Assembly (NCBI GenBank): GCA_016186045.1
Contig: JACPMJ010000005.1
Location: 7,143 to 71,142, forward strand
Length of the DNA stretch: 64,000 nucleotides
Direction: 5' to 3'
Source of the DNA: Candidatus Uhrbacteria bacterium
Lineage (GTDB): Bacteria; Patescibacteriota; Patescibacteriia; JACQRZ01
In this document: positions 1 to 64,000 of the stretch, piece by piece
How positions within the stretch are numbered: the stretch's first letter is position 1
Layout of the letters: each line of letters opens with the position of its first letter
Position numbers and translations under genes: made by a program
Notes under the pieces: model-generated
The model's input: only the letters and a program-made list of their open reading frames with translations
The model's database searches: none
What the model was told of the DNA's origin: nothing

Positions 1-601
1 TCTGCCGAAAAAAATAGAAACAGCAGATGCTATTCTTGAAGGTGCGGCAATAGTAAGCGGCGCAAAACATGATCCCATCAAGAAGGATCCCTTGCAAGAT
101 ACGCAGGTGTTGATAAGTAGCAATGTCATCAAGAGTCCCGTGAATTCTGATTTTGCGCTCTCCCTTGACTCTGCAATTCCGGATAATGAGCTTGTTATAG
201 GGAAACAAAAAACATATCGTATTACATGGACTGTTTCCAATTCACTTCATGAATTAAAGGAACTGAAGATATCTGGTCGCCTGCCCTCTACAGTAGTATG
301 GCTTGGAAATGAGACGCTTACTGCCGGAGAAATCCGTTTTGACAGCCAGACGCGGCAGATACTCTGGACATTGAATCGTCTGCCTGTTTCCGTGCACCAG
401 ATATCCATTGCGTTTGACGTGCAAATAACTCCGACAGAAGATGATCTCAAGCGGATAGATGCGTGTTCTGAGCGAAAGCCCCTGCCCCTGCTTTCAAAAA
501 TCATCGCATCAGCCACTGATACTGTCGCGAAAAGCACTGTTCAATCGGAACAGTCCATTGTGATCCAGGGGCCAGCGCTGAAGGAATGTAAAAATGAATA
601 G
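1..601 (+). CDS. hypothetical protein, 3' portion (reading frame open from window start; ORF track starts it at TTG 92)
   Basis: Frame 2 has no stop from position 2 to 601; no recognisable motif. Confidence 0.4.
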   Translation, partial: LPKKIETADAILEGAAIVSGAKHDPIKKDPLQDTQVLISSNVIKSPVNSDFALSLDSAIPDNELVIGKQKTYRITWTVSNSLHELKELKISGRLPSTVVWLGNETLTAGEIRFDSQTRQILWTLNRLPVSVHQISIAFDVQITPTEDDLKRIDACSERKPLPLLSKIIASATDTVAKSTVQSEQSIVIQGPALKECKNE

Positions 602-625
602 TATAGACCCTTTGCAAAAAGTCTT

Positions 626-2038
626 ATGATCATGCTATATAATACACGTACCAGGAAAAAAGAACTGTTCATGCCGCGTGAAGAACATATTGTGGGCATG
701 TATTCATGCGGCCCCACCGTTTATAATTATCCGCATATTGGAAATTATCGCGCATATGTGTGTAGCGATCTGCTTGCGCGCGCATTGGCATACCTCGGAT
801 ATTCCGTAAAACATATCATGAATATTACCGATGTGGACGATAAGACGATTCGGGATTCTCAAAAAGAAGGCGTGTCTTTGAAAGAATTCACTGCGCGATA
901 TGAGCAGGCATTTTTGGAAGATATTGCGTCATTGCGTATTAGGACCATTACGCGCCATACGCGTGCGACAGAACATATCGAAGAGATGGTTTCTCTTATT
1001 CAGGCGCTTTTAAAAAAAGGAATTGCATATCGCGGAGAAGACGGAAGTATTTATTATTCCATTGAAAAATTTCCTTCCTACGGAGCATTATCCGGATTGA
1101 GACTGCAAGATTTGGAAGCGGGAGCATCTGGCCGTATGCAGGCGGATGAATATGAAAAAGAACATGCGCAAGATTTTGCGCTTTGGAAGGCGTGGGTTCC
1201 TTCTGACGGAGAGGCATATTGGGAAACGCCACTTGGAAAAGGCAGGCCTGGTTGGCATATTGAATGTTCTGCCATGAGCATGAAATACTTGGGACAGCAG
1301 TTTGATATCCATTGCGGCGGAACGGATCTTATTTTTCCCCACCATGAAAATGAAATTGCGCAGAGCGAGGGGGCATATGGCGGACAATTCGTGCGATATT
1401 GGATTCATAATGCATGGCTTTTGGTTGACGGAAAAAAAATGGCAAAGAGCGCTGGTAATTTTTATACACTGCGGGACGTTATGGCACGCGGCGTAGATCC
1501 TCTCGCGTTTAAATTTTTTTGTCTCACCGCGCATTATCGCCAGCCCATGAATTTCACATGGGAGGCGCTTGCAAGCGCCCAGCAGGGATTGTGCCACGTG
1601 CAGTCCGCCGCTTTGCATATGAAGGAAATGGCAGCACATGCCGAGGAAGAGGCTCCTTGCGCGCGTGTACACCAGCTGGTTGATCAGCTGAAAGCGGATA
1701 TAACTTCCGCGCTTCATGATGATGTCAATAGCCCGCAGGCGCTTGCCGCGCTCTTTGATTTTATCAAAGCAGTATACAAGGAAAAAAAAAGTTTTACGCG
1801 CGCGGATTATTTGGAATTATTCAGGGCGCTTTGTGACAGCGATCGCGTATTTGGGTTTTGTCTTGAAGAGATTGTCATTCCTGATATCCCTCATGAAGTA
1901 CGGTCACTCATGGAAGAGCGTGAACGTGCGCGCAAGGAAAAACAATGGGAAAAGGCTGATGAATTTCGTATGCATATTGAAGAAAAGGGATATGCCATTG
2001 AAGATACGTCGCACGGTCCGCGAGCAGTGAAACGGTGA
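626..2038 (+). CDS. cysS: cysteinyl-tRNA synthetase
   Basis: CGPTVYNYPHIGN (HIGH-type motif), KMAKS (KMSKS), zinc-site WHIECSAMS identical to CysRS family. Confidence 0.9.
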   Translation: MIMLYNTRTRKKELFMPREEHIVGMYSCGPTVYNYPHIGNYRAYVCSDLLARALAYLGYSVKHIMNITDVDDKTIRDSQKEGVSLKEFTARYEQAFLEDIASLRIRTITRHTRATEHIEEMVSLIQALLKKGIAYRGEDGSIYYSIEKFPSYGALSGLRLQDLEAGASGRMQADEYEKEHAQDFALWKAWVPSDGEAYWETPLGKGRPGWHIECSAMSMKYLGQQFDIHCGGTDLIFPHHENEIAQSEGAYGGQFVRYWIHNAWLLVDGKKMAKSAGNFYTLRDVMARGVDPLAFKFFCLTAHYRQPMNFTWEALASAQQGLCHVQSAALHMKEMAAHAEEEAPCARVHQLVDQLKADITSALHDDVNSPQALAALFDFIKAVYKEKKSFTRADYLELFRALCDSDRVFGFCLEEIVIPDIPHEVRSLMEERERARKEKQWEKADEFRMHIEEKGYAIEDTSHGPRAVKR

Positions 2039-2039
2039 T

Positions 2040-3083
2040 ATGATCTATATTTTTCTCTTCATCTTGGCCTGCGGCATGACATGGCTACTTACGCTCGGAG
2101 TGCGGACATGCGCGCTCACATGCGATATCACAGACAAGCCGACATCGCCGCGAAAAATCCATGTGCGCCCCGTTCCATTACTTGGTGGCGTTGGCATATA
2201 TCTCTCCTTTGCCGCCGTAATGGTTGGATATCTTTTTTTTGCTCCTGCGTCATGGCCGACATTGACTGACGCACATGTTTTGCCCCGACATATCATTGGC
2301 ATTCTTATTGCGGGATTTTTTCTCATGATCGGAGGATTTCTTGACGATATCTACACGCTCAAACCTTATCAGCAAATCATTTGGCCCATACTCGCAACAC
2401 TTACCGTGATTATGTCAGGAATCGGCGTTGAAAAAATAACCAATCCATTCGGCGGATATATTATTCTCAATGAACCGCTGTCCAATGTCCTCACGTTTGT
2501 ATGGCTTTTGACGATTATCTATACCACAAAATTTTTGGACGGGCTTGACGGGCTTGTATCCGGCATGACCGTCATTAATGCGACAATCATTGTTTTTCTG
2601 AGTTTATTTTTCTTTGTAAATGTTCCCACTGCGGTGCTTGCGGTGCTTGTGGCAGGATGTTTTTTTGGATTTCTGATATGGAATTTCCATCCTGCAAAAA
2701 TATTTCTTGGAGAAGCGGGAAGCACACTTGCAGGATTTCTTTTGGGAGTACTTGCCATCATTTCCGGTGCGAAATTCGCTACCGCACTCCTCATGCTGGG
2801 AATCCCGGTCCTTGACGGAGCATGGGTTGTATTCAGGCGGCTCTGCATGGAAAGGCGATCCCCGTTTCAGGGAGATACAAAACATATCCATTTTCGCCTG
2901 TTATCCGTTGGCTTCTCACAGCGTCAAGCCGTGTTTTTTTTGTACGGAATGTCTGCGATATTCGGCGGGCTCGCGCTCTTTTTGCAAAGTTCCCAGAAAA
3001 TTGCCGCGCTTGCCGCAGTATGTGGCATCATGATCGTGCTGGCATATGTGTTTTTTCGCACGGAAAAAAGGGGCGTTCGTTGA
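2040..3083 (+). CDS. glycosyltransferase family 4 (MraY/WecA-type phospho-N-acetylhexosamine transferase), polytopic membrane protein
   Basis: KFLDGLDGLVSG motif, multiple TM helices, DDIYTL loop; ATG 1 nt after cysS stop. Confidence 0.75.
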   Translation: MIYIFLFILACGMTWLLTLGVRTCALTCDITDKPTSPRKIHVRPVPLLGGVGIYLSFAAVMVGYLFFAPASWPTLTDAHVLPRHIIGILIAGFFLMIGGFLDDIYTLKPYQQIIWPILATLTVIMSGIGVEKITNPFGGYIILNEPLSNVLTFVWLLTIIYTTKFLDGLDGLVSGMTVINATIIVFLSLFFFVNVPTAVLAVLVAGCFFGFLIWNFHPAKIFLGEAGSTLAGFLLGVLAIISGAKFATALLMLGIPVLDGAWVVFRRLCMERRSPFQGDTKHIHFRLLSVGFSQRQAVFFLYGMSAIFGGLALFLQSSQKIAALAAVCGIMIVLAYVFFRTEKRGVR

Positions 3084-3148
3084 TATTTGACAGTTTTTAG
3101 AGTTGTGATATACTCATGGTATCTTACTTATGGATAGAAGGAAAGACT

Positions 3149-3463
3149 ATGCTTGCAGTGATTCGGACCGGCGGAAAGCAGTATATTGTCAAGGAGGGTG
3201 ACGTGCTTATCGTTGAAAAATTGAAGGGAGATGAAAATGACAGCGTCACATTTAAAGACGTATTGTTAATATTTGATGAAGCAGGAGAGCAGGTGCAGGT
3301 AGGAAGCCCAGTATTGAATGGCATTCAGGTAACAGGCACAATAGTAGAACAGGGAAGAGGGAAAAAAATATCAGTGATCAAATATAAGCGGAAGGTCAGA
3401 TATCGCAGAAAAAAGGGACATCGCCAGCATATTACGAAAGTGAAAATCACAAAAATTGGATAG
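3149..3463 (+). CDS. rplU: 50S ribosomal protein L21
   Basis: MLAVIRTGGKQYIVKEGDVL N-terminus typical of L21; AGGAAAG RBS before ATG 3149 (ORF track start 3116 probably too early). Confidence 0.9.
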   Translation: MLAVIRTGGKQYIVKEGDVLIVEKLKGDENDSVTFKDVLLIFDEAGEQVQVGSPVLNGIQVTGTIVEQGRGKKISVIKYKRKVRYRRKKGHRQHITKVKITKIG

Positions 3464-3491
3464 AAAAAACCGGGAATATTCCCGGTATTTT

Positions 3492-4094
3492 TTATACTTC
3501 CCGTCGCAATTTCATGGCATCGCCCAGAGTCACTTCGTCCGCGTATTCAATGTCTGCGCCACGTGGTAAACCGCGCGCGAGCCGCGTGACGCGTACCGGG
3601 TATGATTTCAAAAGTTTTGAGAGGTAGAGTGTCGTGCTCTCTCCCTCCAGATCCGGATTAAAAGCAAGGATAATCTCCTTTATTTTTTGATCCGGCTGCT
3701 TGAGCCGCTCAATAAGTTCTTTAATCGTGAGTCTGTCCGGTGTCACTCCTTCCAGGATATTGATGTTTCCTCCAAGCACATGATACATGCCGCGATAATC
3801 CCCGGTTTTTTCCAATGCCTCCACTTCGTGGCTGAATGCCACCACACAGAGCGCACTTTTTTCCCTTGACGGATGTAAACAGATCGCGCATGTCGTGCGA
3901 TCGCTGTAATTATGGCATACGATGCATGTCATGATGGAATCTCGGAGATTCATGATAAGCTTTGCTATACGCAAGAGTTCCTGCTGGTGTTGGCGCAACA
4001 GAAAAAAAACAAATCGTTGCGCTGATTTTTCTCCGATGCCGGGAAATTTTACGAATTGGTCTATGAGTGCTTGAATGGGGGAGGGGTAGGGCAT
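3492..4094 (-). CDS. recR: recombination protein RecR
   Basis: N-terminal HhH (FPGIGEKSAQR), C4 zinc finger CIVCHNYSDRTTCAIC, Toprim region. Confidence 0.9.
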   Translation of the reverse strand: MPYPSPIQALIDQFVKFPGIGEKSAQRFVFFLLRQHQQELLRIAKLIMNLRDSIMTCIVCHNYSDRTTCAICLHPSREKSALCVVAFSHEVEALEKTGDYRGMYHVLGGNINILEGVTPDRLTIKELIERLKQPDQKIKEIILAFNPDLEGESTTLYLSKLLKSYPVRVTRLARGLPRGADIEYADEVTLGDAMKLRREV

Positions 4095-4103
4095 AGTGAC
4101 ATG

Positions 4104-4269
4104 AGCCAGGAGAGTCTTTATGTTTATGACGTTTCAATTCAAAGAAATACTGCGCGTCTCACAACGCAAAAATCAAAACTCGCTTCGCTCAAACAGTTGA
4201 TTTTTGCTGTTTACCGCGTGTATTTCTTGTTGAATTTTCACTAATGTAAACATAAAGACTCTCCCGGCT
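4104..4269. mobile_element. MITE-like element copy 1 (about 166 bp, about 24-bp terminal inverted repeats AGCCAGGAGAGTCTTTATGTTTAT / TAAACATAAAGACTCTCCCGGCT)
   Basis: TIRs read directly; internal sequence about 85% identical to reverse complement of 49497-49666. Confidence 0.7.
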
Positions 4270-4280
4270 CTTAATAATTT

Positions 4281-5675
4281 TTAGAAAGGATTTTCAAAAA
4301 GAGCGAATGAGTCGCGACTCTTTTCCAGATTCTGAAAGCTTGCGCGTTTTTCATTCCAAAACAGTCGCGTACTTCCCGTGGGGCCGTTTCTGTGTTTTGC
4401 TACGATGATTTCCGCGGTGTTTCGCTCATCTTCACTCAAATCTTCAAAGCGATAGTTTTTATCCGCGGCTTTGCGATAGATAAAAAGCACCACGTCCGCG
4501 TCTTGTTCGATACTGCCGGATTCGCGAAGATGCGCAAGTTTTGGAATTGCCGGCTTACTCAGCTCTACGGCGCGCGCAAGCTGGGAAAGGGCGACAACCG
4601 GAATGTTTAGTTCACGGGCGATGGCCTTGAGTCCGCGCGTGATTTCCGCCACCTCTTGCACTCTGCCATCACTTTTTGACATACTCTCCATAAGCTGGAG
4701 ATAATCCAAGATAATGACGTCCAATCCATATTCGCTTTGAAGTCTGCGTGCTTTTGTTTTTATTTCTAAAATATTTGCTGACGCGGTATCATCAATGAAA
4801 ATTTTTGCTTCTGAAAGCGTGTTGAGAGAATGGCCGATTTTTACGAAATCGTCAGATTCAGGCTTGTCTGAAAGTTTCCCAGTGCGCATTTTCCATAAGT
4901 CAATACCAGCTTCCGCACAGATCATGCGGTCCACAAGCTGTTCTTTGGACATTTCCAGACTGAAAATACCTACGCTCGCCTTGGATCGTATCGCCATTTT
5001 CCGCGCGATATCCAATGCAAGGCTTGTTTTTCCCACGCTTGGTCGCGCCGCGATAATAATGAGATCCGATTTTTGAAAGCCTGCAAGAATATTATCAAGA
5101 TCAGAAAATCCAGTAGGCATACCGCGTAGCTTTCCCCGTTCGCGATGTAATTCCTCAATTCGCTCAAATGCTTCGGTAAGGATGTTTTTGATTGGGATGA
5201 AAATACGCTTCAGCAGGCGCTGGGAAACCGCAAAAATGCGCTGTTCCGCCTTGTCTAACACCTCCTGGACATCATCTTCAGTCTGATACGAAAGCTGGGT
5301 GATCTCACTTGCCGCTCCTTGCAGTCTGCGAAGCATCGCTTTTTTTTGGATAATACTGGCATAATGCTTGACATTGCTGGATGTGGGAACTGCATTTGAA
5401 AGCTCCATAAGGTAGCTTCTGCCACCCACATATTCCAGCTGTTTTTTTTCTTCAAGCCGGTTTGTCACGCTCAAAATGTCGATTGGCTGGTGTTTTTCGT
5501 ACAGGTCAATCATTGCTTCAAAAACAGTTGCGTGCGCGTTTTTATAAAAATCAGATACATGCGTAACATCCCCTATTTTCGTGATAGCATCTTTGTCTAT
5601 GAGAATAGCGCCAAGGAGCGATTGTTCCGCCTCAATATTATGCGGTGGAATCCGGTCGAGGAGTTCGTTTGGCAT
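4281..5675 (-). CDS. dnaB: replicative DNA helicase DnaB
   Basis: N-term IPPHNIEAEQSLLGAILID, Walker A ARPSVGKTSLALDIA, RecA-like C-domain. Confidence 0.9.
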   Translation of the reverse strand: MPNELLDRIPPHNIEAEQSLLGAILIDKDAITKIGDVTHVSDFYKNAHATVFEAMIDLYEKHQPIDILSVTNRLEEKKQLEYVGGRSYLMELSNAVPTSSNVKHYASIIQKKAMLRRLQGAASEITQLSYQTEDDVQEVLDKAEQRIFAVSQRLLKRIFIPIKNILTEAFERIEELHRERGKLRGMPTGFSDLDNILAGFQKSDLIIIAARPSVGKTSLALDIARKMAIRSKASVGIFSLEMSKEQLVDRMICAEAGIDLWKMRTGKLSDKPESDDFVKIGHSLNTLSEAKIFIDDTASANILEIKTKARRLQSEYGLDVIILDYLQLMESMSKSDGRVQEVAEITRGLKAIARELNIPVVALSQLARAVELSKPAIPKLAHLRESGSIEQDADVVLFIYRKAADKNYRFEDLSEDERNTAEIIVAKHRNGPTGSTRLFWNEKRASFQNLEKSRDSFALFENPF

Positions 5676-5815
5676 AGGAGTGGGATAGTCTGTTATTTGG
5701 GCTTTTTTATTGTATCTGATATAATAAATTTATCAAGGAAGGCGAAGTGGATGAATAGTGGATGAAATACTTGATATTTTTTGGTTATTGTGGTGTAATA
5801 CTGGCATTGTGATAT

Positions 5816-5888
5816 GCGCCCATAGCTCAATCGGCAGAGCAACAGCCTTTTAAGCTGGTGGTTGAAGGTTCGATTCCTTCTGGGCGCA
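5816..5888 (+). tRNA. tRNA-Lys (anticodon UUU)
   Basis: Cloverleaf: acceptor GCGCCCA/TGGGCGC, D-arm TAGCTCAATCGGCAGAGC, anticodon loop CTTTTAA, T-arm GGTTCGATTCC, discriminator A; no encoded CCA. Confidence 0.85.
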
Positions 5889-5962
5889 GAATTGCGTCCC
5901 AAACGTTTTTTGAAAATAAAAAAAGCCGCAATAGCTTGTATCACGGCGTATAAGACTGGTTC

Positions 5963-7384
5963 CTATCTAGAAGCCCTCCTCTTTTTCCTTTTTTGAAAAA
6001 AAGAGGCCTGCTTCCTGTTTCTGAAGTCCACCGGTTTCTTTTCCTGCTGCTCCGTTTGATTGGTGGGGGTCGGTCTGCTTATTTTCTTGACCGACTGCCT
6101 TTTTTGCTGGTAGGTATCCGTACTTTCCAGCGCTTTCTTGACCTTGATGAGAATCGGCTTGATTTGTCTCACGTACCCTGCATCATTGTAGCGTGGGAAT
6201 TTCGATTGAAATTCCTTTATGATGGGAGAGGTGTCAGTGAGAAGGGTATTATCAGGGCAAGGGATGTCATGAAGGCATTTGACGCCATCTTTCACGAGCA
6301 TCAAGACCATCTCATGCAGGTTTGCATTAAGCTCCCTGATGACTCCTATTGGAGAGTTTTCCTCATCCCACACCGGAAGCTGTATGTTGTATGGAAATTC
6401 AGGATTTCCTGAGGGAACCGAGAGAGGAATCTCTTCGATTTCCTCGGTTTCCAGAGTTTCCGTAGTAGTATCTTTTGTGGGATCCAATGGAACAAGCGTT
6501 TCGTGTGCCTTGACAAGCGCGAGAACAGACGGATTCTTTACTTGTTCTTCGGTAGCAGAAGCGAGAATCGGTGGCATGTCCTGAAACTCGGAGCGATCCT
6601 CCATATCCGTATCCGTAGAAACGGCAGAAACGTCGGGAATATGTTTGCCCCCCTGTTGATTTTCTTCTTGCTCAACCTGAACTGGAATTTTCTGTTCCGA
6701 TACGTCGGCCTCTAATTGTTCTAGGAATGCCTTATAGTCAATGTGGGGCTTCATCTTGGTGATGACTCTTTTTGCAAGAGCATACTTACCAAGAGACAGC
6801 AAGACCGAGAAGATCTCCATGGCCGCCTGCACGACTGTCACGTGCTGGCCAGAATCATCCCAGTCAACATATTTCTTGCTATCCTCCAAGAGCGAGAGGG
6901 CATCACTATCACGTTCTGATGCCATGAGAAGGGAGAAAATTGTGTTGAATGCGTAGGCAGGGATCTTCTTGTGAGGTTTATCCCATGCAAAGTACTGCCA
7001 CATATGTTCCAGAAAGCTCAAGGCATCCGTATCACGATCCGCGCCAAGAAGCGCAAAGAAAAGTTTACGAACAGTACCTTGGGTGACTTCTGCCGGAATA
7101 CTCCCGACAAGATGAGGACACGCCTTCTCAAAGGTAGCAAACGCGTCATCATACACCCTAAGACATACGGTTACTTGATGAAACTGATCCTGATTCAAGA
7201 GATAGAGGGTGTTATGTGCCGTTGTGTCTCCCTTGAGGGCTTGGTTGAAGAGAATACTGTCACACATCTCAATGATATCTTCTATTTCATCTGGAGAAAG
7301 CCCATCCAGAAGATCGGCTCCTTTCTTTAAATGATGCAAGAAATCATCCACATTGACAGTGTGGACTATGCGTTTTGAGCTCAT
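5963..7384 (-). CDS. hypothetical protein (acidic middle, basic K/R-rich C-terminus)
   Basis: Long uninterrupted ORF, no recognisable motifs. Confidence 0.5.
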   Translation of the reverse strand: MSSKRIVHTVNVDDFLHHLKKGADLLDGLSPDEIEDIIEMCDSILFNQALKGDTTAHNTLYLLNQDQFHQVTVCLRVYDDAFATFEKACPHLVGSIPAEVTQGTVRKLFFALLGADRDTDALSFLEHMWQYFAWDKPHKKIPAYAFNTIFSLLMASERDSDALSLLEDSKKYVDWDDSGQHVTVVQAAMEIFSVLLSLGKYALAKRVITKMKPHIDYKAFLEQLEADVSEQKIPVQVEQEENQQGGKHIPDVSAVSTDTDMEDRSEFQDMPPILASATEEQVKNPSVLALVKAHETLVPLDPTKDTTTETLETEEIEEIPLSVPSGNPEFPYNIQLPVWDEENSPIGVIRELNANLHEMVLMLVKDGVKCLHDIPCPDNTLLTDTSPIIKEFQSKFPRYNDAGYVRQIKPILIKVKKALESTDTYQQKRQSVKKISRPTPTNQTEQQEKKPVDFRNRKQASFFQKRKKRRASR

Positions 7385-7504
7385 AGTTTCCTCCTTATAT
7401 GAGCGTTACGAACATTTTGTTGTCAAAGACCATGCGACTATGATAGCATATATTACCATTTTTGTCAATACCCTGCACTTTTCCCCTTATTTTACACATA
7501 ATTA

Positions 7505-8746
7505 TTGATTAATATATATTCTATGGAGGCAATACCAAGCGGCATAGTGCCCATTGCAAATTTACCCGGGACCGGATCTCTTATCGCCAGAAGCTATGCG
7601 ATATATGCGGCCCATTTTCAAAAGATCATCCAGCTGACCGGCTTGATGGTTTTGGGTTTTTTAATAAACATAAGCCTCTCTTCTTTTGTCGGATTTCTTG
7701 GTCAGAATGCACCGATATTTGGCAAATTTTTTCTTCAGCTCCTCTCCATAGGCATTAGTGGTGGAATTGGGTTGTATTATTGTTATGTTTTTTCCGCGCT
7801 GATTCTTATGATTGCCGCATGGTATCGGCATGCCGAGAATATTTCCTTACAAGAGGCATGCACGCGCGCAGGAAAGATATATAAGTCGTTGTTTCTCGTG
7901 GGATTATTGTATGGGTTTGTTATTGCTGGCACATCGTTTTTCATCCTTCTTCCGGTCATTTTTTCTCAAGGTCAGTATCCTGTTGATACGCCATCATTCC
8001 GTGGTCTACTCATGTTATATATGACCGCATTCCAATGGGGGACTGCGGTTGCGATTGTATTGCCACTCCTTTTTTCCGTATGGTATTATTTTGCCATTTA
8101 CGCGGTCATTCTTGACGGAGATCGTGGCATTGGCGCTTTGGCAAAAAGTAGATATCTCATGCATGGCATGTTTTTTAAGGTTACTGGCAGGTACATGACT
8201 GCCGCGGTTCTGTTGATTCTCGTTTTTTTTCTTCTGTATTTTACACTTGCGCTTCCCTATGGCTGGCTTATCTTCGTACTTCTGTTTATCGCATATGCCT
8301 TTTTGGTGCTTCCGTTTTTTGCGGTATATGAATATCTGCGATATGAGGATCTGCATACCGTGGAGCGGACAACGGAGTTTGCTGTGATCAGAGGAGAACA
8401 TAAAAGCATTTTGGCGTGGTCCGTGATTGGCGCCGGCGTGATGGTTATCAATATTCTTGCGGGATTTTTTGCGCTCCTTCCTATACAGGCGCAAAAAGAT
8501 TTTCAAACTTCTCTTGTGAAGGGATCGGTATATGTACTTGCGCCCGCGTCAATCGAAATAAACAAGAATGTTGAAATTCTCGCAAGTTTTTTTGCAAAAT
8601 TCAGGCCGCAACAGCAAGAAGAGAGATCAAATCCCGGAGGCTTACTCCCATTGGCGCCGGATGAAGAAAGCACGTATACTGCTCCAAAAAATTATTCAGA
8701 CTACAATCCTCCGTCAGGAGATTCGGGAAACACTGTTACATATTAA
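7505..8746 (+). CDS. hypothetical polytopic membrane protein
   Basis: About 8 hydrophobic helices, Pro/Ser-rich C-terminal tail. Confidence 0.5.
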   Translation: MINIYSMEAIPSGIVPIANLPGTGSLIARSYAIYAAHFQKIIQLTGLMVLGFLINISLSSFVGFLGQNAPIFGKFFLQLLSIGISGGIGLYYCYVFSALILMIAAWYRHAENISLQEACTRAGKIYKSLFLVGLLYGFVIAGTSFFILLPVIFSQGQYPVDTPSFRGLLMLYMTAFQWGTAVAIVLPLLFSVWYYFAIYAVILDGDRGIGALAKSRYLMHGMFFKVTGRYMTAAVLLILVFFLLYFTLALPYGWLIFVLLFIAYAFLVLPFFAVYEYLRYEDLHTVERTTEFAVIRGEHKSILAWSVIGAGVMVINILAGFFALLPIQAQKDFQTSLVKGSVYVLAPASIEINKNVEILASFFAKFRPQQQEERSNPGGLLPLAPDEESTYTAPKNYSDYNPPSGDSGNTVTY

Positions 8747-8855
8747 TCCTCCTTTCATTCAATTCTAATTCTATTTTATGCGACTTGAAGATGTTCGAAT
8801 ACAGCGCCTATATCATATTATAAGAGTTCATCTTTAAATGAAGGGAGGACAAGAT

Positions 8856-10358
8856 ATGGTTCGTGTCCGCATGGCGCCTTCGCCAACTGGATTTTTTCAT
8901 CTTGGAAATGCCCGTACCGCGCTTTTCAATAATCTTTTTGCAAAAAAGCAGAAAGGAGCGTTTATTTTGAGAATAGAAGATACGGATAATGAGCGGTCGA
9001 AAAAGGAATATGAAACAGTTATCATAGAGGCATTGCGCTGGCTTGGCATCCGGTATGACGAGGGACCGGACAGCGGCGGGCCATACGGGCCATATCGCCA
9101 AAGCGAACGTACAAAGATTTACCGCGCATACCTTGAACAGCTCACAGCAGAAGGACGCGTGTATCATTGTTTCTGCACAAAAGAAGAGCTTGAGGCGGAG
9201 CGAGAGAGCCAATTGCTTGCCAAACAGCCACCGCGTTATGGCGGAACATGCAAAAAAATTTCTCCGGAAGAATGCGCCGCGCAAAAAACCGCAGGAAAGG
9301 AATCTGTCCTGCGGTTTGGCGTTGATGATGCGCGCGGAAAAATTCAGGTCATTGACATGATTCGCGGATCCATGGAATTTGACCCGCGGCTTATCGGCGA
9401 TTTTGTCATCGCAAAGGATCTTGATACGCCGCTGTATAATTTTGCGGTTGTTGTGGATGATTTTCTCATGAAGATCTCCCATGTGATACGTGGAGACGAT
9501 CATATTTCAAACACGCCCAAACAGCTTTTGCTGTGCGAGGCGCTAGACTTTGATCCTCCTTTATTCGCGCACCTGCCCATGATATTGAATACAGACAAGA
9601 CAAAGCTGAGTAAGCGCGAAAACGAAGTCTCAGTGCTTGAATATCGGGCATTGGGATATCTGCCGGAGGCGCTGGTGAATTTCCTTGGACTTCTTGGCTG
9701 GAACCCGGGAGGAGACAGGGAGATTTTTTCCCTTGAAGAAATGCAGGAGTTGTTTCACATGGATGATGTGCACAAGGGAGGCGCGGTATTTGACATGCGT
9801 AAACTGCAATGGCTAAACGGCATGTACATCAGAAAAAAAGACGTTGTTACGCTTACGGACATGTGTATTCCCTACCTGTGTGAAGCAGGATATTTGGCAG
9901 AAGAGGGGAGCGAGAGTGCGCGAGAGTATCGCATACCCGCCACTGGAGAACGCGTCTCGCGTCAAACACTTGAGAATATTGTGCGCGGAGAGCACGAGCG
10001 CATGAAGACGCTGAAGGATATTGTCCAGCTTGCGGGATATTTTTTTCAGAAAGAGCTTTTCATCGATGCAGAGATTCTGCAGTGGAAAGAATGTTCGCGC
10101 GCGGAGACCGCGCATGCGCTTACATGTGCGCATGACACGCTTTTTCGCATGCAAAAATCCGATTTCACTTCCCTACAGATAGAAAAAAATCTGAAGGAGA
10201 TGATTGTTGCGCAAGGGCTGAGCAACGGCGCGGTTTTGTGGCCCCTGCGGGTATCGTTGACCGGATTACGTGCAAGCCAAGGGCCATTTGACGTTGCCGC
10301 TATTTTGGGAAAAGAAAAAACACTTCAGCGGATTCTTGCCGCGCATGACACGCTTTAA
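8856..10358 (+). CDS. gltX: glutamyl-tRNA synthetase
   Basis: APSPTGFFHLGNARTALFN (HIGH region), KLSKR (KMSKS); AGGGAGG RBS before ATG 8856. Confidence 0.9.
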   Translation: MVRVRMAPSPTGFFHLGNARTALFNNLFAKKQKGAFILRIEDTDNERSKKEYETVIIEALRWLGIRYDEGPDSGGPYGPYRQSERTKIYRAYLEQLTAEGRVYHCFCTKEELEAERESQLLAKQPPRYGGTCKKISPEECAAQKTAGKESVLRFGVDDARGKIQVIDMIRGSMEFDPRLIGDFVIAKDLDTPLYNFAVVVDDFLMKISHVIRGDDHISNTPKQLLLCEALDFDPPLFAHLPMILNTDKTKLSKRENEVSVLEYRALGYLPEALVNFLGLLGWNPGGDREIFSLEEMQELFHMDDVHKGGAVFDMRKLQWLNGMYIRKKDVVTLTDMCIPYLCEAGYLAEEGSESAREYRIPATGERVSRQTLENIVRGEHERMKTLKDIVQLAGYFFQKELFIDAEILQWKECSRAETAHALTCAHDTLFRMQKSDFTSLQIEKNLKEMIVAQGLSNGAVLWPLRVSLTGLRASQGPFDVAAILGKEKTLQRILAAHDTL

Positions 10359-10374
10359 CAATAAGACACTTCCC

Positions 10375-11561
10375 ATGCTTTTTCGTTTTTTTGCAAATTT
10401 TTTGTCCGATACAAAATATTTTTTACCGCAGTGTGTTTTTCTCATATACGCCAGCATGTTGTTTTTTCCTCTGTATGCATATTCCAGTGATGAAATGGGC
10501 GGAAATGCGGCAGGAGACATGAAAAATACTACGGTCCTTGAGCTTAATCAGCAGATTCAGCAGAAAAAAACAACAATTTCGAATCTTCGGAAGAGGATTG
10601 AGGTATACCAGAGAAATATCAAGATGCGGCAGACAGAAGCGGCAAATCTTGAAAATGAGATAGCGTCCATTGAGGATTCTGTTTCAGAAACAACGCTTGA
10701 CATTGAAGCAACGCAAGCAGAGATAGACCAGCTTGACCTTGAAGTCCAAGAGGCGGAGCTGGAAATAAGTCAGCGGGATGTGGAATCGTCTGTGCAAAAA
10801 GAAAAGGTGGGGGAATTTTTGCGGACCATTTATGAAGAAAACCAGCGGGATACTGTTGAACTCTTTTTTTCCAGCGAGAATTTCAGCGATTTTTTTAATC
10901 AAGTGCAGTATTTGGAATATGCGCACTCAGAACTTTATCGCACGCTGATGCGTATCAAGCAGCTCAAAGAACAGCTTACAAATCAACGGAGCGCGCTTGA
11001 AGAAAATAAAAAACGGCAAAGCGAACTCAAGACAAAACTCCTTGCAAAAAAAGATGAACTTGAAGATAAGAAAACCACCAAAGAGCATCTTATAGCTCAA
11101 TCCATTCTTTCCAAAGAGAAGTTTCAGCAGTTGCTCGCGGAAGCGCGAAAAGAGCAGCAGCAGATTGACAACGATATCGTGTATCTGGAGCGGAGTATTT
11201 TCATGATCCGTCATATCCGTATCGGTACGTCTATGAACATCCAGCTGTGGATATTCGGGCGTACCAAGGGACATCCATACAAGCGGCTGAAGCAGGATAT
11301 GTGGCACGCACAAAAAACGGCGGGGCAAAAGGGTATAGCTATATTATGATTCTCCATGACAGTGGTCTCGCCACAGTCTATGGACATGTGAACATAATAT
11401 TGGTTTCACAAGATACGTATGTGAAAAAAGGACAGGCGATAGCGCTTTCCGGCGGTAAACCCGGTACGGTAGGGGCCGGACCGCTGACTACCGGCCCGCA
11501 TCTTCATTTTGAGGTGCGTCTCAACGGGATTCCTGTTGATCCGTTGAAATATTTACCATGA
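10375..11561 (+). pseudogene. M23 family metallopeptidase (EnvC/NlpD-like: signal peptide + coiled coil + M23 domain) interrupted by a frameshift near 11195-11205
   Basis: Coiled-coil part in frame 1 (to 11349), M23 domain (HDPSYPYRY...VDIRA...GPHLHFEVR) in frame 0 open from about 11080 to 11561; T4 run at 11197-11200. Confidence 0.6.
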
Positions 11562-11585
11562 ATCAGTACTCAGTACTATTCTTGT

Positions 11586-12086
11586 ATGGCAGTTGAAATA
11601 GGCAAAGAATATCAAAAACTATCGCATAAAGAGAGTGAGCGGAAAGTAGAAGAATTTACAACGCGTATTCTTCCCGGTATTTTAAAACGTACAGGACGTT
11701 CGGGTCATTTTCGTCATATGAAGACACAGGAACTTATAGCGCCGTCTCAGATGTCCGATAATATAGAAGAGGACATGAAGCAGTATCGTACATTTACCTT
11801 ACAGCTTCATACGCTCTTGACGCAGAATGAAAAAGGAAAGGTGCGTGAGGCTGATAGAGAAAAAATTCGAGACATGTTTCATACCTATGGCAAAGGTAGG
11901 GAGCAGGGGAAGGTTCATTATTTTATAGAATATCTTAAAAACAAATCAGCACAGATTATTGCTGCGCTTGAATTAATGTTGGATGGGTATATTCCCCAAG
12001 AACGTCTTTCACAAGAAATACGAAAAGTACTCTCTGAACTAAGTGGTAAAGAAATAACACTCAAGAAAAAGTCAGCAGTGAAATAA
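11586..12086 (+). CDS. hypothetical protein
   Basis: ORF only. Confidence 0.4.
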   Translation: MAVEIGKEYQKLSHKESERKVEEFTTRILPGILKRTGRSGHFRHMKTQELIAPSQMSDNIEEDMKQYRTFTLQLHTLLTQNEKGKVREADREKIRDMFHTYGKGREQGKVHYFIEYLKNKSAQIIAALELMLDGYIPQERLSQEIRKVLSELSGKEITLKKKSAVK

Positions 12087-12229
12087 AATAAAAAATAACC
12101 TGGGAGTTTTTCTCGTCAGAACCAGATTAAATATTGTGCGACGCATAATATCACGAGTGGTTTTTTAGGGAGTTTTTTACCTATCTTGATTCTTTTTTTA
12201 TTTTACGGTAAGGTCAATGAAGTCGTTCT

Positions 12230-13231
12230 TTGACTCACAAAGGAGAGAAAGAAAGCGTGGATACCCAGGGACATAAAAAGACGCGCAAGGTGAGGAACAA
12301 TGGTGTGTCTCGGTCGAGGCAATATTACGGTCCGTCAAAAAAATACGAGTATAACGGACATACCTACGATGCCTATGGTGAAGTTCGTCTCGCAAAAATA
12401 TTCACCGAGCAGATGGATCCTCCCGTCGCATTTACCCCTCATGTTCGTGAAAGGTGTGCTGATCTTGACGGGGAGTTTGACTATGAGGTGGATTTTCGGA
12501 CCGAACGAGAAGTAAAATTTCCCGGCATGGGATTTGGCGCGCGTTATTTTGAGGTGAAGGGGTTTCTCTCTCGGAAATTCATCAGAAAGATGCGCGCGCT
12601 CGAGAACAAGACCGGACACAAGGGGTGGATCATGCTTCCCGGCCATTTGAATTTCATCGAAAAACCGGGAGGTACCGAATGGACAAGAGAAGATTTCATA
12701 AGCTTTGAACCGCCGAATTTCGGTAAGAATTCCGATAGCGACGCGATTGAAGAACTAAGAAAACTTCTCATCAAGGAGAGGATCTCCTTCAAAGAGTCCG
12801 CGGAATTTGAATGTATCGCATGGAAAGGCGAAGAGCTCATACGATTTACCTTCGTTGGGCACTTCTATTTTCCGGAACCGATCAAACTTTTTGGTATTCC
12901 ACATCCGGTACAGATACTTCGTGTGGTGGATGAGCTGACAAAAAATGAGATCATCGCGATGGAGTCGCTCACCGCGAGCGCCGAAGTGAATGGCTATCTC
13001 ACTTTGAAAACGCACGTCTACACATGGAAGAAAGAGGGTCTCGTCAAGCGTGGACGTCATCGGCCGGTACGGTCAATTCCCGGACCGATCATGGAGTCAC
13101 ACAATGGCTCTTCAAGGGAAAAAAAAGAGCAGACGGAGAAGGGTTGCGGCAAGGAAAAGTGTAAAAAAAGAAGGAGCGGCAGTAAAAACGGCAGTAAAAA
13201 TAGTAGAGGTACGCCGACCACCATTTCGTAA
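12230..13231 (+). CDS. hypothetical protein with possible PD-(D/E)xK-like motif (DGEFDYEVDF...RYFEVKG) and Lys-rich C-terminal tail
   Basis: Motif seen by eye only; followed by terminator hairpin. Confidence 0.4.
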   Translation: MTHKGEKESVDTQGHKKTRKVRNNGVSRSRQYYGPSKKYEYNGHTYDAYGEVRLAKIFTEQMDPPVAFTPHVRERCADLDGEFDYEVDFRTEREVKFPGMGFGARYFEVKGFLSRKFIRKMRALENKTGHKGWIMLPGHLNFIEKPGGTEWTREDFISFEPPNFGKNSDSDAIEELRKLLIKERISFKESAEFECIAWKGEELIRFTFVGHFYFPEPIKLFGIPHPVQILRVVDELTKNEIIAMESLTASAEVNGYLTLKTHVYTWKKEGLVKRGRHRPVRSIPGPIMESHNGSSREKKEQTEKGCGKEKCKKRRSGSKNGSKNSRGTPTTIS

Positions 13232-13240
13232 CTGCACAGA

Positions 13241-13275
13241 GGGCTTTAGTGAGAAAGAAAGCCCTTTTTTTAATG
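13241..13275 (+). terminator. intrinsic terminator (GGGCTTTAGTGAGAAAGAAAGCCC + T7)
   Basis: Stem-loop followed by TTTTTTT. Confidence 0.55.
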
Positions 13276-13368
13276 TTTATAAAAAAATCAAAAAAGGAGA
13301 AAGGGGTATTGTGTTATTCTTTATCTTATTATAGAATGGACGAGTGCTGAAACAAAGGAGAGAGCGAG

Positions 13369-13557
13369 TTGAAACAAGCCATTTCTTTTATTCTTGGGAC
13401 CCTTCTTATCATTATTGCAATAGAAGAGGGAGGTAAATCGCTTGCGTCGGCATGTATCGCCTTCGCCGGATTAGCCGGTATCATTTTTGCGATAGTTTCT
13501 TCCGCAATGAATTCAATCCAAAGAAGCTTTGAGCGCATGATCGGCTTTGACGAATAA
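13369..13557 (+). CDS. small hydrophobic membrane protein (62 aa, two predicted TM segments)
   Basis: ORF with hydrophobic composition; weak. Confidence 0.3.
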   Translation: MKQAISFILGTLLIIIAIEEGGKSLASACIAFAGLAGIIFAIVSSAMNSIQRSFERMIGFDE

Positions 13558-13574
13558 TAACGTCAAAAGATATT

Positions 13575-13874
13575 GTGCGACACAAGAAAGAAGGAGGAGA
13601 AAAGGTGACAAAGGAAGAGGTTCTCGTTATTTTGAATAAAAGAATATGGGAGATTCAAAGAACACCGTATGATACTACAAATAAGCCACGCGGTCAAGTC
13701 TCCGGAGATTTATTCGAACTTGCAGGAGAGTTAGAGACGCTCCTATGGGTTTGTCAGCTCGTAAGACAAATAGAGATTCCAGAGTCGGTCGCACCTTCAC
13801 CGGTCAATGAACAAAATTCCGTAGCCACTGGATGGCAGGCGGCGGTCACCGGAGAGCTTAAGCAGAAAAGATGA
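13575..13874 (+). CDS. hypothetical protein
   Basis: ORF only. Confidence 0.35.
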   Translation: MRHKKEGGEKVTKEEVLVILNKRIWEIQRTPYDTTNKPRGQVSGDLFELAGELETLLWVCQLVRQIEIPESVAPSPVNEQNSVATGWQAAVTGELKQKR

Positions 13875-13900
13875 CCCAGAGGTCATTCGAATTAACCACA

Positions 13901-13932
13901 GCGCGAATAAAAAGCATATTCGCGCTTTTTTA
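13901..13932 (+). terminator. intrinsic terminator (GCGCGAATAAAAAGCATATTCGCGC + T-run)
   Basis: 9-bp perfect stem followed by TTTTTTATTT. Confidence 0.55.
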
Positions 13933-14084
13933 TTTGAGGGTATTATCCACAGTTTTTTAGTGTTTTTTATGCTATACTTAACTGGGTATAATATCTCAAA
14001 CGCTCAGTAAAATGGATATTTGTAAAACTGACGGTGTGTTATCAAAGAAAGCCCTTCCCCTTTCCATATAACAGTCAAAATAAT

Positions 14085-15029
14085 ATGCTCCCCCTCTTTG
14101 ATGATTTCATCCTCCATTTGCAAGTAAATAATTATTCGAATGAGACGATCTATAATTATGAACGTGATCTTCGCGTATTTGAGATTTTTCTTATTGAGGA
14201 TGCACGGATTAATGACTTCTCCTGTGTTACAAAACAGACCATTGAGAGGTATAAGGCATATTTGAACTCCCGCGATAGAAAAACCGCCATTGGAGATAAG
14301 AAAAAAAGCGATTTAAGTTCATTTTCAAAAAATAGATTTTTTTCTTCTTTGCGCGGGTATCTGAAATATCTTATTGAGATGGATGTCAAAACTCCGATCC
14401 TGCCGGAAAACATACATCTCATAAAAACAGAGAAGAAAGTACCAAAAGTTGCCGAGCTTGCCGAGCTTGTCCGTCTCATAGAATTTCCCAGCTCTTTTGA
14501 AAAAAATATAAAAGTAGCGAAGAGAAACAGAGCGATGCTTGAGATACTTTTTTCGACCGGTTTACGTATCTCTGAATTAGTGAGTCTTAAAAAAGATCAT
14601 TTGGATTCGCGAGGAAGAATCTTTGTCATGGGAAAGGGGAAAAAAGAACGTTTTGCATATCTCACGCCACGTGCGATTGATCATCTGAAAGAGTATGTAG
14701 CGCTCAGAAAAGATACTATCCCCTATTTGTTCATTCCATACCGGGGAAGTCGGCTATCAAGCAATAAAGCGTGCATATCCACAAATTATCTTCAGGAAAA
14801 AATTAAGCGGTATCGGGAGATGTTGGGCATGAACATTCCCACATCCGCCCATTCTTTGCGGCACGGTTTTGCCACGTATTTAGCAGAATCCGGAGCAAAT
14901 CCAGCCGCGATACAAATTCTTCTCGGACATGAATCACTTGACACGACCACACGATATGTGCACGCTTCAGATAGATACGCGGAAAAGACGCACAGGACAT
15001 TTCATCCGCTCAAAAAAAGAACGGGTTAG
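14085..15029 (+). CDS. tyrosine recombinase, XerC/XerD-like integrase
   Basis: C-terminal catalytic box HSLRHGFATYLAESGANPAAIQILLGHESLDTTTRYVH (R..HxxR..Y); ORF track start 14034, ATG 14085 more likely. Confidence 0.8.
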   Translation: MLPLFDDFILHLQVNNYSNETIYNYERDLRVFEIFLIEDARINDFSCVTKQTIERYKAYLNSRDRKTAIGDKKKSDLSSFSKNRFFSSLRGYLKYLIEMDVKTPILPENIHLIKTEKKVPKVAELAELVRLIEFPSSFEKNIKVAKRNRAMLEILFSTGLRISELVSLKKDHLDSRGRIFVMGKGKKERFAYLTPRAIDHLKEYVALRKDTIPYLFIPYRGSRLSSNKACISTNYLQEKIKRYREMLGMNIPTSAHSLRHGFATYLAESGANPAAIQILLGHESLDTTTRYVHASDRYAEKTHRTFHPLKKRTG

Positions 15030-15049
15030 AAACTATTTAACATACGTGT

Positions 15050-15080
15050 GCAAATAAAAACAGAAGCTATTGTGCTTCTG
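15050..15080 (-). terminator. intrinsic terminator for the minus-strand SPFH gene (CAGAAGC-ACAATA-GCTTCTG followed by TTTTTATTT on minus strand)
   Basis: 7-bp perfect hairpin, T-run only on minus strand. Confidence 0.5.
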
Positions 15081-15272
15081 TGTCTGTGAGATTCAAAGCG
15101 TTCTCTGCTCTTTACGCTTTTTTTCTATATACTGCAGGAGCTTTCGCATTTCTTTTTCTGGGAGATTGCCGTGGTACTCCCCCGGAAAAAAAAGTTGATG
15201 AGGCGGCATGATTCGGATAGGAAGATCTTTCTGCGGATAAAGCAGAGGGAGAATATCCATGGCATGCATCCT

Positions 15273-16466
15273 CTAATTTGACGGAAGATCCGCGCGCGAA
15301 CTGATGACTGTGAACTTTCCGTTCCACATCAGTGCGGATTGTTCGCGTATGGCTTTTTTTGAGATGCCCTGTGCCATGCGTGCGTAGGCTGACTTTATAT
15401 CAGCCACTTTCACCTGTGCCACCTCTCGCTTAAATGCGGCGTCAAAGACTTCCTTGAGATAGCGCTCGATGGTGTCGATCGGCCTCTCATTCTTTTCATG
15501 CCGCATCCAGGGATTCTTCTCATCTTTGTATGTGGCGATAATCTGGTTTGGATCATCAACACAACAAGTGACCAAAGCGCTGATTTGTGCCTTCACCTCC
15601 ACGCCGTCCGCCGTCCTGCTGGACACGTCCATTACCACTTCTTGCTTTTGTGGAATAGAGACGATTTTGCTGAATAGCGGTACCGCGTACATGGTGCCGG
15701 TTGATCCGGTGGTCTTGTTTCCAATGATCCAGACCTTGCCCTCAAGCGGCGCGGAAAAGACACAAGAAGAGATCGCGAGCGTCACGATCGCCGGTCCAAG
15801 GACGACGTTGAATCGGTGAGGAAAATCCTTCTGTCCTTCCTTGGGATACCAATAATCCCTGAGATCGGAGAGAAGGAATACTGCGAGATACGGAAGCGTG
15901 AATACCGCGGCAAGACCAGTGACAGTGCGTAGAAATCCTTCCGTGGAAATCTGCTGGATTACGGTGAACAGCAGAAGTCCTAGAAGGCACAGAAGGATCA
16001 CTTGGGAAAATCTCGAATTCTGTATGGCTGTACGCACGGGTGTCCTCCCCTTTCTTGTGGTGCCGGTGAGCGCCGGCTTGAAGCGATCCCAGAATGATTG
16101 TGGCGCCCCGGTGGCTGCGTCTTCTTCTTGGGAAATGGTGTCGGCCTCCTCTGGATGCGTTTCCAAATTTTCCGAATTTGGATCTTCAGAGATCTGGGAT
16201 TTCCCCTTCCTTAAAAAAGGCGGGAGATCATCAAGATTTGGAACACCCTGCTCTTCTGTGTCTTCTAGACTCTTTTTGCCGTCATTTTTTCTGGAACGGC
16301 CGGTGTTGCGCATGAGAAACCTTCCTTTCTTGTATCTGAAAAACGGAATGATGCCAATAGTGAGAATGAACGTAGGTGCAGGTACCTTAGCATAAAATTT
16401 CCTTTTTGTCAAGGGGGACGCCTTTATGCAGCGTCTGAGTAAAATTTCATTATAAATAAGCGTCAA
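15273..16466 (-). CDS. SPFH/band-7 domain membrane protein with charged low-complexity N-terminal region
   Basis: TM helix then band-7-like segment KQEVVMDVSSRTADGVEVKAQISALVTCCVDDPNQI. Confidence 0.5.
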   Translation of the reverse strand: MTLIYNEILLRRCIKASPLTKRKFYAKVPAPTFILTIGIIPFFRYKKGRFLMRNTGRSRKNDGKKSLEDTEEQGVPNLDDLPPFLRKGKSQISEDPNSENLETHPEEADTISQEEDAATGAPQSFWDRFKPALTGTTRKGRTPVRTAIQNSRFSQVILLCLLGLLLFTVIQQISTEGFLRTVTGLAAVFTLPYLAVFLLSDLRDYWYPKEGQKDFPHRFNVVLGPAIVTLAISSCVFSAPLEGKVWIIGNKTTGSTGTMYAVPLFSKIVSIPQKQEVVMDVSSRTADGVEVKAQISALVTCCVDDPNQIIATYKDEKNPWMRHEKNERPIDTIERYLKEVFDAAFKREVAQVKVADIKSAYARMAQGISKKAIREQSALMWNGKFTVISSRADLPSN

Positions 16467-17602
16467 AACATCATTTTTGTTTCACGAAGTCGTCTCATGT
16501 GTTGGAGTTCTTGCCAGTCTTGCCATGACCGATTAACGTATTGAAGAATCTCTTTTTTGAATCGGTCCGCGCTGAATTTCAGCGCATAATTTCTGATGAT
16601 CTGGGGAGAAAACTGATCTGGCTTAAATCTGATGACCGCGTCAATAAGCGCGGCATAATCCTGATCAAAAAAGAAGACGCCGGTTACCTTATCCACAATA
16701 GTCTCCAGAGCGCCGCCTGCGGCAAGGGCGATCACTGGTTTGCCAGATGCCATCGCCTCAATGGCGGTAATACCAAAATCCTCTTCCTGTGGGTGGAGAT
16801 ATGCGATACAGTTTTTGTACAGTTCAGCACGCACCGGGTCTGAAACCGCTCCGGTGAATATTATATTTTTTTTTGCATATGAGCGGAGTTTTTTATATTC
16901 CGGCCCTTCGCCAAATATGTTTAGTGGCAATCCAAGCCTGTTAAACGCCTGGACAATAAGATCAAACCGCTTATAGGAAACTAGCCGTCCGCCCGCCAAA
17001 TAGTGCTCCCCCGCCCTATTGGACATTGAAAATTTGTCAAGTTCAACCGGCGGATAGATGATGTCGCTCTCTCTCCGATAATATTTTTTTATCCGTTCTT
17101 GAACTGTTCGAGAATTTGCAATGAATTTATCCACACGATCAGCGGCTGAGCGGTCCCATATGCGTAGTCCGCTCAAAAGAAACGGCACTGCTCGTTTGAG
17201 CGCGCGCGGCTGGTGCAGTTCCTTCAGATAGCTATGTGTGTCTGTCCAGAGATATCGCGTGGGTGTGTGGCAATAGCAGATGTGAAGCGTAGTGGATTTT
17301 GTGATAATGCCTTTTGCAAATGCAGATGTGCTAGAAAGCACCAAGTCGTATCTACTAAGGTCATACGATTCGGTCGCGTTTGGCATGAGCGGCAAGAGCC
17401 ATTGATATTTTTTTTTCGCAAATGGAATGTTTTGGAGATATGATGGGATGATCTGCGCATGTGGAAAATATTCACCCAAGCGTTTTTTGTCATACACAAG
17501 GGTGAAGATCGGCGCTTTTGGATACAGCTCCGTAAATATTCTCAAAACCCGTTCCGCGCCGCCGAGCTGAGTAAGATGGTCATGGATAAGTGCGACATTC
17601 AT
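16463..17602 (-). CDS. glycosyltransferase family 4 (GT-B, RfaB-like)
   Basis: EDFGITAIEAMASGKPVIA (E-x7-E-type motif), GxG; overlaps neighbour by 4 nt. Confidence 0.8.
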   Translation of the reverse strand: MNVALIHDHLTQLGGAERVLRIFTELYPKAPIFTLVYDKKRLGEYFPHAQIIPSYLQNIPFAKKKYQWLLPLMPNATESYDLSRYDLVLSSTSAFAKGIITKSTTLHICYCHTPTRYLWTDTHSYLKELHQPRALKRAVPFLLSGLRIWDRSAADRVDKFIANSRTVQERIKKYYRRESDIIYPPVELDKFSMSNRAGEHYLAGGRLVSYKRFDLIVQAFNRLGLPLNIFGEGPEYKKLRSYAKKNIIFTGAVSDPVRAELYKNCIAYLHPQEEDFGITAIEAMASGKPVIALAAGGALETIVDKVTGVFFFDQDYAALIDAVIRFKPDQFSPQIIRNYALKFSADRFKKEILQYVNRSWQDWQELQHMRRLRETKMMF

Positions 17603-19020
17603 ACACGCGACTTTCTGGTTAAAACTTTCAGCGGGGTTTTGCAGAGAATGATAAAATCAATCCATGGCGACCAGTTTTCGATATAGTACATGTCAAGACG
17701 CGCCTCGTCTTCAAAATCAAGGTCGCTCCTGCCCTCTATCTGCGCCATGCCGGTAATGCCGGGCTTGATAGTGAAAAGCGCTCGATGATGTTTTGTATAA
17801 TGTGCCACTTGATTTGGCATATGCGGCCGCGGACCAACTAAACTCATGGATCCAAAAAGTACATTGAAAAGCTGGGGAAGTTCATCCAAGCTAAATCGTT
17901 CCAAAAATCTTCCCACGCGCGTGCGCCGCGGATCATTGAGGACTTTGTATACCGGTCCTTTGCGTTCGCTTTTTTCCTGCGCAAGCTGTTCTTCATACGC
18001 AAGCGCTTTTCCCGTGGCGTCGTATTTTTTTCCAGTACAATATTGGATGTACATAGATCGAAATTTATAGGCAAAAAATGCGCGTTCATCTTTTCCAACA
18101 CGTTCATTAAAATAAAATATCGGTCCGCGAGATTCCAAACGAATAGCGATTGCGATCATAAGGAAGATGGGGAGTAAGGTGATGATAATCATGCATGATA
18201 CGACGATATCAAAAAGCCGCTTCAGGATTTTTCCCCATCCTTCAAGACGCGTCCGTTTAACCTCTACAAGCGGTATGCCCGCAAGCGTGCGCACCTCCAA
18301 GCGTTTACTGCCAAACATGTCAGCGGAATAGCGAAATGGAATATGATGTTCGTTTGCAAAGTTTAGGATCGCATTCAGCATCGCATAATCAGCTGCAGGA
18401 CTGACAAGAAAAATTTCATCGAGTTTTTTGTGCAGTCGCATGGCATGAAGTGATTGCGCGGTTTCATCTGTCCATGCAGCGCACTGAAACACCACTTGGA
18501 ATCCCAGGGATGGCCGATGGTCAATTTCTGAAATAATTGGCGCAATGCGCGCCATATCTCCGATCATGGCGATGGAATGCAAGCCAACGCCGGCTTTGAA
18601 CAGCGCTGTTTCTGTCAGGCGCAAAAGCATGCGTCCCATGCTCACAAAAAGAAAGGAAAGAATCCATGCCGCCAGTACGATAAAGCGTGAGCTGAACAAT
18701 CCGCTGACAAAAAAGAGATACACCAGAATAAACATCATGCCTGTTGAGCAGGCGATGCATATCTTTTGTATCTCATTCCGTATCTTATAATGACCAATGG
18801 CATACAGTCCTGTCAGTGCAAAGACCGCGAGGAAGAAAAGCGAAACAGTCAGGAGTATCTGTGTGTACTGCGCGAGCGGAATTTCAAAAATCGCAGGACG
18901 GATGTCTGTTAACGCTTGGAAACGTAAAAAATACGCGGCATATCCTGCCGCGATCAACATACAAAAATCCAGTGGGACACGCAAGACGGTAAAAACAAGA
19001 TCGGTGCGGTTCATAGACAT
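17599..19020 (-). CDS. polyprenyl-phosphate sugar phosphotransferase (WbaP/WcaJ-like bacterial sugar transferase)
   Basis: LKRLFDIVVS...GPIFYFNERVGKDE...DELPQLFNVLFGSMSLVGPRP. Confidence 0.85.
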   Translation of the reverse strand: MSMNRTDLVFTVLRVPLDFCMLIAAGYAAYFLRFQALTDIRPAIFEIPLAQYTQILLTVSLFFLAVFALTGLYAIGHYKIRNEIQKICIACSTGMMFILVYLFFVSGLFSSRFIVLAAWILSFLFVSMGRMLLRLTETALFKAGVGLHSIAMIGDMARIAPIISEIDHRPSLGFQVVFQCAAWTDETAQSLHAMRLHKKLDEIFLVSPAADYAMLNAILNFANEHHIPFRYSADMFGSKRLEVRTLAGIPLVEVKRTRLEGWGKILKRLFDIVVSCMIIITLLPIFLMIAIAIRLESRGPIFYFNERVGKDERAFFAYKFRSMYIQYCTGKKYDATGKALAYEEQLAQEKSERKGPVYKVLNDPRRTRVGRFLERFSLDELPQLFNVLFGSMSLVGPRPHMPNQVAHYTKHHRALFTIKPGITGMAQIEGRSDLDFEDEARLDMYYIENWSPWIDFIILCKTPLKVLTRKSRV

Positions 19021-19030
19021 GTGTCATGTC

Positions 19031-19698
19031 GTTTTTTGACAACATGGCGCACCACATAAGCCGAATTCTGTATCCATCATCCGCCTCCGCCAGTTGGCGG
19101 ATAGCGGAGGTGGATGGTGACCATCACTCTATCTTCATGATTACCCATGAAGTATTGCGAGCGTCTATTGCTCTTGCATCTGGTAGGTGTTTGCCAAGCT
19201 GACACATCACTATGCCACTGGTGCGCTCTTACCGCATTTTGCATATTCTTTTTTAACTAGGAGAGTTTAAAGAACGATTTTGAATATGCAAGTATTTATT
19301 TGCGTCAACCCTTATTCGGGTATCCACACCATTTCACCCTTACCCATAGCCATCGCCTGGGCGGTATGTTGTTTCATTCAAATCATCCAAATGAAACCTT
19401 TGCGCATTCGCAAAGCTTTTCTGTTGCTCCCCTGTTTCTGAAAAATCAGAAACAGCGAAATTTGGCTCGTAAAAACCAAGACACTATCCCGTATGCCAGT
19501 CCCCTGCTTTTTTGAATAAGAAAAGGGTATTCCCCTCGTCTTGATCACATAAAAAAGAAAGAAAAAGCCATAGGTCGCTGTTAGCGACTACCCTGTTGTC
19601 CGGCAGTGCCGGACAGATGTTCGGACTTTCCTCCCCTGAATATGGAAATATATCCATTTCAAGGGCGATCACCGTGGTGCGCCATGTTGTCAAAAAAC
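19031..19698 (-). ncRNA. rnpB: RNase P RNA (bacterial type A-like, about 670 nt with large insertions)
   Basis: Minus strand carries GGGGAGGAAAGTCCGAAC (P4 5' strand), GCAACAGAAAAGC, GGGTAAGGGTGAAATGGTG, GCGGTAAGAGCGCACC, ACAGAATTCGGCTTA (P4 3' strand); ends form 25-bp perfect helix (19031-19055 / 19674-19698). Confidence 0.8.
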
Positions 19699-19755
19699 AG
19701 TATGAGATTACTATAGTACTATAGAGAAGAAAAGTCAAGGATGTGAAAAGAAAAA

Positions 19756-19826
19756 GCTACCTCGCGCGCTGGCGGGTAGCTTGAGTGTCATTTCGATCCG
19801 CCAGCTGGCGGAGAGAAATTCCGACG
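19756..19826. repeat. palindromic repeat family member (hairpin GCTACCTCGCGCGCTGGCGGGTAGC plus GTCATTTCGATCCGCCAGCTGGCGGAGAGAAATTCCGAC)
   Basis: Core CCGCCAGCTGGCGG at 19798-19811. Confidence 0.7.
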
Positions 19827-19839
19827 ATTCAGTATGACG

Positions 19840-21666
19840 TTACTTGAGATTTTTTACGATCTCTTCAAGAATATCTCCGAAATTGTTCAGGCAGTCCTCC
19901 ATGGTACTGAACAAAAGTTCGGTGGGATAGATATGCGGAGTACCGTGAACCCCAATGAACATGTGAATGACGATAATGCCGGACTCCTTGAGCTCACGGG
20001 AGATTCGCGCCGCGAGCTTCAGGTCATCCGGACCGTCATCGCAGAGCATGATGAGAACTTTACGCTTTCGCTTTGACTCGCGTAGTTTTTTTGCGGCGAC
20101 CGTGAGCATGTGCGTATCCGAGTTCCCATCATCCGCGCTAATGACAACGAATGACGGGAACTTACTGGGAGGGCCGTAATCGTAGATGATTTTTGAATTG
20201 AACGCCCAGATGTTTCCCGCACACACCGGATGAAGCGCCATAATCGCCTCAGAAAAGAGAACGGCGATTTGTTTTGCTTGTTCTATCTTCTCCCCAGCCA
20301 TGGATCCGCTTCTATCAATGCAGAGATGAATCTCCGCATCAATATTTCGCTCTTCCACGATGTCTTTTAGAAATCCGGAGAGGCCTGTTGCGATGCGTGC
20401 GACCTCTCGAGTATCCAGCTCCCCCTCGTCCTGCCCATAGAGGATGTATTCGGAGGGATTTTCGAGACGCTTGAGCTTTCGCACCAGCGGCTCTACAAGA
20501 TGTTGGACCGAAGCAAGAATGCGATTATACGCGGGAGCGTGAACGCCATTTCTTGGAATGCTTTTGACGGGAACCGTATCTTCCCTGCCTACGGAATGTG
20601 GTCCGCGCGGATACGCGGCGCGCATACCTCTCATCCACTTGACGAGATTATTGAGCGCCTGATTTCTTCCTACTTTGAGAGTTCCTGCCATGATTGCATT
20701 GAGATTTCCAAGGAGTGCGGGATCCAGTGGCTCTCCCATCTCAATACTCGCGGCCAAGAGACAGAGCGCGATGAACTTTTGTTCAAATTCCTTGCGAAGA
20801 TTTTTGAGATTCTGACTCTTTCCCTGTTCCTTTTCTTTTTCATCAGGATCGCCAAGAATCGCGTGGATTTCTTGGGCGGCCCAGAGGAGATAGTCCGGTG
20901 TCGCAGTGAGAAGAAGTTTCGGAGAGATCAGTTTCATCGCCTTATGCACCTTCCTGATGCGCGGGCGCTTGTGCCACTTTGCCGCGAAGAAAAAATCTTC
21001 ATAGGCATCAGTTGGTTTCCAATTCCGAAGAATTAAGGTGATATGCGCCTCTCCTGTTTTTTGCGTCGAAAGGTTTCGAGCGCTCCGAGAGAGATTCTTT
21101 TTCTGCTTTTCTTTTTTTGCCGATATTTTCGCGTGGAGGGGTTTCGGATGCTCTGTGTTTCGTATGTATGTTGAGAGTATTTGCGCAAGGGTTTGTCTGC
21201 GCGCCATCGTGGAGACATAGGCGAGACGCCTACGCAGTGTACTCGCAAATCCCGGCGCATGGCCTGCGGTTAGGATATCATCTTTGCGATCAAGGATGAT
21301 ATTGGTGATATGTTGTAAGATATCTCCGCCAAAGTCGTACGCCTCTGCAAGAAGTTTTGTCCCATAAGGGGAAAACTTGATATGACCGCTCTCATGATAG
21401 CCGGTTCCAAAACCGACCTCCTCATGTCCTTCAGTGAAAAACCATGGAGAGATACGTACCTCGGCGATGCAATCCGTACTTGCGGTCGGAATACTTGCAT
21501 CAAAGATAAGCCGGAACGGCTTACCGATAAGCGCGGTAAGGTGATCACAGAGAATCGGAAAGACGCGTTCAAGAATCTTTTTATCCCGTTCTTCTTTTGG
21601 AAGTGCGGCCTCTATCGCCACATCCATCTGATCAAGGGTATCTTGAATACGGGAAAAAGCGTTCAT
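19840..21666 (-). CDS. von Willebrand factor A (VWA) domain protein, CobT-like architecture (about 430-aa unknown N-terminal region + C-terminal VWA)
   Basis: MIDAS motif LCIDRSGSMAG, VWA beta-alpha pattern in C-terminal third; last gene of RT-ATPase-VWA module. Confidence 0.8.
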   Translation of the reverse strand: MNAFSRIQDTLDQMDVAIEAALPKEERDKKILERVFPILCDHLTALIGKPFRLIFDASIPTASTDCIAEVRISPWFFTEGHEEVGFGTGYHESGHIKFSPYGTKLLAEAYDFGGDILQHITNIILDRKDDILTAGHAPGFASTLRRRLAYVSTMARRQTLAQILSTYIRNTEHPKPLHAKISAKKEKQKKNLSRSARNLSTQKTGEAHITLILRNWKPTDAYEDFFFAAKWHKRPRIRKVHKAMKLISPKLLLTATPDYLLWAAQEIHAILGDPDEKEKEQGKSQNLKNLRKEFEQKFIALCLLAASIEMGEPLDPALLGNLNAIMAGTLKVGRNQALNNLVKWMRGMRAAYPRGPHSVGREDTVPVKSIPRNGVHAPAYNRILASVQHLVEPLVRKLKRLENPSEYILYGQDEGELDTREVARIATGLSGFLKDIVEERNIDAEIHLCIDRSGSMAGEKIEQAKQIAVLFSEAIMALHPVCAGNIWAFNSKIIYDYGPPSKFPSFVVISADDGNSDTHMLTVAAKKLRESKRKRKVLIMLCDDGPDDLKLAARISRELKESGIIVIHMFIGVHGTPHIYPTELLFSTMEDCLNNFGDILEEIVKNLK

Positions 21667-21728
21667 GGAGTTCTCCTTTCATTGTGAAAAGTTGTCAAAG
21701 ATCTTTATGGTTATTGTAATCCTTTTTT

Positions 21729-21845
21729 AGGGAATAGAGGGTGTCATCCTGAGTGATAACGAAGGATCCCGTTGGTATCATGTTTTTAACATCGGGATTC
21801 CTCTCCGCCAGCTGGCGGATCGGAATGACATACATAGTATTCCCT
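21729..21845. repeat. A-type palindromic element copy 1 (GTCATCCTGAGTGA...GGGATTCCTCTCCGCCAGCTGGCGGATCGGAATGACATACATAGTATTCCC)
   Basis: Right 49 bp identical (1 mismatch) to 38451-38499; core CCGCCAGCTGGCGG 21805-21818. Confidence 0.8.
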
Positions 21846-22062
21846 AAAAAAGAGGGGGAACGAACGTTTTTCATTCCCCGTGGTGGAGAGGTTGGATATT
21901 TGATGGGCTGCCCCGTAGCCGGTATTCCCGCGATCGGGAATACCGTGCCGAGCCCTCGCGTTCATCGCGAGGGTGAGGGGGCCACGCTTACCCTGTTTGA
22001 CCGCAGACTCCCTGATTCTGGTACAGAATCAGATCAGCGTCCACGCAAAAGCGTATGCAGTA

Positions 22063-22116
22063 GGGTCACGTCTAAGGTGACCTACCTTTTTCGCATAGTG
22101 CAAAACGGTCAAGAAA
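22063..22116. repeat. B element copy 2 (GGGTCACGTCTAAGGTGACCTACCTTTTTCGCATAGTGCAAAACGGTCAAGAAA)
   Basis: About 90% identical to 23592-23646; contains hairpin GGTCAC-GTCTAAG-GTGACC; lies just 3' of ATPase gene. Confidence 0.7.
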
Positions 22117-22183
22117 TATCCAATGCGCCGTCTGGTACAAACGGCTCTCCCCTGTATGTGATGTGAGAAAGAAAGTTTAGAGA

Positions 22184-23341
22184 TTATGGAATCTTCATGG
22201 TAAGAGTGGCAAACGCCTTCGCCGCCTCTGTCCCGGACTTCACATCGATGGTTCCATCCTTCAAAACTTTAATGTCGGATGAATACTTATCAAGAAGTCC
22301 TCGCACGACCGCGAGTTTGAGCTTCCATCCTCCGAGCATGAGGCGCGCGGTGTTTCTGCATCCGCGATAACTCGGGGCGTATGAGATAGCGCCGGAATGC
22401 GCGAGATCGCGTATTGCTCGTGCGACCTGCACGATTGCGAGCGCGGCGCGTTCCGAGATACCCACCTCATCCTTGAGTTTTTTCACCTCGAAGTCCTCCG
22501 GCATGGACTCCACCCAAATGAATCCAAAACGATCCTGAAGAGCGGTGCCGAGAGAGAAGACGTCTTGATGCTGTGCGCCTTGATTCATGGTCCCGATGAA
22601 GTGAATATTCGGCGAGAGTCTGATCGTAACACTCCCGTCGGTCGTAGTAATAGCAATTTGCCCGGTGTCATCAAAAAGACCGTGCATACCCTGATGCGAC
22701 TTTTCATGGATGCGATTGATCTCATCCAAGATGACGAGGAAGTGCGTGTTCAGTCCTTGAGCGTATGCGATATTCGCCCGCTCTACGTAATCTGCAAAGG
22801 CGGACTTGACAAACTTTGTTGATGCATTCACTGCGGCATCGGATCCAAACATGTCGTTGCCATGCTTGATCGTCTCAATGTCCACCTTGCAGGGTTCTTG
22901 CCAGTGAAGGGCGTGAGCCACCGCATAGCCAAGGGTCGTCTTTCCGCTTCCCTTATCACCGAGAAGGATGACGTTGGTTCCATTGTTCAGCCAGTTCAAA
23001 AGCTGGCTCAACATAAGTGGATCGGTCCAGTGGCCAGGCAATTCTTTGATCTTTTGCCAGTCCGCAAGCTCCGTTTTTCTGGAAATAAGTCGCACAAACG
23101 ATGTACTCGTTCCCTTGCGACTTTTTTCTTGTCGTTCAAGTTCAACATGCCAAATATCACCATCATTGACGGCAACATTTGTCTGGTTTATCACCTGAAT
23201 CGCGGGAGGAATGTCATATTCCTCAACAAACGAAAGACAAGACACACCCTGTTCGGTGGTATGCGCTCGGGCAAGAAGTAAGTCCGCCATTATGTATCCA
23301 TCCTTTCTTTCTGTATCTTTGTAAAAGTACGGTTCCTCCAT
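22184..23341 (-). CDS. AAA+ ATPase, MoxR/CbbQ/NirQ/CobS-like, with about 110-aa N-terminal extension
   Basis: Walker A GDKGSGKTT, Walker B FLVILDEINR, sensor region IGTMNQG, arginine-rich C-terminal helical lid. Confidence 0.85.
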   Translation of the reverse strand: MEEPYFYKDTERKDGYIMADLLLARAHTTEQGVSCLSFVEEYDIPPAIQVINQTNVAVNDGDIWHVELERQEKSRKGTSTSFVRLISRKTELADWQKIKELPGHWTDPLMLSQLLNWLNNGTNVILLGDKGSGKTTLGYAVAHALHWQEPCKVDIETIKHGNDMFGSDAAVNASTKFVKSAFADYVERANIAYAQGLNTHFLVILDEINRIHEKSHQGMHGLFDDTGQIAITTTDGSVTIRLSPNIHFIGTMNQGAQHQDVFSLGTALQDRFGFIWVESMPEDFEVKKLKDEVGISERAALAIVQVARAIRDLAHSGAISYAPSYRGCRNTARLMLGGWKLKLAVVRGLLDKYSSDIKVLKDGTIDVKSGTEAAKAFATLTMKIP

Positions 23342-23359
23342 TTCAGATTATTAGACTCT

Positions 23360-23490
23360 GTCATTGCGAGGGATCCGCCTCCGTCTCCGCCAATTGGCGG
23401 ATGGCGGAGGTGGAAACCGTGGCAATCCCAATTAGAGATCCCTCGTCCCTCGGGGGTACTCGGGATGACATTACTTCGCTCGGGATGACA
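23360..23490. repeat. A-type-related palindromic element in reverse orientation (GTCATTGCGAGGGATCC...CCGCCAATTGGCGG...CTCGGGATGACATTACTTCGCTCGGGATGAC)
   Basis: Core CCGCCAATTGGCGG 23387-23400; reverse complement of 3' end equals GTCATCCCGAGCGAAG start of A-type element. Confidence 0.7.
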
Positions 23491-23591
23491 CACGGCGACT
23501 TTGATCCTATGGCGCAAGAAATGTTTTGTAAAGAAATGCTTGCGCGGATGGGATTTCCATTTGATCGAGGACGGCTTGATCAGATACGGTT

Positions 23592-23646
23592 GGATCACGT
23601 CTAAGGTGACCTACCTATTTCGCATGATGCAAAACGGTCAAGGAAA
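23592..23646. repeat. B element copy 1 (GGATCACGTCTAAGGTGACCTACCTATTTCGCATGATGCAAAACGGTCAAGGAAA)
   Basis: Immediately 3' of RT stop codon (23657-23659). Confidence 0.7.
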
Positions 23647-23656
23647 CTGGTATTTT

Positions 23657-24901
23657 TTATTTGAAAGGAATGGACTCGTCCGCAGTATCCTTCTTCTTGC
23701 GACTTCTGCGCCGAGGTGGCTCCTCGGTGGCAATCTGTGTTTCCGCCGAAGTTTCCGAAGTTTGCGGCTCTGGAGTGACAGCAGTCGTTTTCTTGCGTCT
23801 GCGCGGTTTCTTACCTAACTCTCCGGCAAGCTCATTGAACTTGATGGTCTTGAGCTCGGTTTCGGCTTTTTCCGTAATAGCACGAACCTTGCTTGGGAGC
23901 TTGTCAGAATAGATATGGCGAAGATAGCCGATAGTGCCGGCGATCTCTCCGTATACCTGTTTGGTGGGCTCCGCCTTGATGACCGCGAGGAGCTTGTTGA
24001 TCCTCGCGCGGAACTGGTTTAGCTTGTTTGGGGCAAGCGTAATCCGTCCGTCCGGAGCCAAAACGATTCCCGTGATCACTGGTACTGCTCCGGTTTTTGG
24101 AGTGAAGTACTTCGTCTTGTCTTTCCGTTCATGAGGAAAAAATCCATTCTTTTTCATGACGGCAAGAATCCTCTTTCGGAGCTCCCCGGGAATTTCTTCC
24201 TCAAAGGAGATCGTGAGATCATCGCACCATACCGTGATGCGATACTCCTGAAGCGGTGTGGAGTTTTCCGAGATCAGCTTCCAGATATCCTGATCCATCT
24301 TACAGCAGACGATATCAAGGATGCGTGGACTGGTCGGAGGGCCTTGCGGGAGACGGTCATGGAGACAGACGAGATCCACGAGAGACTCGAGCATCTGTTT
24401 TATCTCTTCCGCCTCGAATGTCTGTCCGGAAAATTGCTTCAGCGCAAAGGTGAAGGGTTTGCGAAGATTCGCGCGGATCCTACTCCGATAGACACTGGGA
24501 AAGGCGTTCACAATGTCGATCGAAAAGGCTCGCTCATTTCCCGCGTGGTGCTCTGCGTTTGTCTTCACACTGCACCCTCGCTGGTTCCCGTGCCTGCAGA
24601 AATGTACCGGAATGGAAATTAGAAATCTGTTAAGGATCTTTCGCTGGACGCTTTTAAGTTCATCACAGGGAGCCGCATAACGTCGTACTCCTCTGCCCGG
24701 CCCCTTTGATTCCGCCCACTCGCGGTATGCCGCCTTTTGACGAAGCTTGTCGAGACAAAAATCCCACTCCTGCGTGGAGAGATGAAGCAAGAGTCGTAAA
24801 ATTCGCGCAAGTCGTTCTGGAAGCTCCAGAACGCTCTCGAAATCCTTGTACACCCATTCTTTGGGCGTATGACGCCGACGCCGACGTGTTGAAGTCGCCA
24901 T
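23657..24901 (-). CDS. reverse transcriptase, retron-type/retron-like
   Basis: SKGPGRGVRRYAAP (motif 1), NAEHHAG (NAxxH), FSIDIVNAFPSV (motif 2), LPQGPPTSPRILDIV, VWCDD catalytic box (YADD variant), KTKYF, VITGIVL (VTG); 130-aa C-terminal extension with basic tail. Confidence 0.8.
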   Translation of the reverse strand: MATSTRRRRRHTPKEWVYKDFESVLELPERLARILRLLLHLSTQEWDFCLDKLRQKAAYREWAESKGPGRGVRRYAAPCDELKSVQRKILNRFLISIPVHFCRHGNQRGCSVKTNAEHHAGNERAFSIDIVNAFPSVYRSRIRANLRKPFTFALKQFSGQTFEAEEIKQMLESLVDLVCLHDRLPQGPPTSPRILDIVCCKMDQDIWKLISENSTPLQEYRITVWCDDLTISFEEEIPGELRKRILAVMKKNGFFPHERKDKTKYFTPKTGAVPVITGIVLAPDGRITLAPNKLNQFRARINKLLAVIKAEPTKQVYGEIAGTIGYLRHIYSDKLPSKVRAITEKAETELKTIKFNELAGELGKKPRRRKKTTAVTPEPQTSETSAETQIATEEPPRRRSRKKKDTADESIPFK

Positions 24902-25020
24902 GCGTATCCTTCCTTTCTCAATCTTTATGAAAAGAGCGATAAGAAACCTTTTGTTTTTGACACAAGGCTTCAGAATAGCTGATCACAAAAAGTGTTCAGA
25001 TATTCCGAAAACTCGAGATT

Positions 25021-25050
25021 AAAAAAGAGGACAAAATCCCCTCCTTTTTC
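25021..25050 (-). terminator. intrinsic terminator of rnhA (minus strand GGAGGGGATTTTGTCCTC + T6)
   Basis: Hairpin plus TTTTTT on minus strand, 60 nt after rnhA stop. Confidence 0.55.
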
Positions 25051-25111
25051 CCATATTTCAAAGAAACTATGGGTGTTTGAACGTTTCCTGCTTTACTCTA
25101 TCACTTCTTTA

Positions 25112-25537
25112 TTATTTTGTCAAGACCAGATGGGCATCTATCGCCATATTTACCAGCATATCCGCCTCCTTGTTTTTTTCACGAAAAATATGAGTAAATG
25201 TTATTTTTTTGAACTTTTGTTTAAGATTCCAAATTTTTAAAAATAATGGGGCGAGATTTTTATCCTTGACACGGTATATTCCATGGAGTTGTTTTACGAC
25301 AAGCTCGCTGTCTAAATAGCACCACACCTCCTGCGCATCCATCTCGTGCGCGCGCTCGAGCGCATACACCAGCGCTCGGTACTCCGCCTGATTATTTGTC
25401 GTCTCACCGATATATTTTTTGAAATGATGTTTTTCTCCTGTTTCTTTATCTTCCAAAACAATGCCGATGCCGGCGGGTCCGGGATTTCCCCGCGCGCCGC
25501 CATCGGTATGAATGATGAATGTTTTTTGATGAGACAT
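25112..25537 (-). CDS. rnhA: ribonuclease HI
   Basis: IHTDGGARGNPGPAGIGIV...NNQAEYRALVYALE...DSELVVKQ catalytic DEDD pattern. Confidence 0.85.
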   Translation of the reverse strand: MSHQKTFIIHTDGGARGNPGPAGIGIVLEDKETGEKHHFKKYIGETTNNQAEYRALVYALERAHEMDAQEVWCYLDSELVVKQLHGIYRVKDKNLAPLFLKIWNLKQKFKKITFTHIFREKNKEADMLVNMAIDAHLVLTK

Positions 25538-25560
25538 ATGATATTAAACTGGATTCCAGG

Positions 25561-25604
25561 GTCATCCGCCATCCACCAACTGGCGGAGGCGGACAGGAAT
25601 GACA
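25561..25604. repeat. palindromic family member (GTCATCCGCCATCCACCAACTGGCGGAGGCGGACAGGAATGACA) overlapping recJ stop codon
   Basis: Encodes the last residues RLRQLVDGG and stop of RecJ on minus strand. Confidence 0.7.
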
Positions 25605-27379
25605 TTTTTAGATAAACGCAGATCAATAATTTTCAGCTGAAGTTCTTTCGTCCCGTTCCATTCATTCGTGTCTAATTCAACTACCACATCTATACTGCTT
25701 CCCGTCTGGATTTTTTCCAACCACGAACCGAATGAAAAACCGATGAGTTTTTTTTGTATACCATCTTGCTGGACGGTGAGACGGAGGTGTTTATTCTCTT
25801 TTCCCACACCTTGCATGCCCAGAACATGGATATCGGAAATAAGAAATAATGGCTTTGGATTACCGTTTCCAAATGGCTCAAATTTTTCCAATTGTTCAAA
25901 AAAATTCCAAGTGAACTGGGAAAGTTTCACTTCCGCATCTATGGAAAGAACCGGAATACGGTCGTTGTCCTGAATCATCTCATCTCCAAGGCGCTGGAGT
26001 TCACGCTTGACCTCCTCGCAGTCCACGCCATCCGTGACTGCAAATCCTCCGGCCGCCTCATGTCCTCCATAGCGATCAAAAAAATGGCTCAACTTTTCAA
26101 ATACGCGGGCGAGATGAAATCCGTTCATGCTTCTGCCGGTGCCCGCGACATGACCTTCATGCGCGCGTGTCATAAGAATAACCGGCCGATGGTATTTTGA
26201 TGATATTTTTCCCGCAACAAGTCCCAGGATACCCAGTGGCCAATCGTCTCCAATTGCCACAAAAATTTTTTTATCTGCACAAATATCTTCTCTAAGTTGT
26301 TCCTCTACCGCGGCAACAACGCGATCGGTCGCCTTTCTGCGTTCAACATTGCTCCTATCAAGACGCTCGGCAAGTACGGCTGCTCGCTGGGGATCTTTTT
26401 CCGTCATGAGAAAAAAAGCAATCGTGCCATGTGTCATGCGGCTTGCCGCATTGATCCGTGGACCAAGCGCGAAATTGATCGTCTGTGTCGTAATTTTTTT
26501 ATCGGAAATATTCGCAACGGTGAGAAGTTTTTGAAGACCACTTCGTTTTGTTTTGTTCAATACGATCAGGCCGTATCGCACAAAAAGTCTATTTTCCCCA
26601 ATCAATGGTACGCAGTCACAAATAGTCGCCATACAGACCGCGTCAAGAAGCCATTTTTCAAAGCCCTCCCAATGGATGGGTTTTCCAGTATCATCAGTGA
26701 CGTTTTTTTTCTTTTCAGAAAAATCAGAGTCAAAATCCGCGCGAATAATCCCCTGTACCAATTTGAATGCCGTTCCCGCGCCCGCAAGATGTTTGAAAGG
26801 ATATCTGTCTGCGCGTACGCGAGGGTGAATGATGGCGTACGCGGACGGAATATCTTCTTCTTTCTCCGGAACATGATGATGATCGGTAATAATGACATCC
26901 ATTCCGAGATCATGCGCGTAAGCAACCTGCTCTTTATTTGATATGCCATGATCATTTGTGATGATAAGTGCAGTTTCATCCGCAGCGAGTTCTTTGATGG
27001 CATCCATCTGTAATCCGTATCCCGCTTTTTCCCTATGGTTCATGTGCACGTGAATACGATCCGTAAAAAGGGAGAGAACCTCATATAAAACGGTTGATCC
27101 ACAGACGCCGTCCACATCATAATCCCCATAGATAGTGATCTTCTCTTTTTCTTTGATCGCGCGTATGATACGCGCCACCGCGCGTTGCATATCGTCAAAG
27201 AGATACGGATCGTGCACATCACGCGCATAGTCAGGTTCAAGAAAGGCGCGTATCGCGCCTTCGTTTTCTATTGAGATGTTTCTGTTCGCTAAAAGTTGGA
27301 GAATAAACGGATCGATATGGGGATATGTGTTGCGTGTTTCTTCATCAACCTTCTGTGCGAGTATCCAGCGTTTTTCCAT
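25562..27379 (-). CDS. recJ: single-stranded-DNA-specific exonuclease RecJ
   Basis: DHH motifs ITIYGDYDVDGVCG, ITDHH, DHH-associated DHHA1 region GGHEAAGG. Confidence 0.85.
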   Translation of the reverse strand: MEKRWILAQKVDEETRNTYPHIDPFILQLLANRNISIENEGAIRAFLEPDYARDVHDPYLFDDMQRAVARIIRAIKEKEKITIYGDYDVDGVCGSTVLYEVLSLFTDRIHVHMNHREKAGYGLQMDAIKELAADETALIITNDHGISNKEQVAYAHDLGMDVIITDHHHVPEKEEDIPSAYAIIHPRVRADRYPFKHLAGAGTAFKLVQGIIRADFDSDFSEKKKNVTDDTGKPIHWEGFEKWLLDAVCMATICDCVPLIGENRLFVRYGLIVLNKTKRSGLQKLLTVANISDKKITTQTINFALGPRINAASRMTHGTIAFFLMTEKDPQRAAVLAERLDRSNVERRKATDRVVAAVEEQLREDICADKKIFVAIGDDWPLGILGLVAGKISSKYHRPVILMTRAHEGHVAGTGRSMNGFHLARVFEKLSHFFDRYGGHEAAGGFAVTDGVDCEEVKRELQRLGDEMIQDNDRIPVLSIDAEVKLSQFTWNFFEQLEKFEPFGNGNPKPLFLISDIHVLGMQGVGKENKHLRLTVQQDGIQKKLIGFSFGSWLEKIQTGSSIDVVVELDTNEWNGTKELQLKIIDLRLSKNVIPVRLRQLVDGG

Positions 27380-27400
27380 GGAGGATGTCTCACGTTAAAA

Positions 27401-27871
27401 TCAAATGGTTTTTTTCTTTTTTGGAATCAGGAGAAGCGTCGCGAGTCCCAGGACACTGGCGCCAACAATGCCGGTTCCTCCATACAGTTTGGTATAGGGA
27501 TCAATGGTTTCCCACCAGCTTGGCTGTTTTGGCGGACGAGTATTTTCAGGAGTTGGCGCAACAACCGCGGATACGGATGCGGCATTTTCTTGCGCCTTCA
27601 TTTTTGTCGAAACAAAGAGTAATGAGGTGAATAACACCATAAATCCGATAGAGAGAAACACCGCCTGTTTGAGATGGACGTGATACTGGACTGTTGTTAC
27701 TGGCTGAGGAACTGATGCTGGAAGCGAAGGTGCTATAACCTGCTCATTTGGTTCCATAGGCGCATCAGAAAGAATAACCGCTGAAAGAATTTCCGGAGCT
27801 GATATCTCGGTTTTTTTGGATTTTTTCGAGCTTCGTTTTTTAACAACTAACGTTCGTTTTTTGGGAGGCAT
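27401..27871 (-). CDS. hypothetical membrane-anchored protein (Lys-rich N-terminus, one TM)
   Basis: ORF only. Confidence 0.4.
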   Translation of the reverse strand: MPPKKRTLVVKKRSSKKSKKTEISAPEILSAVILSDAPMEPNEQVIAPSLPASVPQPVTTVQYHVHLKQAVFLSIGFMVLFTSLLFVSTKMKAQENAASVSAVVAPTPENTRPPKQPSWWETIDPYTKLYGGTGIVGASVLGLATLLLIPKKKKTI

Positions 27872-28041
27872 AGGATCGCAAAAAAAGAAATAAGTTAGAA
27901 AAATGGGGCGATGACAGTGGAAATGACCATTGAAAAAATAACAATGACGGCAAGGACAAGAAAAATGCGGCGTATCTGTTTTCTACTTAAGAATGGCATA
28001 TCATTAGTATACACCTTTTAAAAAAATACAAATGTGGATAG

Positions 28042-29844
28042 CTATCGCTTGAGCACCGCAAGATACGCTTCCGCAGGGATATCCACCTTTCCCATGGATT
28101 TCATGCGCTGTTTCCCCTTTTTCTGTTTTTCCAAAAGTTTTTGTTTTCGAGTGACATCTCCGCCGTAGAGTCCCACCGTCACATCTTTTCGCATTGGAGC
28201 GATGCGGTCCGATGCTATGACCTTTCCTCCGATCGCCGCCTGAATTTTTACCTCAAACATTTGCCGCGGAAGCATTTTTTTCAATGATTCAACGATTTTT
28301 CTTCCGGCGTAATACGCTCCATCTTCATAAACAATGGAGGAAAGTTCTTCTACAATGCTTCCGGCAACCAAGATATCCATACGCACCACATCCGCAGTCC
28401 GATATTCCATGAAATCGTAATTCATTGAGGCGTAGCCGGATGAGACGCTTTTTATCTTATCATAAAAATCCACAAGAATTGCAGATAAAGGTAGCTCAAA
28501 ACGCAAGATAACTCTGCGTTCACTCCCGTGAAGTTCCGAAGAAAGGTATTCCGTATTTTTATACACACCCTTTCGTTCCGTAGTACACGCCATGATTCCG
28601 CCGAGTGTGGACTCGGGTGTCACAATATCCACGCGCATCCACGGCTCTTCTATTTGTATCGGCATCTTATTTTGCGTAAGTTCAAGCGGGCCATGGATAA
28701 TTTTCTCAGTATTGTTTTGATAAGTTACACGGTAAGCAACGGATGGGATGGTTACGATAAGATTTAGCTGGTATTCGCGGTGAAGCCGCTCTTGGACAAT
28801 TTCAAGATGTAAAAGTCCGAGAAATCCGCAACGAAATCCAAATCCAAGCGCCGGTGAGTGTTCCGGCTCAAAGGTAAATGCCGCATCGTTGAGCTTGAAT
28901 TTTTCCACCGCTTCCCGCAGGCGTTTGAAATCATCTCCGTCTTTGCAAAATATGCCCGCAAATACCATGGGTTGTATTTCCTTGTATCCGCTAAGCGCGA
29001 GAATCTCTTCGCGATGATCCATGGAAACAATCGTATCGCCCACACGACACTCGTGCACATCACGTAGTCCGGTGACAATATAGCCGATATCTCCCGAAAA
29101 AAGCTCATCAGAGGGGGTGGCGCGCGGTTTAAAAAATCCCACTTCGAGCGCCTGAGCTTTGGTGCGTGTTCCTTTGAAAAATATTTTTGATTCTTTGCGT
29201 ATGCTTCCGGAAAAAAGTCGTACGTAGGCGATCACGCCGCGAAATTCATCGTACAAAGAGTCAAAAATAAGAGCCTGAGGTAGCGCTTCTTTTTTCCCCA
29301 AAGGCGGCGGGATACGTTTGGTAATTTGTGTTAAAAGCATCTCGACTCCCTCACCTGTTTTTGCGGATACCCTACAGATGTCTTCGCGCGCGCATCCCAA
29401 AAGATTGGATATTTCAGACTCCACCTCCGAAACGCGCGCACCCGGAAGGTCAATCTTATTTATTGCCGGAATGATAATAAGGTTTTGTTCCAGCGCCAAG
29501 TAAAGATTCGCAAGCGTCTGCGCCTGGATTCCTTGCGTGGCATCTACCAAGAGAATCGCACCTTCAACCGCGGCAAGCGAGCGTGATACCTCATAAGAAA
29601 AATCAACATGGCCCGGCGTGTCAATGAGATTGAGATTGTAAAGCTGTCCGGTAAGCGTATATGCCATGCGGACGGGCTGAAGCTTAATAGTTATTCCTCG
29701 CTCTCGCTCCAAATCCATTTGATCAAGAAGCTGATCCTTCATTTCCCGCTTTGATACGGTTCCGGTATATTCCAAAAGCCGGTCCGCAAGCGTGGATTTC
29801 CCATGGTCAATATGTGCGATGATGCAAAAATTTCGTGTTTCCAT
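28042..29844 (-). CDS. lepA: elongation factor 4 (LepA)
   Basis: NFCIIAHIDHGKSTLADRLL G1 motif, DTPGHVDF, NKIDL, LepA C-terminal domain. Confidence 0.9.
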   Translation of the reverse strand: METRNFCIIAHIDHGKSTLADRLLEYTGTVSKREMKDQLLDQMDLERERGITIKLQPVRMAYTLTGQLYNLNLIDTPGHVDFSYEVSRSLAAVEGAILLVDATQGIQAQTLANLYLALEQNLIIIPAINKIDLPGARVSEVESEISNLLGCAREDICRVSAKTGEGVEMLLTQITKRIPPPLGKKEALPQALIFDSLYDEFRGVIAYVRLFSGSIRKESKIFFKGTRTKAQALEVGFFKPRATPSDELFSGDIGYIVTGLRDVHECRVGDTIVSMDHREEILALSGYKEIQPMVFAGIFCKDGDDFKRLREAVEKFKLNDAAFTFEPEHSPALGFGFRCGFLGLLHLEIVQERLHREYQLNLIVTIPSVAYRVTYQNNTEKIIHGPLELTQNKMPIQIEEPWMRVDIVTPESTLGGIMACTTERKGVYKNTEYLSSELHGSERRVILRFELPLSAILVDFYDKIKSVSSGYASMNYDFMEYRTADVVRMDILVAGSIVEELSSIVYEDGAYYAGRKIVESLKKMLPRQMFEVKIQAAIGGKVIASDRIAPMRKDVTVGLYGGDVTRKQKLLEKQKKGKQRMKSMGKVDIPAEAYLAVLKR

Positions 29845-29872
29845 GCGGTGAGCAATAAATTGATTTGTGTGT

Positions 29873-30664
29873 TTACTGTACTAATACTGAGACAATCCTG
29901 ACGCGGGCATAATCCACTGCCGGGCTCACGGATGCGGTTTGAAAAAGGTCTGTTGGCCGGGTATCGAATTTTGAAATAGTACCAATAAGCAAGCCCGCAG
30001 GAATACCATCTTGTAGCCCGGATGTCTCTACAATGTCTCCGATTTCAATCTTTTCTGACATGGGAATAAGATCAATTTTCAACCCCAATCCAAATTGTCC
30101 GTTGACAACGCCGGTTGTGGGAGGTGTCGCCGCAATAATGGCTGTTACTTTGCTTTTACTGTCATTGATAAGCAGTACTTGGCTTGTCGCCTCCATCACT
30201 TTGTTGATTTTTCCAACCAACACCCCATTATTCGTGAGTACTGGCGCAGATAGCGTGATGCCGTCATTCTTCCCCTTGTCAATCAGGAATCCGCTTCTTC
30301 GCACATCCGTGGTCCAGCCGATGCGATTTGCAAGTTGGACATGGAATTTGCTTTGCTGAACAAACTTCAGCTGTTCACGCAAGGTTTCATTCTCACTTTG
30401 CGCGATGGTCAGTGCCGCACGTTCCACTTCAAGTTTTTGGATGCGCTCTTCCAGTATATGCAGAGGAGTTTTTTCTTTTTGTGTGAATAGGTCAGATATA
30501 TTTTGAAAAAAATCTGATACGCGCGTCGCCATGAAACTAAGCCGCGAGAGCACATATCCACTGCGCGCTTCCACTGGTGCAAGTATGCCAATGCCATGCG
30601 CGATCCAGAGGGCGCATATGCTGACGATACTGATGATGACTGCTCTGTGTATTCTCTGATGCAT
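29873..30664 (-). CDS. mreC: rod shape-determining protein MreC
   Basis: N-terminal TM, coiled coil, C-terminal GDIVETSGLQDGIPAGLLIGTI beta domain; directly downstream of mreB. Confidence 0.8.
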   Translation of the reverse strand: MHQRIHRAVIISIVSICALWIAHGIGILAPVEARSGYVLSRLSFMATRVSDFFQNISDLFTQKEKTPLHILEERIQKLEVERAALTIAQSENETLREQLKFVQQSKFHVQLANRIGWTTDVRRSGFLIDKGKNDGITLSAPVLTNNGVLVGKINKVMEATSQVLLINDSKSKVTAIIAATPPTTGVVNGQFGLGLKIDLIPMSEKIEIGDIVETSGLQDGIPAGLLIGTISKFDTRPTDLFQTASVSPAVDYARVRIVSVLVQ

Positions 30665-30679
30665 GAGCCATGAAAGATA

Positions 30680-31732
30680 TTACATTATTCCGGAATCCTG
30701 CACCACAACATTTTTTAAGAATGCAAGATCGTCAATAAGCACTGCGGTTCCGCGAACAACGCACGTGAGCGGATCTTCTGCGGCAAGCACTGGCACGCCG
30801 GTAGCGTCGGAAATGAGGTGGTCAAGATTTCGCAGAAGCGCCCCTCCACCGGTAAGCAACAGGCCGTTTTCATAAATGTCGGACACAAGTTCCGGCGGCG
30901 TATTTTCTATAGTTGACTTCACGCTATCCACAATCGTACGGACGCTTCTGGAAAGCGCCTCGCGCACTTGTGCGTCATCCATGATGATTTCTTTGGGAAG
31001 GCCGGTTACCAGATCCCTGCCGCGTACTTTCATGACCAATGGTTCAGGAAGGATATCCGCTGACCCGATTTTTATTTTTACATTTTCCGAGGTCCGTTCC
31101 CCTAAAAGCACATTAAAATAGTCTCGTGCATATTTAATAATATCTTCATTAAATTCATTTCCCGCAATTTTTAGGGATTTTGACGTGACAATACCACCTA
31201 AGGAGACCACCGCAATATCCGTGGTGCCGCCGCCGATATCCACCACCATGTGGCCGCTGGATTCTTGTACCGGTAAACGCGCGCCAATGGCAGACGCCAT
31301 AGGCTGTTCAATGAGATACACTTCACGCGCGCCTGCGGAAAGCGCCGCGTCAATCACGGCCTTGCGCTCCACCTCTGTCACCTCTAAAGGAATGCCGATG
31401 ACAATGCGCGGCCGAGGGGTAAATGCAAATGTCTCCTTGTGTACTTTGCGGATGAAATATTTCAACATTTTTTCCGTCACTTCAAAATCAGAAATGACGC
31501 CGTCAACCAGCGGCTTGGTGGCAACAATATATGAGGGTGTTCTGCCCACCATTTTGTATGCTTCCGTGCCAACAGCCAGGATTTGATCTGTGCGATTATT
31601 GACAGCAACCACAGACGGTTCATTGATAAGAATTCCCTTGTCTTTCACATAGACAAGCGTATTTGCCGTACCAAGGTCTATGCCAAGATCGTTTGAAAAT
31701 CTGCCGAATAAGATATTCAGAACTCCGCGCAT
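30680..31732 (-). CDS. mreB: rod shape-determining protein MreB (actin homolog)
   Basis: DLGIDLGTANTLVYV phosphate-1, DIGGGTTDIAV phosphate-2. Confidence 0.9.
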   Translation of the reverse strand: MRGVLNILFGRFSNDLGIDLGTANTLVYVKDKGILINEPSVVAVNNRTDQILAVGTEAYKMVGRTPSYIVATKPLVDGVISDFEVTEKMLKYFIRKVHKETFAFTPRPRIVIGIPLEVTEVERKAVIDAALSAGAREVYLIEQPMASAIGARLPVQESSGHMVVDIGGGTTDIAVVSLGGIVTSKSLKIAGNEFNEDIIKYARDYFNVLLGERTSENVKIKIGSADILPEPLVMKVRGRDLVTGLPKEIIMDDAQVREALSRSVRTIVDSVKSTIENTPPELVSDIYENGLLLTGGGALLRNLDHLISDATGVPVLAAEDPLTCVVRGTAVLIDDLAFLKNVVVQDSGIM

Positions 31733-31735
31733 ACA

Positions 31736-32995
31736 TTATGATTTCATCAAAGAGACAATGTCTGAAAGCCGTAATATTTTTATTTCTTTACTCGCGCGTT
31801 CTTTCCACTCGCCAGAATCTTGCGCAAGCGTTTTTTCACTGATGACAATGCGATGCGGAAGACCGATGAGATCCGCGTCTTTGAATTTTTCTCCGGCAGT
31901 CGCATCGCTTCGGTCGTCAAAAAGTGTTTCAATGCCTGCGGAGAAAAGCGTCTCATACAGTTTTTTCGCTTCGTTTGAAATGCGTGTCTGTATCGCATCA
32001 TCAGAGCTTGTCAGCGGAATAATATGTGCGGCAAATGGCGCGATTGCCACAGGCCAGATCATGCCGTTTTCATCATGATTTGTCTCAATGACTGTTGCCA
32101 ACAGGCGCCCCACTCCAATGCCATAGCACCCCATGATAATTGGTTTTTTTATTCCATCTTCATTCACAAATGTCGCATGCAACGGCTCGCTGTATTTTGT
32201 GCCAAGTTTGAAGATATGCCCATTCTCAATGGCTGATTCCGTGGTAAGCACAGCGCCGCATTGCGGGCATACGGTCTGTCCCTGTTCCATGGTTTCAAAA
32301 TTTGCCGCAAAATCACACGATGAACAAAGAGCGATTTTATCTTCTCCGGTTGGCGCAATGCAGGCGAATTCATGGGAAAAATTTCCGCCGATTGATCCGG
32401 ATGACGCGCGGATAGGAACTGCGCGGATGCCGCATCGTTGGTAGATCCGCGCATATGCCGCTTTGATCGCCTCATAAAAAATATCCAGATCTTCTTCTGT
32501 TCGATGAAAGCTGTACAAGTCTTTCATGATAAATTCGCGCACGCGCAGAAGCCCGCTGGTGGAGCGCATCTCGTTGCGGAATTTTGTCTGTATTTGATAT
32601 GCGGAAAACGGCAGGTCGCGGTAGGAATGCACATGGGTGCGGGCAAGATCGGTGATCACCTCCTCATGCGTACTTGCAAGGCCGATTATTTTTTTATGCC
32701 GGTCCTCAAATTTAAAAAGCGGCGGGTCGATGGTATCCCATCTGTTGCTTTCCATCCAGAGATTCGCCGGCTGAAGACTGGGCATAAGAAGTTCTTGACA
32801 GCCGAGTATATTGAGTTCCTCGCGAATAATGTTCTCTATATTTTTATGTACGCGAAATCCCATAGGCAGGAGGGAATATACGCCACTCATGAGCTGTTGG
32901 ATGTATCCGCTGCGTGTAAGGAGAATATGGCTGATACTCTCCGCGTCGCGCGGCGAATGTTTGGATGTTTTTCCTAAGAGCGTTGATTGGAACAT
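31736..32995 (-). CDS. proS: prolyl-tRNA synthetase (short bacterial form lacking INS domain)
   Basis: N-terminus MFQSTLLGKTSKHSPRDAESISHILLTRSGYIQQ, class II motifs FRNEMRSTSGLLRVREF, ASSGSIGG. Confidence 0.85.
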   Translation of the reverse strand: MFQSTLLGKTSKHSPRDAESISHILLTRSGYIQQLMSGVYSLLPMGFRVHKNIENIIREELNILGCQELLMPSLQPANLWMESNRWDTIDPPLFKFEDRHKKIIGLASTHEEVITDLARTHVHSYRDLPFSAYQIQTKFRNEMRSTSGLLRVREFIMKDLYSFHRTEEDLDIFYEAIKAAYARIYQRCGIRAVPIRASSGSIGGNFSHEFACIAPTGEDKIALCSSCDFAANFETMEQGQTVCPQCGAVLTTESAIENGHIFKLGTKYSEPLHATFVNEDGIKKPIIMGCYGIGVGRLLATVIETNHDENGMIWPVAIAPFAAHIIPLTSSDDAIQTRISNEAKKLYETLFSAGIETLFDDRSDATAGEKFKDADLIGLPHRIVISEKTLAQDSGEWKERASKEIKILRLSDIVSLMKS

Positions 32996-33005
32996 AGACG
33001 ATTTT

Positions 33006-34601
33006 TTATGAATGGAGTTGCAAGAGACTTGACCCGGTCATATCCGCGGGTTTTTCAATATTGAGTAAATCAAGGACGGTTGGCGCAACATCAGAGAGCA
33101 TACCGCTGGTTTCAAGCACGCTGAGGTCTTTTTGCGACACATCCAACGGATGAAGCGTTTTTCCCTCAAGTTCGCTTGCGATGATGATACATGGGATCGG
33201 GCTCCCATTATGCTCCTTGTCAATTTTTCCCGTCTGTAAATCCAAAAGCACCTCTGCGTTTCCATGATCCGCGGTCATAATCACCGCACCATCCTTTTGC
33301 AGGATAAGCGGCACAAACTGTTTGAAACATTGGTCCAAAGTTTCAATGGCTTTGATGGTCGCCTTCATGTTTCCTGTGTGCCCCACCATGTCCGCATTTG
33401 CAAAGTTCACTGCAAAAAAATCGTACGTGTCGCCCTCTATTGCTTTCACAAGGCTTTGTGTGATTTTTTGAGCGCTCATTTCCGGTTTTTTGTCATAGGA
33501 CTCCACATGTGGCGATGGGATCATCTCCCGCTTTTCTTCCGTGAATGGTTCTTCTCTGCCGGCATTTAAGAAATATGTGACGTGCGCGTATTTTTCCGTT
33601 TCTGCAATATGGAATTGTTTCAGTCCGGCGTTGCTCACTGCTTCCGCCAGGCAATTACGGATGATTTGTGGAGGGAATGCTACGTGCGCAGGTGTTCCTT
33701 TTTCGTACTGCGTGAATGTTGCAAAAAAAAGATTGGCATAGTCCATTCGCTGAAATGTGTCAAAAGATGGATCAGTAAATATCTGTGTGATTTGTCGCGC
33801 GCGGTCTGCGCGGATATTGAAAAAAATCACCGCATCGCCATTTTGAACGGGCGCGACAGGTTTGCCATGCTCTGTGATGACCGTGGGGATGAATTCTTCG
33901 TCGGTGACTCCCCTTTCGTATGATTCTTTGATAGTCTGCACAGGATCCTCGTGTGTAGAGTCGGATATTCCTTGACTGATCGCTTTGTATGCCCTCTCCT
34001 CCCTATCCCAGTGGTGGTCGCGATCCATGGTATAAAACCGTCCGGAAAGTGTTGCGATTTTTCCGTGTACTTTTTTTAGTTTTTCTACAAGCGTTTCAAT
34101 GTATCCGACGGCGCTTGCGTATGATGTGTCTCTACCGTCAAGAATCGCATGAACAAAACACTCTTCCAATCCTTCTTTTTTTACAAACTCCAACAGGGCA
34201 TACAGATGATCAATATGGCTGTGGATGCCGCCCGGACTCACAAGACCAAGAATATGAATTTTTCCTTTATTTTTTTTGACATGTTCCACTGCTTCGCGCA
34301 AAACAGGGTTTGAAAAAAAAGAACCGTCAGAGATGGCGGCATTGATGCGCGACAATTCCTGATATACGATGCGGCCTGCGCCAATAGTCATGTGCCCCAC
34401 CTCTGAATTGCCAACATCTCCCCATGGCAAACCCGCCGCTTCTCCGCCTGCTTGCAGGGCGACCGTAGGATACGTGGAAATATAATGGTCAAAATTCGGT
34501 GTATTGGCTTGTGTGATTGCATTGGCGCGTGATGGAAGCTGGATTCCCCAGCCGTCAAGAATAACTAATGCAACAGGACGATGCGGTTTTTGCATATTCA
34601 A
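33006..34601 (-). CDS. gpmI: 2,3-bisphosphoglycerate-independent phosphoglycerate mutase
   Basis: VALVILDGWG, GNSEVGHMTIGAGR, TADHGNAE metal-site motifs. Confidence 0.9.
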   Translation of the reverse strand: MNMQKPHRPVALVILDGWGIQLPSRANAITQANTPNFDHYISTYPTVALQAGGEAAGLPWGDVGNSEVGHMTIGAGRIVYQELSRINAAISDGSFFSNPVLREAVEHVKKNKGKIHILGLVSPGGIHSHIDHLYALLEFVKKEGLEECFVHAILDGRDTSYASAVGYIETLVEKLKKVHGKIATLSGRFYTMDRDHHWDREERAYKAISQGISDSTHEDPVQTIKESYERGVTDEEFIPTVITEHGKPVAPVQNGDAVIFFNIRADRARQITQIFTDPSFDTFQRMDYANLFFATFTQYEKGTPAHVAFPPQIIRNCLAEAVSNAGLKQFHIAETEKYAHVTYFLNAGREEPFTEEKREMIPSPHVESYDKKPEMSAQKITQSLVKAIEGDTYDFFAVNFANADMVGHTGNMKATIKAIETLDQCFKQFVPLILQKDGAVIMTADHGNAEVLLDLQTGKIDKEHNGSPIPCIIIASELEGKTLHPLDVSQKDLSVLETSGMLSDVAPTVLDLLNIEKPADMTGSSLLQLHS

Positions 34602-35869
34602 GCTTTTTTCAAGAGTTCCGCTTCTATCTCCATAAGACGGTTATATTTTTCCACGCGTTCAGATCGTGAGAGGCTTCCCGTCTTGATATACTCGGCATTT
34701 ACGGCAACGGCCAGATCCGCAATGGTCGTATCACACGTTTCGCCGGAACGATGTGAGATATTGATTTTGTAATGATTCTTTTGCGCGAGTAAAATACAGT
34801 CTATGGTTTCAGAGAGTGTGCCGATCTGATTAAGTTTAATGAGAATAGCATTTCCCACCTTTTTGTCAATGCCCATCTGCAGGCGTTTTGTGTTTGTGAC
34901 AAAAAGGTCATCGCCGACAAGAAGGAGTTTTTTTCCGAGTTTTTTTGTAAGCTCTTGCCAACCGCTCCAGTCATCTTCGGAAAGCCCATCTTCCACAAGC
35001 GCGATAGGATATTTTTCTTTCCATTGTGCAATGCGCTCTATCATCTGGTCGGATGTAAGGCCGGTTTTTTTCCCCGCATCCAGCATATAGCGTTTTTTTT
35101 CAGCGTCGTAAAATTCTGATGCGGCAAAATCAAATCCAAGAGACACATCTTTTCCGGCTGTGTAGCCCGCATCAGAAATAGCCGCGAGAATAAGCGCGAT
35201 CGCTTTTTCATTGGTTCCTGCGAGCGGCGCAAATCCTCCCTCATCTCCTACTAGTGCCGGAAATCCTTTCTTTTTTAAAATACTTTTCAGTGAATGAAAA
35301 ATTTCAGCGCCAATGCGCACGCGTTCTGAAAATCGCGCGTGTTTTGGAAGTATCATGAATTCTTGAATTGCAAGTCCGCTATCCGCGTGTTTTCCGCCAT
35401 TCACAATATTCATGGTCGGATGCGGAAGCTGATAGGTATTTCCAAAAGAAAGATGGAATATATCGCGGATATATTTGTAGAGCGGTTTTTTTGCTGATAT
35501 GGATCCGGCATACGCACACGCGAGAGAGACGCCAAGAATCGCATTCGCGCCAAGTTTTGTTTTATTTTCCGTCCCATCCAATTCGCGCATGGTTTTGTCT
35601 ATGATGCGCTGTTCCGTGACTTCCACGCCACTAAGCGCCTGTGCGATTGTGGTATTGATATTGCTAACCGCCTTTGTCACTCCTTTTCCTTTGTATCGTT
35701 TCGGATTGTTATCTCGGAGTTCAAGAGCTTCATGACTGCCGGTGGACGCGCCTGATGGAACCGATGCGGTTCCACTGATGCCATTGTCGAGAAATACTTT
35801 GACGCGAACCGTAGGGTTTCCTCGTGAGTCAAGAACTTCAGATCCAATGATGCGGGTGATTTTTGGCAT
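34598..35869 (-). CDS. eno: enolase
   Basis: MPKITRIIGSEVLDSRGNPTVRVKV, SHRSGETCDTTIADLAVA. Confidence 0.9.
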   Translation of the reverse strand: MPKITRIIGSEVLDSRGNPTVRVKVFLDNGISGTASVPSGASTGSHEALELRDNNPKRYKGKGVTKAVSNINTTIAQALSGVEVTEQRIIDKTMRELDGTENKTKLGANAILGVSLACAYAGSISAKKPLYKYIRDIFHLSFGNTYQLPHPTMNIVNGGKHADSGLAIQEFMILPKHARFSERVRIGAEIFHSLKSILKKKGFPALVGDEGGFAPLAGTNEKAIALILAAISDAGYTAGKDVSLGFDFAASEFYDAEKKRYMLDAGKKTGLTSDQMIERIAQWKEKYPIALVEDGLSEDDWSGWQELTKKLGKKLLLVGDDLFVTNTKRLQMGIDKKVGNAILIKLNQIGTLSETIDCILLAQKNHYKINISHRSGETCDTTIADLAVAVNAEYIKTGSLSRSERVEKYNRLMEIEAELLKKA

Positions 35870-35887
35870 ACGATTGCTGTTTAGCTA

Positions 35888-37186
35888 TTAAGATTTCATA
35901 AGATATGTTAAGACGGGAAATTCTTTCCCAGAGAGAAGCTCCAAGGATGCGCCGCCGCCGGTAGAGACAAAGGTAAATTTTTTTGTCAGGTGGTATTTTT
36001 TTGTAAAACTTTGCGTGTCTCCCCCGCCCAAGATGGATGTCGCCTTACTGTGAATAATTGCCTGTGCGATACCTTTTGACCCCGCGCAAAATTGATCCGT
36101 CTCAAAATATCCTACGGGGCCATTCCAAAAGACCGTCTTTGCTTTTTTTATAATAGATGCGTAATACGCGACAGTTTTTGGACCAATATCCAGATACATC
36201 CAATCGCGCGGCAAAGTGCTGTTGTGCTCTATAGAGATATTTTTTATCTCGATTGATGGTCCATCTTTACGTGACGCCGCGACAAAGTCGAGTGGAAGGA
36301 CAAGTTTTGGCACATTCAGGCCGGGCCCGAGGTTGACAAAGGTATCTTTGGTTTTTTTCAAAAGCTCTTCAGCGGTCTGAAGAATAGACTGTGTTTCTTT
36401 TTTTGGAGTGAGACTCACATCTTTTTCAATGTACGATGCGCCAATTTTTATACCCTGTACTTTGAGAAAGTTATGCGCCATGGCGCCACCGATCAAGATA
36501 ACATCCGCAAGAGAAAGAAACGAGCGGAGTGTCTCGATCTTATCTGAAATTTTTGCGCCTCCGAGAATAACGATAAACGGAACTTTTGGTTTTTTCATGA
36601 GTGATTGCAGTGTGGAAAGTTCTTTTTCCATATGAAATCCGGCGACAGAAGGAAGCGCTTTGAGAATTCCTGTCGTAGAGGGATAGTCTCTATGGCTTTG
36701 CGCGAATGCGTCAAAGACGACACACTCACCGAGCGTGGAAAGTTTTTGACTAAATTTTTCATCGCACGCCTCTTCTTCCAGATGAAATCTGACATTTTCC
36801 AAAAGAATAATATCCTTTGGTTTCATAGCGGCCAATGCGCGATCTACGTCCGGGCCGATGCAGTCGTTTAGTTTTTTTACTTTTCTATGGATGAGCTCGC
36901 TTAGGCGCTTTGCTACCGGATCAAGTTTTAGTTTTTCCTCAGGTTTTCCCGCGGGCCTGCCGAGCCATGTGAGAATAACTATCTTACAATTATTTTTCAA
37001 AAGATATTTCAACGAGGGAATACTTGCGGCGATGCGCGTATCGTCAGAGACGATCCATCTTCCTCCTTTTTTTTCAACAGGCACATCATACGCGGTACGA
37101 AATAGGACATGCTTGTTTTTCAGGGATATGTCTTTGAGCGTTTTTAGGCCAATGACCATAGTGTTTTGCCTTTTATGGATAAACAA
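35888..37186 (-). CDS. pgk: phosphoglycerate kinase
   Basis: N-domain VLFRTAYDVP, hinge and C-domain GGGASLELLSGKEFP. Confidence 0.9.
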   Translation of the reverse strand: MFIHKRQNTMVIGLKTLKDISLKNKHVLFRTAYDVPVEKKGGRWIVSDDTRIAASIPSLKYLLKNNCKIVILTWLGRPAGKPEEKLKLDPVAKRLSELIHRKVKKLNDCIGPDVDRALAAMKPKDIILLENVRFHLEEEACDEKFSQKLSTLGECVVFDAFAQSHRDYPSTTGILKALPSVAGFHMEKELSTLQSLMKKPKVPFIVILGGAKISDKIETLRSFLSLADVILIGGAMAHNFLKVQGIKIGASYIEKDVSLTPKKETQSILQTAEELLKKTKDTFVNLGPGLNVPKLVLPLDFVAASRKDGPSIEIKNISIEHNSTLPRDWMYLDIGPKTVAYYASIIKKAKTVFWNGPVGYFETDQFCAGSKGIAQAIIHSKATSILGGGDTQSFTKKYHLTKKFTFVSTGGGASLELLSGKEFPVLTYLMKS

Positions 37187-37338
37187 AAAGCCTCATACAA
37201 TAAAGATAGTATATCATGAATAAAAAAATAAAAAAAGAGCGGAAAATAGAGAGAAAAATAGAGCAAAACCCTCCGTTTTCAGAGGGTTTTTGAGTATTGT
37301 TTTTTACTACGAACTGACAACTGTGTACTGTGTACTGA

Positions 37339-38355
37339 TTATATCGTACTTCCCACATGTTCCGCCATCTCGGCAAGGCGGCAGGAGTATCCCCACTCGT
37401 TGTCATACCATGCGATAATTTTTACCAGATCACCATCTATGACTTTTGTGAGAGAGAGGTCTACTACCGTGGAATACGAGCTACCGATAAAATCAGAGGA
37501 GACGAGCTGTTCTTCGGTTACGCCGATGATGCCTTTGTACATGGGATCTTGTGAGACTTTTTTGAAAAGCGCGTTTATTTCCTCCACGGTTGTTTTCTTT
37601 TTCAGAACAAAAACAAAATCTGTCAGTGAGACATCTGCTATCGGGACGCGCATGGCAAGACCGTCAAAAAGACCTTTGAGTTCCGGAATGGCCTCTGTAG
37701 TGGCGATGGCGGCGCCGGTAGTGGTGGGGACGATATTTTGATACGCGATACGCGCACGGCGCATATCCCCTTTCTTCAGTCCGGGCGGCGGACCGTCTAC
37801 GATATTTTGTTCGGCAGTCACTGCGTGAATGGTGGTCATAAGCGCCTTTGCGATACCAAATGCGCCGTGAAGCACCGTTGCGATTGGCGAGATGCAGTTT
37901 GTAGTACAGGATGCGTTATTGATAATGGGCTCTTTTGCGTACTTGTGTGCGTTTGCGCCAAAGACATACGTGGGAACTCCACCCTTGACCGGTGCGGAGA
38001 CAATCACACGTTTTGCGCCGGCAGTCAGATGTTTTTTACAATCCTCGATATTTGTAAATCTACCCGTGCATTCCAGCACTACATCTACATTCAGCGCCTT
38101 CCACGGCAGTTTTTCCGGTTCTTTCTCCGCGATAACTTGGAGTGTTTTTCCGTCTATAAAAATATTTTTCTCGTCATGAGAAATTTCTTTTTGAAAAGCG
38201 CCAAAGACGGTATCGTACTTCAAAAGATGCGCGAGTGTGGCGGAGTCCGTAAGATCATTGACCGCGACGAACTCGATATTCGGATTATCGATACCCGCTT
38301 TCAGGGTATTTCGGCCGATGCGACCGAATCCATTGATGGCGATGCGTATGGGCAT
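37339..38355 (-). CDS. gap: glyceraldehyde-3-phosphate dehydrogenase
   Basis: MPIRIAINGFGRIGR Rossmann, ASCTTNC catalytic Cys. Confidence 0.9.
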   Translation of the reverse strand: MPIRIAINGFGRIGRNTLKAGIDNPNIEFVAVNDLTDSATLAHLLKYDTVFGAFQKEISHDEKNIFIDGKTLQVIAEKEPEKLPWKALNVDVVLECTGRFTNIEDCKKHLTAGAKRVIVSAPVKGGVPTYVFGANAHKYAKEPIINNASCTTNCISPIATVLHGAFGIAKALMTTIHAVTAEQNIVDGPPPGLKKGDMRRARIAYQNIVPTTTGAAIATTEAIPELKGLFDGLAMRVPIADVSLTDFVFVLKKKTTVEEINALFKKVSQDPMYKGIIGVTEEQLVSSDFIGSSYSTVVDLSLTKVIDGDLVKIIAWYDNEWGYSCRLAEMAEHVGSTI

Positions 38356-38404
38356 AGGGATAGTACTTAGTTCTTAGTTATCAGTTCGCAGTTATTTTTT
38401 ATAT

Positions 38405-38499
38405 GTCATCCTGAGTGAAGCGAAGGATCCCGTTCGTGATAAAGAGCTGGGATTCCTCTCCGCCAGCTGGCGGATCGGAATGACATACATAGTATACCC
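38405..38499. repeat. A-type palindromic element copy 2
   Basis: GTCATCCTGAGTGAAGCGAAGGATCC...CCGCCAGCTGGCGGATCGGAATGACATACATAGTATACCC; marks the gap-proximal edge of the GC-rich island. Confidence 0.8.
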
Positions 38500-38586
38500 T
38501 ATTTTTATAATCTTCACAAAATAAAAAAAGACTTATTGCATTTTGCGATAGGTCTTTGAAATTTTTTTTGCGGAATTACGGGGATG

Positions 38587-38651
38587 ATCCCTACCTTACC
38601 ATGCCTTGCCCCGCCGGACCAAACCATACCATACCGGACCTCACCGCACCT
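38587..38651. repeat. C-type array: strict 5-nt periodic (NNNCC)x12 tract beginning CCCTACCTTACCATGCCTTGCC
   Basis: CC dinucleotide every 5 nt read directly. Confidence 0.75.
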
Positions 38652-38715
38652 TAGATAAAATATGAGGACGAAATATCTTTCCTAAATATTCCGCCCTCTG
38701 AACTATGAGTGACGC

Positions 38716-39381
38716 CTATGCGGCGCTCTCTTCGGTGTCGCTCTCACTTTCACTTGGCAAGACCAGAGCCTCGAACACGAGATCCTTTTCCTCCTCGTAC
38801 TTGAGGACGTCGAACTTGGTGACGATGAACTTGCCGAATCGCGGCCGATAGTCGCCAATGCCATTGTGTTGGCCTGCGCGGACGAGAATGCTCTGAAGCA
38901 CCTCTACCGGCAAGATGCGTTCGTCCAAAACGGAGAGCGTGAATTCCGTGCACCACTCCTCCAAGCGAGGCCGTGCGCGAAGCACACGGGCGGTACCGAT
39001 ACGTGCCGGACGCTTGTCGATGGCGTAGTCGTAGAGCTTCTCTCCCTTGAGATTCGTGATTCCCGAATACTCTGGAAAGACGCCTACGCCGCCCTTCACC
39101 GGATCCTTGAAGGTCTTCTTTCCCTGCCCCTTCACTTGGAAGGAGCTTGCCGCCTTTACCATGGTTTGGTAGACGTGCTCTCCGGGAACGCAGAGCTGGC
39201 CCTTCTTGTCGCCATTCGCCGGGTCAAGGCGATAGGCTCCCTGCTCCGCCTCCACCTCCGGGAGTGGCGGACCTGTCTTTCTGGACTTGACCGTGCCCTC
39301 CAGCTCGGCCGTGGCCTCCATGGAGAACTTGTGCATGAGAAGAGGGGCAGATCCTTGGATTTTCACTGCGACTTCGTACAT
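38716..39381 (-). CDS. hypothetical protein (221 aa) in GC-rich island, flanked by direct C-type arrays
   Basis: ORF with GC-rich codons; no motifs recognised. Confidence 0.5.
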   Translation of the reverse strand: MYEVAVKIQGSAPLLMHKFSMEATAELEGTVKSRKTGPPLPEVEAEQGAYRLDPANGDKKGQLCVPGEHVYQTMVKAASSFQVKGQGKKTFKDPVKGGVGVFPEYSGITNLKGEKLYDYAIDKRPARIGTARVLRARPRLEEWCTEFTLSVLDERILPVEVLQSILVRAGQHNGIGDYRPRFGKFIVTKFDVLKYEEEKDLVFEALVLPSESESDTEESAA

Positions 39382-39423
39382 CTCTCGTACCTCCTTACCT
39401 TAAATTGAGAGAGTTTTCGAATG

Positions 39424-39512
39424 GGCCCTACCTTACCGTGCCTTACCACGCCTTACCACGCCTAACCTCGCCACGCCCAGCCAGACCGCAACCCCACCAG
39501 ACCAAACCCTAT
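39424..39512. repeat. C-type array: (NNNCC)x13 decaying to NNNAC, begins GCCCTACCTTACCGTGCCTTACC
   Basis: Same orientation and 5' sequence as 38587 copy. Confidence 0.75.
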
Positions 39513-39667
39513 ATGAGTATAAAGCGGGCTGGTAAGCTGATTTCCTTATAAAAAGGATACATTGAGGACGAGCTTAGTATAGAACACATTGTATGGTTTT
39601 GTCAAGGGTCAATACCCTGAAAAAAGAAAAAGGGTTCGACGTATTTGTCGAACCCGTGGGTTTTTGT

Positions 39668-41908
39668 TTAGGAGAGACTGAATACGAGATTATCCAGACT
39701 TCCAAGTAGGAACGGAGTATCACTCAGTGCGCACGCGGCGATTTTTTCGCACGTGAGTGAGGTGAGTGATGCCGTGTATCTTTCTTTGGACGGTACGGGA
39801 CTTTCCTTCAACTCCTGCTGTGCCTCCTCGCACAATGGAAGGTGAATGGCGAGATGCTCGCCGCCAAAGGAGATACCGAAGGCGCTGGCGTCAGAAGGAT
39901 TCAGCCGAATCGCTTCACCCCAATCTTCCCTCCGGGAGAGATGCATACGCATGGGAACGTATATGTCGGAATACGTCGCAAGGACCATGTGGTGATCCAT
40001 GTATGCCGACATCATCTCGAGGATATACGGTTCGAGTACTCCGCCTTCGAGCAAAACACCCGCCTCCTTTACGGTCATTGCTCGGCCGTCGGCGACAATC
40101 GTACTCATGATGATCGGTTTGAGAAGTTCAGTCGCGATAGTGGTCGGGATTCCCAGCATCTTTTTTTGAAGAGAGGGATCCGGCACACACACCGCGGTTG
40201 CGGAATAGTCTACCCGCCGCTCATAGAAGTCTCTCGCGGCATTATCGATCTCCATATCGATACTCTGAAGAAGACGGCCAAATGAACCCTGGAGTGTGGT
40301 ATTGCGCATCAGCGTTTCTACCGCCTCCTGTACCATTTGGCACTCGTTTCTGATGATGATCTCTGGGGCACCCATCTCCATCAGACGACTGACACGATTA
40401 TTCCTACCGATAATGCGTCGATACAGATCGTTGAGATCTGATGTTGCGAAAGTTTTTGCATCGTATCGGACCATCGGTCGGAGGTTGGTGGGCAGAACCG
40501 GGAGATTGCGTATAAGGAAGCGTGAGATATCAACCCCTCGCTCCATGCACACGCTCTCGAGTGCCGCCACTCCCCAGTCGCTTGGTTCGGCATCGTCATC
40601 ATCATCCACTATGGATCGTTTGTAATCGATGACAGCGAGAATGCCCTCGATATCTCCGATGCCGACTTGTGCAATAGTTTGTGCACATTGCAGCTTGAGC
40701 CATGGATGGACAACCGGAATCGCAAGTTTGATATGACCAAACCTGCTATTCGGTGCCAAGTGTGTATCAACTTGGACGCCGCACTTCATGCACGTGATAC
40801 CCTTATGCCTGATGCCCTCGAGTCTGCCACAACTGCACTTCAGATCTCGGCCGTTTCCGAAGATCGCCTCGCAGAAGAGACCTTCGTGTTCTGGCTTCAA
40901 TGTTTTGTAGCTGATGGTCTCTGGACGTTTTACCTCGCCGTGTGACTGCTTGACGATCTGCGCATCGGTTATGCGCATGATATGTAGAGCACCATCTTCA
41001 ACTTTCGTTGAGAAACCGCACCCAACCATCAATGTTGCAAGTCGATGTGCGGAGTGAGTCGGTGGTGTTTCCAATGCGGGGACGGGATTTCGGAGAAGCA
41101 ATGCTTCATATGCTGTTGCTCGCGCGCGTATGCCGCTTGATTTGACCATAGCCATTTCCACAGCGTTCTGTACGTATCCGAGGTGCGCAAACTTTTGGAT
41201 GTTGACCTTTTGTCCTGGATTTGGATGTTCCGATAGGGGCTGTTGAGTGACTAGGCTATACCGTCCAGTCGAACGTCCAGCCAACTTGTCTTCCATGCGC
41301 CGCGTTATTTTCGTGAGTTTCACGGCACGAAATGCAGGACCATCCGAATCCGGAACTGGAAGTCCCTTGAGGATATCAGCGTCTGGATGGACGAGAATAT
41401 CCGTACCAAAGGAAAAGCATCCCTTGGCGCTGAACCCTGCTACGACCAAGGTATGGCCGTGGTTATCATTAAGGACATCGCCGACAGCCAGCTTGCGCTG
41501 GATGAGGAGGTCGATGGTTACGACCTTACCCTTGTTGAAATCCTTGATCTCTACGTTTGTGACCAACGCCTCATCCCGCTGTTTTGCGATCGCGACGATG
41601 GGTTGTGTCTGGGCAAGCGTTGCGGCGAGTACCGAGCGCTGTGCGACTTTCGTACCGACCATCACTACGCCATTCTTATCCAGATTCGCACCCGGAAAGT
41701 ACCCCTCGAAGTCTGCGGGTTTTGCGCTTTTTGCCGGCGCATCGATAGAGAATGGTGACTGGCGCTCCAGAAGCGCGGTGTCAAACCGCCCCTGATCGCG
41801 CACCTCCTCTGATACGATGCAGGCGTTGCCGGTCAGCTGCGGATATGTCCGCAGAAGGTTTTTTCCGGCTATTCGGAGTCTGAGTCTTGATTTCCCATCC
41901 AGGATCAT
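39668..41908 (-). CDS. RNA polymerase clamp-module homolog: RpoB C-terminal-like region fused to RpoC N-terminal-like region, catalytic residues not conserved
   Basis: RSTGRYSLVTQQPL (beta), EVKRPETISYKTLKPEHEGLFCEAIFG, zinc finger CSCG...CMKCG, FATSDLNDLYRRIIGRNNR clamp helices, RVDYSATAV; NADFDGDQM replaced by AYMDHHM. Confidence 0.6.
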   Translation of the reverse strand: MILDGKSRLRLRIAGKNLLRTYPQLTGNACIVSEEVRDQGRFDTALLERQSPFSIDAPAKSAKPADFEGYFPGANLDKNGVVMVGTKVAQRSVLAATLAQTQPIVAIAKQRDEALVTNVEIKDFNKGKVVTIDLLIQRKLAVGDVLNDNHGHTLVVAGFSAKGCFSFGTDILVHPDADILKGLPVPDSDGPAFRAVKLTKITRRMEDKLAGRSTGRYSLVTQQPLSEHPNPGQKVNIQKFAHLGYVQNAVEMAMVKSSGIRARATAYEALLLRNPVPALETPPTHSAHRLATLMVGCGFSTKVEDGALHIMRITDAQIVKQSHGEVKRPETISYKTLKPEHEGLFCEAIFGNGRDLKCSCGRLEGIRHKGITCMKCGVQVDTHLAPNSRFGHIKLAIPVVHPWLKLQCAQTIAQVGIGDIEGILAVIDYKRSIVDDDDDAEPSDWGVAALESVCMERGVDISRFLIRNLPVLPTNLRPMVRYDAKTFATSDLNDLYRRIIGRNNRVSRLMEMGAPEIIIRNECQMVQEAVETLMRNTTLQGSFGRLLQSIDMEIDNAARDFYERRVDYSATAVCVPDPSLQKKMLGIPTTIATELLKPIIMSTIVADGRAMTVKEAGVLLEGGVLEPYILEMMSAYMDHHMVLATYSDIYVPMRMHLSRREDWGEAIRLNPSDASAFGISFGGEHLAIHLPLCEEAQQELKESPVPSKERYTASLTSLTCEKIAACALSDTPFLLGSLDNLVFSLS

Positions 41909-42023
41909 CGGATTCCTCCTTGCATCCCGTCTTCCGACAGGTAAAGCCCGGTTTTCCCGAGCGTGTCAAAGAACCGATAGTAATGTACATGCATGAATTA
42001 TATATTGTCAAGGAGCTGTACTG

Positions 42024-42150
42024 AGGCCGTTGCAAAACTCAGCTAAGCATGTCATTCCCGCGAAGGCGGGAATCCAGTTCTTTTAATTTAAGAAGAATTC
42101 TGGATCCCCGATCAGGTCGGGGATGACAATCGGAGGGTTTTGCAACGGTC
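42024..42150. mobile_element. MITE-like insertion with about 15-bp TIRs (AGGCCGTTGCAAAACTC / GAGGGTTTTGCAACGGTC) carrying a GTCATTCCCGCGAAGGCGGGAATC...GGGGATGACAA palindromic element; flanked by 18-bp direct repeats TGTCAAGGAGCTGTAC(TG/AG) at 42006-42023 and 42158-42175
   Basis: TIRs and direct repeats read directly. Confidence 0.7.
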
Positions 42151-42195
42151 TCTGTACTGTCAAGGAGCTGTACAGCGCGAGTACATAGGTAACAC

Positions 42196-42672
42196 TTACT
42201 TGTCGCCAAAGCGCTTTTTATATCGCGCAGTAATCTCATCCACGAGATACTTTAAGAAAGTATCTTCTCTTACCGTTTTTAGTACCGGCTCCTCGAGAAT
42301 ATCGAGCAGAAATACTCCTGAGGCGACGAGTGTGAAGCAGATGCCGCATTCATCCGCATGCATGTCTCTCGGCTTTCCTGTACTTACGGCGATCGCCGTC
42401 CGAAGAATTTGTACGTCGCTGAAATGCGGATTTTCTCCGACCGATCGGATTCCGATCGAACGAAGAATCATGATCATCATCTCCTCACCCATCTGATTTT
42501 TCTTCACATTTCCTCCTTCGAGAATTCTTTTTAATCCCATCCATGTGCGCACACAGATATATGGATTAGCCAAAAATCCTCTCTTCAGGAAATCTACTAT
42601 ACATAGTAGTGATTTCCTGGAGAGAAGGCGCGAAGGTTTCTCTATGTCCTTCGCGCAAATATTCCTGAGCAC
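42196..42672 (-). CDS. hypothetical small protein (158 aa; 5' end overlaps hairpin repeats, true start may be internal)
   Basis: ORF only. Confidence 0.3.
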   Translation of the reverse strand: MLRNICAKDIEKPSRLLSRKSLLCIVDFLKRGFLANPYICVRTWMGLKRILEGGNVKKNQMGEEMMIMILRSIGIRSVGENPHFSDVQILRTAIAVSTGKPRDMHADECGICFTLVASGVFLLDILEEPVLKTVREDTFLKYLVDEITARYKKRFGDK

Positions 42673-42701
42673 CTATCAGTCAAGAACTACTCGTTCTCCT
42701 A

Positions 42702-44165
42702 CTATGGCACGAGGCGCTTGTAGCGACGATTGATATATCGCCGCATGAATCCGGAAACTTGCGCCTCCGCATGGAACTTAGCGTGCCCGATACTCATACG
42801 ACGCCCATCACTGACGAAGCAGTTCAGGAAGTCCTGATCCGTCATCGTGGTAACCACCTTGAGTCGCTCATCGTCAAGGATTGCCTTGAATTCTGGCACG
42901 AGTGCGAGTCGTGACGGAATTTTCAGGTCATTCCCAAGATCAACGGCGTTCCCGAATAGTTTATTGGGATCTACTCTACCGAGTCGCGCGGCCATGGCTC
43001 TGAAGTGAGTCATAATCTGACTCCTGTAGCGAGTCTTATACGGCTCTTGCACGAATACCGCCTCGGGCACGTGGCGATAGTCATGGATGAAAGCAGCATG
43101 CGCCAGCGCATTAGCGATAACAGTATCTGCTGTCGCCAACTCGCGAGCCACAAGCTCCTCCATTCGCCCCGTGAATTCATTCGGAAAGAGATACACAAGA
43201 CGCTGAAATGTTTTGCGATCGTCCCCTTTTGGCACACCCGGAAGAGCATCGAAGAAAGCGTTGATGATATCCCTCCTCGTCTCTTCGTCATAGTCGAGGT
43301 ACCAGCACCGCTGGCTGACGACGCTGATATCCCCGCTCCAATAGAGGTACCGTCGCGACGGAACCTCCATGCCACGCAGGAGCTCCTCCACGATCAGATA
43401 GATCAGCTGATCGCCCTCCAAGATACGATTCTTTTGGGCTTCGTTCTGGAAAGCGAAATGCCGACTTGCATAATCGATCACCTCTCGAATGAGCGCTGGC
43501 TCGATCCGTCCATCCGATGTGAATGCCTTGGACCGGAACTCGATCACGTCGCGAATGTCCGCAACTGGAATAGGAATGAACCCGACGTGTCCGTCCCGCC
43601 GTTTCTCCCGTTGGGCGATCGCGGCAGCCGCTTGCTTCCGACGAAGTGACCCTGTGGCGTACTGGACAATGAAATCAACCACCGGAAAGGACCGCTCGAT
43701 CTGAACGGGTTCCGTCCTATTCTCGTTGACAGGAAGGTCAATCACTGTGCGTCCGAGGCACGCCGCCGAGAAAATCGGCGGGATGCCAGCCGCTCTGAAG
43801 TCGCGTGCGCGCTGTTCGATCTTGTCTAGCAGCGCTGACGATGCCATCTGTTCACCAGCTAAAACGAGTTTTAGGTGATCGTAATGTGGGCCGTAAAAAT
43901 ATCCCTCACACATCACGAGAAAGCGCCGCGCTCGCTGACACGCAGATTCATATTCCCGTAAGTCAACGAATGTATATACATTGTCTCGCTTACGGTAGAG
44001 GCGCTTGATACCCGCCTGATTGAATACCTCTTCAGAGATACTTCGAACACTTAGGTTACCAGCAAGCTGGCTTATCTGAGCTGCCAATTGAGAAGTGCTC
44101 CGGGCCATTGCTGGCCTCCTTTCAAATTTCAATGAAATTTCAATGAACTTTCCCCTCACCTTCAA
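42702..44165 (-). CDS. hypothetical protein (487 aa), GC-rich island
   Basis: ORF only; no motif recognised. Confidence 0.5.
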   Translation of the reverse strand: MKVRGKFIEISLKFERRPAMARSTSQLAAQISQLAGNLSVRSISEEVFNQAGIKRLYRKRDNVYTFVDLREYESACQRARRFLVMCEGYFYGPHYDHLKLVLAGEQMASSALLDKIEQRARDFRAAGIPPIFSAACLGRTVIDLPVNENRTEPVQIERSFPVVDFIVQYATGSLRRKQAAAAIAQREKRRDGHVGFIPIPVADIRDVIEFRSKAFTSDGRIEPALIREVIDYASRHFAFQNEAQKNRILEGDQLIYLIVEELLRGMEVPSRRYLYWSGDISVVSQRCWYLDYDEETRRDIINAFFDALPGVPKGDDRKTFQRLVYLFPNEFTGRMEELVARELATADTVIANALAHAAFIHDYRHVPEAVFVQEPYKTRYRSQIMTHFRAMAARLGRVDPNKLFGNAVDLGNDLKIPSRLALVPEFKAILDDERLKVVTTMTDQDFLNCFVSDGRRMSIGHAKFHAEAQVSGFMRRYINRRYKRLVP

Positions 44166-44359
44166 AACACCACTAATTGATGTCCTGAAGAGAAAGTGGG
44201 AGCAAATCAGTACGAATACTATCTACTCCCAAATTACTTCAACCCCGTATCTTTTCACGCGCCGGCGATTATCCCGGCAAACTTCGCGACGGCCCCTTCG
44301 ACAAGGACGCTCGTCACCTCCTCGTCCATGCAGTCATGAATATACTCCCTTCTTCTTGG

Positions 44360-45055
44360 CTATACTGACGTTGGAACGTAAAACTCAAGAATGTCGATAG
44401 TTCGTTCGATGCCGTCTCGTATTGTGTCTATCATGGAGACAAGTTCCTCTATAGATCGATACGCGAGCGGTGGTGCTTCTGGAAGAACCAGCGACGGTTC
44501 GCTCGACCCTTGTCCGAAGAGCTGTGAGATAATCCTCCTACCATTACTTGGTAGGGTACGCGCCTCTCGAAGTTGATTCTCGTACTCCCACCGAAGATCC
44601 CGGATCAAATTTCTGTACTCAATACGAGCCAGATCCTCTACCCAGACTTTATCCTCCTTAACCTCAATGATCATCTCACCTTTTAGACGTTCTGGCCCGA
44701 GCAGATATCTATCACTCTCTTTGTCATACCGACAACCCACATAATTTGCTATGGAGCCTAAGTATAGAGCTCTATGGCCTGCCCAACGAATCCGTATGAC
44801 GGTTCTGCTAAAAGCAATGTAGAGTGATCCCTCCATATTGTCTCCTTGGGCATGAAAGAGTTGACCACGTTCATGAACGATCCCCATGTTGGGGTTTACC
44901 TTATGTCCCATCCTCCAATGTCCAACGGAAACAAGACCGCCAATCTTTTGGAGTTTCTTGGTCTCCGAGAGTACATCGAGTACATGCATCAGCTCGTTAT
45001 ACTTTTCAGTGAGATTACTCACAGACTCCTGAACGGCCACGTTACAAATTTCCAT
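44360..45055 (-). CDS. hypothetical protein (231 aa), GC-rich island; His-rich patch GHWRMGHKVNPNMGIVHERGQLFH
   Basis: ORF only. Confidence 0.45.
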   Translation of the reverse strand: MEICNVAVQESVSNLTEKYNELMHVLDVLSETKKLQKIGGLVSVGHWRMGHKVNPNMGIVHERGQLFHAQGDNMEGSLYIAFSRTVIRIRWAGHRALYLGSIANYVGCRYDKESDRYLLGPERLKGEMIIEVKEDKVWVEDLARIEYRNLIRDLRWEYENQLREARTLPSNGRRIISQLFGQGSSEPSLVLPEAPPLAYRSIEELVSMIDTIRDGIERTIDILEFYVPTSV

Positions 45056-45420
45056 GAAATCTCCAGAGAAGGCTATAACCCCACTCGGCCTTTACCGAAT
45101 GCAAGGCGGATTTTCACCCTCACTTCAGAGCATGCAGAGAGAGCTCCGATGCCCTGAAGAGAAGGTGAAATATTTTCTATATCTAAAACATGGCTATTCT
45201 CCTTTCTTCAAGGGTTGAAGATTGTAAGGAACAATTTGTATTACTATAATCCAAATATAACAGAGAGAAATAACATGTCAATAGCAAATTGACCACTTTT
45301 CATTATAATTTCAAGATTATTCTGACCATAATAAAAGGATTTACTACAATAAGAGGAAAATATGTCAGATGTATTTGACATTGTTAAATTATATGATATA
45401 ATTAAATCAACATTCTCTGT

Positions 45421-46185
45421 ATGTATCAAACATTACTCACACAACTCGGACTCGCAGAAAAAGAGGCGACCATCTATGAAACGCTCGTAGAAAAGGGCTC
45501 ATTGACTGCTGGACGCCTACTGAAAGAACTTCCCTACAAACGAGGAGATATGTATTACCTTCTTTCACGATTAAAGGAAAAGGGATTAGTGACAGATGTC
45601 CTTTCCAAAAAGGGAGTTGCAGTATTTACAGCTGCGAATCCCACAACTCTTGAATCACTCGCAGAAAAAGTTCTTGAAAAGGCTCAGCAGATAAAAACAG
45701 GTCTGGATGCCGCACTTCCAAACCTGAAATCTCTATACAATCTCGCAATGGAGAAACCTGGCATGCGCTTCTATGAAGGTGAGGCGGGAATATGGAAACT
45801 ACTCAATGACACTCTTGACTCAAAAACCGAACTTCTCTTTTTGGGTGATCACGACGCAATTAACACTCATATTCCGACACTCAATAAAGATTATGTACTT
45901 AAAAGAAAAAAACGACACATCAAAAAGCGTCTTATCCAATTTGATACGCCATCCGCTCGCGCATTTGCACGTACCGGTGATGAATTCACCGAGGTTCGAC
46001 TTATTGCCACGGATGCGTCAAACATCCGAAGTTTCATGCATATCTATGATAACAAGGTATCGTATGTAACGTTTTTGGAAACCGCATTCATCGGCGTTCT
46101 TATTGAAGATCCAATGTTCTATCAACTTCAACGAGTAATGTTTGAATATATGTGGAAAACTGCCACACGTTTTACGAATTCCTAA
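45421..46185 (+). CDS. TrmB-family transcriptional regulator
   Basis: N-terminal winged HTH LGLAEKEATIYETLVEKGSLTAGRLLKELPYKRGDMYYLLSRLKEKGLV. Confidence 0.7.
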   Translation: MYQTLLTQLGLAEKEATIYETLVEKGSLTAGRLLKELPYKRGDMYYLLSRLKEKGLVTDVLSKKGVAVFTAANPTTLESLAEKVLEKAQQIKTGLDAALPNLKSLYNLAMEKPGMRFYEGEAGIWKLLNDTLDSKTELLFLGDHDAINTHIPTLNKDYVLKRKKRHIKKRLIQFDTPSARAFARTGDEFTEVRLIATDASNIRSFMHIYDNKVSYVTFLETAFIGVLIEDPMFYQLQRVMFEYMWKTATRFTNS

Positions 46186-48611
46186 CCACGATACTCAAAT
46201 ACAAGTTGAGCGTGCTCTGCGTTTTTTGTGTATCGAGAAAGAACGTAGCCGTGTGCCAATGGGGCGAATATCTCCTGCATTATACGGGGATCGAATAGAT
46301 CACGCGTGTCTACTTCAAATGCGATTATCGATTTTTTTTCGGCAATTTGCTCTGATATGTCGAGCAGTGAAAAAGAAAGGAGCGGCGACGGAAATTCCGG
46401 CTTTGATCTTGATTTGATTTGCCGATCAATAATAAGAACGCCGTCCTGCTCTTCTTTATCATAATGGAAACTAACTCCCTCGAATTTTGCCTGCTCGATA
46501 TAGGAGGCGGCAATATCTTTCCACACCGATGTCTTTCCACGAATTAATGCGTCTTTTGACTCCTTCTCCAGCGCCTGCATAATAATAGAAGGATAGAATC
46601 CCGACCCTCTGTATGCAGTCTCGAAAAACAACGCGCTCCAAAATTTTTCATGCGGTGCCGTGTCGGTGAACACCGCCGATCCGATAAGAGGTTTCGGAGT
46701 TTTATCTTCTCGCAAAATCACATAAAAACGGCTTTTATTTTCCGGATCATTTACCCGCGCGTCCAGCTCTGCAAGAAGGCGGTCAACTTTTGCATTGTCG
46801 CCCCACTCTTTGCGCAGACTTTTCTCGTACCCCGCATGCACCATTCTCGTTATTTCTTTATGGGTGCGCATTTCTTTGGAGGTAAACTCATGCAAGTGGA
46901 ATAGTTTTACGTCTTCTAGGTCGATATGCTCCCCTTTCAGTGCCGCAACCCCCGCGCAGATCATAGACGCCTGCTCGTCAATCATTTCCAGGTCTGCTAA
47001 CAACTCTTTTTGATTCTTTTTTTTCACTGCTCCATGCAATAATTCTTTGCCGCGAGCAAGGAGATTGACAGTGAATGCACGCACAACTGGTTCTGCTTTC
47101 GGGCCTCCTCCAAAATTTTCTCGAAGATAATCAGCCGCGCGGTAAGCTGTCTGGGCGATTTTCGCGTATTTCTGAAAGAGTGGTGCTGCCGCATTTCCAA
47201 ATCGCCTCCCGATATCAATAAGTTTTGCGCCAAATTCTAGATCTCCTTCAGTTGCAAGAAGCGAAGTAAGCGCGTCATTGCCAAATTGTTTTACAAAATC
47301 TCTCATGGAAAGAGCGTGCATAATATCTTGCTGACTAAAAAAACTTAAAAAATTACGTTGCACCCACAATGGCTGATGATTTAATGTAATACCGAAATGA
47401 TTTTCAATAATCTCGCGCATCTGCAGACACATAAGATACGAATATTCATCGTATGACGCGGGATCAAAAGAAGCGGCTCCAGGATGCAGTGCAGTAAAAA
47501 AATCCTCCTTCGCTAATGGGTAATGGGGAGAATGGCCCCTCTTCTCTGCGAAGGAAAGAATATTTACTTCTTCCCCAGGGAATAAGTGCGATATATAGTT
47601 TCGAAGCCACACTTCCAAATGAGGGGACATCATGATTGCGGCAGTGGCATTGGCTTTCGCTGCGTTCAGCGCTTCGTAATCCTCATCAGTAGCAAAAAAA
47701 ATCGCAGACATTCTCCCTGTTTTCTGATATTCAGCGATATAGTGCGGCGCGAGCTGATAATAGTGTGCGTTTGGATTGTTATCTTTTCCAATAAGATAAC
47801 CACTCTCATTTTCTTCTTTGAAATGTTTTACCCGATAACGTTCAAAAGAATCGATGTGACACCTTTTGCCACCGATCTCCTTACCCTCGATAAAATAACC
47901 AAGCTGCAAATAGCGACCATAAATAAGAAAATTGCTATTTCTATGACGCGCCATAATATCGGCAATTCCGTAAAATTTCTTAGCACACTCGCTTTGGATA
48001 TCATGTCTGTCTTGGGGTAGAGATGCAATCAAGGCGCTGCTATAATGTTCAAAAAAATCGAGAATCTTATGGGAAAGCACATTGGCATACGGCCGATTAA
48101 TGAGCTGCAGTAATATAAAACCCTTTGATGCAGACGGCGATAACGAGTCGAACGGATATAATACTTCCTTGTTAACCTGCAAAAGCTCACCAGATGCTTT
48201 ATTATCTGCTCGATATTGGGACGCTACTCCAAGAAGTGTAAGGAGAGAAAGAGAGAGTTTTGTATTGGGTTGTATTTGATTCGCGATTTCAGCCTCAAGG
48301 CTCCTGATAAGCGCGGGGCGTTCTTGTTCGGGTGCATATTCAAGAGTCGCGCGGACATTACGGATAATTTCGAAAGTTTCGCTTCCATCCTGATCGATAA
48401 AAAAAATAGAGAAATCTTTTGGCAGCAATTTCATAGCATCCTCCTCCGTCGGCACCTCCTGTATCAGCTCGCAGAGCGCAATTAGCTCCTGCACGGCATG
48501 CTTAGGGAGATCGAATCCCTCTTTTCTAAATCTTGTAAATGTCTCTATTAGTTCCTGCCGAATCGACGGAGGCGTTTCTGGTAATCTTTGTGATTCGTGT
48601 TCTGATCGCAT
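46182..48611 (-). CDS. hypothetical large protein (809 aa)
   Basis: ORF only. Confidence 0.5.
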   Translation of the reverse strand: MRSEHESQRLPETPPSIRQELIETFTRFRKEGFDLPKHAVQELIALCELIQEVPTEEDAMKLLPKDFSIFFIDQDGSETFEIIRNVRATLEYAPEQERPALIRSLEAEIANQIQPNTKLSLSLLTLLGVASQYRADNKASGELLQVNKEVLYPFDSLSPSASKGFILLQLINRPYANVLSHKILDFFEHYSSALIASLPQDRHDIQSECAKKFYGIADIMARHRNSNFLIYGRYLQLGYFIEGKEIGGKRCHIDSFERYRVKHFKEENESGYLIGKDNNPNAHYYQLAPHYIAEYQKTGRMSAIFFATDEDYEALNAAKANATAAIMMSPHLEVWLRNYISHLFPGEEVNILSFAEKRGHSPHYPLAKEDFFTALHPGAASFDPASYDEYSYLMCLQMREIIENHFGITLNHQPLWVQRNFLSFFSQQDIMHALSMRDFVKQFGNDALTSLLATEGDLEFGAKLIDIGRRFGNAAAPLFQKYAKIAQTAYRAADYLRENFGGGPKAEPVVRAFTVNLLARGKELLHGAVKKKNQKELLADLEMIDEQASMICAGVAALKGEHIDLEDVKLFHLHEFTSKEMRTHKEITRMVHAGYEKSLRKEWGDNAKVDRLLAELDARVNDPENKSRFYVILREDKTPKPLIGSAVFTDTAPHEKFWSALFFETAYRGSGFYPSIIMQALEKESKDALIRGKTSVWKDIAASYIEQAKFEGVSFHYDKEEQDGVLIIDRQIKSRSKPEFPSPLLSFSLLDISEQIAEKKSIIAFEVDTRDLFDPRIMQEIFAPLAHGYVLSRYTKNAEHAQLVFEYRG

Positions 48612-48810
48612 AGACTATGTTTAACGACTCAAAAGAAAGATTTTTCTGATACTCACATAGTATCATACATATTTCTCCAAAACAATTTTATTGAGACATA
48701 TCGGTAACACTGGGAGAGTCGCCAGACTCTACTACCTAACGTATCTCATTTTTTACAGCGGAAACCTATGAAAAACTAAAATACCCGCAGAATATGCGGA
48801 TATTTTAAGT

Positions 48811-48883
48811 GGGTTCTCGGGTCAAGCCCAAGCCTGTCCTCGGACTTGATCCGAGGAATGGCGCATATATCGGGAATGACAAG
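48811..48883. repeat. palindromic family member (GGGTTCTCGGGTCAAGCCC...CCTCGGACTTGATCCGAGG...GGGAATGACAAG)
   Basis: Hairpins read directly; sits between tsf stop and the 809-aa gene. Confidence 0.6.
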
Positions 48884-48887
48884 ATAT

Positions 48888-49472
48888 TTACAACGCGAAA
48901 CGGCTGAAGCGATGTATCTGGATATTTTCCCCTGTTTTCGCAATCATCTGCGTAAGAAGTTGTTCTACGGTCTGTGAGTCATCTTTTACGAATTGTTGTT
49001 TTAAGAGACAGACCTCCTGATAATATTTTGCAACTTTTCCAGTGAGAATCTTTTCAAGAATTTCCGGTGGTTTTTTCTCTCCCACCATTTGATCGCGGTA
49101 GATTTCTTTTTCTTTCTCAATAAGTTCTGCGGGTACTTCTTCAGTACGTACATAGAGCGGATTCATGGCCGCGATCTGAAGCGCGATATCATGGGCGAAA
49201 TCCTTAAACTCATCGGTGCGCGCCACAAAATCCGTCTCACAGAGAAGCTCTACGAGAACGCCTACTTTGCCGTTTGGATGGATGTATGAAAGGATAAGCC
49301 CTTCTTTTGTGGATCGGTCTTGTTTGTTTGCGGCAACCTTTTGTCCTTTTTTTCGTAAAAATTCTACCGCCTGTTCATAATTTCCGTTCGCTTCCTCTAA
49401 TGCCTTTTTACAATCTACAATGCCGGCGCCGGTTTGTGTGCGAAGCGTAGTGACAAGCTTTGGGTCGATCAT
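48888..49472 (-). CDS. tsf: elongation factor Ts
   Basis: MIDPKLVTTLRTQTGAGIVDCKKALEEANGNYEQAVEFLRKKG UBA-like N-terminus. Confidence 0.9.
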   Translation of the reverse strand: MIDPKLVTTLRTQTGAGIVDCKKALEEANGNYEQAVEFLRKKGQKVAANKQDRSTKEGLILSYIHPNGKVGVLVELLCETDFVARTDEFKDFAHDIALQIAAMNPLYVRTEEVPAELIEKEKEIYRDQMVGEKKPPEILEKILTGKVAKYYQEVCLLKQQFVKDDSQTVEQLLTQMIAKTGENIQIHRFSRFAL

Positions 49473-49496
49473 ATACCTTTATATTTATCATTTAGA

Positions 49497-49666
49497 GGAA
49501 GTGGGAGATTTTTTATGTTTATATTAGCGGAGATTCAATGAGAAATAGGCGTGGTGAGTAGTAAAAATCAATTGTTTGAGCGAAGCGAGTTTTGATTTTT
49601 ACGTTATAAGACGCGCAATATTTCTTTGAATCGGAGCGTCATAAACATAAAAAATCTCCCACTTCC
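49497..49666. mobile_element. MITE-like element copy 2 (170 bp, perfect 26-bp TIRs GGAAGTGGGAGATTTTTTATGTTTAT) between tsf and rpsB, opposite orientation to copy at 4104-4269
   Basis: Perfect inverted repeats 49497-49522 / 49641-49666. Confidence 0.75.
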
Positions 49667-49673
49667 CGTCCCG

Positions 49674-50555
49674 TTACTCATCTTCGCTTTCCGGCCGGAG
49701 ATTCGCCGGAAGCTCTTCTACCTCTTCCTCTACTACGCCCGCCTTTGGCTCGGGAGAAATCGGGGCCTTTTGAGTATCTGGAGCTACTTCGGGAGAAGCA
49801 GGTATTTCTGTTATAGATGTGGGTGCGGCAACTGCTTTCACTGCTTGTGCGGTTGCTTGATCTTTTACTCGCTCTGCCTTTCCTTCTCGTATCGCATCCG
49901 CGAGTGCGCCAGTGATAATATCAATGGATTTTATCGCATCATCGTTTGCCGGAATAGGATAGGTGATATTTTCCGGATTTGTATTTGTGTCACATAATGC
50001 AATAACCGGGATATTGCGCTTCAGTGCCTCTCGAAATGGTGTCTCTTCTTTACGCGGATCAATGATATAAAGTGCATCCGGAAGTTTGGTAAGGGTCTGA
50101 ATACCGCCGATAAGTCCCTCTAATTCTTCGATTTTTCGTGAAAGTTCAAGTTGTTCTTTTTTTGTATATTTTTTATACTCCCCCGCCTCTGTCTTTTCCT
50201 TCATCTTGAGATAATTTTTGATCATCTTTGAAATAATGGCGTAATTGGTGATAGTTCCGCCGATCCAACGCGTATGTACATACGGCATACCGCAGGCGAG
50301 CGCGTGCTTTTTGATGATTTCCTGTGCTTGACGCTTGGTCCCTACAAAGATAATTGTTCCGCCTTGGCGCGCAATATTTTTTGCAAATATAAGCGCCTGC
50401 TCAAGATGTTCCGATGTTTTCTGAAGGTCAATAATACTAACCTCATTTTTGGAACCAAAAATATACGGTTTCATTTTTGGATTCCGCTTGGATGTTTTAT
50501 GCCCAAAATGAACTCCCGCCTTCAGCAGGTCGGGCACTGTAGGTATCTGAGACAT
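49674..50555 (-). CDS. rpsB: 30S ribosomal protein S2 (with acidic C-terminal extension)
   Basis: LLKAGVHFGHKTSKRNPKMKPYIFG. Confidence 0.9.
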   Translation of the reverse strand: MSQIPTVPDLLKAGVHFGHKTSKRNPKMKPYIFGSKNEVSIIDLQKTSEHLEQALIFAKNIARQGGTIIFVGTKRQAQEIIKKHALACGMPYVHTRWIGGTITNYAIISKMIKNYLKMKEKTEAGEYKKYTKKEQLELSRKIEELEGLIGGIQTLTKLPDALYIIDPRKEETPFREALKRNIPVIALCDTNTNPENITYPIPANDDAIKSIDIITGALADAIREGKAERVKDQATAQAVKAVAAPTSITEIPASPEVAPDTQKAPISPEPKAGVVEEEVEELPANLRPESEDE

Positions 50556-50589
50556 ACTTTGATTCTCCTTTTAGCCTCTACCCTTTGCT

Positions 50590-50625
50590 TCATCCGGCTC
50601 CGCCAGTTGGCGGACGGACAAGGAG
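50590..50625. repeat. palindromic family member (core CCGCCAGTTGGCGG 50600-50613) in rpsB/rpmE divergent region
   Basis: Read directly. Confidence 0.6.
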
Positions 50626-50974
50626 ACACTGGAACACTTGTGATATAGTTTCTCGTAGCGAAATGATGATTTTTTGAGCGAAAACAATGAAGCGTGAGGA
50701 GGTGAATAGAAGCCTATTCATTGACGAGCGGTGAATTGTTTGCAGCCAAAAAAGCATCATTGCAGTAGAGAGGGCTGTATCACAAGTGTTCCAAAGGGCA
50801 TGAGAGATGAGTAAATAAACGATGGGATGAGTATATCATATCCTCAAAAACATTCAAGCCCCTTGATAAATTGTCTTATTCTTTGTATACTTTTGACATT
50901 TTTTATTCCATCTTGACATGAAAAACATTTTTTGACATACTTATTGAAATAGTTTCACTTATTACTCTCTTTAT

Positions 50975-51268
50975 ATGAAAAAAGACATACATCCTGAATA
51001 CTTTACCGATGCAAAAATCACCTGTGCCTGCGGACACAGCGCGGTGATGGGTTCCACGCAAAAAGCAGTGTTTGTTGAATTGTGCAGTACATGCCATCCT
51101 TTTTATACCGGAAAGCAAAAACTTGTAGATACTGCCGGTCGTGTTGAACGTTTTCAGAAGCGTGCGGCAAAAAAAGATGCGGCGGCAACTGCTCGAAAAG
51201 GAAAAAAGATAAAAAAAGTTGCGGCAAAAAATAGAAAGAAAGAAAAAGAGGAATCCGTAGAAGAGTAG
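50975..51268 (+). CDS. rpmE: 50S ribosomal protein L31 (Lys-rich C-terminal extension)
   Basis: [22 protein letters not shown]...[10 protein letters not shown] zinc ribbon. Confidence 0.85.
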
Positions 51269-51345
51269 CTTTATGGGAAGAACCATCGCGTCGATATGAA
51301 CAGAAGCGATGGTTTTTTATTGCGATATACTGTAATCTATACTAT

Positions 51346-52431
51346 ATGCAATTCAGTGAACACATTCAATCATTACGTATCCGGTTAAAAGAATTGGAGG
51401 TACAGCTTTCACAGCCCGCGATCGCCGCTGACGCAAGCGCGTTTATTTCCTATTCCAAGGAATACAAAGAAATTCAGGACGTATTACAGGTGGCAGATCG
51501 TGCGGAAGATCTGGAAAAGCAAATTTCGGATGCGAAAGAAATTATTGCAAGCGGACAAGATGACGAGCTTACGGCAATGGCACAAGAAGAGCTTGTAGTA
51601 TATGTTAAGGAGCTTGAAAAAGCAGAGGCGGACATACGTGAATATTTCCAGCCGGCAGATCCCATGGATAAGCGGGATGTTATCGTGGAAATTCGGGCAG
51701 GCGCCGGCGGTGATGAGGCGGCGTTATTTGCGGGAGAGCTTTTCCGGATGTATAGTTTATATGCGGAAAAAAGAGGATGGAAAACACGGCTTATCAGCGC
51801 AAGTCGTATCGGCATAGGGGGACTCAAAGAAGTTATTTTTGAAATCGTTGGTACAAGCGCCTACCGTTTCCTTAAATACGAGAGTGGTGTACATAGAGTC
51901 CAACGTGTGCCGGAGACGGAAAAAAGCGGTAGCGTGCATACCTCTACCGTCACCGTCGCGGTACTGCCGGTAGCGGAAGAAATTGATATAAAGATTGATC
52001 CAAAAGATCTCCGCATTGATACATTCTGTTCCGGCGGAGCGGGCGGACAGTCTGTAAATACGACATACTCCGCGGTTCGTATTACCCATATTCCGTCGGG
52101 TGTTGTGGTAAGTTGCCAAGACGAGCGCTCACAGCTTCAAAACCGCGAGCGGGCACTATCTGTCTTGCGCGCACGGATTTTAGCCGCCGAGCAAGAAAAA
52201 CAAAATAAAGCGCTCTCTGCGCAACGCAAAAAGATGGTAGGCACCGGAGACAGATCAGAAAAAATCCGCACGTATAATTTTCCACAAAGCAGGATCACTG
52301 ATCATAGGATAAAACAAAGTTGGCACACCATGACTGACATTTTGAATGGAAATATTGATGAGATGGTTGAGGCGCTTACCGTTGCAGATCAACGTGATCA
52401 ATTTGATAATGACCAAGAGGACGATGAGTAA
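51346..52431 (+). CDS. prfA: peptide chain release factor 1
   Basis: GGQ motif [12 protein letters not shown], PxT-region, RF-1 domain order. Confidence 0.9.
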
Positions 52432-52523
52432 CGTCAGTACACAGTACTTGGTACATAGTTGTAAGTAAAAATACAACTACACAATAACTGTGAACTGACA
52501 ACTAAGAACTAAGTACTGTTTAT

Positions 52524-53081
52524 ATGATTCTTTGCGACAAAACACTTCGTGAGCTTATCCAAAAAGGTGATCTTGGTATAGATCCTCTTGGCGAAAATGC
52601 CATCCAGCCCGCATCCATAGACCTGCGGCTTGGCAATCATTTCCTTATTCTAGATGATCATCACATGGATATTATTCGTATGGATGGTGAAAGCTCGTAC
52701 CGCGAAATTGTCGCGGATTCCGTGACGATTCCTCCGCACTCATTTGTCCTTGCGACAACGATTGAATACGTACGGGTCCCCGCATATCTCACTATGGCGG
52801 TAGAAGGCAGAAGCTCTGTGGGTCGCTTGGGATTATTTATCCAAAACGCCGGATGGATTGACCCGGGATTTGAGGGAAATATCACACTTGAACTCTATAA
52901 TGCAAACTCACTTCCTATCGTACTACAGGCGGGAAGACGTATTTGCCAAGCCGTCACACAAAAGCTTGACTTTCCATCTGAACGGCCGTATGCAGGAAAA
53001 TATAAGGGGCAGAAAAATACCATTGGCAGTAGAATTTTCCGAGATAAGGAAATCACCCATGACGAAAAAAGCACTACATAA
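52524..53081 (+). CDS. dcd: dCTP deaminase (dUTPase superfamily)
   Basis: MILCDKTLRELIQKG, GRSSVGRLG, GWIDPGFEG. Confidence 0.85.
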   Translation: MILCDKTLRELIQKGDLGIDPLGENAIQPASIDLRLGNHFLILDDHHMDIIRMDGESSYREIVADSVTIPPHSFVLATTIEYVRVPAYLTMAVEGRSSVGRLGLFIQNAGWIDPGFEGNITLELYNANSLPIVLQAGRRICQAVTQKLDFPSERPYAGKYKGQKNTIGSRIFRDKEITHDEKSTT

Positions 53082-53949
53082 AAAAACACATCATCTCACT
53101 ATTTCAGACGTGCTTCTTTCCGCGATGAAGACTCTCAAGAAAAAAAAATTGCCGTCGGTCGCTCTTGATGCCGAGGTGCTTTTGGCATATACGCTTAAAA
53201 AAGATCGCGCGTTTATTCTGGCGCATCCGGAGTATGTACTTGGGGCATCAGAAATTCATACGTACCGCGCATGCATACAAAACCGTGTACATCATGTGAC
53301 GGTTGCATACATTACGGGACGACGAGATTTTTATGGACATTCTTTTTTTGTGAATAACCACGTTCTTATTCCTCGCCAAGAAACAGAATTATTGGTTGAA
53401 GAGGCTAGTATGTATCTGCGACAGCATCCGAAAAAAAAATCACTTCTCGATGTTGGGACTGGAAGCGGATGCATCGCGCTTTCTGTCGCAAAAGAAATTC
53501 CATCTCTGCAAAAAATTATCGCAACGGATGTCTCAGAAGCCGCACTGTCAGTCGCGAAGAAAAATGCGCGTGTGTGTGGATGTGAAAAACGTATCGTATT
53601 CCAAAAGGCGCATATGTTTGGCTCACTAAAAGATTCTTTTGATTGTATCGTAGCTAATCTCCCCTATCTCTCGCAAAAAGAATACGCGCAGGCAAAAAAA
53701 CTTTACCCTGAAATAGCATACGAACCGAAAGGAGCAATCTGCGCGGGAAAAACAGGGTTGGAGCTTTTTGAGCTTTTTTTTCGGCATGTTTATAGACAGC
53801 TTAATCCCGATGGAACAATATTTCTGGAAATCGGCAATGAGCAGAAACGCAGTATCCAAAGACTTGTAAAAACATATCTTCCTCAAGCTGATGTCCGCTT
53901 CGTCCGTGATTTAACAAAAAGAATACGCGTTGCCATTGTTCAAATGTAA
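53059..53949 (+). CDS. prmC: release factor glutamine N5-methyltransferase (HemK/PrmC)
   Basis: SAM motif LLDVGTGSGCIAL, substrate motif IVANLPYL (NPPY variant); follows prfA; ORF track start 52858 overlaps dcd, ATG 53059 preferred. Confidence 0.75.
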   Translation: MTKKALHKKTHHLTISDVLLSAMKTLKKKKLPSVALDAEVLLAYTLKKDRAFILAHPEYVLGASEIHTYRACIQNRVHHVTVAYITGRRDFYGHSFFVNNHVLIPRQETELLVEEASMYLRQHPKKKSLLDVGTGSGCIALSVAKEIPSLQKIIATDVSEAALSVAKKNARVCGCEKRIVFQKAHMFGSLKDSFDCIVANLPYLSQKEYAQAKKLYPEIAYEPKGAICAGKTGLELFELFFRHVYRQLNPDGTIFLEIGNEQKRSIQRLVKTYLPQADVRFVRDLTKRIRVAIVQM

Positions 53950-53994
53950 ATAAAAAATAGCCCTGTCAGGTATCAACCGTAGATGAGCTATTTT

Positions 53995-54570
53995 TTATTT
54001 ATGCTTTTTTATTTTCTGCATGACCTCCTCTATTTTCTGCTCAAATTCTTCTACGCTTCCATTATTTTCTACAACAAAATCCGCGCGCTCTTTCAAGAGA
54101 TCAATCTCTTGTTCCGGTTCCGCGTTGCTACGCTTGAGGAATTCGTCGTATGGCATCCCCGCATCTCCGGGATTTTCATCGCGTTTCACATAGCGGTCAT
54201 AACGAATTTTTTCATCTGTTTCTATAAATAAAAGAAAAAAATTATCACGCGCACGAAATATTTCCGCGTCTATCTTTCTGCGCACACCGTCAAAGATGCA
54301 TATCTCTGCGGTTGATTTTTCAATGAGTCCACCGACCGCATGCGCAATAATATTTTCTCCATATGCAGATCGAAGAAACGTGGAGAGTTTTTGCATGGTT
54401 TCTCGTGATTGCGGGATGCTAAATATGTCCAATGACGCCCGGAGAGGAGTGGATGAGCGAAAGCGCTGGGCTCCGTATTTTTTCGCAAGGTACGCGCCTG
54501 CCATTCCCTTTCCGCATCCCATACGGCCGGCAATACCAATAATAATCTTTTTGTGCATATGTTTTGACAA
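53995..54570 (-). CDS. P-loop nucleoside/nucleotide kinase family protein (dephospho-CoA-kinase/dNMP-kinase-like)
   Basis: IIIGIAGRMGCGKG P-loop at N-terminus, about 190 aa. Confidence 0.45.
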   Translation of the reverse strand: MSKHMHKKIIIGIAGRMGCGKGMAGAYLAKKYGAQRFRSSTPLRASLDIFSIPQSRETMQKLSTFLRSAYGENIIAHAVGGLIEKSTAEICIFDGVRRKIDAEIFRARDNFFLLFIETDEKIRYDRYVKRDENPGDAGMPYDEFLKRSNAEPEQEIDLLKERADFVVENNGSVEEFEQKIEEVMQKIKKHK

Positions 54571-54584
54571 GCTAAAACAGTCTC

Positions 54585-55238
54585 TTATTTCTCTTCTTCT
54601 TTCTTCTTCTTCTTCTCTTCCACCTTTATCGCGGTAACATCTTCCACCGGTTTTTCCTCAAGTTTCTTCAAATCTTCTTCAGAGATCGGCGGTGTTATGG
54701 TCGCGATAACATTATTTTTATTATCGAGCACCTCGATGCTCTTTGGCAATGTGATATCTGAAATTTTGATAACATCTTCAAATGTTGCAAGGGAAGAAAT
54801 ATTCACCTCAATTTCGTGCACCAAATCGCCCGGCAAACATCGTACGTTGAGTTCTTGTACGCTTTTTACCAATATGCCACCCAATTCCTTTATCGCCCGC
54901 GATTCCCCAATGAATTTCAATGGTATCTCGGTAGTGAGTTTTTCAGTCATATCAACCTGATAAAAATCTATATGTGAAAATTTATCAGTAAGAGGATCTT
55001 TTTGGATATCATAAATAAGCACTTTTATTGGTGGCTGACTGTCAATCACCAAGTCAATAAGTGAACTCTCCCCTGCCTTTTGAAAAACTTTTATAAATGG
55101 CACTTCTGCAATACTCACCATTTTTCCCGATACATGATGCCCATAAAGCACACCAGGAATAAATCCTTTTTCCCGCAAAGCAGAAATTTTTTTCCCTGTG
55201 ATATCGCGTGATTGCGCCTCAAGGTTAAACGTTTCCAT
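54585..55238 (-). CDS. rplY: 50S ribosomal protein L25 / general stress protein Ctc, with KE-rich C-terminal tail
   Basis: N-terminal L25 beta-barrel LEAQSRDITGKKISALREKGFIPGVLYGH. Confidence 0.8.
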   Translation of the reverse strand: METFNLEAQSRDITGKKISALREKGFIPGVLYGHHVSGKMVSIAEVPFIKVFQKAGESSLIDLVIDSQPPIKVLIYDIQKDPLTDKFSHIDFYQVDMTEKLTTEIPLKFIGESRAIKELGGILVKSVQELNVRCLPGDLVHEIEVNISSLATFEDVIKISDITLPKSIEVLDNKNNVIATITPPISEEDLKKLEEKPVEDVTAIKVEEKKKKKEEEK

Positions 55239-55281
55239 ACGTTGTTCATTCCAATAGTAAAATGATTATAACGTTTTTTAC

Positions 55282-55377
55282 TAGACCTGTTGCGAAATAG
55301 CTTCCCGGTCTCCGCCAGCTGGCGGAGGACAGAAGTGAGCCGGAAGAAATACATAATGGTATTTCGCAACAGGTCTA
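55282..55377. repeat. palindromic element with 18-bp perfect TIRs (TAGACCTGTTGCGAAATA / TATTTCGCAACAGGTCTA) enclosing core CCGCCAGCTGGCGG (55312-55325)
   Basis: Read directly. Confidence 0.75.
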
Positions 55378-55507
55378 CTATATCAAATATCTGATGTTTG
55401 TCAAACGTATATGCTCATGTGGTGGTCAGGCTTGACATTTATGCGGAATTTTATTATACTATCCGCATGTTTCCTTGACAATTTATTTGAAAGAAAAAGG
55501 AGGTGGT

Positions 55508-55681
55508 ATGTCGTACATAGGAGACAGCTGTCCCGTCTGTCGTTTTGGCGAGGTAGATGAGGGAATATGCGATCGTTGCAAGGTGGAATTTTGTCCGCTC
55601 TGTCATGGTCTTCTCCATGGCAGAATGAGTCCGAATGTGGATCCTTGCATATGCGATCGAGAACAAATCAAAGCCGTGTGA
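55508..55681 (+). CDS. small zinc-ribbon protein (57 aa, three CxxC pairs)
   Basis: AGGAGGTG RBS 6 nt before ATG 55508; CPVC...CDRC...CPLC...CIC; followed by terminator. Confidence 0.5.
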   Translation: MSYIGDSCPVCRFGEVDEGICDRCKVEFCPLCHGLLHGRMSPNVDPCICDREQIKAV

Positions 55682-55706
55682 TCGTATTCACCGGCTTTTT
55701 TATTTT
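55671..55706 (+). terminator. intrinsic terminator (AAGCCGTGTGA-TCGTAT-TCACCGGCTT + TTTTTATTTT)
   Basis: 10-bp stem with one bulge, T-run. Confidence 0.6.
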
Positions 55707-55715
55707 AAGAAAAAT

Positions 55716-56740
55716 CTACGAATTATACACCTTAATGCTTTGCACGAGGCCAACTGCAAGCAAGGACAATGCGAGTGAACTTCCGCCATAGCTCAGGAAT
55801 GGAAGCGGTATGCCAGTCAGGGGTACGAGGCCTATATTCCCTCCAATATTCAGCATGACATGTGTGAAAAACATCATAGTAATTCCAAGGACGGCATAGA
55901 GCGCGAAGTCGTCTCGGCATATCTTCATAATACGGACGAGACGATAAAGTCCGTCTGTGTTTCCGGTAAGAATTTCAGGTGACTTTGCGAACCAAATCCC
56001 AATCCCCGGCCAAACAGCTGGCCAGACCCGATAGCAATCATCGCCTGGCGGATATTATATCCGCTTCCCTGTACATCTGCGGATGGACGCAGAAATGTGA
56101 CGATCCGTTCTTTTTGGTAATCTTTCAAAAAAAACAACCACGCACCCAATGATATCACCGCAATGCCAAGCACAAGCGCGAAAATATATTTTTTTGGAAT
56201 GCCGCTTGCCATGATCATGCCGAACCAAATCAGAAATAATACGACCGCAGATCCTACATCCGGCTGGAGAAGAACAAGTGCTATGGGTACGCCGGCAATC
56301 AAGGCGCTTGCAAGAATATGGCGGAATTGTCCGATCTGGCGGGTGTGGCCGGAGAAATATCGTGCAAGCACGCATACAAGCGCAAGTTTTGCAAATTCAG
56401 CGGGCTGGATTCCAAATGATCCGAGCATAAACCAGCCGCGCGTTCCCCGGATTGTTTGGCCGCTTAGGAGTACTACTATGAGCGCGATACATACCGCTAT
56501 ATACGCAAGAAAACTTACACTTCGTATCATACGGTAGTTCAAAAGTCCAACGATGAAAAAAAGCACAAGAAAAACAGCGAATACGCCCAACTGTTTTTGA
56601 ATGTAAAAAAAATTTTGTGGATCTTTTCCAAGTCCCACACTGTACAGTGCGGCAAAGCCAAAACTGCACAGTACGATAATGCTTAAGAAAAGGAGAATGT
56701 CAATATCCCTGAAATTCCTCAAGAATCCAATTTGCGTCAT
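55716..56740 (-). pseudogene. SEDS family glycosyltransferase (RodA/FtsW) split by frameshift at about 55925-55930 with an apparent ~25-aa loss relative to E. coli RodA
   Basis: 271-aa ORF ends ...FLPETQTDFIVSSVL*; 70-aa ORF in another frame carries the conserved C-terminus NIGGNIGLVPLTGIPLPFLSYGGSS. Confidence 0.7.
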
Positions 56741-56749
56741 AGCTTTGGG

Positions 56750-57700
56750 TTACTGCGGTTCTTCGAATTGCTGCTGTTCTTCCTGTTGTTGGCGAAGGAG
56801 CTCTTCTTCCTGTTTGATGACATCCGGACTTCGCTCTTCCAATTCCTGCACGGTGGGAGCCTGGTATAATCCAGGATTAAATATATCAACTGTCGGCAGA
56901 ATATCAACCGCGGTGGCGTTGCTCAGATCCGCATACCAACGGGATTCCATTGCGCGTGTTTCGCCGAATCCAAAATTAGTGAGTGGAATGGTATTGATAG
57001 CGATGATTTGATCCCCTGTTTTTACAAGTAAGGGAACAGATATGTCCCAAAAACGATAGACGGTTTCATTGAGAATTTTAAATGTCAGCTTGGTATAGGA
57101 AATTGCCCCTCCTTCTATTTGCTGGATCGGCGCGATTTTTATGTCTTTTACCGTGAAGCGAAGTTTTTGTGGCATTTCTTCCTTTTCTTTTTTTGATACG
57201 CGGTTCCAGGAAATATTTTGAAATTCCAAGCCAAGCGTTGTGGGCTGACTGGTGCGCTTGAGTCCCGGGAACATAAGATACTTTTCTTCTTCAGGCAAAA
57301 GAAATGCTTTTTGAGGCGGCAGAGGGCTTTCATCTGCGCTGAACACCGCGTCAACATATGCGAGCCAAAGCGAATTTGGATTTTTTACGCGAACATAGAG
57401 ATCATATGTTCCTTCCTCGCTTTGGATAAATGATACGCTGTCTTTTTGGATATCCTGAACAAGTGGGCGAATCAAAAGCGACGAGTATTGTTTTTTCAGG
57501 TCAGACAGCATTCCCTGATAATCCTGCCATGGGATAAAAATAATGCGCACAGCAAGGAATATGGCGATAGCCCAGATAAAAAAACAAATAATGCCCAATG
57601 TCATGGCTATCATGCGCAGAATTCGGTCTTTATGCGTGAGAAACCAATAACTTTTTTCAAGTTCTTCGTCAGTAAGATTTTGGGAAATATTTTCACTCAT
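56750..57700 (-). CDS. hypothetical membrane-anchored protein with Gln/Glu-rich C-terminus
   Basis: ORF only. Confidence 0.45.
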   Translation of the reverse strand: MSENISQNLTDEELEKSYWFLTHKDRILRMIAMTLGIICFFIWAIAIFLAVRIIFIPWQDYQGMLSDLKKQYSSLLIRPLVQDIQKDSVSFIQSEEGTYDLYVRVKNPNSLWLAYVDAVFSADESPLPPQKAFLLPEEEKYLMFPGLKRTSQPTTLGLEFQNISWNRVSKKEKEEMPQKLRFTVKDIKIAPIQQIEGGAISYTKLTFKILNETVYRFWDISVPLLVKTGDQIIAINTIPLTNFGFGETRAMESRWYADLSNATAVDILPTVDIFNPGLYQAPTVQELEERSPDVIKQEEELLRQQQEEQQQFEEPQ

Positions 57701-57774
57701 ACATTACAAATATAGCACATTCCAACCCCCTTGACAAAATAAGGAACGTATGGTTTGCTATACGTGCTTTCTGC

Positions 57775-57867
57775 GGTGTGGTGTGACGTAGTCGTGCAAG
57801 ACGGGGTGGGGTTGGGTCTGGCTAGGTATGGTTTGGCTAGGCGAGGCGAGGCACGGTAAGGTAGGGC
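57775..57867. repeat. C-type array in inverse orientation ((GGNNN)n ending ...GGCACGGTAAGGTAGGGC)
   Basis: Reverse complement begins GCCCTACCTTACCGTGCC like the 39424 copy. Confidence 0.75.
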
Positions 57868-57956
57868 TTATTCAAAGGAATGAGCTCTTTTTAATTTGAC
57901 GAAAAATAGGTGTTTGATAAGGTAAAAGCGGTGAAAAACAGAATCGTCTAAGAACT

Positions 57957-58029
57957 GTCATCCTCGGGCTTGACCCGAGGATCCAGAGTTCATAGATCCC
58001 GGATCAGCGGAGGCGGATTGGGATGACAA
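57957..58029. repeat. palindromic family member (GTCATCCTCGGGCTTGACCCGAGGATCC...GCGGAGGCGGATTGGGATGAC)
   Basis: Termini GTCATCC / GGATGAC, internal hairpin CCTCGGGCTTGACCCGAGG. Confidence 0.7.
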
Positions 58030-58039
58030 TTTCATACGT

Positions 58040-60124
58040 ATGACGAATGTCAGACTCCTTGTTTCTCTGATTATCGCATCTGGAATATTTAGCATCTTTT
58101 TATTTGGAAATACCTTATCTGGATTTGAAGCTGTTTACGCAGAATCGCTCCCCGTACCATTTGTTCGCACCGCGAATTATTTTTTACGAACCGTTCCGGA
58201 TATCAATCCGAATACATACGATGTATTGGCCGCGTACGACCTTCTCATACTCCCCATGGAGGCGCAAATCTACAATAGGGAGTTTTTTGATTACGCGCGC
58301 AAAAAAAATCCTTATATTATTATCTTAGCGTATGTTCCCTCGCGGAGTATCAATATTATTGACATAGATGACGGCGCACAGATCCGCAAAAAATTAAAAA
58401 ATGGCATTCAGAACGAGTGGTATCTGCGTGACAGTCGCGGAAGTATCGTGCAGGCATGGCCGGGAACGATCCCTGTAAACGTCACAACAGAATGGAATGC
58501 ATATTTGCCGCAATACGTGCATGAGGTGATTCTTTCCACGGGTCTATGGGATGGAATTTTTTATGACGAGGTGCAAGACTCCATGACCTATCTCAATCAT
58601 GGAGATATTGACATCAACAGTGACGGCAAACCAGACTCAAAAGAAGATGCGGATATATGGTGGCAAGACGGCATGCGAATATTATTCAAGCATACCCGTG
58701 AGCGTATAGGTGAAAAACCGATTATTCTCACAAACGGAAGCTCTCTGTCCGCATATGAGACGTATGTAAATGGCAGAATGTTTGAAAATTTTCCCTCTCC
58801 AAGGGGACATGGAACATGGCTTGAGTCCGTAAAGTCATATTTGCATCTTGATAAAAATAACACGCGACAGCCGATAAATATCATAAATACTACGACACTT
58901 AATACTGGTAATAAAAATGATTTTCGCACCATGCGTTTTGGCTTAGCATCCGCGCTTTTGGCAAACGGCTATTTCGCGTTTGACTACGGTGATAAAGATC
59001 ATGGCCAGCTGTGGAACTATGATGAGTACGACGTACAATTGGGGAAACCTACGGGATCACCGGAGAATGCCCTCGCGGGAATATCTACAAATATCCAAGA
59101 AGGAGTGTGGCGAAGAGATTTTTTACAAGGCGCGGTATTTTTGAATGCAACAGAGCATCAACAGACGTTTGAGCTTGAAGAAGAGTTTGAAAAAATTCGC
59201 GGGTCACAGGATCCGAATCATAATAATGGATCCATTATCTCTGAAATATCCCTTGATCCATATGATGGTATCATTCTTCTTCGGCCATTGGATGCTATTT
59301 TTGACCAGCAATTTTTAAACGGCTCATTTGCAAAAATTTTTAATGCGGATGGATCCGTCAAACGCAATGGATTTTTTGCGTATGAACAGCGTGTACGCGG
59401 ATCTGCGCAAGTGATTATCTCAGATGCCGTGTTTGTTGGCAGAAAAATTATCATTTCCGCGGATAGAGGAGTGGTTTCCATGAATTTCGATGACGGCGTA
59501 CCGATATATTCTTTTCAACCGTTTGGAAATGATTGGAAGTTTCCGATCTCTCTTGCGCTGGGAAAAAATGCTTTGTATACTTCGCTTCTGGCTGTAGCGC
59601 CGGCGCAGACAAACATAAAAAAACAAAAACACGGAACCAGTATCAAGATATATGATCTTTCATCAGGCAAGGAACAAAAATCTTTTCAGCCATTTGGCAA
59701 AACATTCAAGGGCTCTGTCTCGCTCGTATTCGGAGATATTGATCATGACGGCGCAGAAGAAATCATTGCCGCCGCAGGCGCTGGCGGAGGCCCGCACGTC
59801 CGCGCATTTCATGCAGACGGCACGCCAACAAAAACAAGTTTTTTCGCATATGAAAAAAAATTCAGAGGCGGCGTAGCCGTAGCGGTTGGGGATGTGTTTG
59901 GTACTGGTCTGCCGCAAATCATCACTGCGCCGGGTCCGGGCAGAGCGCCGGAGGTTCGCGTATTTTATTTTGACGGAAAACAATATGGAAAAACATTTTC
60001 TTTGTCTGAAAAAAATCGTAAAGACGGAACGCGCCTGGCAGTTTCTGACATAGATCATGACGGAAAAGACGAAATCATCACATTTACCGCCAATGTTTTT
60101 ACTATAGCCGGAGTTTCCCAATAA
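58040..60124 (+). CDS. secreted protein: N-terminal putative glycoside-hydrolase-like (TIM-barrel, GHL-type) domain + C-terminal FG-GAP/VCBS-like repeats
   Basis: Signal peptide; repeats FGDIDHDGAEEIIAA, VSDIDHDGKDEIITF, GTGLPQIITAPGPG. Confidence 0.5.
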   Translation: MTNVRLLVSLIIASGIFSIFLFGNTLSGFEAVYAESLPVPFVRTANYFLRTVPDINPNTYDVLAAYDLLILPMEAQIYNREFFDYARKKNPYIIILAYVPSRSINIIDIDDGAQIRKKLKNGIQNEWYLRDSRGSIVQAWPGTIPVNVTTEWNAYLPQYVHEVILSTGLWDGIFYDEVQDSMTYLNHGDIDINSDGKPDSKEDADIWWQDGMRILFKHTRERIGEKPIILTNGSSLSAYETYVNGRMFENFPSPRGHGTWLESVKSYLHLDKNNTRQPINIINTTTLNTGNKNDFRTMRFGLASALLANGYFAFDYGDKDHGQLWNYDEYDVQLGKPTGSPENALAGISTNIQEGVWRRDFLQGAVFLNATEHQQTFELEEEFEKIRGSQDPNHNNGSIISEISLDPYDGIILLRPLDAIFDQQFLNGSFAKIFNADGSVKRNGFFAYEQRVRGSAQVIISDAVFVGRKIIISADRGVVSMNFDDGVPIYSFQPFGNDWKFPISLALGKNALYTSLLAVAPAQTNIKKQKHGTSIKIYDLSSGKEQKSFQPFGKTFKGSVSLVFGDIDHDGAEEIIAAAGAGGGPHVRAFHADGTPTKTSFFAYEKKFRGGVAVAVGDVFGTGLPQIITAPGPGRAPEVRVFYFDGKQYGKTFSLSEKNRKDGTRLAVSDIDHDGKDEIITFTANVFTIAGVSQ

Positions 60125-60132
60125 TGTACGAT

Positions 60133-60185
60133 GTCATCCTCGGTTCGCCTCCGCCAGTTGACGGATGGCGAATGACCGAGGATCC
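60133..60185. repeat. palindromic family member (GTCATCCTCGGTTCGCCTCCGCCAGTTGACGGATGGCGAATGACCGAGGATCC)
   Basis: Overlaps annotated ATG 60165 of next ORF. Confidence 0.7.
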
Positions 60186-60209
60186 AGACAGAAAAATAAT
60201 ACTGACTTT

Positions 60210-61964
60210 ATGGAAAACGCGCCAAATTTTCTCCACCCCGCATCTATTGCCGATATCCAGAAGAAATATTCTTTTTTCAGAAAGAGGTATGAAGAATTTT
60301 ATCATCATACCGTGCCCAGCAGATTTTTGCATATCATCGGCGATTCTTTGCTCATCATTCTTATTCTTTTTTTTGGATCATATGCCGGAGTATCGTATGT
60401 CCAGCAGAAGTTTTTTTCTCCTGCGTCAGCAAAAATGATAATCATTTTACCCGGAGACATTATGACAGTTGGTATGCCGATGAAATTTCTCATACGGTAC
60501 GAGAATACCACGCGCGTTCCTTTGCGCGATGCCCGCATAACATTCCAGTTTCATCCTCTTTTTACATCAGCAACATCATCACAATTCGCATTGAATCCGG
60601 AAACACGCACATTGGAACTTGGAACCATTGAGGCGAACCAGGAAAAAGAATTCGTACTTTCCGGTGTGCCATTCGGAGCGCTTGGCGATGTACAAACATT
60701 GTCCGGAGAATTGTCATTTCAAAGCAACAAGAAAGAAGGAAGGGAGCATATTCCTTCATTTGTTCGGTATGCCATCCAAAAAGGCGCACTCGCGCATCTT
60801 TCATGCGCTGTGCCAAGCTTTGTCACGTTTTATCAGATATTTGACCATGAGTGCACGGTTTTAAACATATCCGGACAATCCTTTGATCATGTTTCAACGA
60901 AATTTTCATTCTCTTCTTCATACACGAGTCGTTCGCGCGCCGCTGACTCAGAATATGCCCTTTCCGCGAATGAGGGAAGGGATATTTCGCATATGGGATT
61001 TTTCCAAAAAGAAGGCGTTGGCGCGCAAACAATCATTGCGCGGACATACCTTTCCTTGCATGATACAACATATCTTCAGGATGAAACACGCATGGCTGTG
61101 CGCGTCCTTGCGCCCGCACTTTCCTTATATGTGCGCTATGATCCGCTTCAGCCCCGTATGCCCGGAAAAACATATTCGTTTGTCTTGCATTGGAAAAATG
61201 AAAGCGCGCAAGGTATTTCTGACGCGCGCATACGCATGTTTGCGCACGGAGATTATGTGCAAGACAAAGAAATTGTATCTTTTATTAAATTCATACAACC
61301 CAGCAAAGAAGGAGATATTACATTCACACTTGCGTTAGATAAAAAACGTGAGCCGCAAAAAGAGTCTACTGACCATCTGTTTCAAATGACGTTTGAACCA
61401 TCCGCGTCATATATAAACCAAGAACAGCAAACAATAAAAGTTTTTGCCGTTCCCGTGCAGCTTGATATCAGTTCGGATATTTCAGTGCGGGCGTTTGCAC
61501 GGTATTATACTACTGACGGTGAACAAATTGGTCGCGGCCCCCTACCGCCTCGTGTAGGAAAAACCACACGGTATAGTATATTCCTTGCGCAAAAAAACAG
61601 CATCCATGCCATTGAAAATTTTACTGTTACCGCACAGCTGGGGCCGCACGCCTCATGGACCGGCATTGTGCCGATTGGAAGCGATGCGATCCGGTACTAT
61701 CCGGAGAAAAAAGAATTAGTCTATTTACTCTCGCTTCTTCCGTCTATATTTAACGCATCCAGCGAAGAATCGGGAGCGGTCTTTGAGCTCGCATTTACGC
61801 CAACCTCTCAAGATATCGGAATAGCGCCAACATTACTTCAGAATATCCGCGCGACAGGAAGAGACAGTGTCACGCATATGCCGCTGGAATTCAACGCGCC
61901 GGATATTACGACGGATGTACTTTTCGATTCACGAGCGAAGAGTATTGGAGGAGTAGTAAAATAG
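60210..61964 (+). CDS. hypothetical membrane-anchored extracytoplasmic protein (ORF track start 60165 lies inside a repeat; ATG 60210 preferred)
   Basis: One N-terminal TM then about 500 aa without recognised motifs. Confidence 0.45.
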   Translation: MENAPNFLHPASIADIQKKYSFFRKRYEEFYHHTVPSRFLHIIGDSLLIILILFFGSYAGVSYVQQKFFSPASAKMIIILPGDIMTVGMPMKFLIRYENTTRVPLRDARITFQFHPLFTSATSSQFALNPETRTLELGTIEANQEKEFVLSGVPFGALGDVQTLSGELSFQSNKKEGREHIPSFVRYAIQKGALAHLSCAVPSFVTFYQIFDHECTVLNISGQSFDHVSTKFSFSSSYTSRSRAADSEYALSANEGRDISHMGFFQKEGVGAQTIIARTYLSLHDTTYLQDETRMAVRVLAPALSLYVRYDPLQPRMPGKTYSFVLHWKNESAQGISDARIRMFAHGDYVQDKEIVSFIKFIQPSKEGDITFTLALDKKREPQKESTDHLFQMTFEPSASYINQEQQTIKVFAVPVQLDISSDISVRAFARYYTTDGEQIGRGPLPPRVGKTTRYSIFLAQKNSIHAIENFTVTAQLGPHASWTGIVPIGSDAIRYYPEKKELVYLLSLLPSIFNASSEESGAVFELAFTPTSQDIGIAPTLLQNIRATGRDSVTHMPLEFNAPDITTDVLFDSRAKSIGGVVK

Positions 61965-61969
61965 GAAAA

Positions 61970-62629
61970 CTACAATTCCAATCTCTCCCCTATTTCCAGA
62001 AATCTGTAATTCAGCCCTGCCGCCTCAAATTCTTTTTTCACGAGAGGAATATCCGCGGGGAATTTTAGATTGTCATAATGTATAGGTACTACAAGTTTTG
62101 CTTCTGATTCTTTTGCAAAAAGTGCCGCTTCCCATGGACTCATGACAAGTCCGTGATTATTCACCGGTAAAAAGATGACATCACACTTGTATTCATTTTC
62201 AAAACAAAGAGTATCGCTCGTTTGGTATATCCTATGACTCCCATCGTCAACAATATACCCGATATTTTCATTCACCTCTCTGCCCTTAAGCAACGGAGTC
62301 CATCCATGGACCGCTCTAACAACTTCCACCTTAACATCATTAAAGTCCAGAACATCACCGGCCTTTACGATATTTGGGGAAAGTTCAGAATATGCATTCG
62401 CAACTTCTTGAGACGTATAAAATTTTGTTTTAGGATTTTTTGCTATCTCCTTAATCGCGTCAACGTGGCAGTGATCAGCATGTTTATGAGTAACAAGAAT
62501 AGTATCAATATCCGACCATTCTTTTTGGAGATATGATTCCTGATACTGAATAAATCCCGGATCAATAAGTATTCTCTTTCCCTTTGTCTCAATAAGTAAA
62601 CACGATTGCGCAAAGCGAGTAATGTGCAT
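61970..62629 (-). CDS. metallo-beta-lactamase-fold hydrolase
   Basis: VTHKHADHCHVD (HxHxDH) motif, later His/Asp ligands. Confidence 0.7.
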   Translation of the reverse strand: MHITRFAQSCLLIETKGKRILIDPGFIQYQESYLQKEWSDIDTILVTHKHADHCHVDAIKEIAKNPKTKFYTSQEVANAYSELSPNIVKAGDVLDFNDVKVEVVRAVHGWTPLLKGREVNENIGYIVDDGSHRIYQTSDTLCFENEYKCDVIFLPVNNHGLVMSPWEAALFAKESEAKLVVPIHYDNLKFPADIPLVKKEFEAAGLNYRFLEIGERLEL

Positions 62630-62980
62630 ATTTTTTATTTTCTATTTTTAATTTCGTTGATTTGAAATGATAATTCCTCTATTGATGGCATATGGTATGT
62701 ATAATATGGCATTACTATTATTTTACTATAACTTAGGTGTTTTACAAAATTTCACCCACAGTCCTATTGACAAAAACAAGGAGATATGGTATAGTATATT
62801 CGTTCCCTAAAAATTTACTTAAAATAAAAGGAAAAGAGGCATTCTAAAATGAGAATGCGGTTATATCCTGACCGAGCTACCTATTATAGTAATTATAGTA
62901 ATCTTTTTGACAGCGCTGATGAGCGAGGATGACCATCGCCATACCGAAATTCCACCGGTTCGCGAAGGAGGGTAAAGAAA

Positions 62981-63079
62981 GTGAATCAGATCTGCCTCAG
63001 CATAATCATGACGCTTGTATTCTCAGAAATTTTCATCGCAGTAAGCTATTATTATCTGCGACAGAGAAATAAGTCATGA
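62981..63079 (+). CDS. possible small hydrophobic peptide (32 aa, VNQICLSIIMTLVFSEIFIAVSYYYLRQRNKS), GTG start
   Basis: Strong SD AAGGAGGG 8 nt upstream; terminator 20 nt downstream. Confidence 0.3.
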   Translation: MNQICLSIIMTLVFSEIFIAVSYYYLRQRNKS

Positions 63080-63098
63080 TCGGAATGACCGAAATTCC

Positions 63099-63133
63099 AG
63101 CCCACCTAAAGAAACAGTGGGCTTTTTTATTTT
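63099..63133 (+). terminator. intrinsic terminator (AGCCCAC-CTAAAGAAACA-GTGGGCT + TTTTTTATTTT)
   Basis: 7-bp stem, T-run. Confidence 0.6.
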
Positions 63134-63186
63134 CCCAAACCTGTTATAATGTATGTATAACTTCGTAAGGAAGCTCTCTTTATTTT

Positions 63187-64000
63187 ATGGTAAAAAAGAA
63201 ACACACCACCGGCGAATATGGCGCAAAACAAATCACTGTTCTTGAAGGCCTTGAGGCGGTACGGAAACGTCCGGGCATGTATATTGGTAACACTGCTGAA
63301 GCGGGTCTCCATCATCTCGTTTGGGAGGTGGTGGATAACTCCATAGACGAGGCGATGGCTGGCTTTTGTACGGAAATATCCGTAACACTCCTTCCTGATG
63401 GTGTAGTATCCGTACAAGACAATGGCCGAGGTATCCCTATCGATATTCATAAACAAACCGGCGTATCCGCTCTTGAAACCTGTCTTACCAAACTCCACGC
63501 CGGAGGAAAATTCGGTCAAGGCGCCTACAAAGTATCAGGTGGACTCCACGGTGTGGGTATCTCGGTAGTAAATGCGCTCTCAAGTTACCTGAAGGCGGAA
63601 GTGCGGCAAGACGGAAAACTCTATCAGCAAGAATATAAAATTGGAAAGCCACTCTATAAAGTGAAGCCAGTCGGAAAAGCGCACAACACGGGAACTACTA
63701 TTACCTTCAAGGCGGATGGCGCTATTTTTTCTGTTACGGAATATAATTGGGACATGATCATAGAGCGTCTCCGCCAGCAGGCATATCTTACAAAGGGAAT
63801 ACATATTACTGTTACCGACAAACGTGAAGGGAAAGAATCTATTCCGTATGAGTATTATTTTGAGGGAGGTGTTGCCTCATATGTGAGATTTTTGAATAGA
63901 AAAAAAGAACCCAAGCATGATCAGGTCTTTTACATGGAAAAAGAAATGCAGGAGGGACATATTTTGGTTGAGGTTGCTCTGCAATATGTGAATGACTATA
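63187..64000 (+). CDS. gyrB: DNA gyrase subunit B, 5' portion (continues beyond window)
   Basis: YGAKQITVLEGLEAVRKRPGMYIG, HAGGKFGQGAYKVSGGLHGVGISVVNALS ATPase motifs; no stop before window end. Confidence 0.85.
   Translation, partial: MVKKKHTTGEYGAKQITVLEGLEAVRKRPGMYIGNTAEAGLHHLVWEVVDNSIDEAMAGFCTEISVTLLPDGVVSVQDNGRGIPIDIHKQTGVSALETCLTKLHAGGKFGQGAYKVSGGLHGVGISVVNALSSYLKAEVRQDGKLYQQEYKIGKPLYKVKPVGKAHNTGTTITFKADGAIFSVTEYNWDMIIERLRQQAYLTKGIHITVTDKREGKESIPYEYYFEGGVASYVRFLNRKKEPKHDQVFYMEKEMQEGHILVEVALQYVNDY

Follow-up and report, generated by a model that had tools for sequence, protein, structure and literature searches.

The locus described here looks like an undescribed type of retron. It lies in the window, by which we mean the whole 64,000-nucleotide stretch of a Candidatus Uhrbacteria genome that was analysed, and it belongs to a family of loci in which a reverse transcriptase (RT) of the retron clade is followed by tandem ncRNA units, a NorQ/CbbQ-like ATPase and a NorD/CobT-like VWA/HExxH protein. 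We consider these parts to form a self-contained retron-type module of CPR bacteria, with a probability of roughly 60%. Its role is probably defensive.

The initial annotation had named three minus-strand open reading frames (23657-24901, 22184-23341 and 19840-21666). All are present, their translations contain every motif quoted for them (KGPGRGVRRYAAP, NAEHH, LPQGPPTSP, VITG, VWCDD, GDKGSGKT, FLVILDE and DRSGSMAG), and the neighbours lie where they had been placed, with rnhA at 25112-25537 and the RNase P RNA gene downstream (Rfam, 65 bits). The ATPase frame and its motifs also stand, with the correction that homologues start at M18 (window position 23290, 368 aa) and that the N-terminal extension measures about 95 aa; gap 1, between RT and ATPase, is therefore 366 nt long. 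The features of the locus in window coordinates are as follows.

25112-25537, minus strand: RNase H gene (type 1, RVT_3/RNase_H; Pfam RVT_3 82 bits, RNase_H 52 bits), adjoining the RT upstream
25095-25123, minus strand: upstream of the RT, a candidate promoter-like site, TTGACA-17-TAGAGT with TG (consensus scan)
23657-24901, minus strand: retron-clade RT, 414 aa, motif C VWCDD, basic disordered tail
23291-23656, minus strand: gap 1, with a decayed ncRNA unit and REP/MITE insertions (aligned with intact units of loci L016 and L017)
22184-23290, minus strand: MoxR-class AAA+ ATPase, NorQ/CbbQ-like (alternative ORF start 23341)
21889-22126, minus strand: intact retron-like ncRNA unit, 238 nt (nhmmer hit to hairpin Y, unit parsing, covariation, RNA fold)
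21845-21879, minus strand: intrinsic-terminator-like hairpin GGGGAA..TTCCCC, then CTCTTTTTT, about 10 nt past a2
21722-21852, minus strand: second spacer hairpin (arms 21722-21736 and 21838-21852), split by a REP/MITE palindrome at 21792-21830
19840-21666, minus strand: VWA protein, 608 aa, N-terminal HExxH and C-terminal VWA domain with MIDAS

In the consensus scan, overall counts of promoters and terminators were not above chance in the region, and the promoter-like site is for this reason listed as a candidate only. An equivalent of the second spacer hairpin is present in other loci. The palindrome CCGCCANNTGGCGG occurs in nine copies in the window (0.1 expected); four of them lie outside the locus, which identifies it as a genome-wide REP/MITE-like element.

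The three genes are conserved together. In all loci whose RT shares at least 39% identity with that of the window and whose contig is long enough to judge (about 35), RT, ATPase and VWA genes stand in one order and on one strand; these loci are all from CPR/Patescibacteria and spread over many of their classes. By all-vs-all clustering of open reading frames these are the only families common to the loci, and the neighbouring genes on either side vary among them. The families are small, closed and similar in size (about 64-80 each; 64 clusters for the ATPase, 78 for the VWA protein), and the family is rare and patchy, billions of proteins yielding about 80 clusters. When the VWA protein was the starting point of a look-up, the complete RT-ATPase-VWA trio was recovered every time, and a pair of ATPase and VWA genes lacking the RT was not found. 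Outgroup RTs (28% identity) have no partner genes alongside.

Profile searches with the RT bear out the retron affinity which the initial annotation had read from its motifs, and place the enzyme away from group II intron and DGR RTs. The Pfam match is right at the cut-off (RVT_1, 30 bits). The best PADLOC models are RT_XIII (123 bits), RT_VI and RT_II-A (E 1e-36 to 1e-32), and the 25 families listed, out of 35 hits, are without exception models of retron or retron-like RTs. A PDB profile search returned retron RTs only, with Ec86 at 4.6e-29, and in NCBIfam only retron models were matched, all under their own cut-offs (retron_St85_RT, 131 bits against a cut-off of 235). The retron signatures NAxxH and VTG are present (NAEHH and VITG in the window), and H119, T277 and G278 are invariant or nearly so in 30 homologues; the second Asp of motif C is replaced by Asn in about half of the family. 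No Rfam intron matched the window region or seven further loci, and up to E 1e-3 the RT profile search brought up no match to a group II RT. Features of DGRs were likewise not seen: no repeat joins the gaps to a coding region, no small accessory frame of the Avd kind is conserved, and the RT matches only retron models.

The C-terminal extension of the RT is basic, as described before, and it proved to be a variable low-complexity region, in place of which six homologues carry an RNase H domain (L008, L010, L013, L026, L036 and L037); the same C-terminal fusion is found in P0014, P0037, P0044, P0053, P0055 and P0074. An RNase H gene occupies the equivalent upstream position in the closely related loci L016 and L017, and there is none nearby in most of the remaining loci. 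The initial annotation had suggested that rnhA would supply RNase H activity in cis; because several relatives fuse RNase H to the RT, rnhA is perhaps more than a helpful housekeeping neighbour, and it is possible that it is an accessory component of the module.

Structural models describe the ATPase and the VWA domain as NorQ/NorD-like by fold. The ATPase matches AAA_5 (39.9 bits) and CbbQ_C (22.4 bits) in Pfam, and NorQ is the best Foldseek hit of its predicted model (pLDDT 87; E 1.5e-14, target TM 0.78-0.85); an additional N-terminal domain of about 75 aa is beta-rich. Matches of the VWA protein to the Pfam families VWA and CobT_C are weak and below cut-off. Its MIDAS is complete (D451, S453, S455, T518, D543/D544), and the closest folds of the predicted model (pLDDT 84.8) are the VWA domain of NorD and the MIDAS domain of Rea1/MDN1. 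The N-terminal region, earlier called unknown, contains an HExxH motif (H91, E92, H95), which is invariant across the family just as the MIDAS is. The domain around this motif is helical and, judged from motif and predicted secondary structure, it may be zincin-like; a fold match to support this assignment was not obtained. With PADLOC, the ATPase gave weak, unrelated matches and the VWA protein none.

The initial annotation had reported no msr/msd upstream of the RT, and nothing was detected at 24902-25111 in our study either. An ncRNA does exist, but its place is in the gaps downstream of the RT. The repeats seen there before are real: the duplicated element, given as 55 bp, extends over 62 nt with 87% identity (22055-22116 and 23584-23645). 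The retron-like units in the same gaps had gone unnoticed, and the duplicated element, D3, is a piece of two of them, one intact (21889-22126) and one decayed. Scans against Rfam brought up no known family for the gaps of the window region and seven loci, and the raw gaps of the window compared with other loci by nhmmer gave marginal matches only; the element became clear through a repeat search, which revealed arrays. The gaps downstream of the RT contain 1-9 tandem units of 180-350 nt, which are divergent within an array and interleaved with the effector genes. Each unit opens with a1 and a short linker rich in U, after which come an msr-like domain, V2 (an msd-like hairpin, long and variable), CCAUCNAA and finally a2; in the msr-like domain a closing helix UUGACCG/CGGUCAA encloses variable hairpins together with a k-turn-like hairpin that is conserved. 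The intact unit of the window is composed of these parts.

22117-22126, minus strand: a1
22106-22112, minus strand: TTGACCG, preceded by the linker TTTC
22055-22116, minus strand: repeat D3, included in the V1 hairpins
about 21999-22036, minus strand: k-turn-like hairpin Y, then CGGTCAA
between CGGTCAA and CCATCAAA, minus strand: V2, msd-like hairpins
21899-21906, minus strand: CCATCAAA
21889-21898, minus strand: a2

The decayed unit of gap 1 retains an a1-like CCAGT, a TTCC linker, TTGACCG and V1 hairpins, with D3 at 23584-23645 among them; the k-turn hairpin and the CCATCNAA-a2 end are gone, and the Y core has no match in it. Searches of 590 kb with nhmmer gave 91 matches to this core, every one of them on the coding strand and within either gap 1 or gap 2. 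Of 47 units, about 30 have past a2 a hairpin with a T-rich tail comparable to the terminator-like hairpin of the window. Loci differ strongly in copy number and V2 sequences, related arrays such as L013 and L036 keep orthologous units, and one array, L012, contains recent duplicates with 100% identity at a period of 366 nt.

The proposed fold is backed by pairing between distant parts of the units. Partners a1 and a2 form on average 6.6 contiguous base pairs, compared with 2.0 for mismatched units, and they covary in 10 of 10 columns. Over 38 units, 89% of the cells are paired (71% in shuffles, at most 45% in slid controls) and both sides change in 24 of 30 pairs; there are 217 compensatory cells compared with 67 in shuffles, and none of 500 shuffles reached the observed values. 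V2 regions form stable long hairpins (median 121 nt, mean z -4.5). For the intact unit of the window a fold of -107 kcal/mol (z -6.9) is predicted, the centroid of which reproduces the helices. Retrons have an unpaired branching G immediately 3' of a1. In the present units the sole invariant G near a1 is the G of UUGAC, 7 nt after a1, and is predicted to be paired; since this helix is almost invariant, covariation neither confirms nor rejects its pairing. Some candidates were discarded during the analysis: a fuzzy regular expression matched the core too loosely, the reading of TTGAC as a -35 box fell when the unit-by-unit comparison paired TTGACCG with CGGTCAA, and the stem beside TTGAC is not local to the spacer, as the stems at the two flanks of a unit pair with each other as a1/a2; the L013 array decides this by its first and last units.

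We propose that the RT would bind the msr-like domain and reverse-transcribe V2 from beside a2, each unit yielding one msDNA species, and that RNase H, which some lineages carry as a fusion with the RT or next to it, would trim the template. The RT-msDNA complexes could hold or scaffold the ATPase/VWA-protease effector, and phage interference with the msDNA might free an ATP-driven remodeller and protease, so that infection is aborted. As a tentative extension, which is possible rather than likely, the divergent units would be a panel of msDNAs made by one RT, the GTNAC-rich stems of which bait phage enzymes that modify or degrade DNA, and the MoxR/VWA-MIDAS machine would read their output and activate the fused zinc protease.

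A less probable reading is that the module is real and has a housekeeping or regulatory role in some CPR lineages; the MoxR/VWA chaperone might, for example, assemble or remodel a cellular complex in an msDNA-dependent way, or the module might take part in DNA metabolism beside RecJ and RNase H. The genes around the trio are ordinary housekeeping genes, with neither an integrase nor a defence gene seen in the vicinity; synteny is complete between L016, L017 and the window, where module proteins diverge at rates similar to those of the flanking proteins. The viral contigs of IMG/VR yielded remote phage CobT-like VWA matches only and no member of the family. These surroundings, the synteny in close relatives and the absence from viral contigs fit a non-defence role as well, and the known MoxR/VWA pairs (NorQD, CbbQO, CobST) are maturation chaperones. 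Against such a role, the family is rare and patchy, its genomic position is different in every lineage, ORF clustering detected no co-conserved client gene, and the ncRNA varies strongly in copy number and V2 sequence. Moreover, characterised retrons function in phage defence.

It is improbable that the units represent satellites or non-autonomous retroelements of a SINE- or retrozyme-like kind, which are copied by the RT, grow into arrays by retro-duplication and do not serve as templates of defence msDNA. Variable copy number, the identical duplicates of L012 and the decayed copy in gap 1 of the window would suit such elements, whereas their confinement to two gaps and one strand, the compensatory changes that preserve structure in diverged units and the units shared by L013 and L036 would not, and tandem DNA duplication accounts for the arrays more simply. 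That a solitary RT retroelement came to stand by accident beside an independent NorQ/NorD- or CobS/CobT-type pair is very improbable. The NorQ/NorD-like folds and weak CobT_C matches could be read in this sense, but it is contradicted by the co-conservation: gene order is constant in all informative loci of many CPR classes, no member without the RT was found, and norCB, cobN or cbb client genes are absent near the trio, both in the clustered loci and among the genes listed for L063-L067.

CPR bacteria are regarded as poor in defence systems. The RTs of this group have been described as mostly DGRs (PMC8632793). The retron-type module would bring to CPR a retron lineage with several template RNAs per RT, a k-turn-like RNA element and a MoxR/VWA-MIDAS/HExxH effector. 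If this is true, the classification of retrons is extended, MoxR-VWA remodellers become tied to nucleic-acid-based sensing, and a natural design for several msDNAs from one RT might become useful for multiplex retron editing. If the units indeed form an msDNA panel, ultra-small symbiotic bacteria would possess a multi-sensor retron immunity with an effector logic that is new among described retrons.

The assumption that RT, MoxR and VWA are not combined in a described system agrees with our literature searches on retrons with MoxR/vWA, CPR, tandem arrays, 'type XIV' and kink-turn, which found no description. NorQ/NorD, CbbQ/CbbO and CobS/CobT also consist of adjacent MoxR AAA+ and VWA-MIDAS genes, and the module resembles them in its AAA+ fold, its match to the CbbQ_C lid and a MIDAS closest to those of NorD and Rea1. 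However, it is not located near norCB, RubisCO (cbbLS) or cobN genes, its ATPase has an extra N-terminal beta domain and its VWA protein an extra HExxH domain, identity to those families is below 30%, and the pair is always linked to the RT and the ncRNA units. In the VMAP vWA-MoxR conflict systems the MoxR-vWA couple was proposed to be a thresholding device (Kaur et al. 2020, PMC7159879). There, too, an RT can belong to the locus and the vWA component occasionally carries a fused metallopeptidase, but that RT is a DGR enzyme which diversifies a target protein, whereas the RT of the module is retron-like and has no TR/VR pair. Furthermore, VMAP systems are known from multicellular bacteria and include a third VMAP protein and modular effectors, whereas the module has only three conserved genes, the RT being one of them, and no third conserved protein beside the MoxR-VWA couple and the RT. 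With the DRT and UG/Abi RTs (for example DRT2 and DRT9) it shares a dedicated structured ncRNA template encoded alongside the RT; it differs in its partner proteins, in the a1/a2 retron topology of the RNA and in an RT which matches retron and not UG/Abi models (in the 25 PADLOC families listed of 35 hits).

Retrons consist of an RT, an msr/msd ncRNA and an effector, and 13 types were distinguished by Mestre et al. 2020 (PMC7736814). The module agrees with them in the NAxxH and VTG motifs of its retron-clade RT, in an ncRNA bounded by a1/a2 whose structured 5′ part is followed on the 3′ side by a long variable hairpin, and in effector genes which co-evolve with the RT; effectors containing an ATPase also occur in types I-A and I-B. 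In contrast to described retrons, in which a single ncRNA gene shares a transcript with the RT and directly precedes it, the module has 1-9 divergent tandem units downstream, among the effector genes, and a conserved k-turn-like hairpin in this RNA. Its RT scores under every curated retron family cut-off of NCBIfam, and its family is confined to CPR. Its effector, a MoxR AAA+ ATPase with a VWA-MIDAS/HExxH protein, belongs to none of the 13 types, and the terms vWA and AAA do not appear in that classification (PMC7736814).

The three co-directional minus-strand open reading frames, which the initial annotation had proposed as an undescribed system of reverse transcriptase (RT), MoxR-type ATPase and VWA protein, are present as described, with every quoted motif in the translations. 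The core of that idea is supported by our analysis and the finding is real. By Pfam comparison, RVT_1 was assigned to the first ORF and AAA_5 together with CbbQ_C to the second, as the annotation had suggested; VWA/CobT_C matches of the third were weak and below the cut-off. Homologues point to M18 as the ATPase start. The gene positions in the window are:

23657-24901, minus strand: RT
22184-23290, minus strand: ATPase, starting at M18 (window 23290)
19840-21666, minus strand: VWA protein

Genes for RNase H and RecJ (Pfam) are located upstream of the RT, and an RNase P RNA was detected downstream of the module with a sub-threshold Rfam score. A hypothetical protein from a Candidatus Uhrbacteria MAG has the same sequence as the window RT (100% identity), which places the window in a CPR bacterium. 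The RNase P RNA (19024-19705, minus strand) seems to span about 680 nt, with large insertions and a 32-nt P1-like pairing (arms 19024-19055 and 19674-19705); it scores 65 bits with RNaseP_bact_a against a gathering score of 100, and is conserved at 79-81% identity in the related loci L016 and L017.

A search with the RT delivered about 80 closely related proteins, exclusively from CPR bacteria, beneath which identity falls sharply to 25–29%, mostly for RTs of 501 aa. We fetched 15 genome and 41 metagenome loci. All loci with an RT at least 39% identical and a long enough contig carry the order RT, ATPase, VWA on one strand, so the recurrence of the trio beside RT homologues, proposed as a check, is confirmed. 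Outgroup loci with a 28% identical RT have neither the ATPase nor the VWA partner. All-against-all ORF clustering of the first 15 loci and the window returned only these three families as common, and flanking genes differ in every locus. Searches with each protein showed the VWA (78 clusters) and ATPase (64 clusters) families to be closed; the next ATPase match outside is 29% identical and of CbbQ/NorQ type. Three look-ups starting from VWA-family proteins led each time to RT-ATPase-VWA among unrelated housekeeping genes. In L016 and L017 (70–83% identity) the complete gene neighbourhood between RecJ and the glycosyltransferases is in synteny with that of the window. No family member was found in the IMG/VR viral contigs searched. 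The nearest outgroup RTs are those of loci L046-L050 and L054, from gut and other metagenomes, and proteins P0082-P0088, mostly of 501 aa and 25-29% identical, some named Clostridium or Clostridiaceae. Six loci (L002, L003, L005, L010, L013, L014) are titled 'uncultured Gammaproteobacteria bacterium' despite their CPR-type module, probably a labelling artefact of assembly submissions.

In PADLOC, NCBIfam and PDB the RT matches retron RT models alone, with scores under all curated family cut-offs. The NAxxH and VTG motifs are conserved in the family. At motif C (window residues 224-228) the window RT reads xxDD. Roughly half of the aligned family has Asn in place of the second Asp of this YxDD motif (xxDN), and the first Asp never varies. 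RNase H is joined to the RT C-terminus in at least six relatives; the window and its close kin are alone in encoding it separately, upstream of the RT, and in most other loci none was found near the module.

The predicted ATPase model (pLDDT 87) superimposes best on NorQ and CbbQ, which lack its N-terminal beta-rich domain. This predicted five-stranded domain (residues 1-75, window about 23066-23290), with conserved W19, D45 and W47, could bind nucleic acid or a partner. For the VWA protein (pLDDT 84.8), the closest folds to the C-terminal VWA domain are those of NorD and of the Rea1/MDN1 MIDAS domains, and the MIDAS residues are invariant across the family. Its N-terminal region contains an invariant HExxH (H91, E92, H95) followed by a conserved DRKDD motif. 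From the HExxH and the predicted sheet-plus-helix arrangement we read this domain as zincin-like; no match by fold was found for it.

Long gaps between the genes are conserved in the module; in other loci they extend up to 2.9 kb and are filled by a non-coding unit repeated in tandem every 310–390 nt. An Rfam scan of the gaps revealed no family. Using iterated nhmmer on 590 kb, we detected 91 matches to the core hairpin Y, all on the coding strand, 60 of them in the RT–ATPase spacer (gap 1) and 31 in the ATPase–VWA spacer (gap 2), with none elsewhere in this sequence. The unit is built as follows, 5' to 3':

a1 (6–10 nt), linker TT[CTG]C, TTGACCG, variable hairpins V1
Y, CGGTC(AA), variable hairpin V2, C[ACT][AG]TC[ACG]AA, a2

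The bounding repeats a1 and a2 vary in sequence between units and stay complementary inside each unit; the uninterrupted pairing from the junction averages 6.6 bp, and 2.0 bp for combinations of a1 and a2 from different units. Since a1 of an array's first unit is the sequence immediately after the RT stop codon, and a2 of its last unit has no local partner, the a1/a2 helix encloses the whole unit, as it does in the msr-msd of retrons.

For 38 units the conserved segments were concatenated with artificial linkers; with a structure derived from the very sequences used to count pairs, 89.3% of cells are paired, compared to 71% after shuffling and no more than 45% with slid partners. Both partners vary in 24 of the 30 pairs, 217 cells are compensatory versus 67 in shuffles, and none of 500 shuffles reached the observed values. 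Covariation carries little information on the TTGACCG/CGGTCAA helix because it is nearly invariant. Y has an internal loop with an invariant GA opposite an invariant A, which we tentatively describe as k-turn-like. The V2 hairpins (median 121 nt) are long and stable (mean z -4.5) and resemble a retron msd. GTNAC words are enriched 6.6-fold in V2 over the surrounding loci. In L004, L012, L013, L015, L025, L030 and L036, V2 stems are rich in CGT(A/T/G)ACG; GTNAC reaches 15 per kb, compared with 2.3 per kb in the sequence around the units (87 observed versus 21±4 in shuffles), and may represent a recognition site. Loops of UUCG type (CTTCGG, GCTTCGC) are common there as well. A GC-rich hairpin and a T-rich tail come after about 30 of 47 units, and the remaining ones directly adjoin the next unit or gene. 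In L012 (13283-14151) three 366-nt copies are 97-100% identical, which indicates a very recent tandem duplication; the other units of this array are highly diverged.

Both the palindromes and the duplicated element (62 nt) noted in the gaps of the window were recovered, but the duplicate turned out to be the common 5' part of two ncRNA units, one per gap:

21889–22126, minus strand: intact ncRNA unit, gap 2
21855–21879, minus strand: terminator-like hairpin 3' of the intact unit
gap 1, minus strand: decayed ncRNA unit with a1, linker, TTGACCG and V1 kept
19087, 19798, 21805, 23387, 25573, 38460, 50600, 55312, 60151: sites of the palindrome CCGCCANNTGGCGG

The intact unit folds at -107 kcal/mol (z -6.9), and the centroid gives the proposed helices. 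The gap 1 unit has lost Y and its 3' end, both of which are still found in L016 and L017. The palindrome CCGCCANNTGGCGG, often flanked by longer inverted arms, occurs nine times in the window versus 0.1 expected, also within the RNase P RNA (19080-19114) and at the recJ 3' end. As some copies lie far from the locus, we class it as a REP/MITE-like element spread across the genome. The decayed unit also contains an insertion of another short dispersed repeat type, GTCATCCCGAGCGAAG...GTCATCCCGAG... (23440-23495, minus strand), and an inverted match pairs 21741-21756 in gap 2 with 23476-23491 in gap 1.

Three features agree with a retron: the clade of the RT, the RNA bounded by a1/a2 and containing an msd-like hairpin, and effector genes that co-evolve with the RT. 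By analogy, msDNA would be made from V2, starting opposite CCAUCNAA, with one species per unit. As in characterised retrons, RNase H would trim the template, the RT-msDNA would control the effector and phage attack would release it. A role other than defence is possible; the locus lies among housekeeping genes and shows stable vertical inheritance in one lineage. The locus itself is best filed as a retron variant, for which msDNA production and a retron-like function are predicted. As far as papers could be searched, the literature holds no description of such a system. It would be unlike any described retron type, none of which has its ncRNA downstream of the RT, multiplied into divergent copies or equipped with a k-turn-like element, and none of which is paired with MoxR and VWA-MIDAS/HExxH effectors, as observed in this module.

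Follow-up and report, generated by a model that had tools for sequence, protein, structure and literature searches.

Why does one short sequence recur behind two different genes, those for a reverse transcriptase (RT) and an ATPase, in a Candidatus Uhrbacteria genome? The original prediction, made on the 64,000-nucleotide stretch of DNA that we refer to as the window, described this "B element" as two nearly identical copies specific to the RT module, and proposed that it could be a structured noncoding RNA (ncRNA) or template, an internal promoter, or a processing or termination signal. We find that the element is real, that it is only part of a larger RNA unit, and that its two copies are not equivalent.

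The duplicated element in the window

A repeat search of the 64-kb window recovered the two copies as a 62-nt direct-repeat family on the minus strand (22055-22116 and 23584-23645) with 87% identity. Over the 54-55-nt span described originally, five differences separate the copies (~91% identity), in line with the ~90% first reported. The eight differences between the 62-nt copies are G/A, A/G, A/T, G/A, T/A, A/G, G/A and A/G. The 50-nt IUPAC consensus first given matches the window exactly at two sites, 22063-22112 and 23592-23641, each on the minus strand, and has no match in 100 dinucleotide shuffles, and the 21-mer GGTAGGTCACCTTAGACGTGA finds the same two sites only, even with up to three mismatches allowed. 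The element is therefore absent from the rest of the window, as had been claimed. Copy 1 starts ~10 nt past the RT stop (ORF end 23657), with the a1 arm described below starting 6 nt past that stop, and copy 2 starts 67 nt past the ATPase stop (ORF end 22184); the distances first given were 11 and 68 nt.

Each copy had been said to contain TTGACC and the same hairpin. TTGACC is present in both, whereas the GGTCAC-N7-GTGACC hairpin is exact in copy 2 and altered in copy 1. On the plus strand copy 1 reads GATCAC/GTGACC, which leaves an A·C mismatch, whereas the same position on the minus strand forms a G·U wobble; the hairpin thus works as RNA on the minus strand only. The B element is kept in six copies in three genomes, among which hairpin 2 shows a compensatory change (G-C, G·U, C-G). 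An nhmmer search with the two window copies as query returned only weak matches in distant loci, because the 5' domain is locus-specific.

A covarying RNA unit contains the element

A structured RNA gene of ~230 nt, which lies on the RT coding strand and has helices that covary across many loci, begins with the B element as its 5' third; the ncRNA option is the one that prevailed. From 5' to 3', a unit consists of the arm a1, C-UUGACC, two to three small hairpins (the B element), a core, variable hairpins, AUC, the arm a2 and a terminator hairpin. The core comprises an outer helix, an internal loop (GUUUGAGC), a 9-bp hairpin and then GCGGUC, and the variable long-hairpin region spans 86-208 nt. 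Within a locus the 5' hairpins and core are constant, whereas the 3' region differs from unit to unit. Terminator-like GGGGAA...TTCCCC hairpins follow most units in relatives.

Folding and covariation analysis across homologous loci, suggested at the outset as a check, gave strong support to a1/a2 and to the two core helices. From 15 units of 10 loci, aligned with MAFFT, RNAalifold predicted an 11-bp a1/a2 helix and the core hairpin. Pairing in the a1/a2 helix reaches 96.4%, compared to 32-46% in slid controls, and 9 of its 11 pairs have changed at both positions; the picking of unit ends in this alignment (A9) by complement search favours this result. Among 62 sequences, pairing in the core hairpin reaches 98.7%, with compensatory changes at 7 of 9 pairs, in an alignment (A3) fitted to this inner hairpin. 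The outer helix, which the search model did not include, reaches 97.7%, and all 3 of its pairs are compensatory. In 25 of 46 units the best complement of a1 directly follows the conserved ATC, compared to 4.7% with shuffled a1 (p ~1e-21). Single-sequence folds of three units all close a1/a2, with z about -7, and place short predicted hairpins before long variable ones. The G of UUGACC, 3 nt past a1 and not at the stem end, is near-universal in units and may pair with GCGGUC in the centroid fold; the exceptions to TTGACC are unit 1 of locus L018 (TTAACC) and the units of L003 (TCGCTC or TTGCTC). Regex anchoring misses the diverged units of L003, L008 and L014. Against Rfam, neither the window nor any of four array-rich loci gave a match at the gathering score, and relaxing E to 5 over 21600-23700 brought no meaningful match.

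Copy 2 is an intact unit of this covarying architecture, which is strictly tied to the RT–(RNase H)–MoxR ATPase–vWA/HExxH genes (Table 1). Its minimum free energy fold closes a1/a2 (z = -7.1), it matches the core model at 45.4 bits (E 9.5e-9), and it is kept in the relatives L016 and L018. Aligned with these closest relatives, which hold a full unit at the corresponding place, copy 1 is an internally deleted remnant that has lost the core and variable region and whose a2 has decayed from ATCGAAACTGG to ATCAAATGG. The core-model search returned no match for unit 1, and its fold is weak (z = -1.7). The REP/MITE-like insertion listed in Table 1 is missing from L016 and L018 (alignment A4) and holds CCGCCAATTGGCGG and GTCATCCCGA motifs that are dispersed in the window. 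In a check for a spacer-like reading, two hairpins of the window's variable region had no second copy in the window.

Table 1 Features of the module and its two RNA units in the 64,000-nt window
Feature	Position	Strand	Remarks
RNase H gene	25112..25537	-	Immediately upstream of RT; Pfam RVT_3 4.5e-23, RNase_H 1e-13
Retron-type RT, 414 aa	23657..24901	-	PADLOC RT_XIII 3.6e-36, also RT_VI and RT_II-A
ncRNA unit 1	23557..23650	-	Degenerate remnant; carries B-element copy 1
Unit 1, a1 and TTGACC	23650-23643; 23641-23636	-	a1 CCAGTTTC
Unit 1, hairpins 1 and 2	~23634-23617; 23611-23593	-
Unit 1, ATC and a2	23565-23563; 23562-23557	-	a2 decayed (AAATGG)
REP/MITE-like palindromic insertion	23358..23490		Between unit 1 and ATPase gene; outside the RNA unit
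MoxR-type AAA+ ATPase	22184..23290	-	Probable start MADLL at 23290; ORF open to 23341
ncRNA unit 2	21892..22123	-	Intact; carries B-element copy 2
Unit 2, a1 and a2	22123-22114; 21901-21892	-	a1 TTGGATATTT, a2 AAATATCCAA; ends pair
Unit 2, TTGACC	22112-22107	-	5' domain
Unit 2, hairpins 1 and 2	~22105-22087; 22082-22064	-	5' domain
Unit 2, core	22041-21993	-
Unit 2, variable hairpins and ATC	21992-21905; 21904-21902	-
Intrinsic-terminator-like hairpin and U-run	21846..21879	-	Ends unit 2; terminator scan: GGGGAATGAAAAACGTTCGTTCCCC then CTCTTTTTTA
vWA (MIDAS) protein, 608 aa	19840..21666	-	N-terminal domain with invariant HExxH

The RNA accompanies an RT–ATPase–vWA module in CPR bacteria

The order RT–(RNase H)–MoxR AAA+–vWA/HExxH is kept in at least 20 related loci, wherever the downstream DNA suffices. 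Each locus carries 1 to ~10 units, sited after the RT and after the ATPase and always on the RT strand, and the more than 80 core matches all lie on that strand between the RT and vWA genes. In a metagenome-wide pattern scan, model matches were confined to stretches that carry an RT, RNase H, AAA or vWA gene. Loci L004, L012 and L013 stem from RIFCSP/RIFOXY groundwater and similar samples. The module specificity proposed for the element thus extends to the RNA, which was found only beside the RT module. Represented here by a Candidatus Uhrbacteria genome, the RNA gene always accompanies a previously undescribed RT–ATPase–vWA module in the tiny bacteria of the candidate phyla radiation (CPR); literature searches for retrons with Patescibacteria, CPR, MoxR, vWA or arrays found no description of the system and no paper linking retrons to MoxR.

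The RT of the window matches NCBIfam retron_St85_RT (3.7e-38, under the family cutoff), and its every match among PDB sequences is a retron RT, the best being Ec86 (2.7e-12). The NAxxH (region X) and VTG (region Y) motifs, hallmarks of retron RTs (PMC7736814), are present as TNAEHH and VITG and conserved across 27 family members. Motif C reads WCDD, and the catalytic residues D129, D227 and D228 are present. No family member lacks the Asp of motif A or the first Asp of motif C, and about half of the members carry D-N, not D-D, in motif C. In a subset of related loci RNase H is fused to the RT or encoded directly after it, which argues for genuine RNA-DNA hybrid synthesis.

The ATPase matches Pfam AAA_5 (5e-10) and CbbQ_C (1.4e-4), with a midasin AAA as its best PDB sequence match, and its homologues share the MADLL start and conserved Walker A and B motifs. 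In the vWA protein, DxSxS is invariant and the MIDAS motif intact; its best structural matches are NorD and the MDN1 MIDAS. The N-terminal domain of this protein has no match in Pfam or PDB sequences, and its candidate zincin assignment draws only on the invariant HExxH and a predicted sheet-plus-helix layout, because the vWA domain dominated each of the two fold searches. A Ro/TROVE-like vWA protein found no support in Pfam or the fold search. PADLOC gave neither a retron-effector match for the ATPase and vWA protein nor a Septu-like match.

A probable msr-like domain and its alternatives

On balance, the B element is probably the 5' (msr-like) domain of a repeated ncRNA gene in a CPR-specific retron-type RT module, whose RT we infer to copy the variable hairpins. 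The RT would bind the conserved 5' domain and the core, and the conserved G that closely follows a1 may supply the 2'-OH for priming. Copying of the variable hairpins would start at the AUC beside a2 and give an msDNA-like RNA-DNA hybrid, the template of which the linked RNase H may trim. The MoxR ring and the MIDAS/HExxH protein might act as effector or sensor by binding or remodelling this particle of RT and nucleic acid, probably in defence against phages, and the arrays in relatives would yield several different cDNAs from one RT. We more tentatively suggest that the module could be a new retron type confined to CPR/Patescibacteria, in which one RT uses natural arrays of up to ~10 msr-msd-like units to produce an msDNA library, many members with their own short repeat motif. 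Coupled to this RT would be a MoxR AAA+ ring and a MIDAS/HExxH protein that senses or remodels RT-DNA particles.

The RNA might instead be real and not reverse transcribed, serving as a scaffold or regulatory RNA of a ribonucleoprotein (RNP) with an RT-like protein, a MoxR ring and a MIDAS protein, for which Y RNA with Ro and the Rea1/MIDAS remodelling of pre-ribosomal RNPs offer comparisons. This would suit the D-N motif C in half of the RT family and a vWA domain closest to those of NorD and the Rea1 MIDAS, partners of remodelling AAA+ rings. We nevertheless consider it unlikely: two of the catalytic Asp residues are invariant and the window RT has the full D-D, a fused or adjacent RNase H is sensible only if RNA-DNA hybrids form, the RNA has the topology of a retron template, and the vWA protein lacks a TROVE-like match. 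If the RNA is a template, its product could resemble those of DRT2 or DRT9, with rolling-circle or repetitive cDNA synthesis yielding, in place of msDNA, a concatemeric gene or a homopolymer. Although a1/a2 join the template ends and the ncRNA is separate from the RT ORF, as such a scheme would have it, stable hairpins dominate the variable regions, 10 of 33 of these have a length that is a multiple of three (no bias), many lack an open frame on either strand, and among the matches listed the RT fits retron models, not DRT; we regard such a product as improbable.

Readings of the element as DNA or as a simple transcript signal fare worse. TTGACC is a good -35 match and a gene follows each copy, as expected if the copies were duplicated promoters or operators for the ATPase and vWA genes. 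However, the a1 sequence that precedes TTGACC covaries with a2, ~200 nt further on, and so lies inside the RNA; relatives have no conserved -10 at 16-18 nt downstream, where the variable hairpin sequence lies, a promoter scan did not return these sites, a terminator stands between unit 2 and the vWA gene, and arrays of up to ~10 units would be senseless as promoters. The internal promoter first suggested is thus very improbable. We assign a similarly slight chance to terminators, RNA processing sites or a dispersed REP/MITE-type repeat, despite the siting of both copies directly 3' of genes, the T-run after hairpin 2 of copy 2 on the plus strand, and the frequency of REP-like palindromes around the locus. 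The gene strand has no U-run after the hairpins, the plus-strand T-run is an artefact, and the plus strand has no gene to terminate; the terminator-like hairpin stands instead at the 3' end of the unit (21879-21855). The element occurs only twice in 64 kb and keeps its position and strand within the unit in relatives, and the REP elements differ in sequence, forming a separate REP-like family inserted beside copy 1. Diversity-generating retroelements (DGRs) are the commonest RT type in CPR bacteria (PMC8632793), and two similar repeats beside an RT recall their template and variable repeats. Yet both copies are intergenic with none in a target gene, the 8 substitutions are mixed and not adenine-specific, the RT is of retron type, and there is no Avd-like gene, leaving this reading with next to no probability.

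Relation to known systems

The probable msr-like unit shares much with retrons. The RT has NAxxH and VTG and retron RTs as best matches (yet below NCBIfam cutoffs), the ncRNA has pairing a1/a2 ends with a conserved G shortly after a1, short hairpins precede long variable ones (here a predicted structure), as in the retron scheme of one to three msr hairpins and one or two long msd hairpins, and the RT is tightly linked to accessory genes. Unlike retrons, which have one ncRNA, co-transcribed with the RT and usually upstream of it, these loci hold 1 to ~10 units that follow the RT and the ATPase and include an extra conserved core (GUUUGAGC-hairpin-GCGGUC), in CPR hosts, and msDNA is here what we infer. 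The accessory genes for a MoxR AAA+ ATPase and a vWA/HExxH protein belong to none of the 13 retron types I-XIII (PMC7736814), and neither AAA nor MoxR/vWA appears in that classification (Mestre et al. 2020). Retron type I-A (Ec78/Eco7: RT, PtuA ATPase and PtuB HNH) likewise combines a retron RT with two accessory genes, one an ATPase, but PtuA is ABC/SMC-like and is paired with a nuclease, whereas here a MoxR/midasin-type AAA+ is paired with a MIDAS domain protein.

An AAA_5 and CbbQ_C ATPase adjoining a vWA protein with an intact MIDAS is the arrangement of the MoxR-vWA pairs (NorQ/NorD, CbbQ/CbbO, CobS/CobT, and the Rea1 AAA ring with its MIDAS). Unlike these, the present pair goes with an RT and an array of ncRNA units, not with a metalloenzyme or ribosome assembly, and the HExxH-bearing N-terminal domain of its vWA protein is novel. 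The defence RTs DRT2 and DRT9 also have a neighbouring structured ncRNA that holds the template region, but the RT clade differs (retron-like here) and our template region is without coding or repeat signature. Several msr-msd units per RT are known from engineered retron arrays ("multitrons", PMC10370050); those are synthetic, whereas these arrays would be natural.

If the retron-type reading is true, natural arrays of template units would mean that one RT can service many templates, and would suggest multiplexed sensing with different DNA hairpins as baits. To our knowledge, no retron described to date has more than a single template RNA. The arrays might also provide a ready-made scaffold for multiplex retron genome editing. 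CPR bacteria, in which most RTs are considered to be DGRs and which carry the small UG/Abi group UG38, would gain their first assigned retron-type system, and the module would tie MoxR-vWA remodelling machines to reverse-transcribed nucleic acid. It would also explain ~0.3-3 kb of intergenic DNA that appears "empty" in the annotation of these small genomes.

The duplicated element is part of a structured RNA unit

A repeat search of the window returned the B element as a single 62-nt direct repeat with 87% identity between its copies, and the consensus proposed in the original prediction matched exactly twice in the window and never in shuffles, confirming that the duplication is real. The hairpin GGTCAC/GTGACC claimed for each copy is exact in copy 2 (GGUCAC/GUGACC on the minus strand), which follows the ATPase gene, but copy 1, which follows the RT gene, carries a GUGAUC arm. 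Read from the minus strand, this variant pair is a G·U wobble; read from the plus strand, it is a mismatch of A and C. The hairpin (hairpin 2) therefore works as gene-strand RNA. Conservation of the element is strong among six copies from three genomes: its loop CCUUAGAC is invariant, and the outer pair of hairpin 2 alternates between G-C, G·U and C-G; this combination is compatible with a putative protein-binding site.

The B element is the a1-proximal UUGACC and the first two small hairpins of a larger RNA unit with paired ends, a1 and a2. In related loci, the RT-to-AAA and AAA-to-vWA gaps span 0.2-3 kb and are occupied by direct repeats of 220-390 nt. Their units open with a variable a1 closing with GUUU(U/G/C), then C, then UUGA(C/U)C, and continue with two to three small hairpins of locus-specific sequence. 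A conserved core follows (GYUGUUUGAGC, a 9-bp hairpin and nGAGGYUGCGGUC), then a variable region of 86-208 nt whose long hairpins differ among units of the same array. The 3' end consists of (C/U)AUC and a2, complementary to a1, usually followed by a GC hairpin and a U-run.

A covariance model of the core gave at least 60 matches in L001-L015 (the loci from a one-genome-per-species scan). Two of them are marginal and at chance level (E 0.39 and 0.54); every other match falls between the RT and vWA genes, on the same strand as the RT. In an alignment that had been fitted to this model, the core inner hairpin is 98.7% paired with both sides changed in 7 of 9 pairs; the 3-bp outer helix, absent from the model, is 97.7% paired and compensatory in 3/3 pairs. 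From an ordinary MAFFT alignment of whole units (n = 15, from 10 loci), RNAalifold predicted an 11-bp a1/a2 helix together with the core hairpin. The a1/a2 helix, whose unit ends were picked by complement search, is 96.4% paired (slid controls, 32-46%), and 9 of its 11 pairs show compensatory changes. In 25 of the 46 units, the stretch within 420 nt that best complements a1 begins directly 3' of the conserved ATC, versus 4.7% with shuffled a1. Folded as single sequences, the unit from the window and two foreign ones are each closed by a1/a2 pairing (z about -7). Folding and covariation across homologous loci thus bear out the structured-RNA option of the original prediction. When the core pattern was searched for metagenome-wide, 17 stretches emerged, in which the model matched only where RT, RNase H, AAA or vWA genes were also encoded, so the RNA is module-specific. 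No Rfam family matched the unit RNA; Rfam and ARAGORN together identified a single RNA gene in the window, tRNA-Lys (UUU).

Coordinates of features in the window and in related loci
Feature	Position	Strand
RecJ gene	25562-27379	minus
RNase H gene	25112-25537	minus
RT gene	23657-24901	minus
AAA+ ATPase gene	22184-23341 (probable start 23290)	minus
vWA protein gene	19840-21666	minus
62-nt repeat, copy 1	23584-23645	
62-nt repeat, copy 2	22055-22116	
Unit 2 (intact, holds copy 2)	22123-21892	minus
Single true core match	21993-22041	
Predicted terminator after unit 2	21879-21855	minus
Hairpin GCCGUUUGUACCAGACGGC	22127-22145	minus
Promoter-like TTGACA-17-TAGAGT, extended TG	25095-25123	minus
Promoter-like TTGCCA-18-CATAAT	22183-22212	minus
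32-nt inverted repeat	19024-19055 / 19674-19705	
REP-like palindromes	19087, 19798, 21805, 23387, 25573, 38460, 50600, 55312, 60151	
tRNA-Lys (UUU)	5815-5889	
Abutting a2/a1 junctions	L004 9178-9215, 9448-9484, 10132-10168	
Diverged unit families	L014 9846-11052; L003 8388-13682	
Units with repeated short motif	L005 9627-9895; L007 6201-6405; L013 9900-10140; L002 9163-9382; L004 8923-9186; others	

Only copy 2 lies in an intact unit

The single true core match in the window lies within the copy 2 unit, and the model has no match at copy 1. A full unit with core follows the RT gene in both L016 and L018, close relatives of the window locus. Alignment with these loci shows that the core and variable region have disappeared from the copy 1 site, that the a2 there, originally ATCGAAACTGG, has decayed to ATCAAATGG, and that a REP-like element was inserted downstream. 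The remaining mini-unit folds weakly (z = -1.7).

Just upstream of unit 2 a1 lies the hairpin GCCGUUUGUACCAGACGGC, kept in L016 with a compensatory change (GCCA...UGGC) and absent from L018; a role as 5' leader or processing site is possible. Two promoter-like sites were also seen, one at the RNase H gene end upstream of RT, the other at the ATPase gene end upstream of unit 2; L016 and L018 retain the latter only in part.

A retron-type RT in a conserved gene module

The window RT is of the retron type. A Candidatus Uhrbacteria protein matches it at 100% identity, and it carries both retron hallmarks, NAxxH and VTG (PMC7736814), as TNAEHH and VITG. PADLOC assigned RT_XIII (3.6e-36), also RT_VI and RT_II-A, with retron RTs making up 25/25 of the matches listed; retron_St85_RT of NCBIfam scored 3.7e-38, under that model's cutoff, and PDB sequence matches were exclusively retron RTs (Ec86, Ec67, Ec78, St85, Kva2, Ec83). 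Motif C (residues 225-228) reads WCDD. Across the family alignment (A1), about half of the members have W/Y-x-D-D and the other half W/Y-x-D-N, with the first Asp invariant.

The ATPase, with AAA_5 and CbbQ_C domains, is MoxR/midasin-like. At its C-terminus the 608-aa vWA protein carries the vWA domain, whose MIDAS motif is invariant; the N-terminal domain matched no Pfam family. In the AF2 model (pLDDT 86) and family comparison, an invariant HExxH of this domain sits on a helix following a small sheet, which suggests a candidate zincin-like peptidase.

About 80 RT homologues were found, their named sources being CPR lineages, and several are fused to RNase H. The vWA family is of roughly the same size, with many contigs common to both. 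Gene order RT-(RNase H)-AAA-vWA holds in 12/12 loci with sufficient downstream DNA (tblastn). The nearest relatives by RT identity, L016/L017 (83%) and L018 (71%), share synteny with this locus over the whole stretch between MreB and the sugar transferase. Records of L002, L003, L005, L010, L013 and L014 are titled 'uncultured Gammaproteobacteria bacterium', a label that may be a placeholder or error.

Possible function and alternatives

The unit resembles retron msr-msd template RNA in its paired ends, its order of short hairpins first and long variable hairpins last, and its conserved G after a1; the location and copy number of units are atypical of retrons. RNase H linkage argues for RNA-DNA hybrid synthesis. 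From the retron-like topology, the retron-type RT and this linkage, we infer that the conserved G would prime reverse transcription of the variable region, with synthesis beginning beside a2. The analogy of remodelling by NorQ-NorD and Rea1-MIDAS suggests that the vWA protein, with its MIDAS and HExxH motifs, would join the MoxR ring in handling the resulting particle.

Besides the atypical location and copy number, this reading has further weak points: a gap of 3 nt separates the conserved G from the stem, and this G is possibly base-paired; one unit has TTAACC in place of the motif containing it; and half of the family has the D-N form of motif C. A scaffold RNA that does not template synthesis is a possible alternative. 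A coding template like that of DRT2, a defence RT templated by an ncRNA, is unlikely. Readings of the element as a promoter or terminator, both offered originally, and as a REP or DGR component each failed specific tests.

None of the 13 retron types has a MoxR or vWA partner (PMC7736814), and the paper on MoxR-vWA conflict systems links these proteins to RTs through DGR RTs only. Literature on retrons with CPR, Patescibacteria, MoxR or arrays yielded engineered arrays only; natural ncRNA arrays are the most unexpected feature. CPR bacteria also carry a small UG/Abi group, UG38.

Array variation and neighbouring repeats

In L004, a2 of some units directly abuts the next a1 with no terminator hairpin between, so portions of arrays may be co-transcribed and then processed. 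Units have diverged in two loci: L014 has its own 60-73-nt repeats, with neither UUGAC anchor nor core-model match, and L003 has TCGCTC or TTGCTC instead of TTGACC while retaining a1/a2 and core. Many variable regions repeat a short motif 4-8 times, counting both orientations (shuffles, about 2), for example ACGTGA, CGGTAC/GGTACC, CCAAGC, CGTTAC or CTGACA. The motif differs from unit to unit within one array and is absent from the variable region of the window unit; such motifs may serve as sites displayed for binding or modification.

Between the vWA and sugar transferase genes, an 820-nt gap with no long ORF holds a 32-nt inverted repeat (91% complementary, arms 618 nt apart). The REP-like palindrome CCGCCARYTGGCGG, often with flanking GTCATYCCGA, occurs in nine window copies versus 0.06 expected. 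Five of these surround the RT module, including one within the insertion beside copy 1 and one between unit 2 and the vWA gene.

Follow-up and report, generated by a model that had tools for sequence, protein, structure and literature searches.

Some phages encode two-barrel RNA polymerases made of a single polypeptide (YonO of SPbeta, gp66 of crAss-like phages and the tail-fused RNAP of P23-45), which keep their catalytic aspartates and are very distant in sequence from the cellular subunits. VIPR (Viral Interference Programmable Repeat) systems, divided into types I-VII, combine the RAMP protein Vipr with vrRNAs and act by transcriptional repression, with accessory proteins that interact with DNA (bioRxiv 10.64898/2026.04.26.720920). 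We analysed a 64,000-nt stretch (the window) of a Candidatus Uhrbacteria (CPR) contig, recognised by a 100% match to HYW94_00850, in which the conserved rpsB-tsf and gap-pgk-eno blocks meet. With a probability of about 0.75, we read their junction as a place of gene turnover that holds three independent modules, not one acquired island: a VIPR locus without vap, a dead mini RNA polymerase, and a TrmB-linked operon.

The initial annotation had described this region as a GC-rich segment, and its inventory was reproduced: five minus-strand ORFs (221, 746, 158, 487 and 231 aa) lie where it had placed them, with long antisense ORFs (180, 182 and 214 aa) on the plus strand, a palindrome (38404-38485) followed by a C-rich array (38581-38650) at the gap-side boundary, and a MITE-like structure with direct repeats inside (42003-42173). 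The compositional claim holds in 400-nt windows, where GC is 0.50-0.58 across most of 38.6-44.0 kb versus ~0.40-0.46 in the flanks and the raised stretch spans about 38.7-44.2 kb, but the segment is not uniform. Measured against 47 genes outside the region (GC 0.453 ± 0.034, GC3 0.460 ± 0.061), three of the five deviate, only the 221-aa gene strongly (GC/GC3 0.583/0.730, z about 3.8/4.4; GC3 0.73 vs. 0.46); the 746-aa gene (0.527/0.568) and the 487-aa gene (0.532/0.590, z about 2) follow, while the 231-aa gene (0.468/0.466) and the 158-aa ORF (0.451/0.491) lie in the normal range. Values of GC 0.49-0.52 and GC3 0.52-0.58 also occur in genes at 19.8-24.9 kb, so the 746-aa and 487-aa genes have counterparts elsewhere in the window.

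The first module centers on vipr (HYW94_00845, 38716..39381, minus strand), which encodes the 221-aa Cas7/Csm3-like RAMP protein. Its AF2 model has a pLDDT of 88, and Foldseek returned 72 PDB matches at E ≤ 0.001, of which the best 50 are all CRISPR RAMP or effector-complex chains. A period-5 GGY scan found three GGY/NN tracts in the whole window and none in 20 shuffles. Two are candidate vrRNAs: one of 13 units downstream of vipr (38581..38650, minus strand), previously listed as a "C-type array", and one of 4 + 13 units in the vipr leader (39413..39511, minus strand), between the start codon and a promoter-like TTGACA-18-TATACT at 39605-39576. The third, a vrRNA-like orphan of 13 units in a divergent intergenic region (57805..57879, plus strand), has a 3' end identical to that of both vipr tracts. 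When the orthologous tracts of the related loci L005 and L008 are aligned in register with those here, the GG columns are conserved and the NN positions vary, the unit matrix of locus L011 reads G.98, G.95, T.90, N, N, and such tracts lie beside vipr homologues in seven independent lineages, including the cultured phages LESphi2 and DSL-LC04. Two groups of close relatives (L005-L007 and L008-L010) have orthologues of vipr, 86-91% identical, that immediately precede gap-pgk-eno and have a GC of 0.55-0.56 vs. 0.39-0.43. The gene belongs to phrog_4652, a mainly phage-borne family (128 phage records), and "mobile-element-derived" is right for it in a distant sense.

The RAMP fold, the arrangement of the repeats, the conserved position and the tracts that accompany the gene in phages too identify the locus as a conserved phage-type RNA-guided VIPR locus that is chromosomal, lacks vap and is fixed next to gap; no vap accessory gene lies beside vipr here, in L005 or in L008. 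By analogy with the characterized systems, we infer that the tracts are expressed as RNA and form an RNP with Vipr that has a target. Vipr would be transcribed from its own sigma-70-like promoter, with one 13-unit tract in its leader, a second after the vipr 3' hairpin and the orphan at 57.8 kb; Vipr subunits would coat a tract, the variable NN dinucleotides would read double-stranded DNA with one base skipped per unit, and binding would repress transcription of a competing phage or element. Across the window and 62 loci, the best NN match of the three tracts was 65-73%, a level that shuffled guides reach as well, and an IMG/VR scan with the first 10 units of each of the two vipr-flanking guides gave no exact match; since no target was found, the locus could be an inactive relic.

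The TrmB-linked module comprises a TrmB-family regulator (45421..46185, plus strand; Pfam PF01978, E 1.8e-10), an 809-aa protein (46182..48611, minus strand), and, on the other side, the 231-aa gene (44360..45055, minus strand), which would be the first gene of the TrmB-divergent operon, and the listed 487-aa gene. Alignment with two homologues places the true start of the latter at M20 (ATG at 44108), giving a 468-aa protein (42702..44108, minus strand) of which the NCBI call, HYW94_00860, covers only 281 aa. These two homologues, 59-66% identical and both beside TrmB, are the only ones in 5.8 billion proteins; the 468-aa protein has no PDB sequence match, and its AF2 model failed (pLDDT 48). 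L003 and L004 carry the block 809aa-TrmB-231-487 in colinear order, with identities of 72-74% for TrmB, 75-83% for the 809-aa protein and 48-55% for the 231-aa protein in the same position, and there the 231/487 homologues have a GC of 0.59-0.64 vs. 0.46-0.50. The 231-aa protein has no family match in Pfam, PHROGs, PADLOC or NCBIfam, and the 809-aa protein none in Pfam, NCBIfam or PADLOC and one marginal PHROG hit (E 0.024). A doubtful small ORF (42196..42540, minus strand), listed with 158 aa, is unsupported as called and probably begins at M45 instead, which would leave about 114 aa; it has no match in Pfam, PHROGs, PADLOC or NCBIfam and no tblastn match in any locus.

Divergent promoter-like sites at the TrmB operon score 12/12 and 11/12, and the same conserved double hairpin precedes each of the 231-aa gene, the 468-aa gene and the small ORF (hairpin z -4.5 to -9.4). 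A palindrome, GTCAAT-N5-ATTGAC (45277..45293), covers the operon -35; it is unique in the window, occurs once each in L003 and L004 in the same place, is absent from the other 60 loci, and is probably the TrmB operator. The operon would thus consist of the 231-aa and 468-aa genes and perhaps the third small ORF, with TrmB transcribed divergently. Because the vipr, 231-aa and 487-aa genes are also GC-rich in relatives, high GC is a stable property and not a mark of recent arrival; the raised GC of the VIPR and TrmB-linked modules is an old, conserved trait of these genes.

Comparison with the closest relatives delimits a different unit from the one first proposed. Blastn colinearity with L005 ends at 48887 and restarts at 39477, leaving a variable segment of 9.4 kb (39478..48886) that excludes the 221-aa gene and takes in the ordinary-GC TrmB and 809-aa genes. 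In L005, tsf, vipr and gap are adjacent and the variable part of the tsf-to-gap interval is about 110 bp; in L008, 5.1 kb with a different gene set lie between tsf and vipr. The segment may have arisen by insertion here or by loss in relatives. No integrase or transposase gene, no neighbouring tRNA and no repeats at the borders were detected, and the two borders of the segment have no common repeat of at least 9 nt.

That these 9.4 kb entered as a single integrase-less insertion, carrying the dead polymerase and 809aa-TrmB-231-487 together, is the alternative that survives best, although we consider it unlikely. The short interval in L005 speaks for it, as do a partial palindromic element at the tsf border (about 48.81-48.88 kb) and the full copies at 42050 and 38404, which could mediate recombination. 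On the other hand, the gene set of L008 differs at the same site, which argues for a general turnover point; in L003 the block is followed by other genes, with no dead polymerase, and the L004 contig stops 290 bp beyond the 487 homologue. The segment is also of mixed composition (0.41-0.53), and the borders share no repeat. The tsf/gap junction itself is a rearrangement-prone site where gene content turns over between relatives.

The remaining module, the 746-aa gene (HYW94_00850, 39668..41908, minus strand), encodes a fusion of the C-terminal part of beta with the N-terminal part of beta' (Pfam Rpb2_6, Rpb1_1, Rpb1_2). NCBIfam matches cover positions 1131-1220 of 1238 in rpoB and 219-463 of 1147 in rpoC, all far below cut-offs (282 bits vs. 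a curated 963.5), with E 1e-84 to rpoC. The initial annotation's statement that no ORF here has a recognizable function was therefore too strong, the 221-aa protein being a RAMP and the 746-aa protein deriving from RNA polymerase beta and beta'. Its predicted layout is the beta double-psi barrel and C-terminal clamp, then the beta' zinc finger, clamp helices and barrel, stopping just past the dead active site. Both catalytic motifs are lost: beta' NADFDGD reads GISFGGE, and beta GDKxAGRHGNKG reads GDVLNDNHGHTLVV. An exhaustive HMMER search revealed about 20 clusters with the same beta-beta' architecture, which align end to end and have a common C-terminal LTxLDxxxLG tail; across them, GDKxAGRHGNKG and NADFDGD are lost and the zinc-finger cysteines are invariant. 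Members stand alone in all four contexts examined, one a Planctomycetota MAG, and no curated model or paper was found for the family. The 746-aa protein, whose closest relative is at most about 37% identical, is thus a divergent member of a rare and apparently undescribed family. Its motifs mark it as a catalytically dead, minimal two-barrel RNA polymerase that should be unable to polymerise, most likely serving as a non-catalytic nucleic-acid-binding or partner-binding scaffold.

One could instead take this ORF for a captured piece of an rpoB-rpoC junction that is decaying and no longer has a function, given its colinearity with the last part of rpoB and the first part of rpoC, its lost catalytic residues, an N-terminal beta part eroded relative to the family, and its status as a singleton above 50% identity. 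We regard this as improbable. The frame stays open for 2.2 kb at an identity of only 30-40% to the canonical subunits, and codon positions follow a coding pattern (GC1 > GC3 > GC2). The gene also has a strong RBS (AAGGAGGA), a promoter-like site whose -35-like TTGACA comes from a MITE-like repeat copy, and a terminator-like hairpin with a T-run at its end (39632..39655, minus strand). Moreover, its start, its end and a family-specific C-terminal tail are common to it and about 20 other clusters from unrelated genomes, which argues for an old, maintained architecture and against recent capture.

The original proposal of one GC-rich island at 38.4-45.1 kb, recently acquired or mobile-element-derived, between gap and tsf, is very unlikely. 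In its favor are the raised GC over 38.7-44.2 kb, five ORFs on one strand, MITE-like elements at 38404 and 42050, a tsf-gap interval that differs among relatives, and the mainly phage-borne family of the 221-aa gene. Synteny already largely refutes it: three of the five ORFs (221, 231 and 487 aa) are conserved in position in relatives, the 221-aa gene lying beside gap with the same GC excess, and the 231-aa and 487-aa genes moving with the ordinary-GC TrmB and 809-aa genes and being GC-rich elsewhere too. GC is unremarkable in two of the five ORFs, and the region is without integrase, transposase, adjacent tRNA or border repeats. Nor do the palindromes mark the island. A regex scan for the A-type element of the initial annotation, which is MITE-like (TGTCATYC...GRATGACA; 38404..38485) gave full copies at 21742, 38404, 42050 and 57956, dispersed across the window; L005 and L008 have no full copy at the 38404 position. 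The copy at 42050-42128 is the core of a nested MITE-like insertion (42003..42173) with 21-nt inverted and 19-nt direct repeats (18/19 identical). The single-island reading is thus partly supported: the interval varies and one gene is of phage-type ancestry, but most of the ORFs are conserved in synteny.

It is scarcely credible that the neighbouring VIPR locus uses the dead polymerase as an accessory partner, Vap-like and specific to this lineage, for example one that couples Vipr DNA binding to transcription interference. In favor of such a role, the 746-aa gene is the next one upstream of vipr and has the same orientation, and the preprint reports transcriptional repression by VIPR and DNA-interacting accessory proteins. 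Against it, RNA polymerase is absent from that preprint (bioRxiv 10.64898/2026.04.26.720920), L005 and L008 have vipr without the 746-aa gene, four other family members have no nearby vipr homologue or GGY/NN tract, and a terminator and separate promoter lie between the two genes.

The three-module reading places each part beside a known system. The regulator resembles TrmB-family sugar-responsive repressors in its N-terminal TrmB winged-helix domain, in the divergent promoters and in the palindrome that covers the target -35, but its putative target genes carry no recognizable sugar-metabolism or transport domains. The 746-aa protein runs from the end of beta into the start of beta', as in RNA polymerase beta/beta' including the Helicobacter and Wolbachia fusions (NCBIfam PRK09603, PRK14844), and keeps the zinc-finger cysteines, the clamp helices (FATSDLNDLYRR), the RVDYS switch-2 motif and both double-psi barrels; however, it has 746 aa vs. 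about 2,800-2,900 and lacks all that follows the beta' barrel, including bridge helix and trigger loop. By our estimate from E. coli numbering, it also lacks the first ~800 residues of beta. With the YonO, gp66 and P23-45 enzymes it shares both double-psi barrels on one polypeptide and a reduced size, but its descent from bacterial beta and beta' is clear, and the aspartates are gone. Unlike Csm3/Cmr4/Cas7 backbone subunits, to which sequence identity is about 10%, Vipr here has no CRISPR array or other cas genes, and the RNA has a period of 5 nt instead of 6 nt. The locus differs from described VIPR systems in being chromosomal in a CPR bacterium and fixed beside gap, without surrounding prophage genes or vap, and in having only two local tracts and one orphan and no target found for them. 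It resembles them in its single small RAMP with one RRM core, in its 13 pentanucleotide units on each side of the gene with conserved GGY and variable NN (the SUSP1 layout, within the 9-16-unit range), in its conserved tract 3' ends, and in its phage homologues, such as that of the Pseudomonas prophage LESphi2, which carry tract arrays beside the gene.

The 746-aa ORF (39668–41908, minus strand) matches HYW94_00850, a protein encoded by a Candidatus Uhrbacteria MAG, at 100% identity in a protein search, and the window is therefore a fragment of a CPR chromosome. Within it, the DNA between gap and tsf is a turnover-prone junction that brings together a VIPR (Viral Interference Programmable Repeat) locus, a dead minimal RNA polymerase and a TrmB-linked operon. 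The initial annotation had treated ~38.4–45.1 kb as a single, GC-rich island, consistent with horizontal acquisition or a mobile-element origin, and part of that description holds: the five minus-strand ORFs are present, the boundary palindrome (38404–38485), the C-rich array (38581–38650) and the MITE-like structure (42003–42173) were all found, and GC lies at 0.50–0.58 across most of 38.6–44.0 kb versus 0.40–0.46 nearby. The excess is uneven from gene to gene, however. Genes outside the region (n = 47) have a GC of 0.453 ± 0.034 and a GC3 of 0.460 ± 0.061, and by per-gene composition the only strong outlier is the 221-aa gene (38716–39381, minus strand; GC 0.583, GC3 0.730). The 746-aa gene (0.527 and 0.568) and the 487-aa gene (0.532 and 0.590) show a moderate excess (z about 2) that is equalled by the genes at 19.8–24.9 kb (0.49–0.52 and 0.52–0.58), while the 231-aa gene (44360–45055, minus strand; 0.468 and 0.466) and the 158-aa ORF (0.451 and 0.491) have ordinary GC. 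The genes at 19.8–24.9 kb form a second moderately GC-rich stretch (19840–24901), which has a palindromic element inside at 21742. Three of the seven genes in the segment are GC-rich, and because their excess is kept in relatives, composition gives no date for an acquisition.

The island interpretation itself proved mostly wrong, as synteny splits the segment into unrelated parts. Two groups of close relatives encode homologues of the 221-aa protein (86–91% identity) immediately upstream of gap-pgk-eno, and in both groups the gene has a GC of 0.55–0.56 versus 0.39–0.43. In the first (L005–L007), the order is rpsB-tsf-221-gap, and tsf adjoins the 221 gene with no intervening genes; in the second (L008–L010), five unrelated genes separate the two. 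Nucleotide colinearity with L005 ends at window position 48887 and restarts at 39477, so that the differing segment is 39478–48886, which includes TrmB (45421–46185, plus strand) and the 809-aa gene and leaves the 221-aa gene outside. This segment is absent in L005, where the 221-aa gene is present, and the corresponding site in L008 holds other genes. Raised GC together with unknown genes does not amount to an island; in this region, certain genes have inherited their high GC.

Hallmarks of a mobile element were also sought. For the five ORFs and the 809-aa protein, no match to an integrase, recombinase or transposase emerged from Pfam, PHROGs, NCBIfam or PADLOC, and the same was true of TrmB in Pfam. 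No tRNA or tmRNA lies beside the segment, the sole tRNA of the window being at 5815–5889, and its borders have no common repeat of at least 9 nt. The window contains a dispersed family of palindromic MITE-like elements (73–89 nt, termini TGTCATYC/GRATGACA), with copies at 21742–21830, 38404–38485, 42050–42128 and 57956–58028 and a partial copy at about 48813–48882. Copies lie inside the variable segment and at or near both its borders, and these elements could favor rearrangement.

The most novel of the three modules is the 746-aa protein, from an apparently undescribed family. In domain and PDB alignments, residues 29–283 match the final third of beta, residues 314–437 match beta' residues 15–141, including the four zinc-finger cysteines, and residues 466–701 match the beta' clamp helices through the active-site barrel; the protein terminates 45 residues later. 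The magnesium-binding aspartate triad of the beta' NADFDGD motif is replaced by GISFGGE, and none of the other 19 family members has kept the triad. The beta-barrel motif GDKxAGRHGNKG reads GDVLNDNHGHTLVV here, with a family consensus of GDVLxDxxGxxxVVA. Scores were low with rpoC_TIGR (282 bits, cut-off 963.5; only profile positions 219–463 of 1147 aligned) and rpoB (33 bits, cut-off 801), and the parts that mark full-length beta/beta', namely the bridge helix, the trigger loop and the first two thirds of beta, are missing. The N-terminal zinc finger and clamp helices are kept: C358, C360, C373 and C376 of the finger are invariant, and the clamp-helix sequence FATSDLNDLYRR is retained. Compared with the family, the window's copy has an eroded beta part. 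The gene has an RBS, a promoter-like site derived partly from a MITE repeat, and a terminator.

An exhaustive HMMER search recovered about 20 clusters of proteins (560–940 aa) that align end to end, with the same start and end points and a common tail, LTxLDxxxLG. In every member both barrels lack their catalytic motifs, while RVDYS, the clamp helices and the zinc finger are kept. A word-indexed search returned only the protein itself and canonical beta', besides a set of apparent fusions (P0002, P0003, P0010, P0024, P0047, P0104 and P0120) that we rejected as relatives for their intact NADFDGD and near-canonical sequence; these are frameshifted or miscalled rpoB-rpoC junctions. Such artefactual fusions are numerous in public protein sets, have canonical sequence, in several cases with low-complexity out-of-frame stretches, and can pass for relatives of genuine beta-beta' fusions. 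Matches in a genome scan with a family-specific C-terminal profile were mostly canonical rpoC from lineages that happen to have GEAIRLHP and were likewise set aside; the only match through the C-terminal tail (query residues 9–114) was a Planctomycetota locus (L016). In that MAG (CAWATZ010000002.1, L016 5620–10452) the assembled sequence of the family member seems to contain a frameshift. A DUF4058 protein is encoded before it, and the next gene, which overlaps its end, codes for a 716-aa protein carrying two metallo-beta-lactamase domains, a neighborhood seen in this single case and not in the other three contexts described below.

Four genomic contexts of the family (the Planctomycetota MAG, GCA_028716745.1 and two Logan contigs) have the gene standing alone, and none of the four contains recurrent neighbors, mobile genes or GGY/NN tracts. 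NCBIfam and PADLOC hold no model specific for the family, a scan of viral contigs gave no match to it, and a literature search for an inactive beta-beta' paralogue found nothing relevant. We tentatively propose, at a probability of roughly 0.45, that the 746-aa protein represents an undescribed, ancient family of dead minimal two-barrel polymerases, maintained as a stand-alone gene and acting as a non-catalytic regulator. The proposed family would comprise a beta barrel and clamp fused to a beta' clamp and barrel, about 560–940 aa long with the LTxLDxxxLG tail, and would be distributed over a Planctomycetota MAG and several other metagenomic contigs. Such a protein may bind promoter DNA or RNA-DNA hybrids, or may titrate a partner of the real polymerase. 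If the family, which is apparently undescribed, is confirmed as such, it would be a rare instance of a pseudoenzyme arising from the universal transcription enzyme and would define a natural minimal two-barrel scaffold.

In the TrmB-linked operon, the 487-aa protein has only two homologues among 5.8 billion proteins, both in the order 809aa-TrmB(divergent)-231-487 (L003 and L004), where the 231 and 487 homologues are GC-rich too. Aligned with these two, the gene is best read from ATG 44108, for a product of 468 aa (42702–44108, minus strand). The public annotation of this ORF (42702–44165), HYW94_00860, is 281 aa, or 58% of the ORF. Near-consensus divergent promoters are predicted in the interval between TrmB and the 231-aa gene, and a palindrome, GTCAAT-N5-ATTGAC, overlaps the operon −35; it occurs once in the window and, among the comparison loci, again only in L003 and L004, at the equivalent position. 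The sequence of this candidate TrmB operator is GTCAATAGCAAATTGAC. A double hairpin with a conserved second-stem base, CUUCUCUUCAG...CUGAAGAGAGG (z −4.5 to −9.4), stands ahead of every cistron here (231, 487 and a small third ORF) and ahead of the second and third genes in L003. These tandem hairpins lie on the minus strand at window 42560–42690, 44140–44255 and 45095–45175, and at 2455–2560 and 3995–4135 of L003; in the second stem, the sequence is conserved at the base and variable at the apex. They may be processing or regulatory sites. Searches of PADLOC, PHROGs, Pfam and NCBIfam gave no match for the 231-, 487- or 158-aa ORFs, and the 487-aa protein had no match among PDB sequences by profile search or in the viral-contig scan. 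Its AF2 model, built from three sequences, has a pLDDT of 48.

The 221-aa gene, on the conserved side of the breakpoint, is a VIPR locus. VIPR, newly reported and proposed as an ancestor of CRISPR RAMPs, consists of Vipr RAMP proteins with vrRNAs of 9–16 GGY/NN units, which read double-stranded DNA through NN with one skipped base, and by which competing phages are repressed (bioRxiv 10.64898/2026.04.26.720920). The 221-aa protein matches phrog_4652 in PHROGs, its AF2 model from 47 homologues reaches a pLDDT of 88, and it has the features of Vipr: it is a small RAMP that combines a single RRM core with a G-loop and a thumb. Taking candidate vrRNAs to be runs of at least 4 (typically 9–16) tandem YNNGG units in the intergenic DNA next to vipr, in which GGY is conserved and NN is hypervariable, we find such tracts at this locus. 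Two tracts of 13 GGYNN pentanucleotide units flank vipr on the strand of the gene, one downstream of a promoter-like site (TTGACA-18-TATACT) and ahead of the start codon, the other past the vipr 3' hairpin. A third, orphan candidate of 13 units lies far from vipr at 57805–57879 (plus strand). An A-type palindrome (57956–58028) comes after it, in the same arrangement as at the gap boundary. The three tracts have a common 3' end, ...GGCAY GGTAA GGTAG GG(C/A)YY AT (GGCAC GGTAA GGTAG GGCTT in the orphan). Shuffled windows contained zero GGY/NN tracts. In-register alignment of orthologous tracts reveals invariant GG columns and differing NN. We dropped iterons, G-quadruplex arrays, opposite-strand Rho-loading sites and TRAP- or CsrA-type repeats as explanations, since the tracts are fully explained by their association with a RAMP and by the GGY/NN code of the preprint.

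Tracts recur beside vipr homologues elsewhere, including close relatives L005 and L008, viral contigs L002 and L014, and the cultured phages LESphi2 and DSL-LC04, where they lie immediately upstream of the vipr-family gene. In LESphi2 (a Pseudomonas phage, OQ594955; L062 3584–3898) three tracts precede the phrog_4652 gene; in DSL-LC04 (OR003939; L060 3637–3894) there are two, one of 174 nt, and the gene, annotated as a "helix-turn-helix transcriptional regulator," looks like a misannotated Vipr. Two further loci, L011 and L013, carry arrays of 11 to 14 units with their own promoters, conserved handles and hairpins. The L011 unit matrix is G.98, G.95, T.90, N, N, and its units terminate in a conserved hairpin, GTGGCTC...GAGCCAC. 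These arrays of vrRNA-like units lie downstream of vipr (L011 6700–9060; L013 6660–7980); each L011 unit has a conserved handle of about 40 nt, a tract of 7–20 GGTNN units and a 7-bp hairpin, and promoters and terminators inside the array break it up into several transcription units. In L013 the tract is the same, but the conserved segment of the units is a different one. Rfam has no match for the window region or the L011 arrays. Tracts also occur on the rpmE strand in the rpmE (L31)-rpsB interval (L005 8044–8123 and L008 2824–2994, both on the minus strand) and at L005 337–396, 1288–1377 and 4910–4984; these scattered tracts look like dispersed orphan vrRNA genes of the host chromosome. A search for guide targets in 0.82 Mb (window plus comparison loci) gave no score above that of shuffled guides, and the first 10 units of each of the two vipr-flanking guides had no exact match in IMG/VR. 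The three guides offer a direct route toward identifying CPR phages.

VIPR loci "typically" carry a vap gene (bioRxiv 10.64898/2026.04.26.720920). None is present here, with no gene between vipr and gap in the window, L005 or L008, and the 746-aa gene upstream of vipr is missing from the relatives; as the preprint describes vap as only typically present, it is not an absolute requirement. The locus is fixed beside glycolysis genes in diverged relatives of a tiny CPR genome, and it appears that a phage weapon has been retained by a host with very little regulatory or defense capacity. Compared with typical VIPR loci, this one is chromosomal and lacks both vap and prophage surroundings; it is a conserved and unusual member of an already known kind.

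Follow-up and report, generated by a model that had tools for sequence, protein, structure and literature searches.

VIPR (Viral Interference Programmable Repeat) was introduced in two 2026 preprints as a CRISPR-like system of RNA-guided DNA silencing (bioRxiv 10.64898/2026.04.26.720920, 10.64898/2026.04.26.720927). Its guides, the vrRNAs, are transcripts of ~100 nt comprised of 9-16 GGY/NN (YNNGG) units and an invariable structured 3' tail, and their genes flank vipr upstream and downstream on its sense strand (bioRxiv 10.64898/2026.04.26.720920). Vipr is a minimal RAMP protein of which one protomer sits on each vrRNA unit with the GGY sequestered; the vrRNAs are expressed, processed, and co-purified with it. 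The NN dinucleotides pair with double-stranded DNA on either strand, with one target base skipped per unit and without a PAM, and binding produces an R-loop triplex and silences transcription (both bioRxiv 10.64898/2026.04.26.720920, 10.64898/2026.04.26.720927). Published systems are without self-targets, and an accessory vap gene, used to define types (I-VII), is 'typically' found beside vipr, with stand-alone genes also described; the preprint text, supplements apart, does not mention CPR hosts (bioRxiv 10.64898/2026.04.26.720920).

In this study, a locus of Candidatus Uhrbacteria was compared with these systems using the window (i.e., the whole 64,000-nucleotide stretch of DNA that was analysed) and related contigs. 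The locus is in all likelihood a chromosomal VIPR system of this CPR bacterium, with three pentanucleotide tracts as its vrRNA genes. The kind of system is known; the example in a CPR bacterium is new. It is an apparently intact VIPR, with no vap gene found, placed in the core chromosome of its host. CPR bacteria have tiny genomes with few known defence systems, and to our knowledge their lineages are largely devoid of CRISPR-Cas. Additionally, the case demonstrates that a VIPR locus can be spotted from raw sequence alone, with (GGYNN)≥4GG serving as a simple detector.

Sequence and placement of the tracts

Across the 64-kb window, a period-5 dinucleotide scan recovered exactly three CC/GG tracts, and in each of them 13/13 dinucleotides were in phase (Table 1; CC on the plus strand in the cores of A and B, GG on the plus strand in the core of C), where block shuffles of the window gave an expectation of 0.05 tracts with at least six in-phase matches. 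The strict pattern of at least four GGYNN units followed by GG returned the same three sites and no others, with a shuffle expectation of 0.005 per 64 kb. All three tracts consist of exactly 12 GGYNN units plus GG and, read in the GG orientation, every unit carries a pyrimidine at its third base (3/3 tracts), a feature that the sequence-only reading of this DNA had overlooked. The tracts were otherwise largely as that reading had described them: three non-coding stretches with the third copy inverted, and neither a CRISPR array nor an ordinary tandem repeat, as no CRISPR-type repeats occur at the locus and the units are not mutual copies. Its reported decay to NNNAC at 39488-39512 proved to be four more GGYNN units (GGTTT GGTCT GGTGG GGTTG), offset by 1 base from the core of B. 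At 57775-57804, two good and four degenerate units stand in phase with the main tract C.

The common 3' end of 3/3 tracts is GGTAAGGTAGGG, and sharing among the copies is restricted to the last 12-17 nt; in the remainder, GG is kept and NN is different. The last three units (GGCAY GGTAA GGTAG GG) are constant in this Uhrbacteria clade and may serve as a handle. Tracts A and B bracket the 221-aa ORF on its own sense strand, with A lying 65 nt downstream of vipr and B 43 nt upstream, after the promoter and ahead of the vipr ribosome-binding site, a position comparable to that of SUSP1 vrRNA1. Tract C, on the other strand, is 18.4 kb away from vipr, and all three tracts are intergenic.

Table 1. 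Putative features of the vipr locus and of the orphan tract in the window
Feature	Position	Strand	Signals or content
bidirectional terminator hairpin	39632-39655	both	divides operon promoter from upstream 746-aa ORF
promoter of vrRNA-vipr operon	39576-39605	-	TTGACA, 18-nt spacer, TATACT; 11/12 consensus matches (promoter scan)
vrRNA B, upstream guide in vipr leader	39424-39512, core 39426-39487	-	12 GGYNN units + GG; NN code CT TG GT GA TA GT AA GT AA AC AA AG
vipr, 221-aa RAMP protein	38716-39381	-	homology to SUSP1 Vipr, predicted fold
stable hairpin between vipr stop codon and vrRNA A	38664-38698	-	-19.6 kcal/mol, z -5.0
vrRNA A, downstream guide	38589-38650	-	12 GGYNN units + GG; NN code GC GA CC AT AT TT CC GG AA AT AA AG
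3' tail of vrRNA A + terminator	38527-38588	-	tail GGGATCATCCCC..CCGCAAAAAAAA, then hairpin + T-run 38527-38557
gap promoter	38491-38519	-	
vrRNA C, orphan guide	57775-57866, core 57805-57866	+	12 GGYNN units + GG; NN code GG TG CT TA AT TT TA GA GA AC AA AG
vrRNA C tail hairpin	57863-57893	+	pairs last repeat units AGGGCUUAUUC/GAAUGAGCUCU, then UUUUU; -15.3 kcal/mol, z -2.7

The predicted promoter and terminator signals frame the tracts, which show the architecture and placement of vrRNA genes. Along the minus strand, the order is terminator (39655-39632), promoter, B, ribosome-binding site, vipr, hairpin (38698-38664), A, terminator (38557-38527), and gap promoter, such that the last terminator ends the operon ahead of gap. 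vrRNA B runs into the vipr leader, where the ribosome-binding site AAGGAGG precedes the ATG at 39381 by 8 nt. A CCCCTTGACAAA...TATACT promoter also precedes vipr in two related Uhrbacteria contigs (L004 and L001), and L004 carries a similar hairpin at the position equivalent to 38664-38698; the hairpin in the window could be an attenuator or a processing site.

The tail of vrRNA A is conserved in sequence, with an unconvincing fold (z -1.1). Its motif ATCAY..TCC..CCGCAAAAAAA is common to the L004 tract downstream of vipr and to a second L004 tract (2827-2898); the L001 tract downstream of vipr has only the start of the motif (ATCAC) in common with vrRNA A. The terminator-like hairpin after vrRNA C recurs after two L001 tracts, with a one-sided change (T.G -> T-A) that preserves the pair, and it is the predicted intrinsic terminator and 3' tail of this guide. 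A canonical promoter for vrRNA C was not found by the promoter scan. The candidate, a CCCCCTTGACAAAA motif at 57726-57739 with TATACG at 57759-57764, is uncertain because the two are spaced by 22 nt.

Relation of the 221-aa protein to SUSP1 Vipr and to CRISPR-Cas

A profile built from 42 family members matched PDB 36pp_D ('SUSP1 Vipr protein') over its full length (positions 1-184, E 1.6e-24), and the single 221-aa sequence matched PDB 36pp with E 3.4e-11. Direct alignment to SUSP1 Vipr gave 99.3% in hhalign (E 2e-20, 179 aligned columns, 27% identity), and the protein also matched Phrog_4652 (E 2.6e-19). It had no Pfam or PADLOC family match, and its entry in Candidatus Uhrbacteria (HYW94_00845) reads 'hypothetical protein'. 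The AF2 model (pLDDT 87, pTM 0.79) was compared with the PDB by Foldseek, and RAMP subunits of the Csm3/Cas7 type, from type III and type VII complexes, made up the top ~40 matches (TM 0.45-0.5, E about 1e-5). As modelled, the protein is a RAMP fold of the Cas7/Csm3 type with an RRM core, a G-loop, and a thumb; across the family, the G-loop GIGDYRPRFG shows little or no variation.

In the cryo-EM structure of SUSP1 Vipr, GGY is read by H17, R138, D177, W178, and R179 (bioRxiv 10.64898/2026.04.26.720927). The aligned residues in the 221-aa protein are H17, R137, D177, Y178, and R179, with the aromatic kept at 178, and four of these five (R137, D177, Y178, R179) are invariant among the 42 homologs. 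Combined, the homology and the model identify the gene as vipr, a homolog of the Vipr gene of phage SUSP1, with a product predicted to polymerise on GGYNN repeats.

The closest described system, the type II VIPR of Escherichia phage SUSP1 (PDB 36pp), shares with this locus a homologous Vipr with equivalent GGY-reading residues and vrRNAs of 12-16 GGYNN units ending in GG, placed on the vipr strand with one ahead of the gene in its operon and at least one behind it. In both systems GGY is conserved and NN is hypervariable, and, like the published systems, this locus showed no self-target within the 64-kb window. The two nevertheless differ in several respects. Here the genes stand among core genes of a CPR chromosome rather than in a phage, the two Vipr proteins are only 27% identical, the C-terminus of the Uhrbacteria Vipr bears an acidic extension (about 30 aa), and an orphan tract lies ~18 kb away, with more orphans in relatives. 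In place of the pseudoknot tail of the SUSP1 vrRNAs, C is followed by a hairpin terminator and A by an ATCAY..CCGCA7 motif, and no SUSP1-like pseudoknot tail was seen after the A, B, or C tracts. Additionally, vap1 directly follows vipr in SUSP1, whereas no vap accessory gene was found beside vipr here; no ORF lies between B, vipr, A, and the terminator, and no vap gene was found in the relatives' loci. This lack is compatible with membership in the VIPR family because vap is described as 'typically' present and stand-alone genes are on record.

The likeness to the backbone of Class 1 CRISPR-Cas complexes (Cas7/Csm3/Cmr4 on crRNA) extends to the RAMP/RRM fold with G-loop and thumb and to a protein that polymerises along a guide RNA, flipping bases at a fixed period. 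The period is, however, 5 nt with three bases sequestered in VIPR, as compared to 6 nt with one base flipped in CRISPR, and the guide information of VIPR is non-contiguous, encoded in separate small genes or tract series instead of repeat-spacer arrays. No CRISPR repeats, cas1/cas2, or other cas genes were found in the window, where the 221-aa protein is the sole RAMP, and Rfam at its gathering threshold reported a tRNA only.

Conservation in relatives and linkage of tracts to Vipr homologs

The gene order tsf..vipr-gap-pgk-eno is conserved in three Uhrbacteria lineages (relatives at 89% and 84% protein identity, with a DNA identity of about 80.6%), and in L001 only tsf and gap adjoin vipr. 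In the window, the neighbours of vipr are gap and, beyond a terminator, the lineage-specific 746-aa RNAP-like ORF. The insertion lies on the right-hand side of tract B and reaches as far as tsf (39.66-48.9 kb); its GC-rich left part holds a fragment in which RNA polymerase beta and beta' are fused. The sequence-only reading had taken vipr for the first gene of an island, probably because the gene is GC-rich relative to its genome; it exceeds its genome by 5-14 points in every lineage examined (13 points here). Judging from gene order, vipr is a chromosomal gene among core genes and not an island gene.

GGYNN tracts were found in L001 and L004 at orthologous places and in other spacers, with six tracts in 20 kb of L001. 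Tracts with 13 GG orthologous to A stand at the same place in both contigs, with GG kept and NN scrambled, and L001 345-406, adjoining the GHL15 gene, is the ortholog of tract C. Between orthologous tracts, identity is 85-96% at GG and 22-39% at NN (first nine units), with flanking genes at about 80.6%; BLAST could align only the tract 3' end and the tail. The occupancy of particular sites also varies. In the vipr leader, the window has 4+13 units, L001 a degenerate tract, and L004 none with the promoter kept; behind the orthologous rpmE promoter, the window has no tract, L001 one, and L004 two, between the promoter and rpmE. A 285-aa ORF of L001, absent from the window and without a Pfam match, is bracketed by two tracts.

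CPR homologs at 48-59% identity, one of them in a Moranbacteria genome, each have same-strand tracts after the gene. The tracts form series in gene-free stretches (16 in L127, 12 in L129, and about 5 in L130), with conserved 50-60-nt linkers from one tract to the next, and internal promoters and terminators occur within the L127 series. The linker hairpin of L127 is conserved, but compensatory double changes were seen in 0/13 of its pairs; Rfam at E <= 1 gave no match in this series, and hence no sign of known ribozymes such as the hammerhead between the tracts.

Searching metagenomes with nothing but the DNA pattern yielded 120 loci (median 2.8 kb), and a Vipr homolog was encoded in 43/120. 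Within these 43 loci, 237/238 tracts lie on the vipr strand, with 194 downstream and 41 upstream of the gene. In a looser (GGYNN)8GG scan of genome contigs, a Vipr homolog was encoded in 5/120 loci among the matches listed, which were mostly from high-GC genomes. As a positive control, the tract detector recovered one upstream and three downstream tracts in phage SUSP1, as published. The Vipr family and GGYNN tracts are linked across distant genomes. The proposed tie between the tracts and the 221-aa gene is borne out, and the motif is now of a known type, that of the vrRNAs of VIPR systems (bioRxiv 10.64898/2026.04.26.720920).

Alternative readings, proposed mechanism, and targets

The sequence-only reading had proposed that the tracts are att-type direct repeats, i.e., recombination sites left by island insertion of the 221-aa gene, with the inverted third copy marking the far end. 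Two direct copies do bracket the gene with a third, inverted one 18 kb off, the gene exceeds its genome by 13 GC points, and the L001 ORF bracketed by two tracts would fit as well. Weighed against the synteny of vipr in three lineages, this origin is very improbable: the copies share their last 12-17 nt only, with NN differing and GG kept elsewhere, and the interval between A and C contains the core genes tsf, rpsB, prfA, and ftsW. The att reading also fails the check that the sequence-only reading had set for it: orthologous loci keep the gene with or without an upstream tract (L004 has none), and tracts occur far from it. Numerous other spacers contain them, and distant homologs are followed by long tandem series.

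Could the tracts be independent of the 221-aa protein, as a DNA-level binding or curvature array, RNA G-quadruplexes (GG N3 GG...), a TRAP-like ring site, or a decaying microsatellite? The regular spacing of GG could in principle give two-tier G-quadruplexes, and the 5-nt period resembles that of (G/U)AG-N2-3, the repeat recognised by TRAP, a protein oligomer that likewise reads a conserved triplet about every 5 nt in leader RNA. Neither a G-quadruplex nor a microsatellite, however, needs a pyrimidine at every third base, and the units are not copies of each other, with length fixed at 12 units plus GG in 3/3 tracts. The contrast between conserved GG and scrambled NN in orthologous tracts likewise speaks against the decaying pentanucleotide microsatellite suggested earlier. 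No TRAP homolog is present here, the motif is GGY and not (G/U)AG, and the variable bases are predicted to carry targeting information. With the near-absolute strand and neighbourhood linkage to Vipr homologs, and with GGY directly accounted for by the solved Vipr-vrRNA structure (bioRxiv 10.64898/2026.04.26.720927), a protein-independent origin has hardly any probability left. The suggestion of a protein-binding array survives for RNA, as a guide on which the 221-aa protein is predicted to form a filament, and falls for DNA phased by half helical turns. Mobile-element terminal inverted repeats, telomere-like repeats, a Rho or terminator element, a TRAP-like ring on a 13-unit RNA, and RNA G-quadruplexes had been candidates until the match to PDB 36pp, on which they were dropped.

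A further alternative accepts the VIPR ancestry and proposes that the locus has lost its role in defence and been domesticated, either to control host genes or to exert feedback on the vipr mRNA. Vipr would then coat vrRNA B in its own leader, and orphan tracts behind housekeeping promoters would tie transcripts to Vipr levels or guide the repression of host genes. The fixation of vipr among core genes in three lineages with no vap gene or prophage attached, the position of vrRNA B inside the vipr 5' leader, the L001 and L004 tracts between the rpmE promoter and rpmE, and the failure to find a phage target with exact patterns in IMG/VR are all consistent with this proposal. It is nonetheless improbable, as a self-target above chance is absent in the 64 kb and in related loci, tract presence varies among relatives, and an upstream vrRNA in the vipr operon is the SUSP1 arrangement too. 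The scrambling of NN codes between close relatives is more readily explained by an arms race than by conserved regulation of the host.

A VIPR system with vrRNA guides remains the preferred reading, and its operation here can be proposed by analogy with the published systems. One promoter (39605-39576, minus strand) would drive a single transcript through vrRNA B, vipr, and vrRNA A to the terminator at 38557-38527, and vrRNA C would be a separate small transcript ending at its own hairpin terminator. The transcripts would be trimmed to RNAs of roughly 70-100 nt, on each of which Vipr would polymerise, every GGYNN unit (about 12 here) being occupied by one protomer. Each GGY would be flipped out and locked via H17, R137, D177, Y178, and R179, such that 12 NN dinucleotides are presented. 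The filament would bind about 36 bp of double-stranded DNA that matches the NN code when one base is skipped in each unit (nNNnNN...), on either strand and without a PAM, and the resulting R-loop triplex would block transcription. The targets are likely to be phages or other mobile elements of the host.

More tentatively, it is possible that in Uhrbacteria, and perhaps in the CPR more widely, VIPR has become a host-domesticated, vap-less guide system with scattered single vrRNA cassettes behind housekeeping promoters. Single cassettes occur in the vipr leader, in the rpmE leader, and beside the GHL15 gene, and their presence differs between genomes that are about 20% diverged. If this wider reading holds, some mechanism would create, move, or reprogram vrRNA cassettes, because cassettes are gained or lost and NN is rewritten with the GGY frame and the length of 12 units plus GG kept. 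Such a mechanism would bear on guide acquisition in VIPR, for which the available text of the preprints gives no mechanism (bioRxiv 10.64898/2026.04.26.720920, 10.64898/2026.04.26.720927). The orphan cassettes that vary among close relatives, together with their scrambled NN, represent a natural data set on the origin and turnover of vrRNA guides.

Within the window, the best sites for the three guides under the 1-nt-skip rule matched 16-17/24 positions, with means of 16.3-16.7 in shuffled-order controls, and no self-target above chance was found for guides A, B, or C. A search of IMG/VR restricted to exact 10-NN and 9-NN patterns gave no match. When 42 CPR guides were compared with 206 kb of CPR loci, none reached 80%, and a 1-nt skip performed no better than a skip of 0 or 2. 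The three 12-NN codes are explicit predictions of 36-bp targets, and the corresponding gapped target-query patterns are nGCnGAnCCnATnATnTTnCCnGGnAAnATnAAnAG for guide A, nCTnTGnGTnGAnTAnGTnAAnGTnAAnACnAAnAG for guide B, and nGGnTGnCTnTAnATnTTnTAnGAnGAnACnAAnAG for guide C.

Tract turnover at orthologous loci

Within the related Uhrbacteria contig L001, a 285-aa ORF is arranged as promoter, tract, gene, tract, the same layout as that of vipr, and in the window a single vrRNA tract, the orphan tract C, is left at the corresponding place. Additionally, the promoter of rpmE (encoding L31), with the motif 'attcaag(a)cccc(c)ttga.aaa', is orthologous in the window, L001 and a second related Uhrbacteria contig, L004. 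This promoter is trailed by one (L001), two (L004) or no (window) tracts; orphan guide cassettes are thus gained and lost directly behind the promoters of housekeeping genes.

Features at vipr loci and vrRNA tracts
Feature	Locus	Positions	Strand	Remark
285-aa ORF	L001	407-1264 (within 345-1377)		no Pfam match; missing from window
Tracts behind rpmE promoter	L001	8052-8128		one vrRNA tract
Tracts behind rpmE promoter	L004	2827-3004		two vrRNA tracts
Tracts behind rpmE promoter	window	50840-50900		zero vrRNA tracts
GC-rich block, four ORFs	window	39668-45055	-	missing from orthologous loci L001 and L004
TrmB-family winged-helix gene	window	45421-46185	+	variable region near vipr
TrmB paralogs	L130	9050-9790 and 11294-12019		flank vipr and its tracts on both sides
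REP-like palindrome (GTCATCC...GGATGAC)	window	~38405-38480		spacer adjoining tract A
REP-like palindrome (GTCATCC...GGATGAC)	window	~57957-58030		spacer adjoining tract C

Composition and C-terminus of Vipr

The vipr gene is GC-rich despite its syntenic position; its GC content exceeds that of the host genome by 5-14 points in every lineage (the window, L001, L004, and the more distant CPR contigs L127 and L130), with values of 0.583 for the gene and 0.456 for the genome in the case of the window. The Uhrbacteria Vipr ends in an acidic extension of ~30 aa (window 38716-38810; ..EEEKDLVFEALVLPSESESDTEESAA), which is modeled with low confidence in the predicted structure and is lacking in SUSP1 Vipr and the other homologs.

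Neighborhood of vipr and its tracts

The GC-rich block adjoining the VIPR operon is probably inserted DNA of foreign or mobile origin. Its 746-aa ORF fuses the C-terminal part of RNA polymerase beta to an N-terminal fragment of beta' (Pfam domains Rpb2_6, Rpb1_1 and Rpb1_2), matches phrog_25354 (E 8e-79), and is 34-42% identical to rpoC in phage-collection records. The block is not targeted by the guides of the window. The TrmB paralogs of the Moranbacteria locus (L130) are ~27% identical to the TrmB-family gene of the window; such genes near vipr could be DNA-binding partners resembling vap, the usual accessory gene, or simply members of a common CPR paralog family.

In other metagenomic contigs, vipr is followed by a long series of 12-33 vrRNA tracts (L127 10640-13070; L129 10662-11970; L245). 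The linkers between the L127 tracts are conserved and contain two predicted hairpins. TTGACA promoters and intrinsic terminators within the series break it up into separate units, and no ribozyme was detected in it by Rfam. In the window, each REP-like element lies between the terminator of its tract and the next gene.
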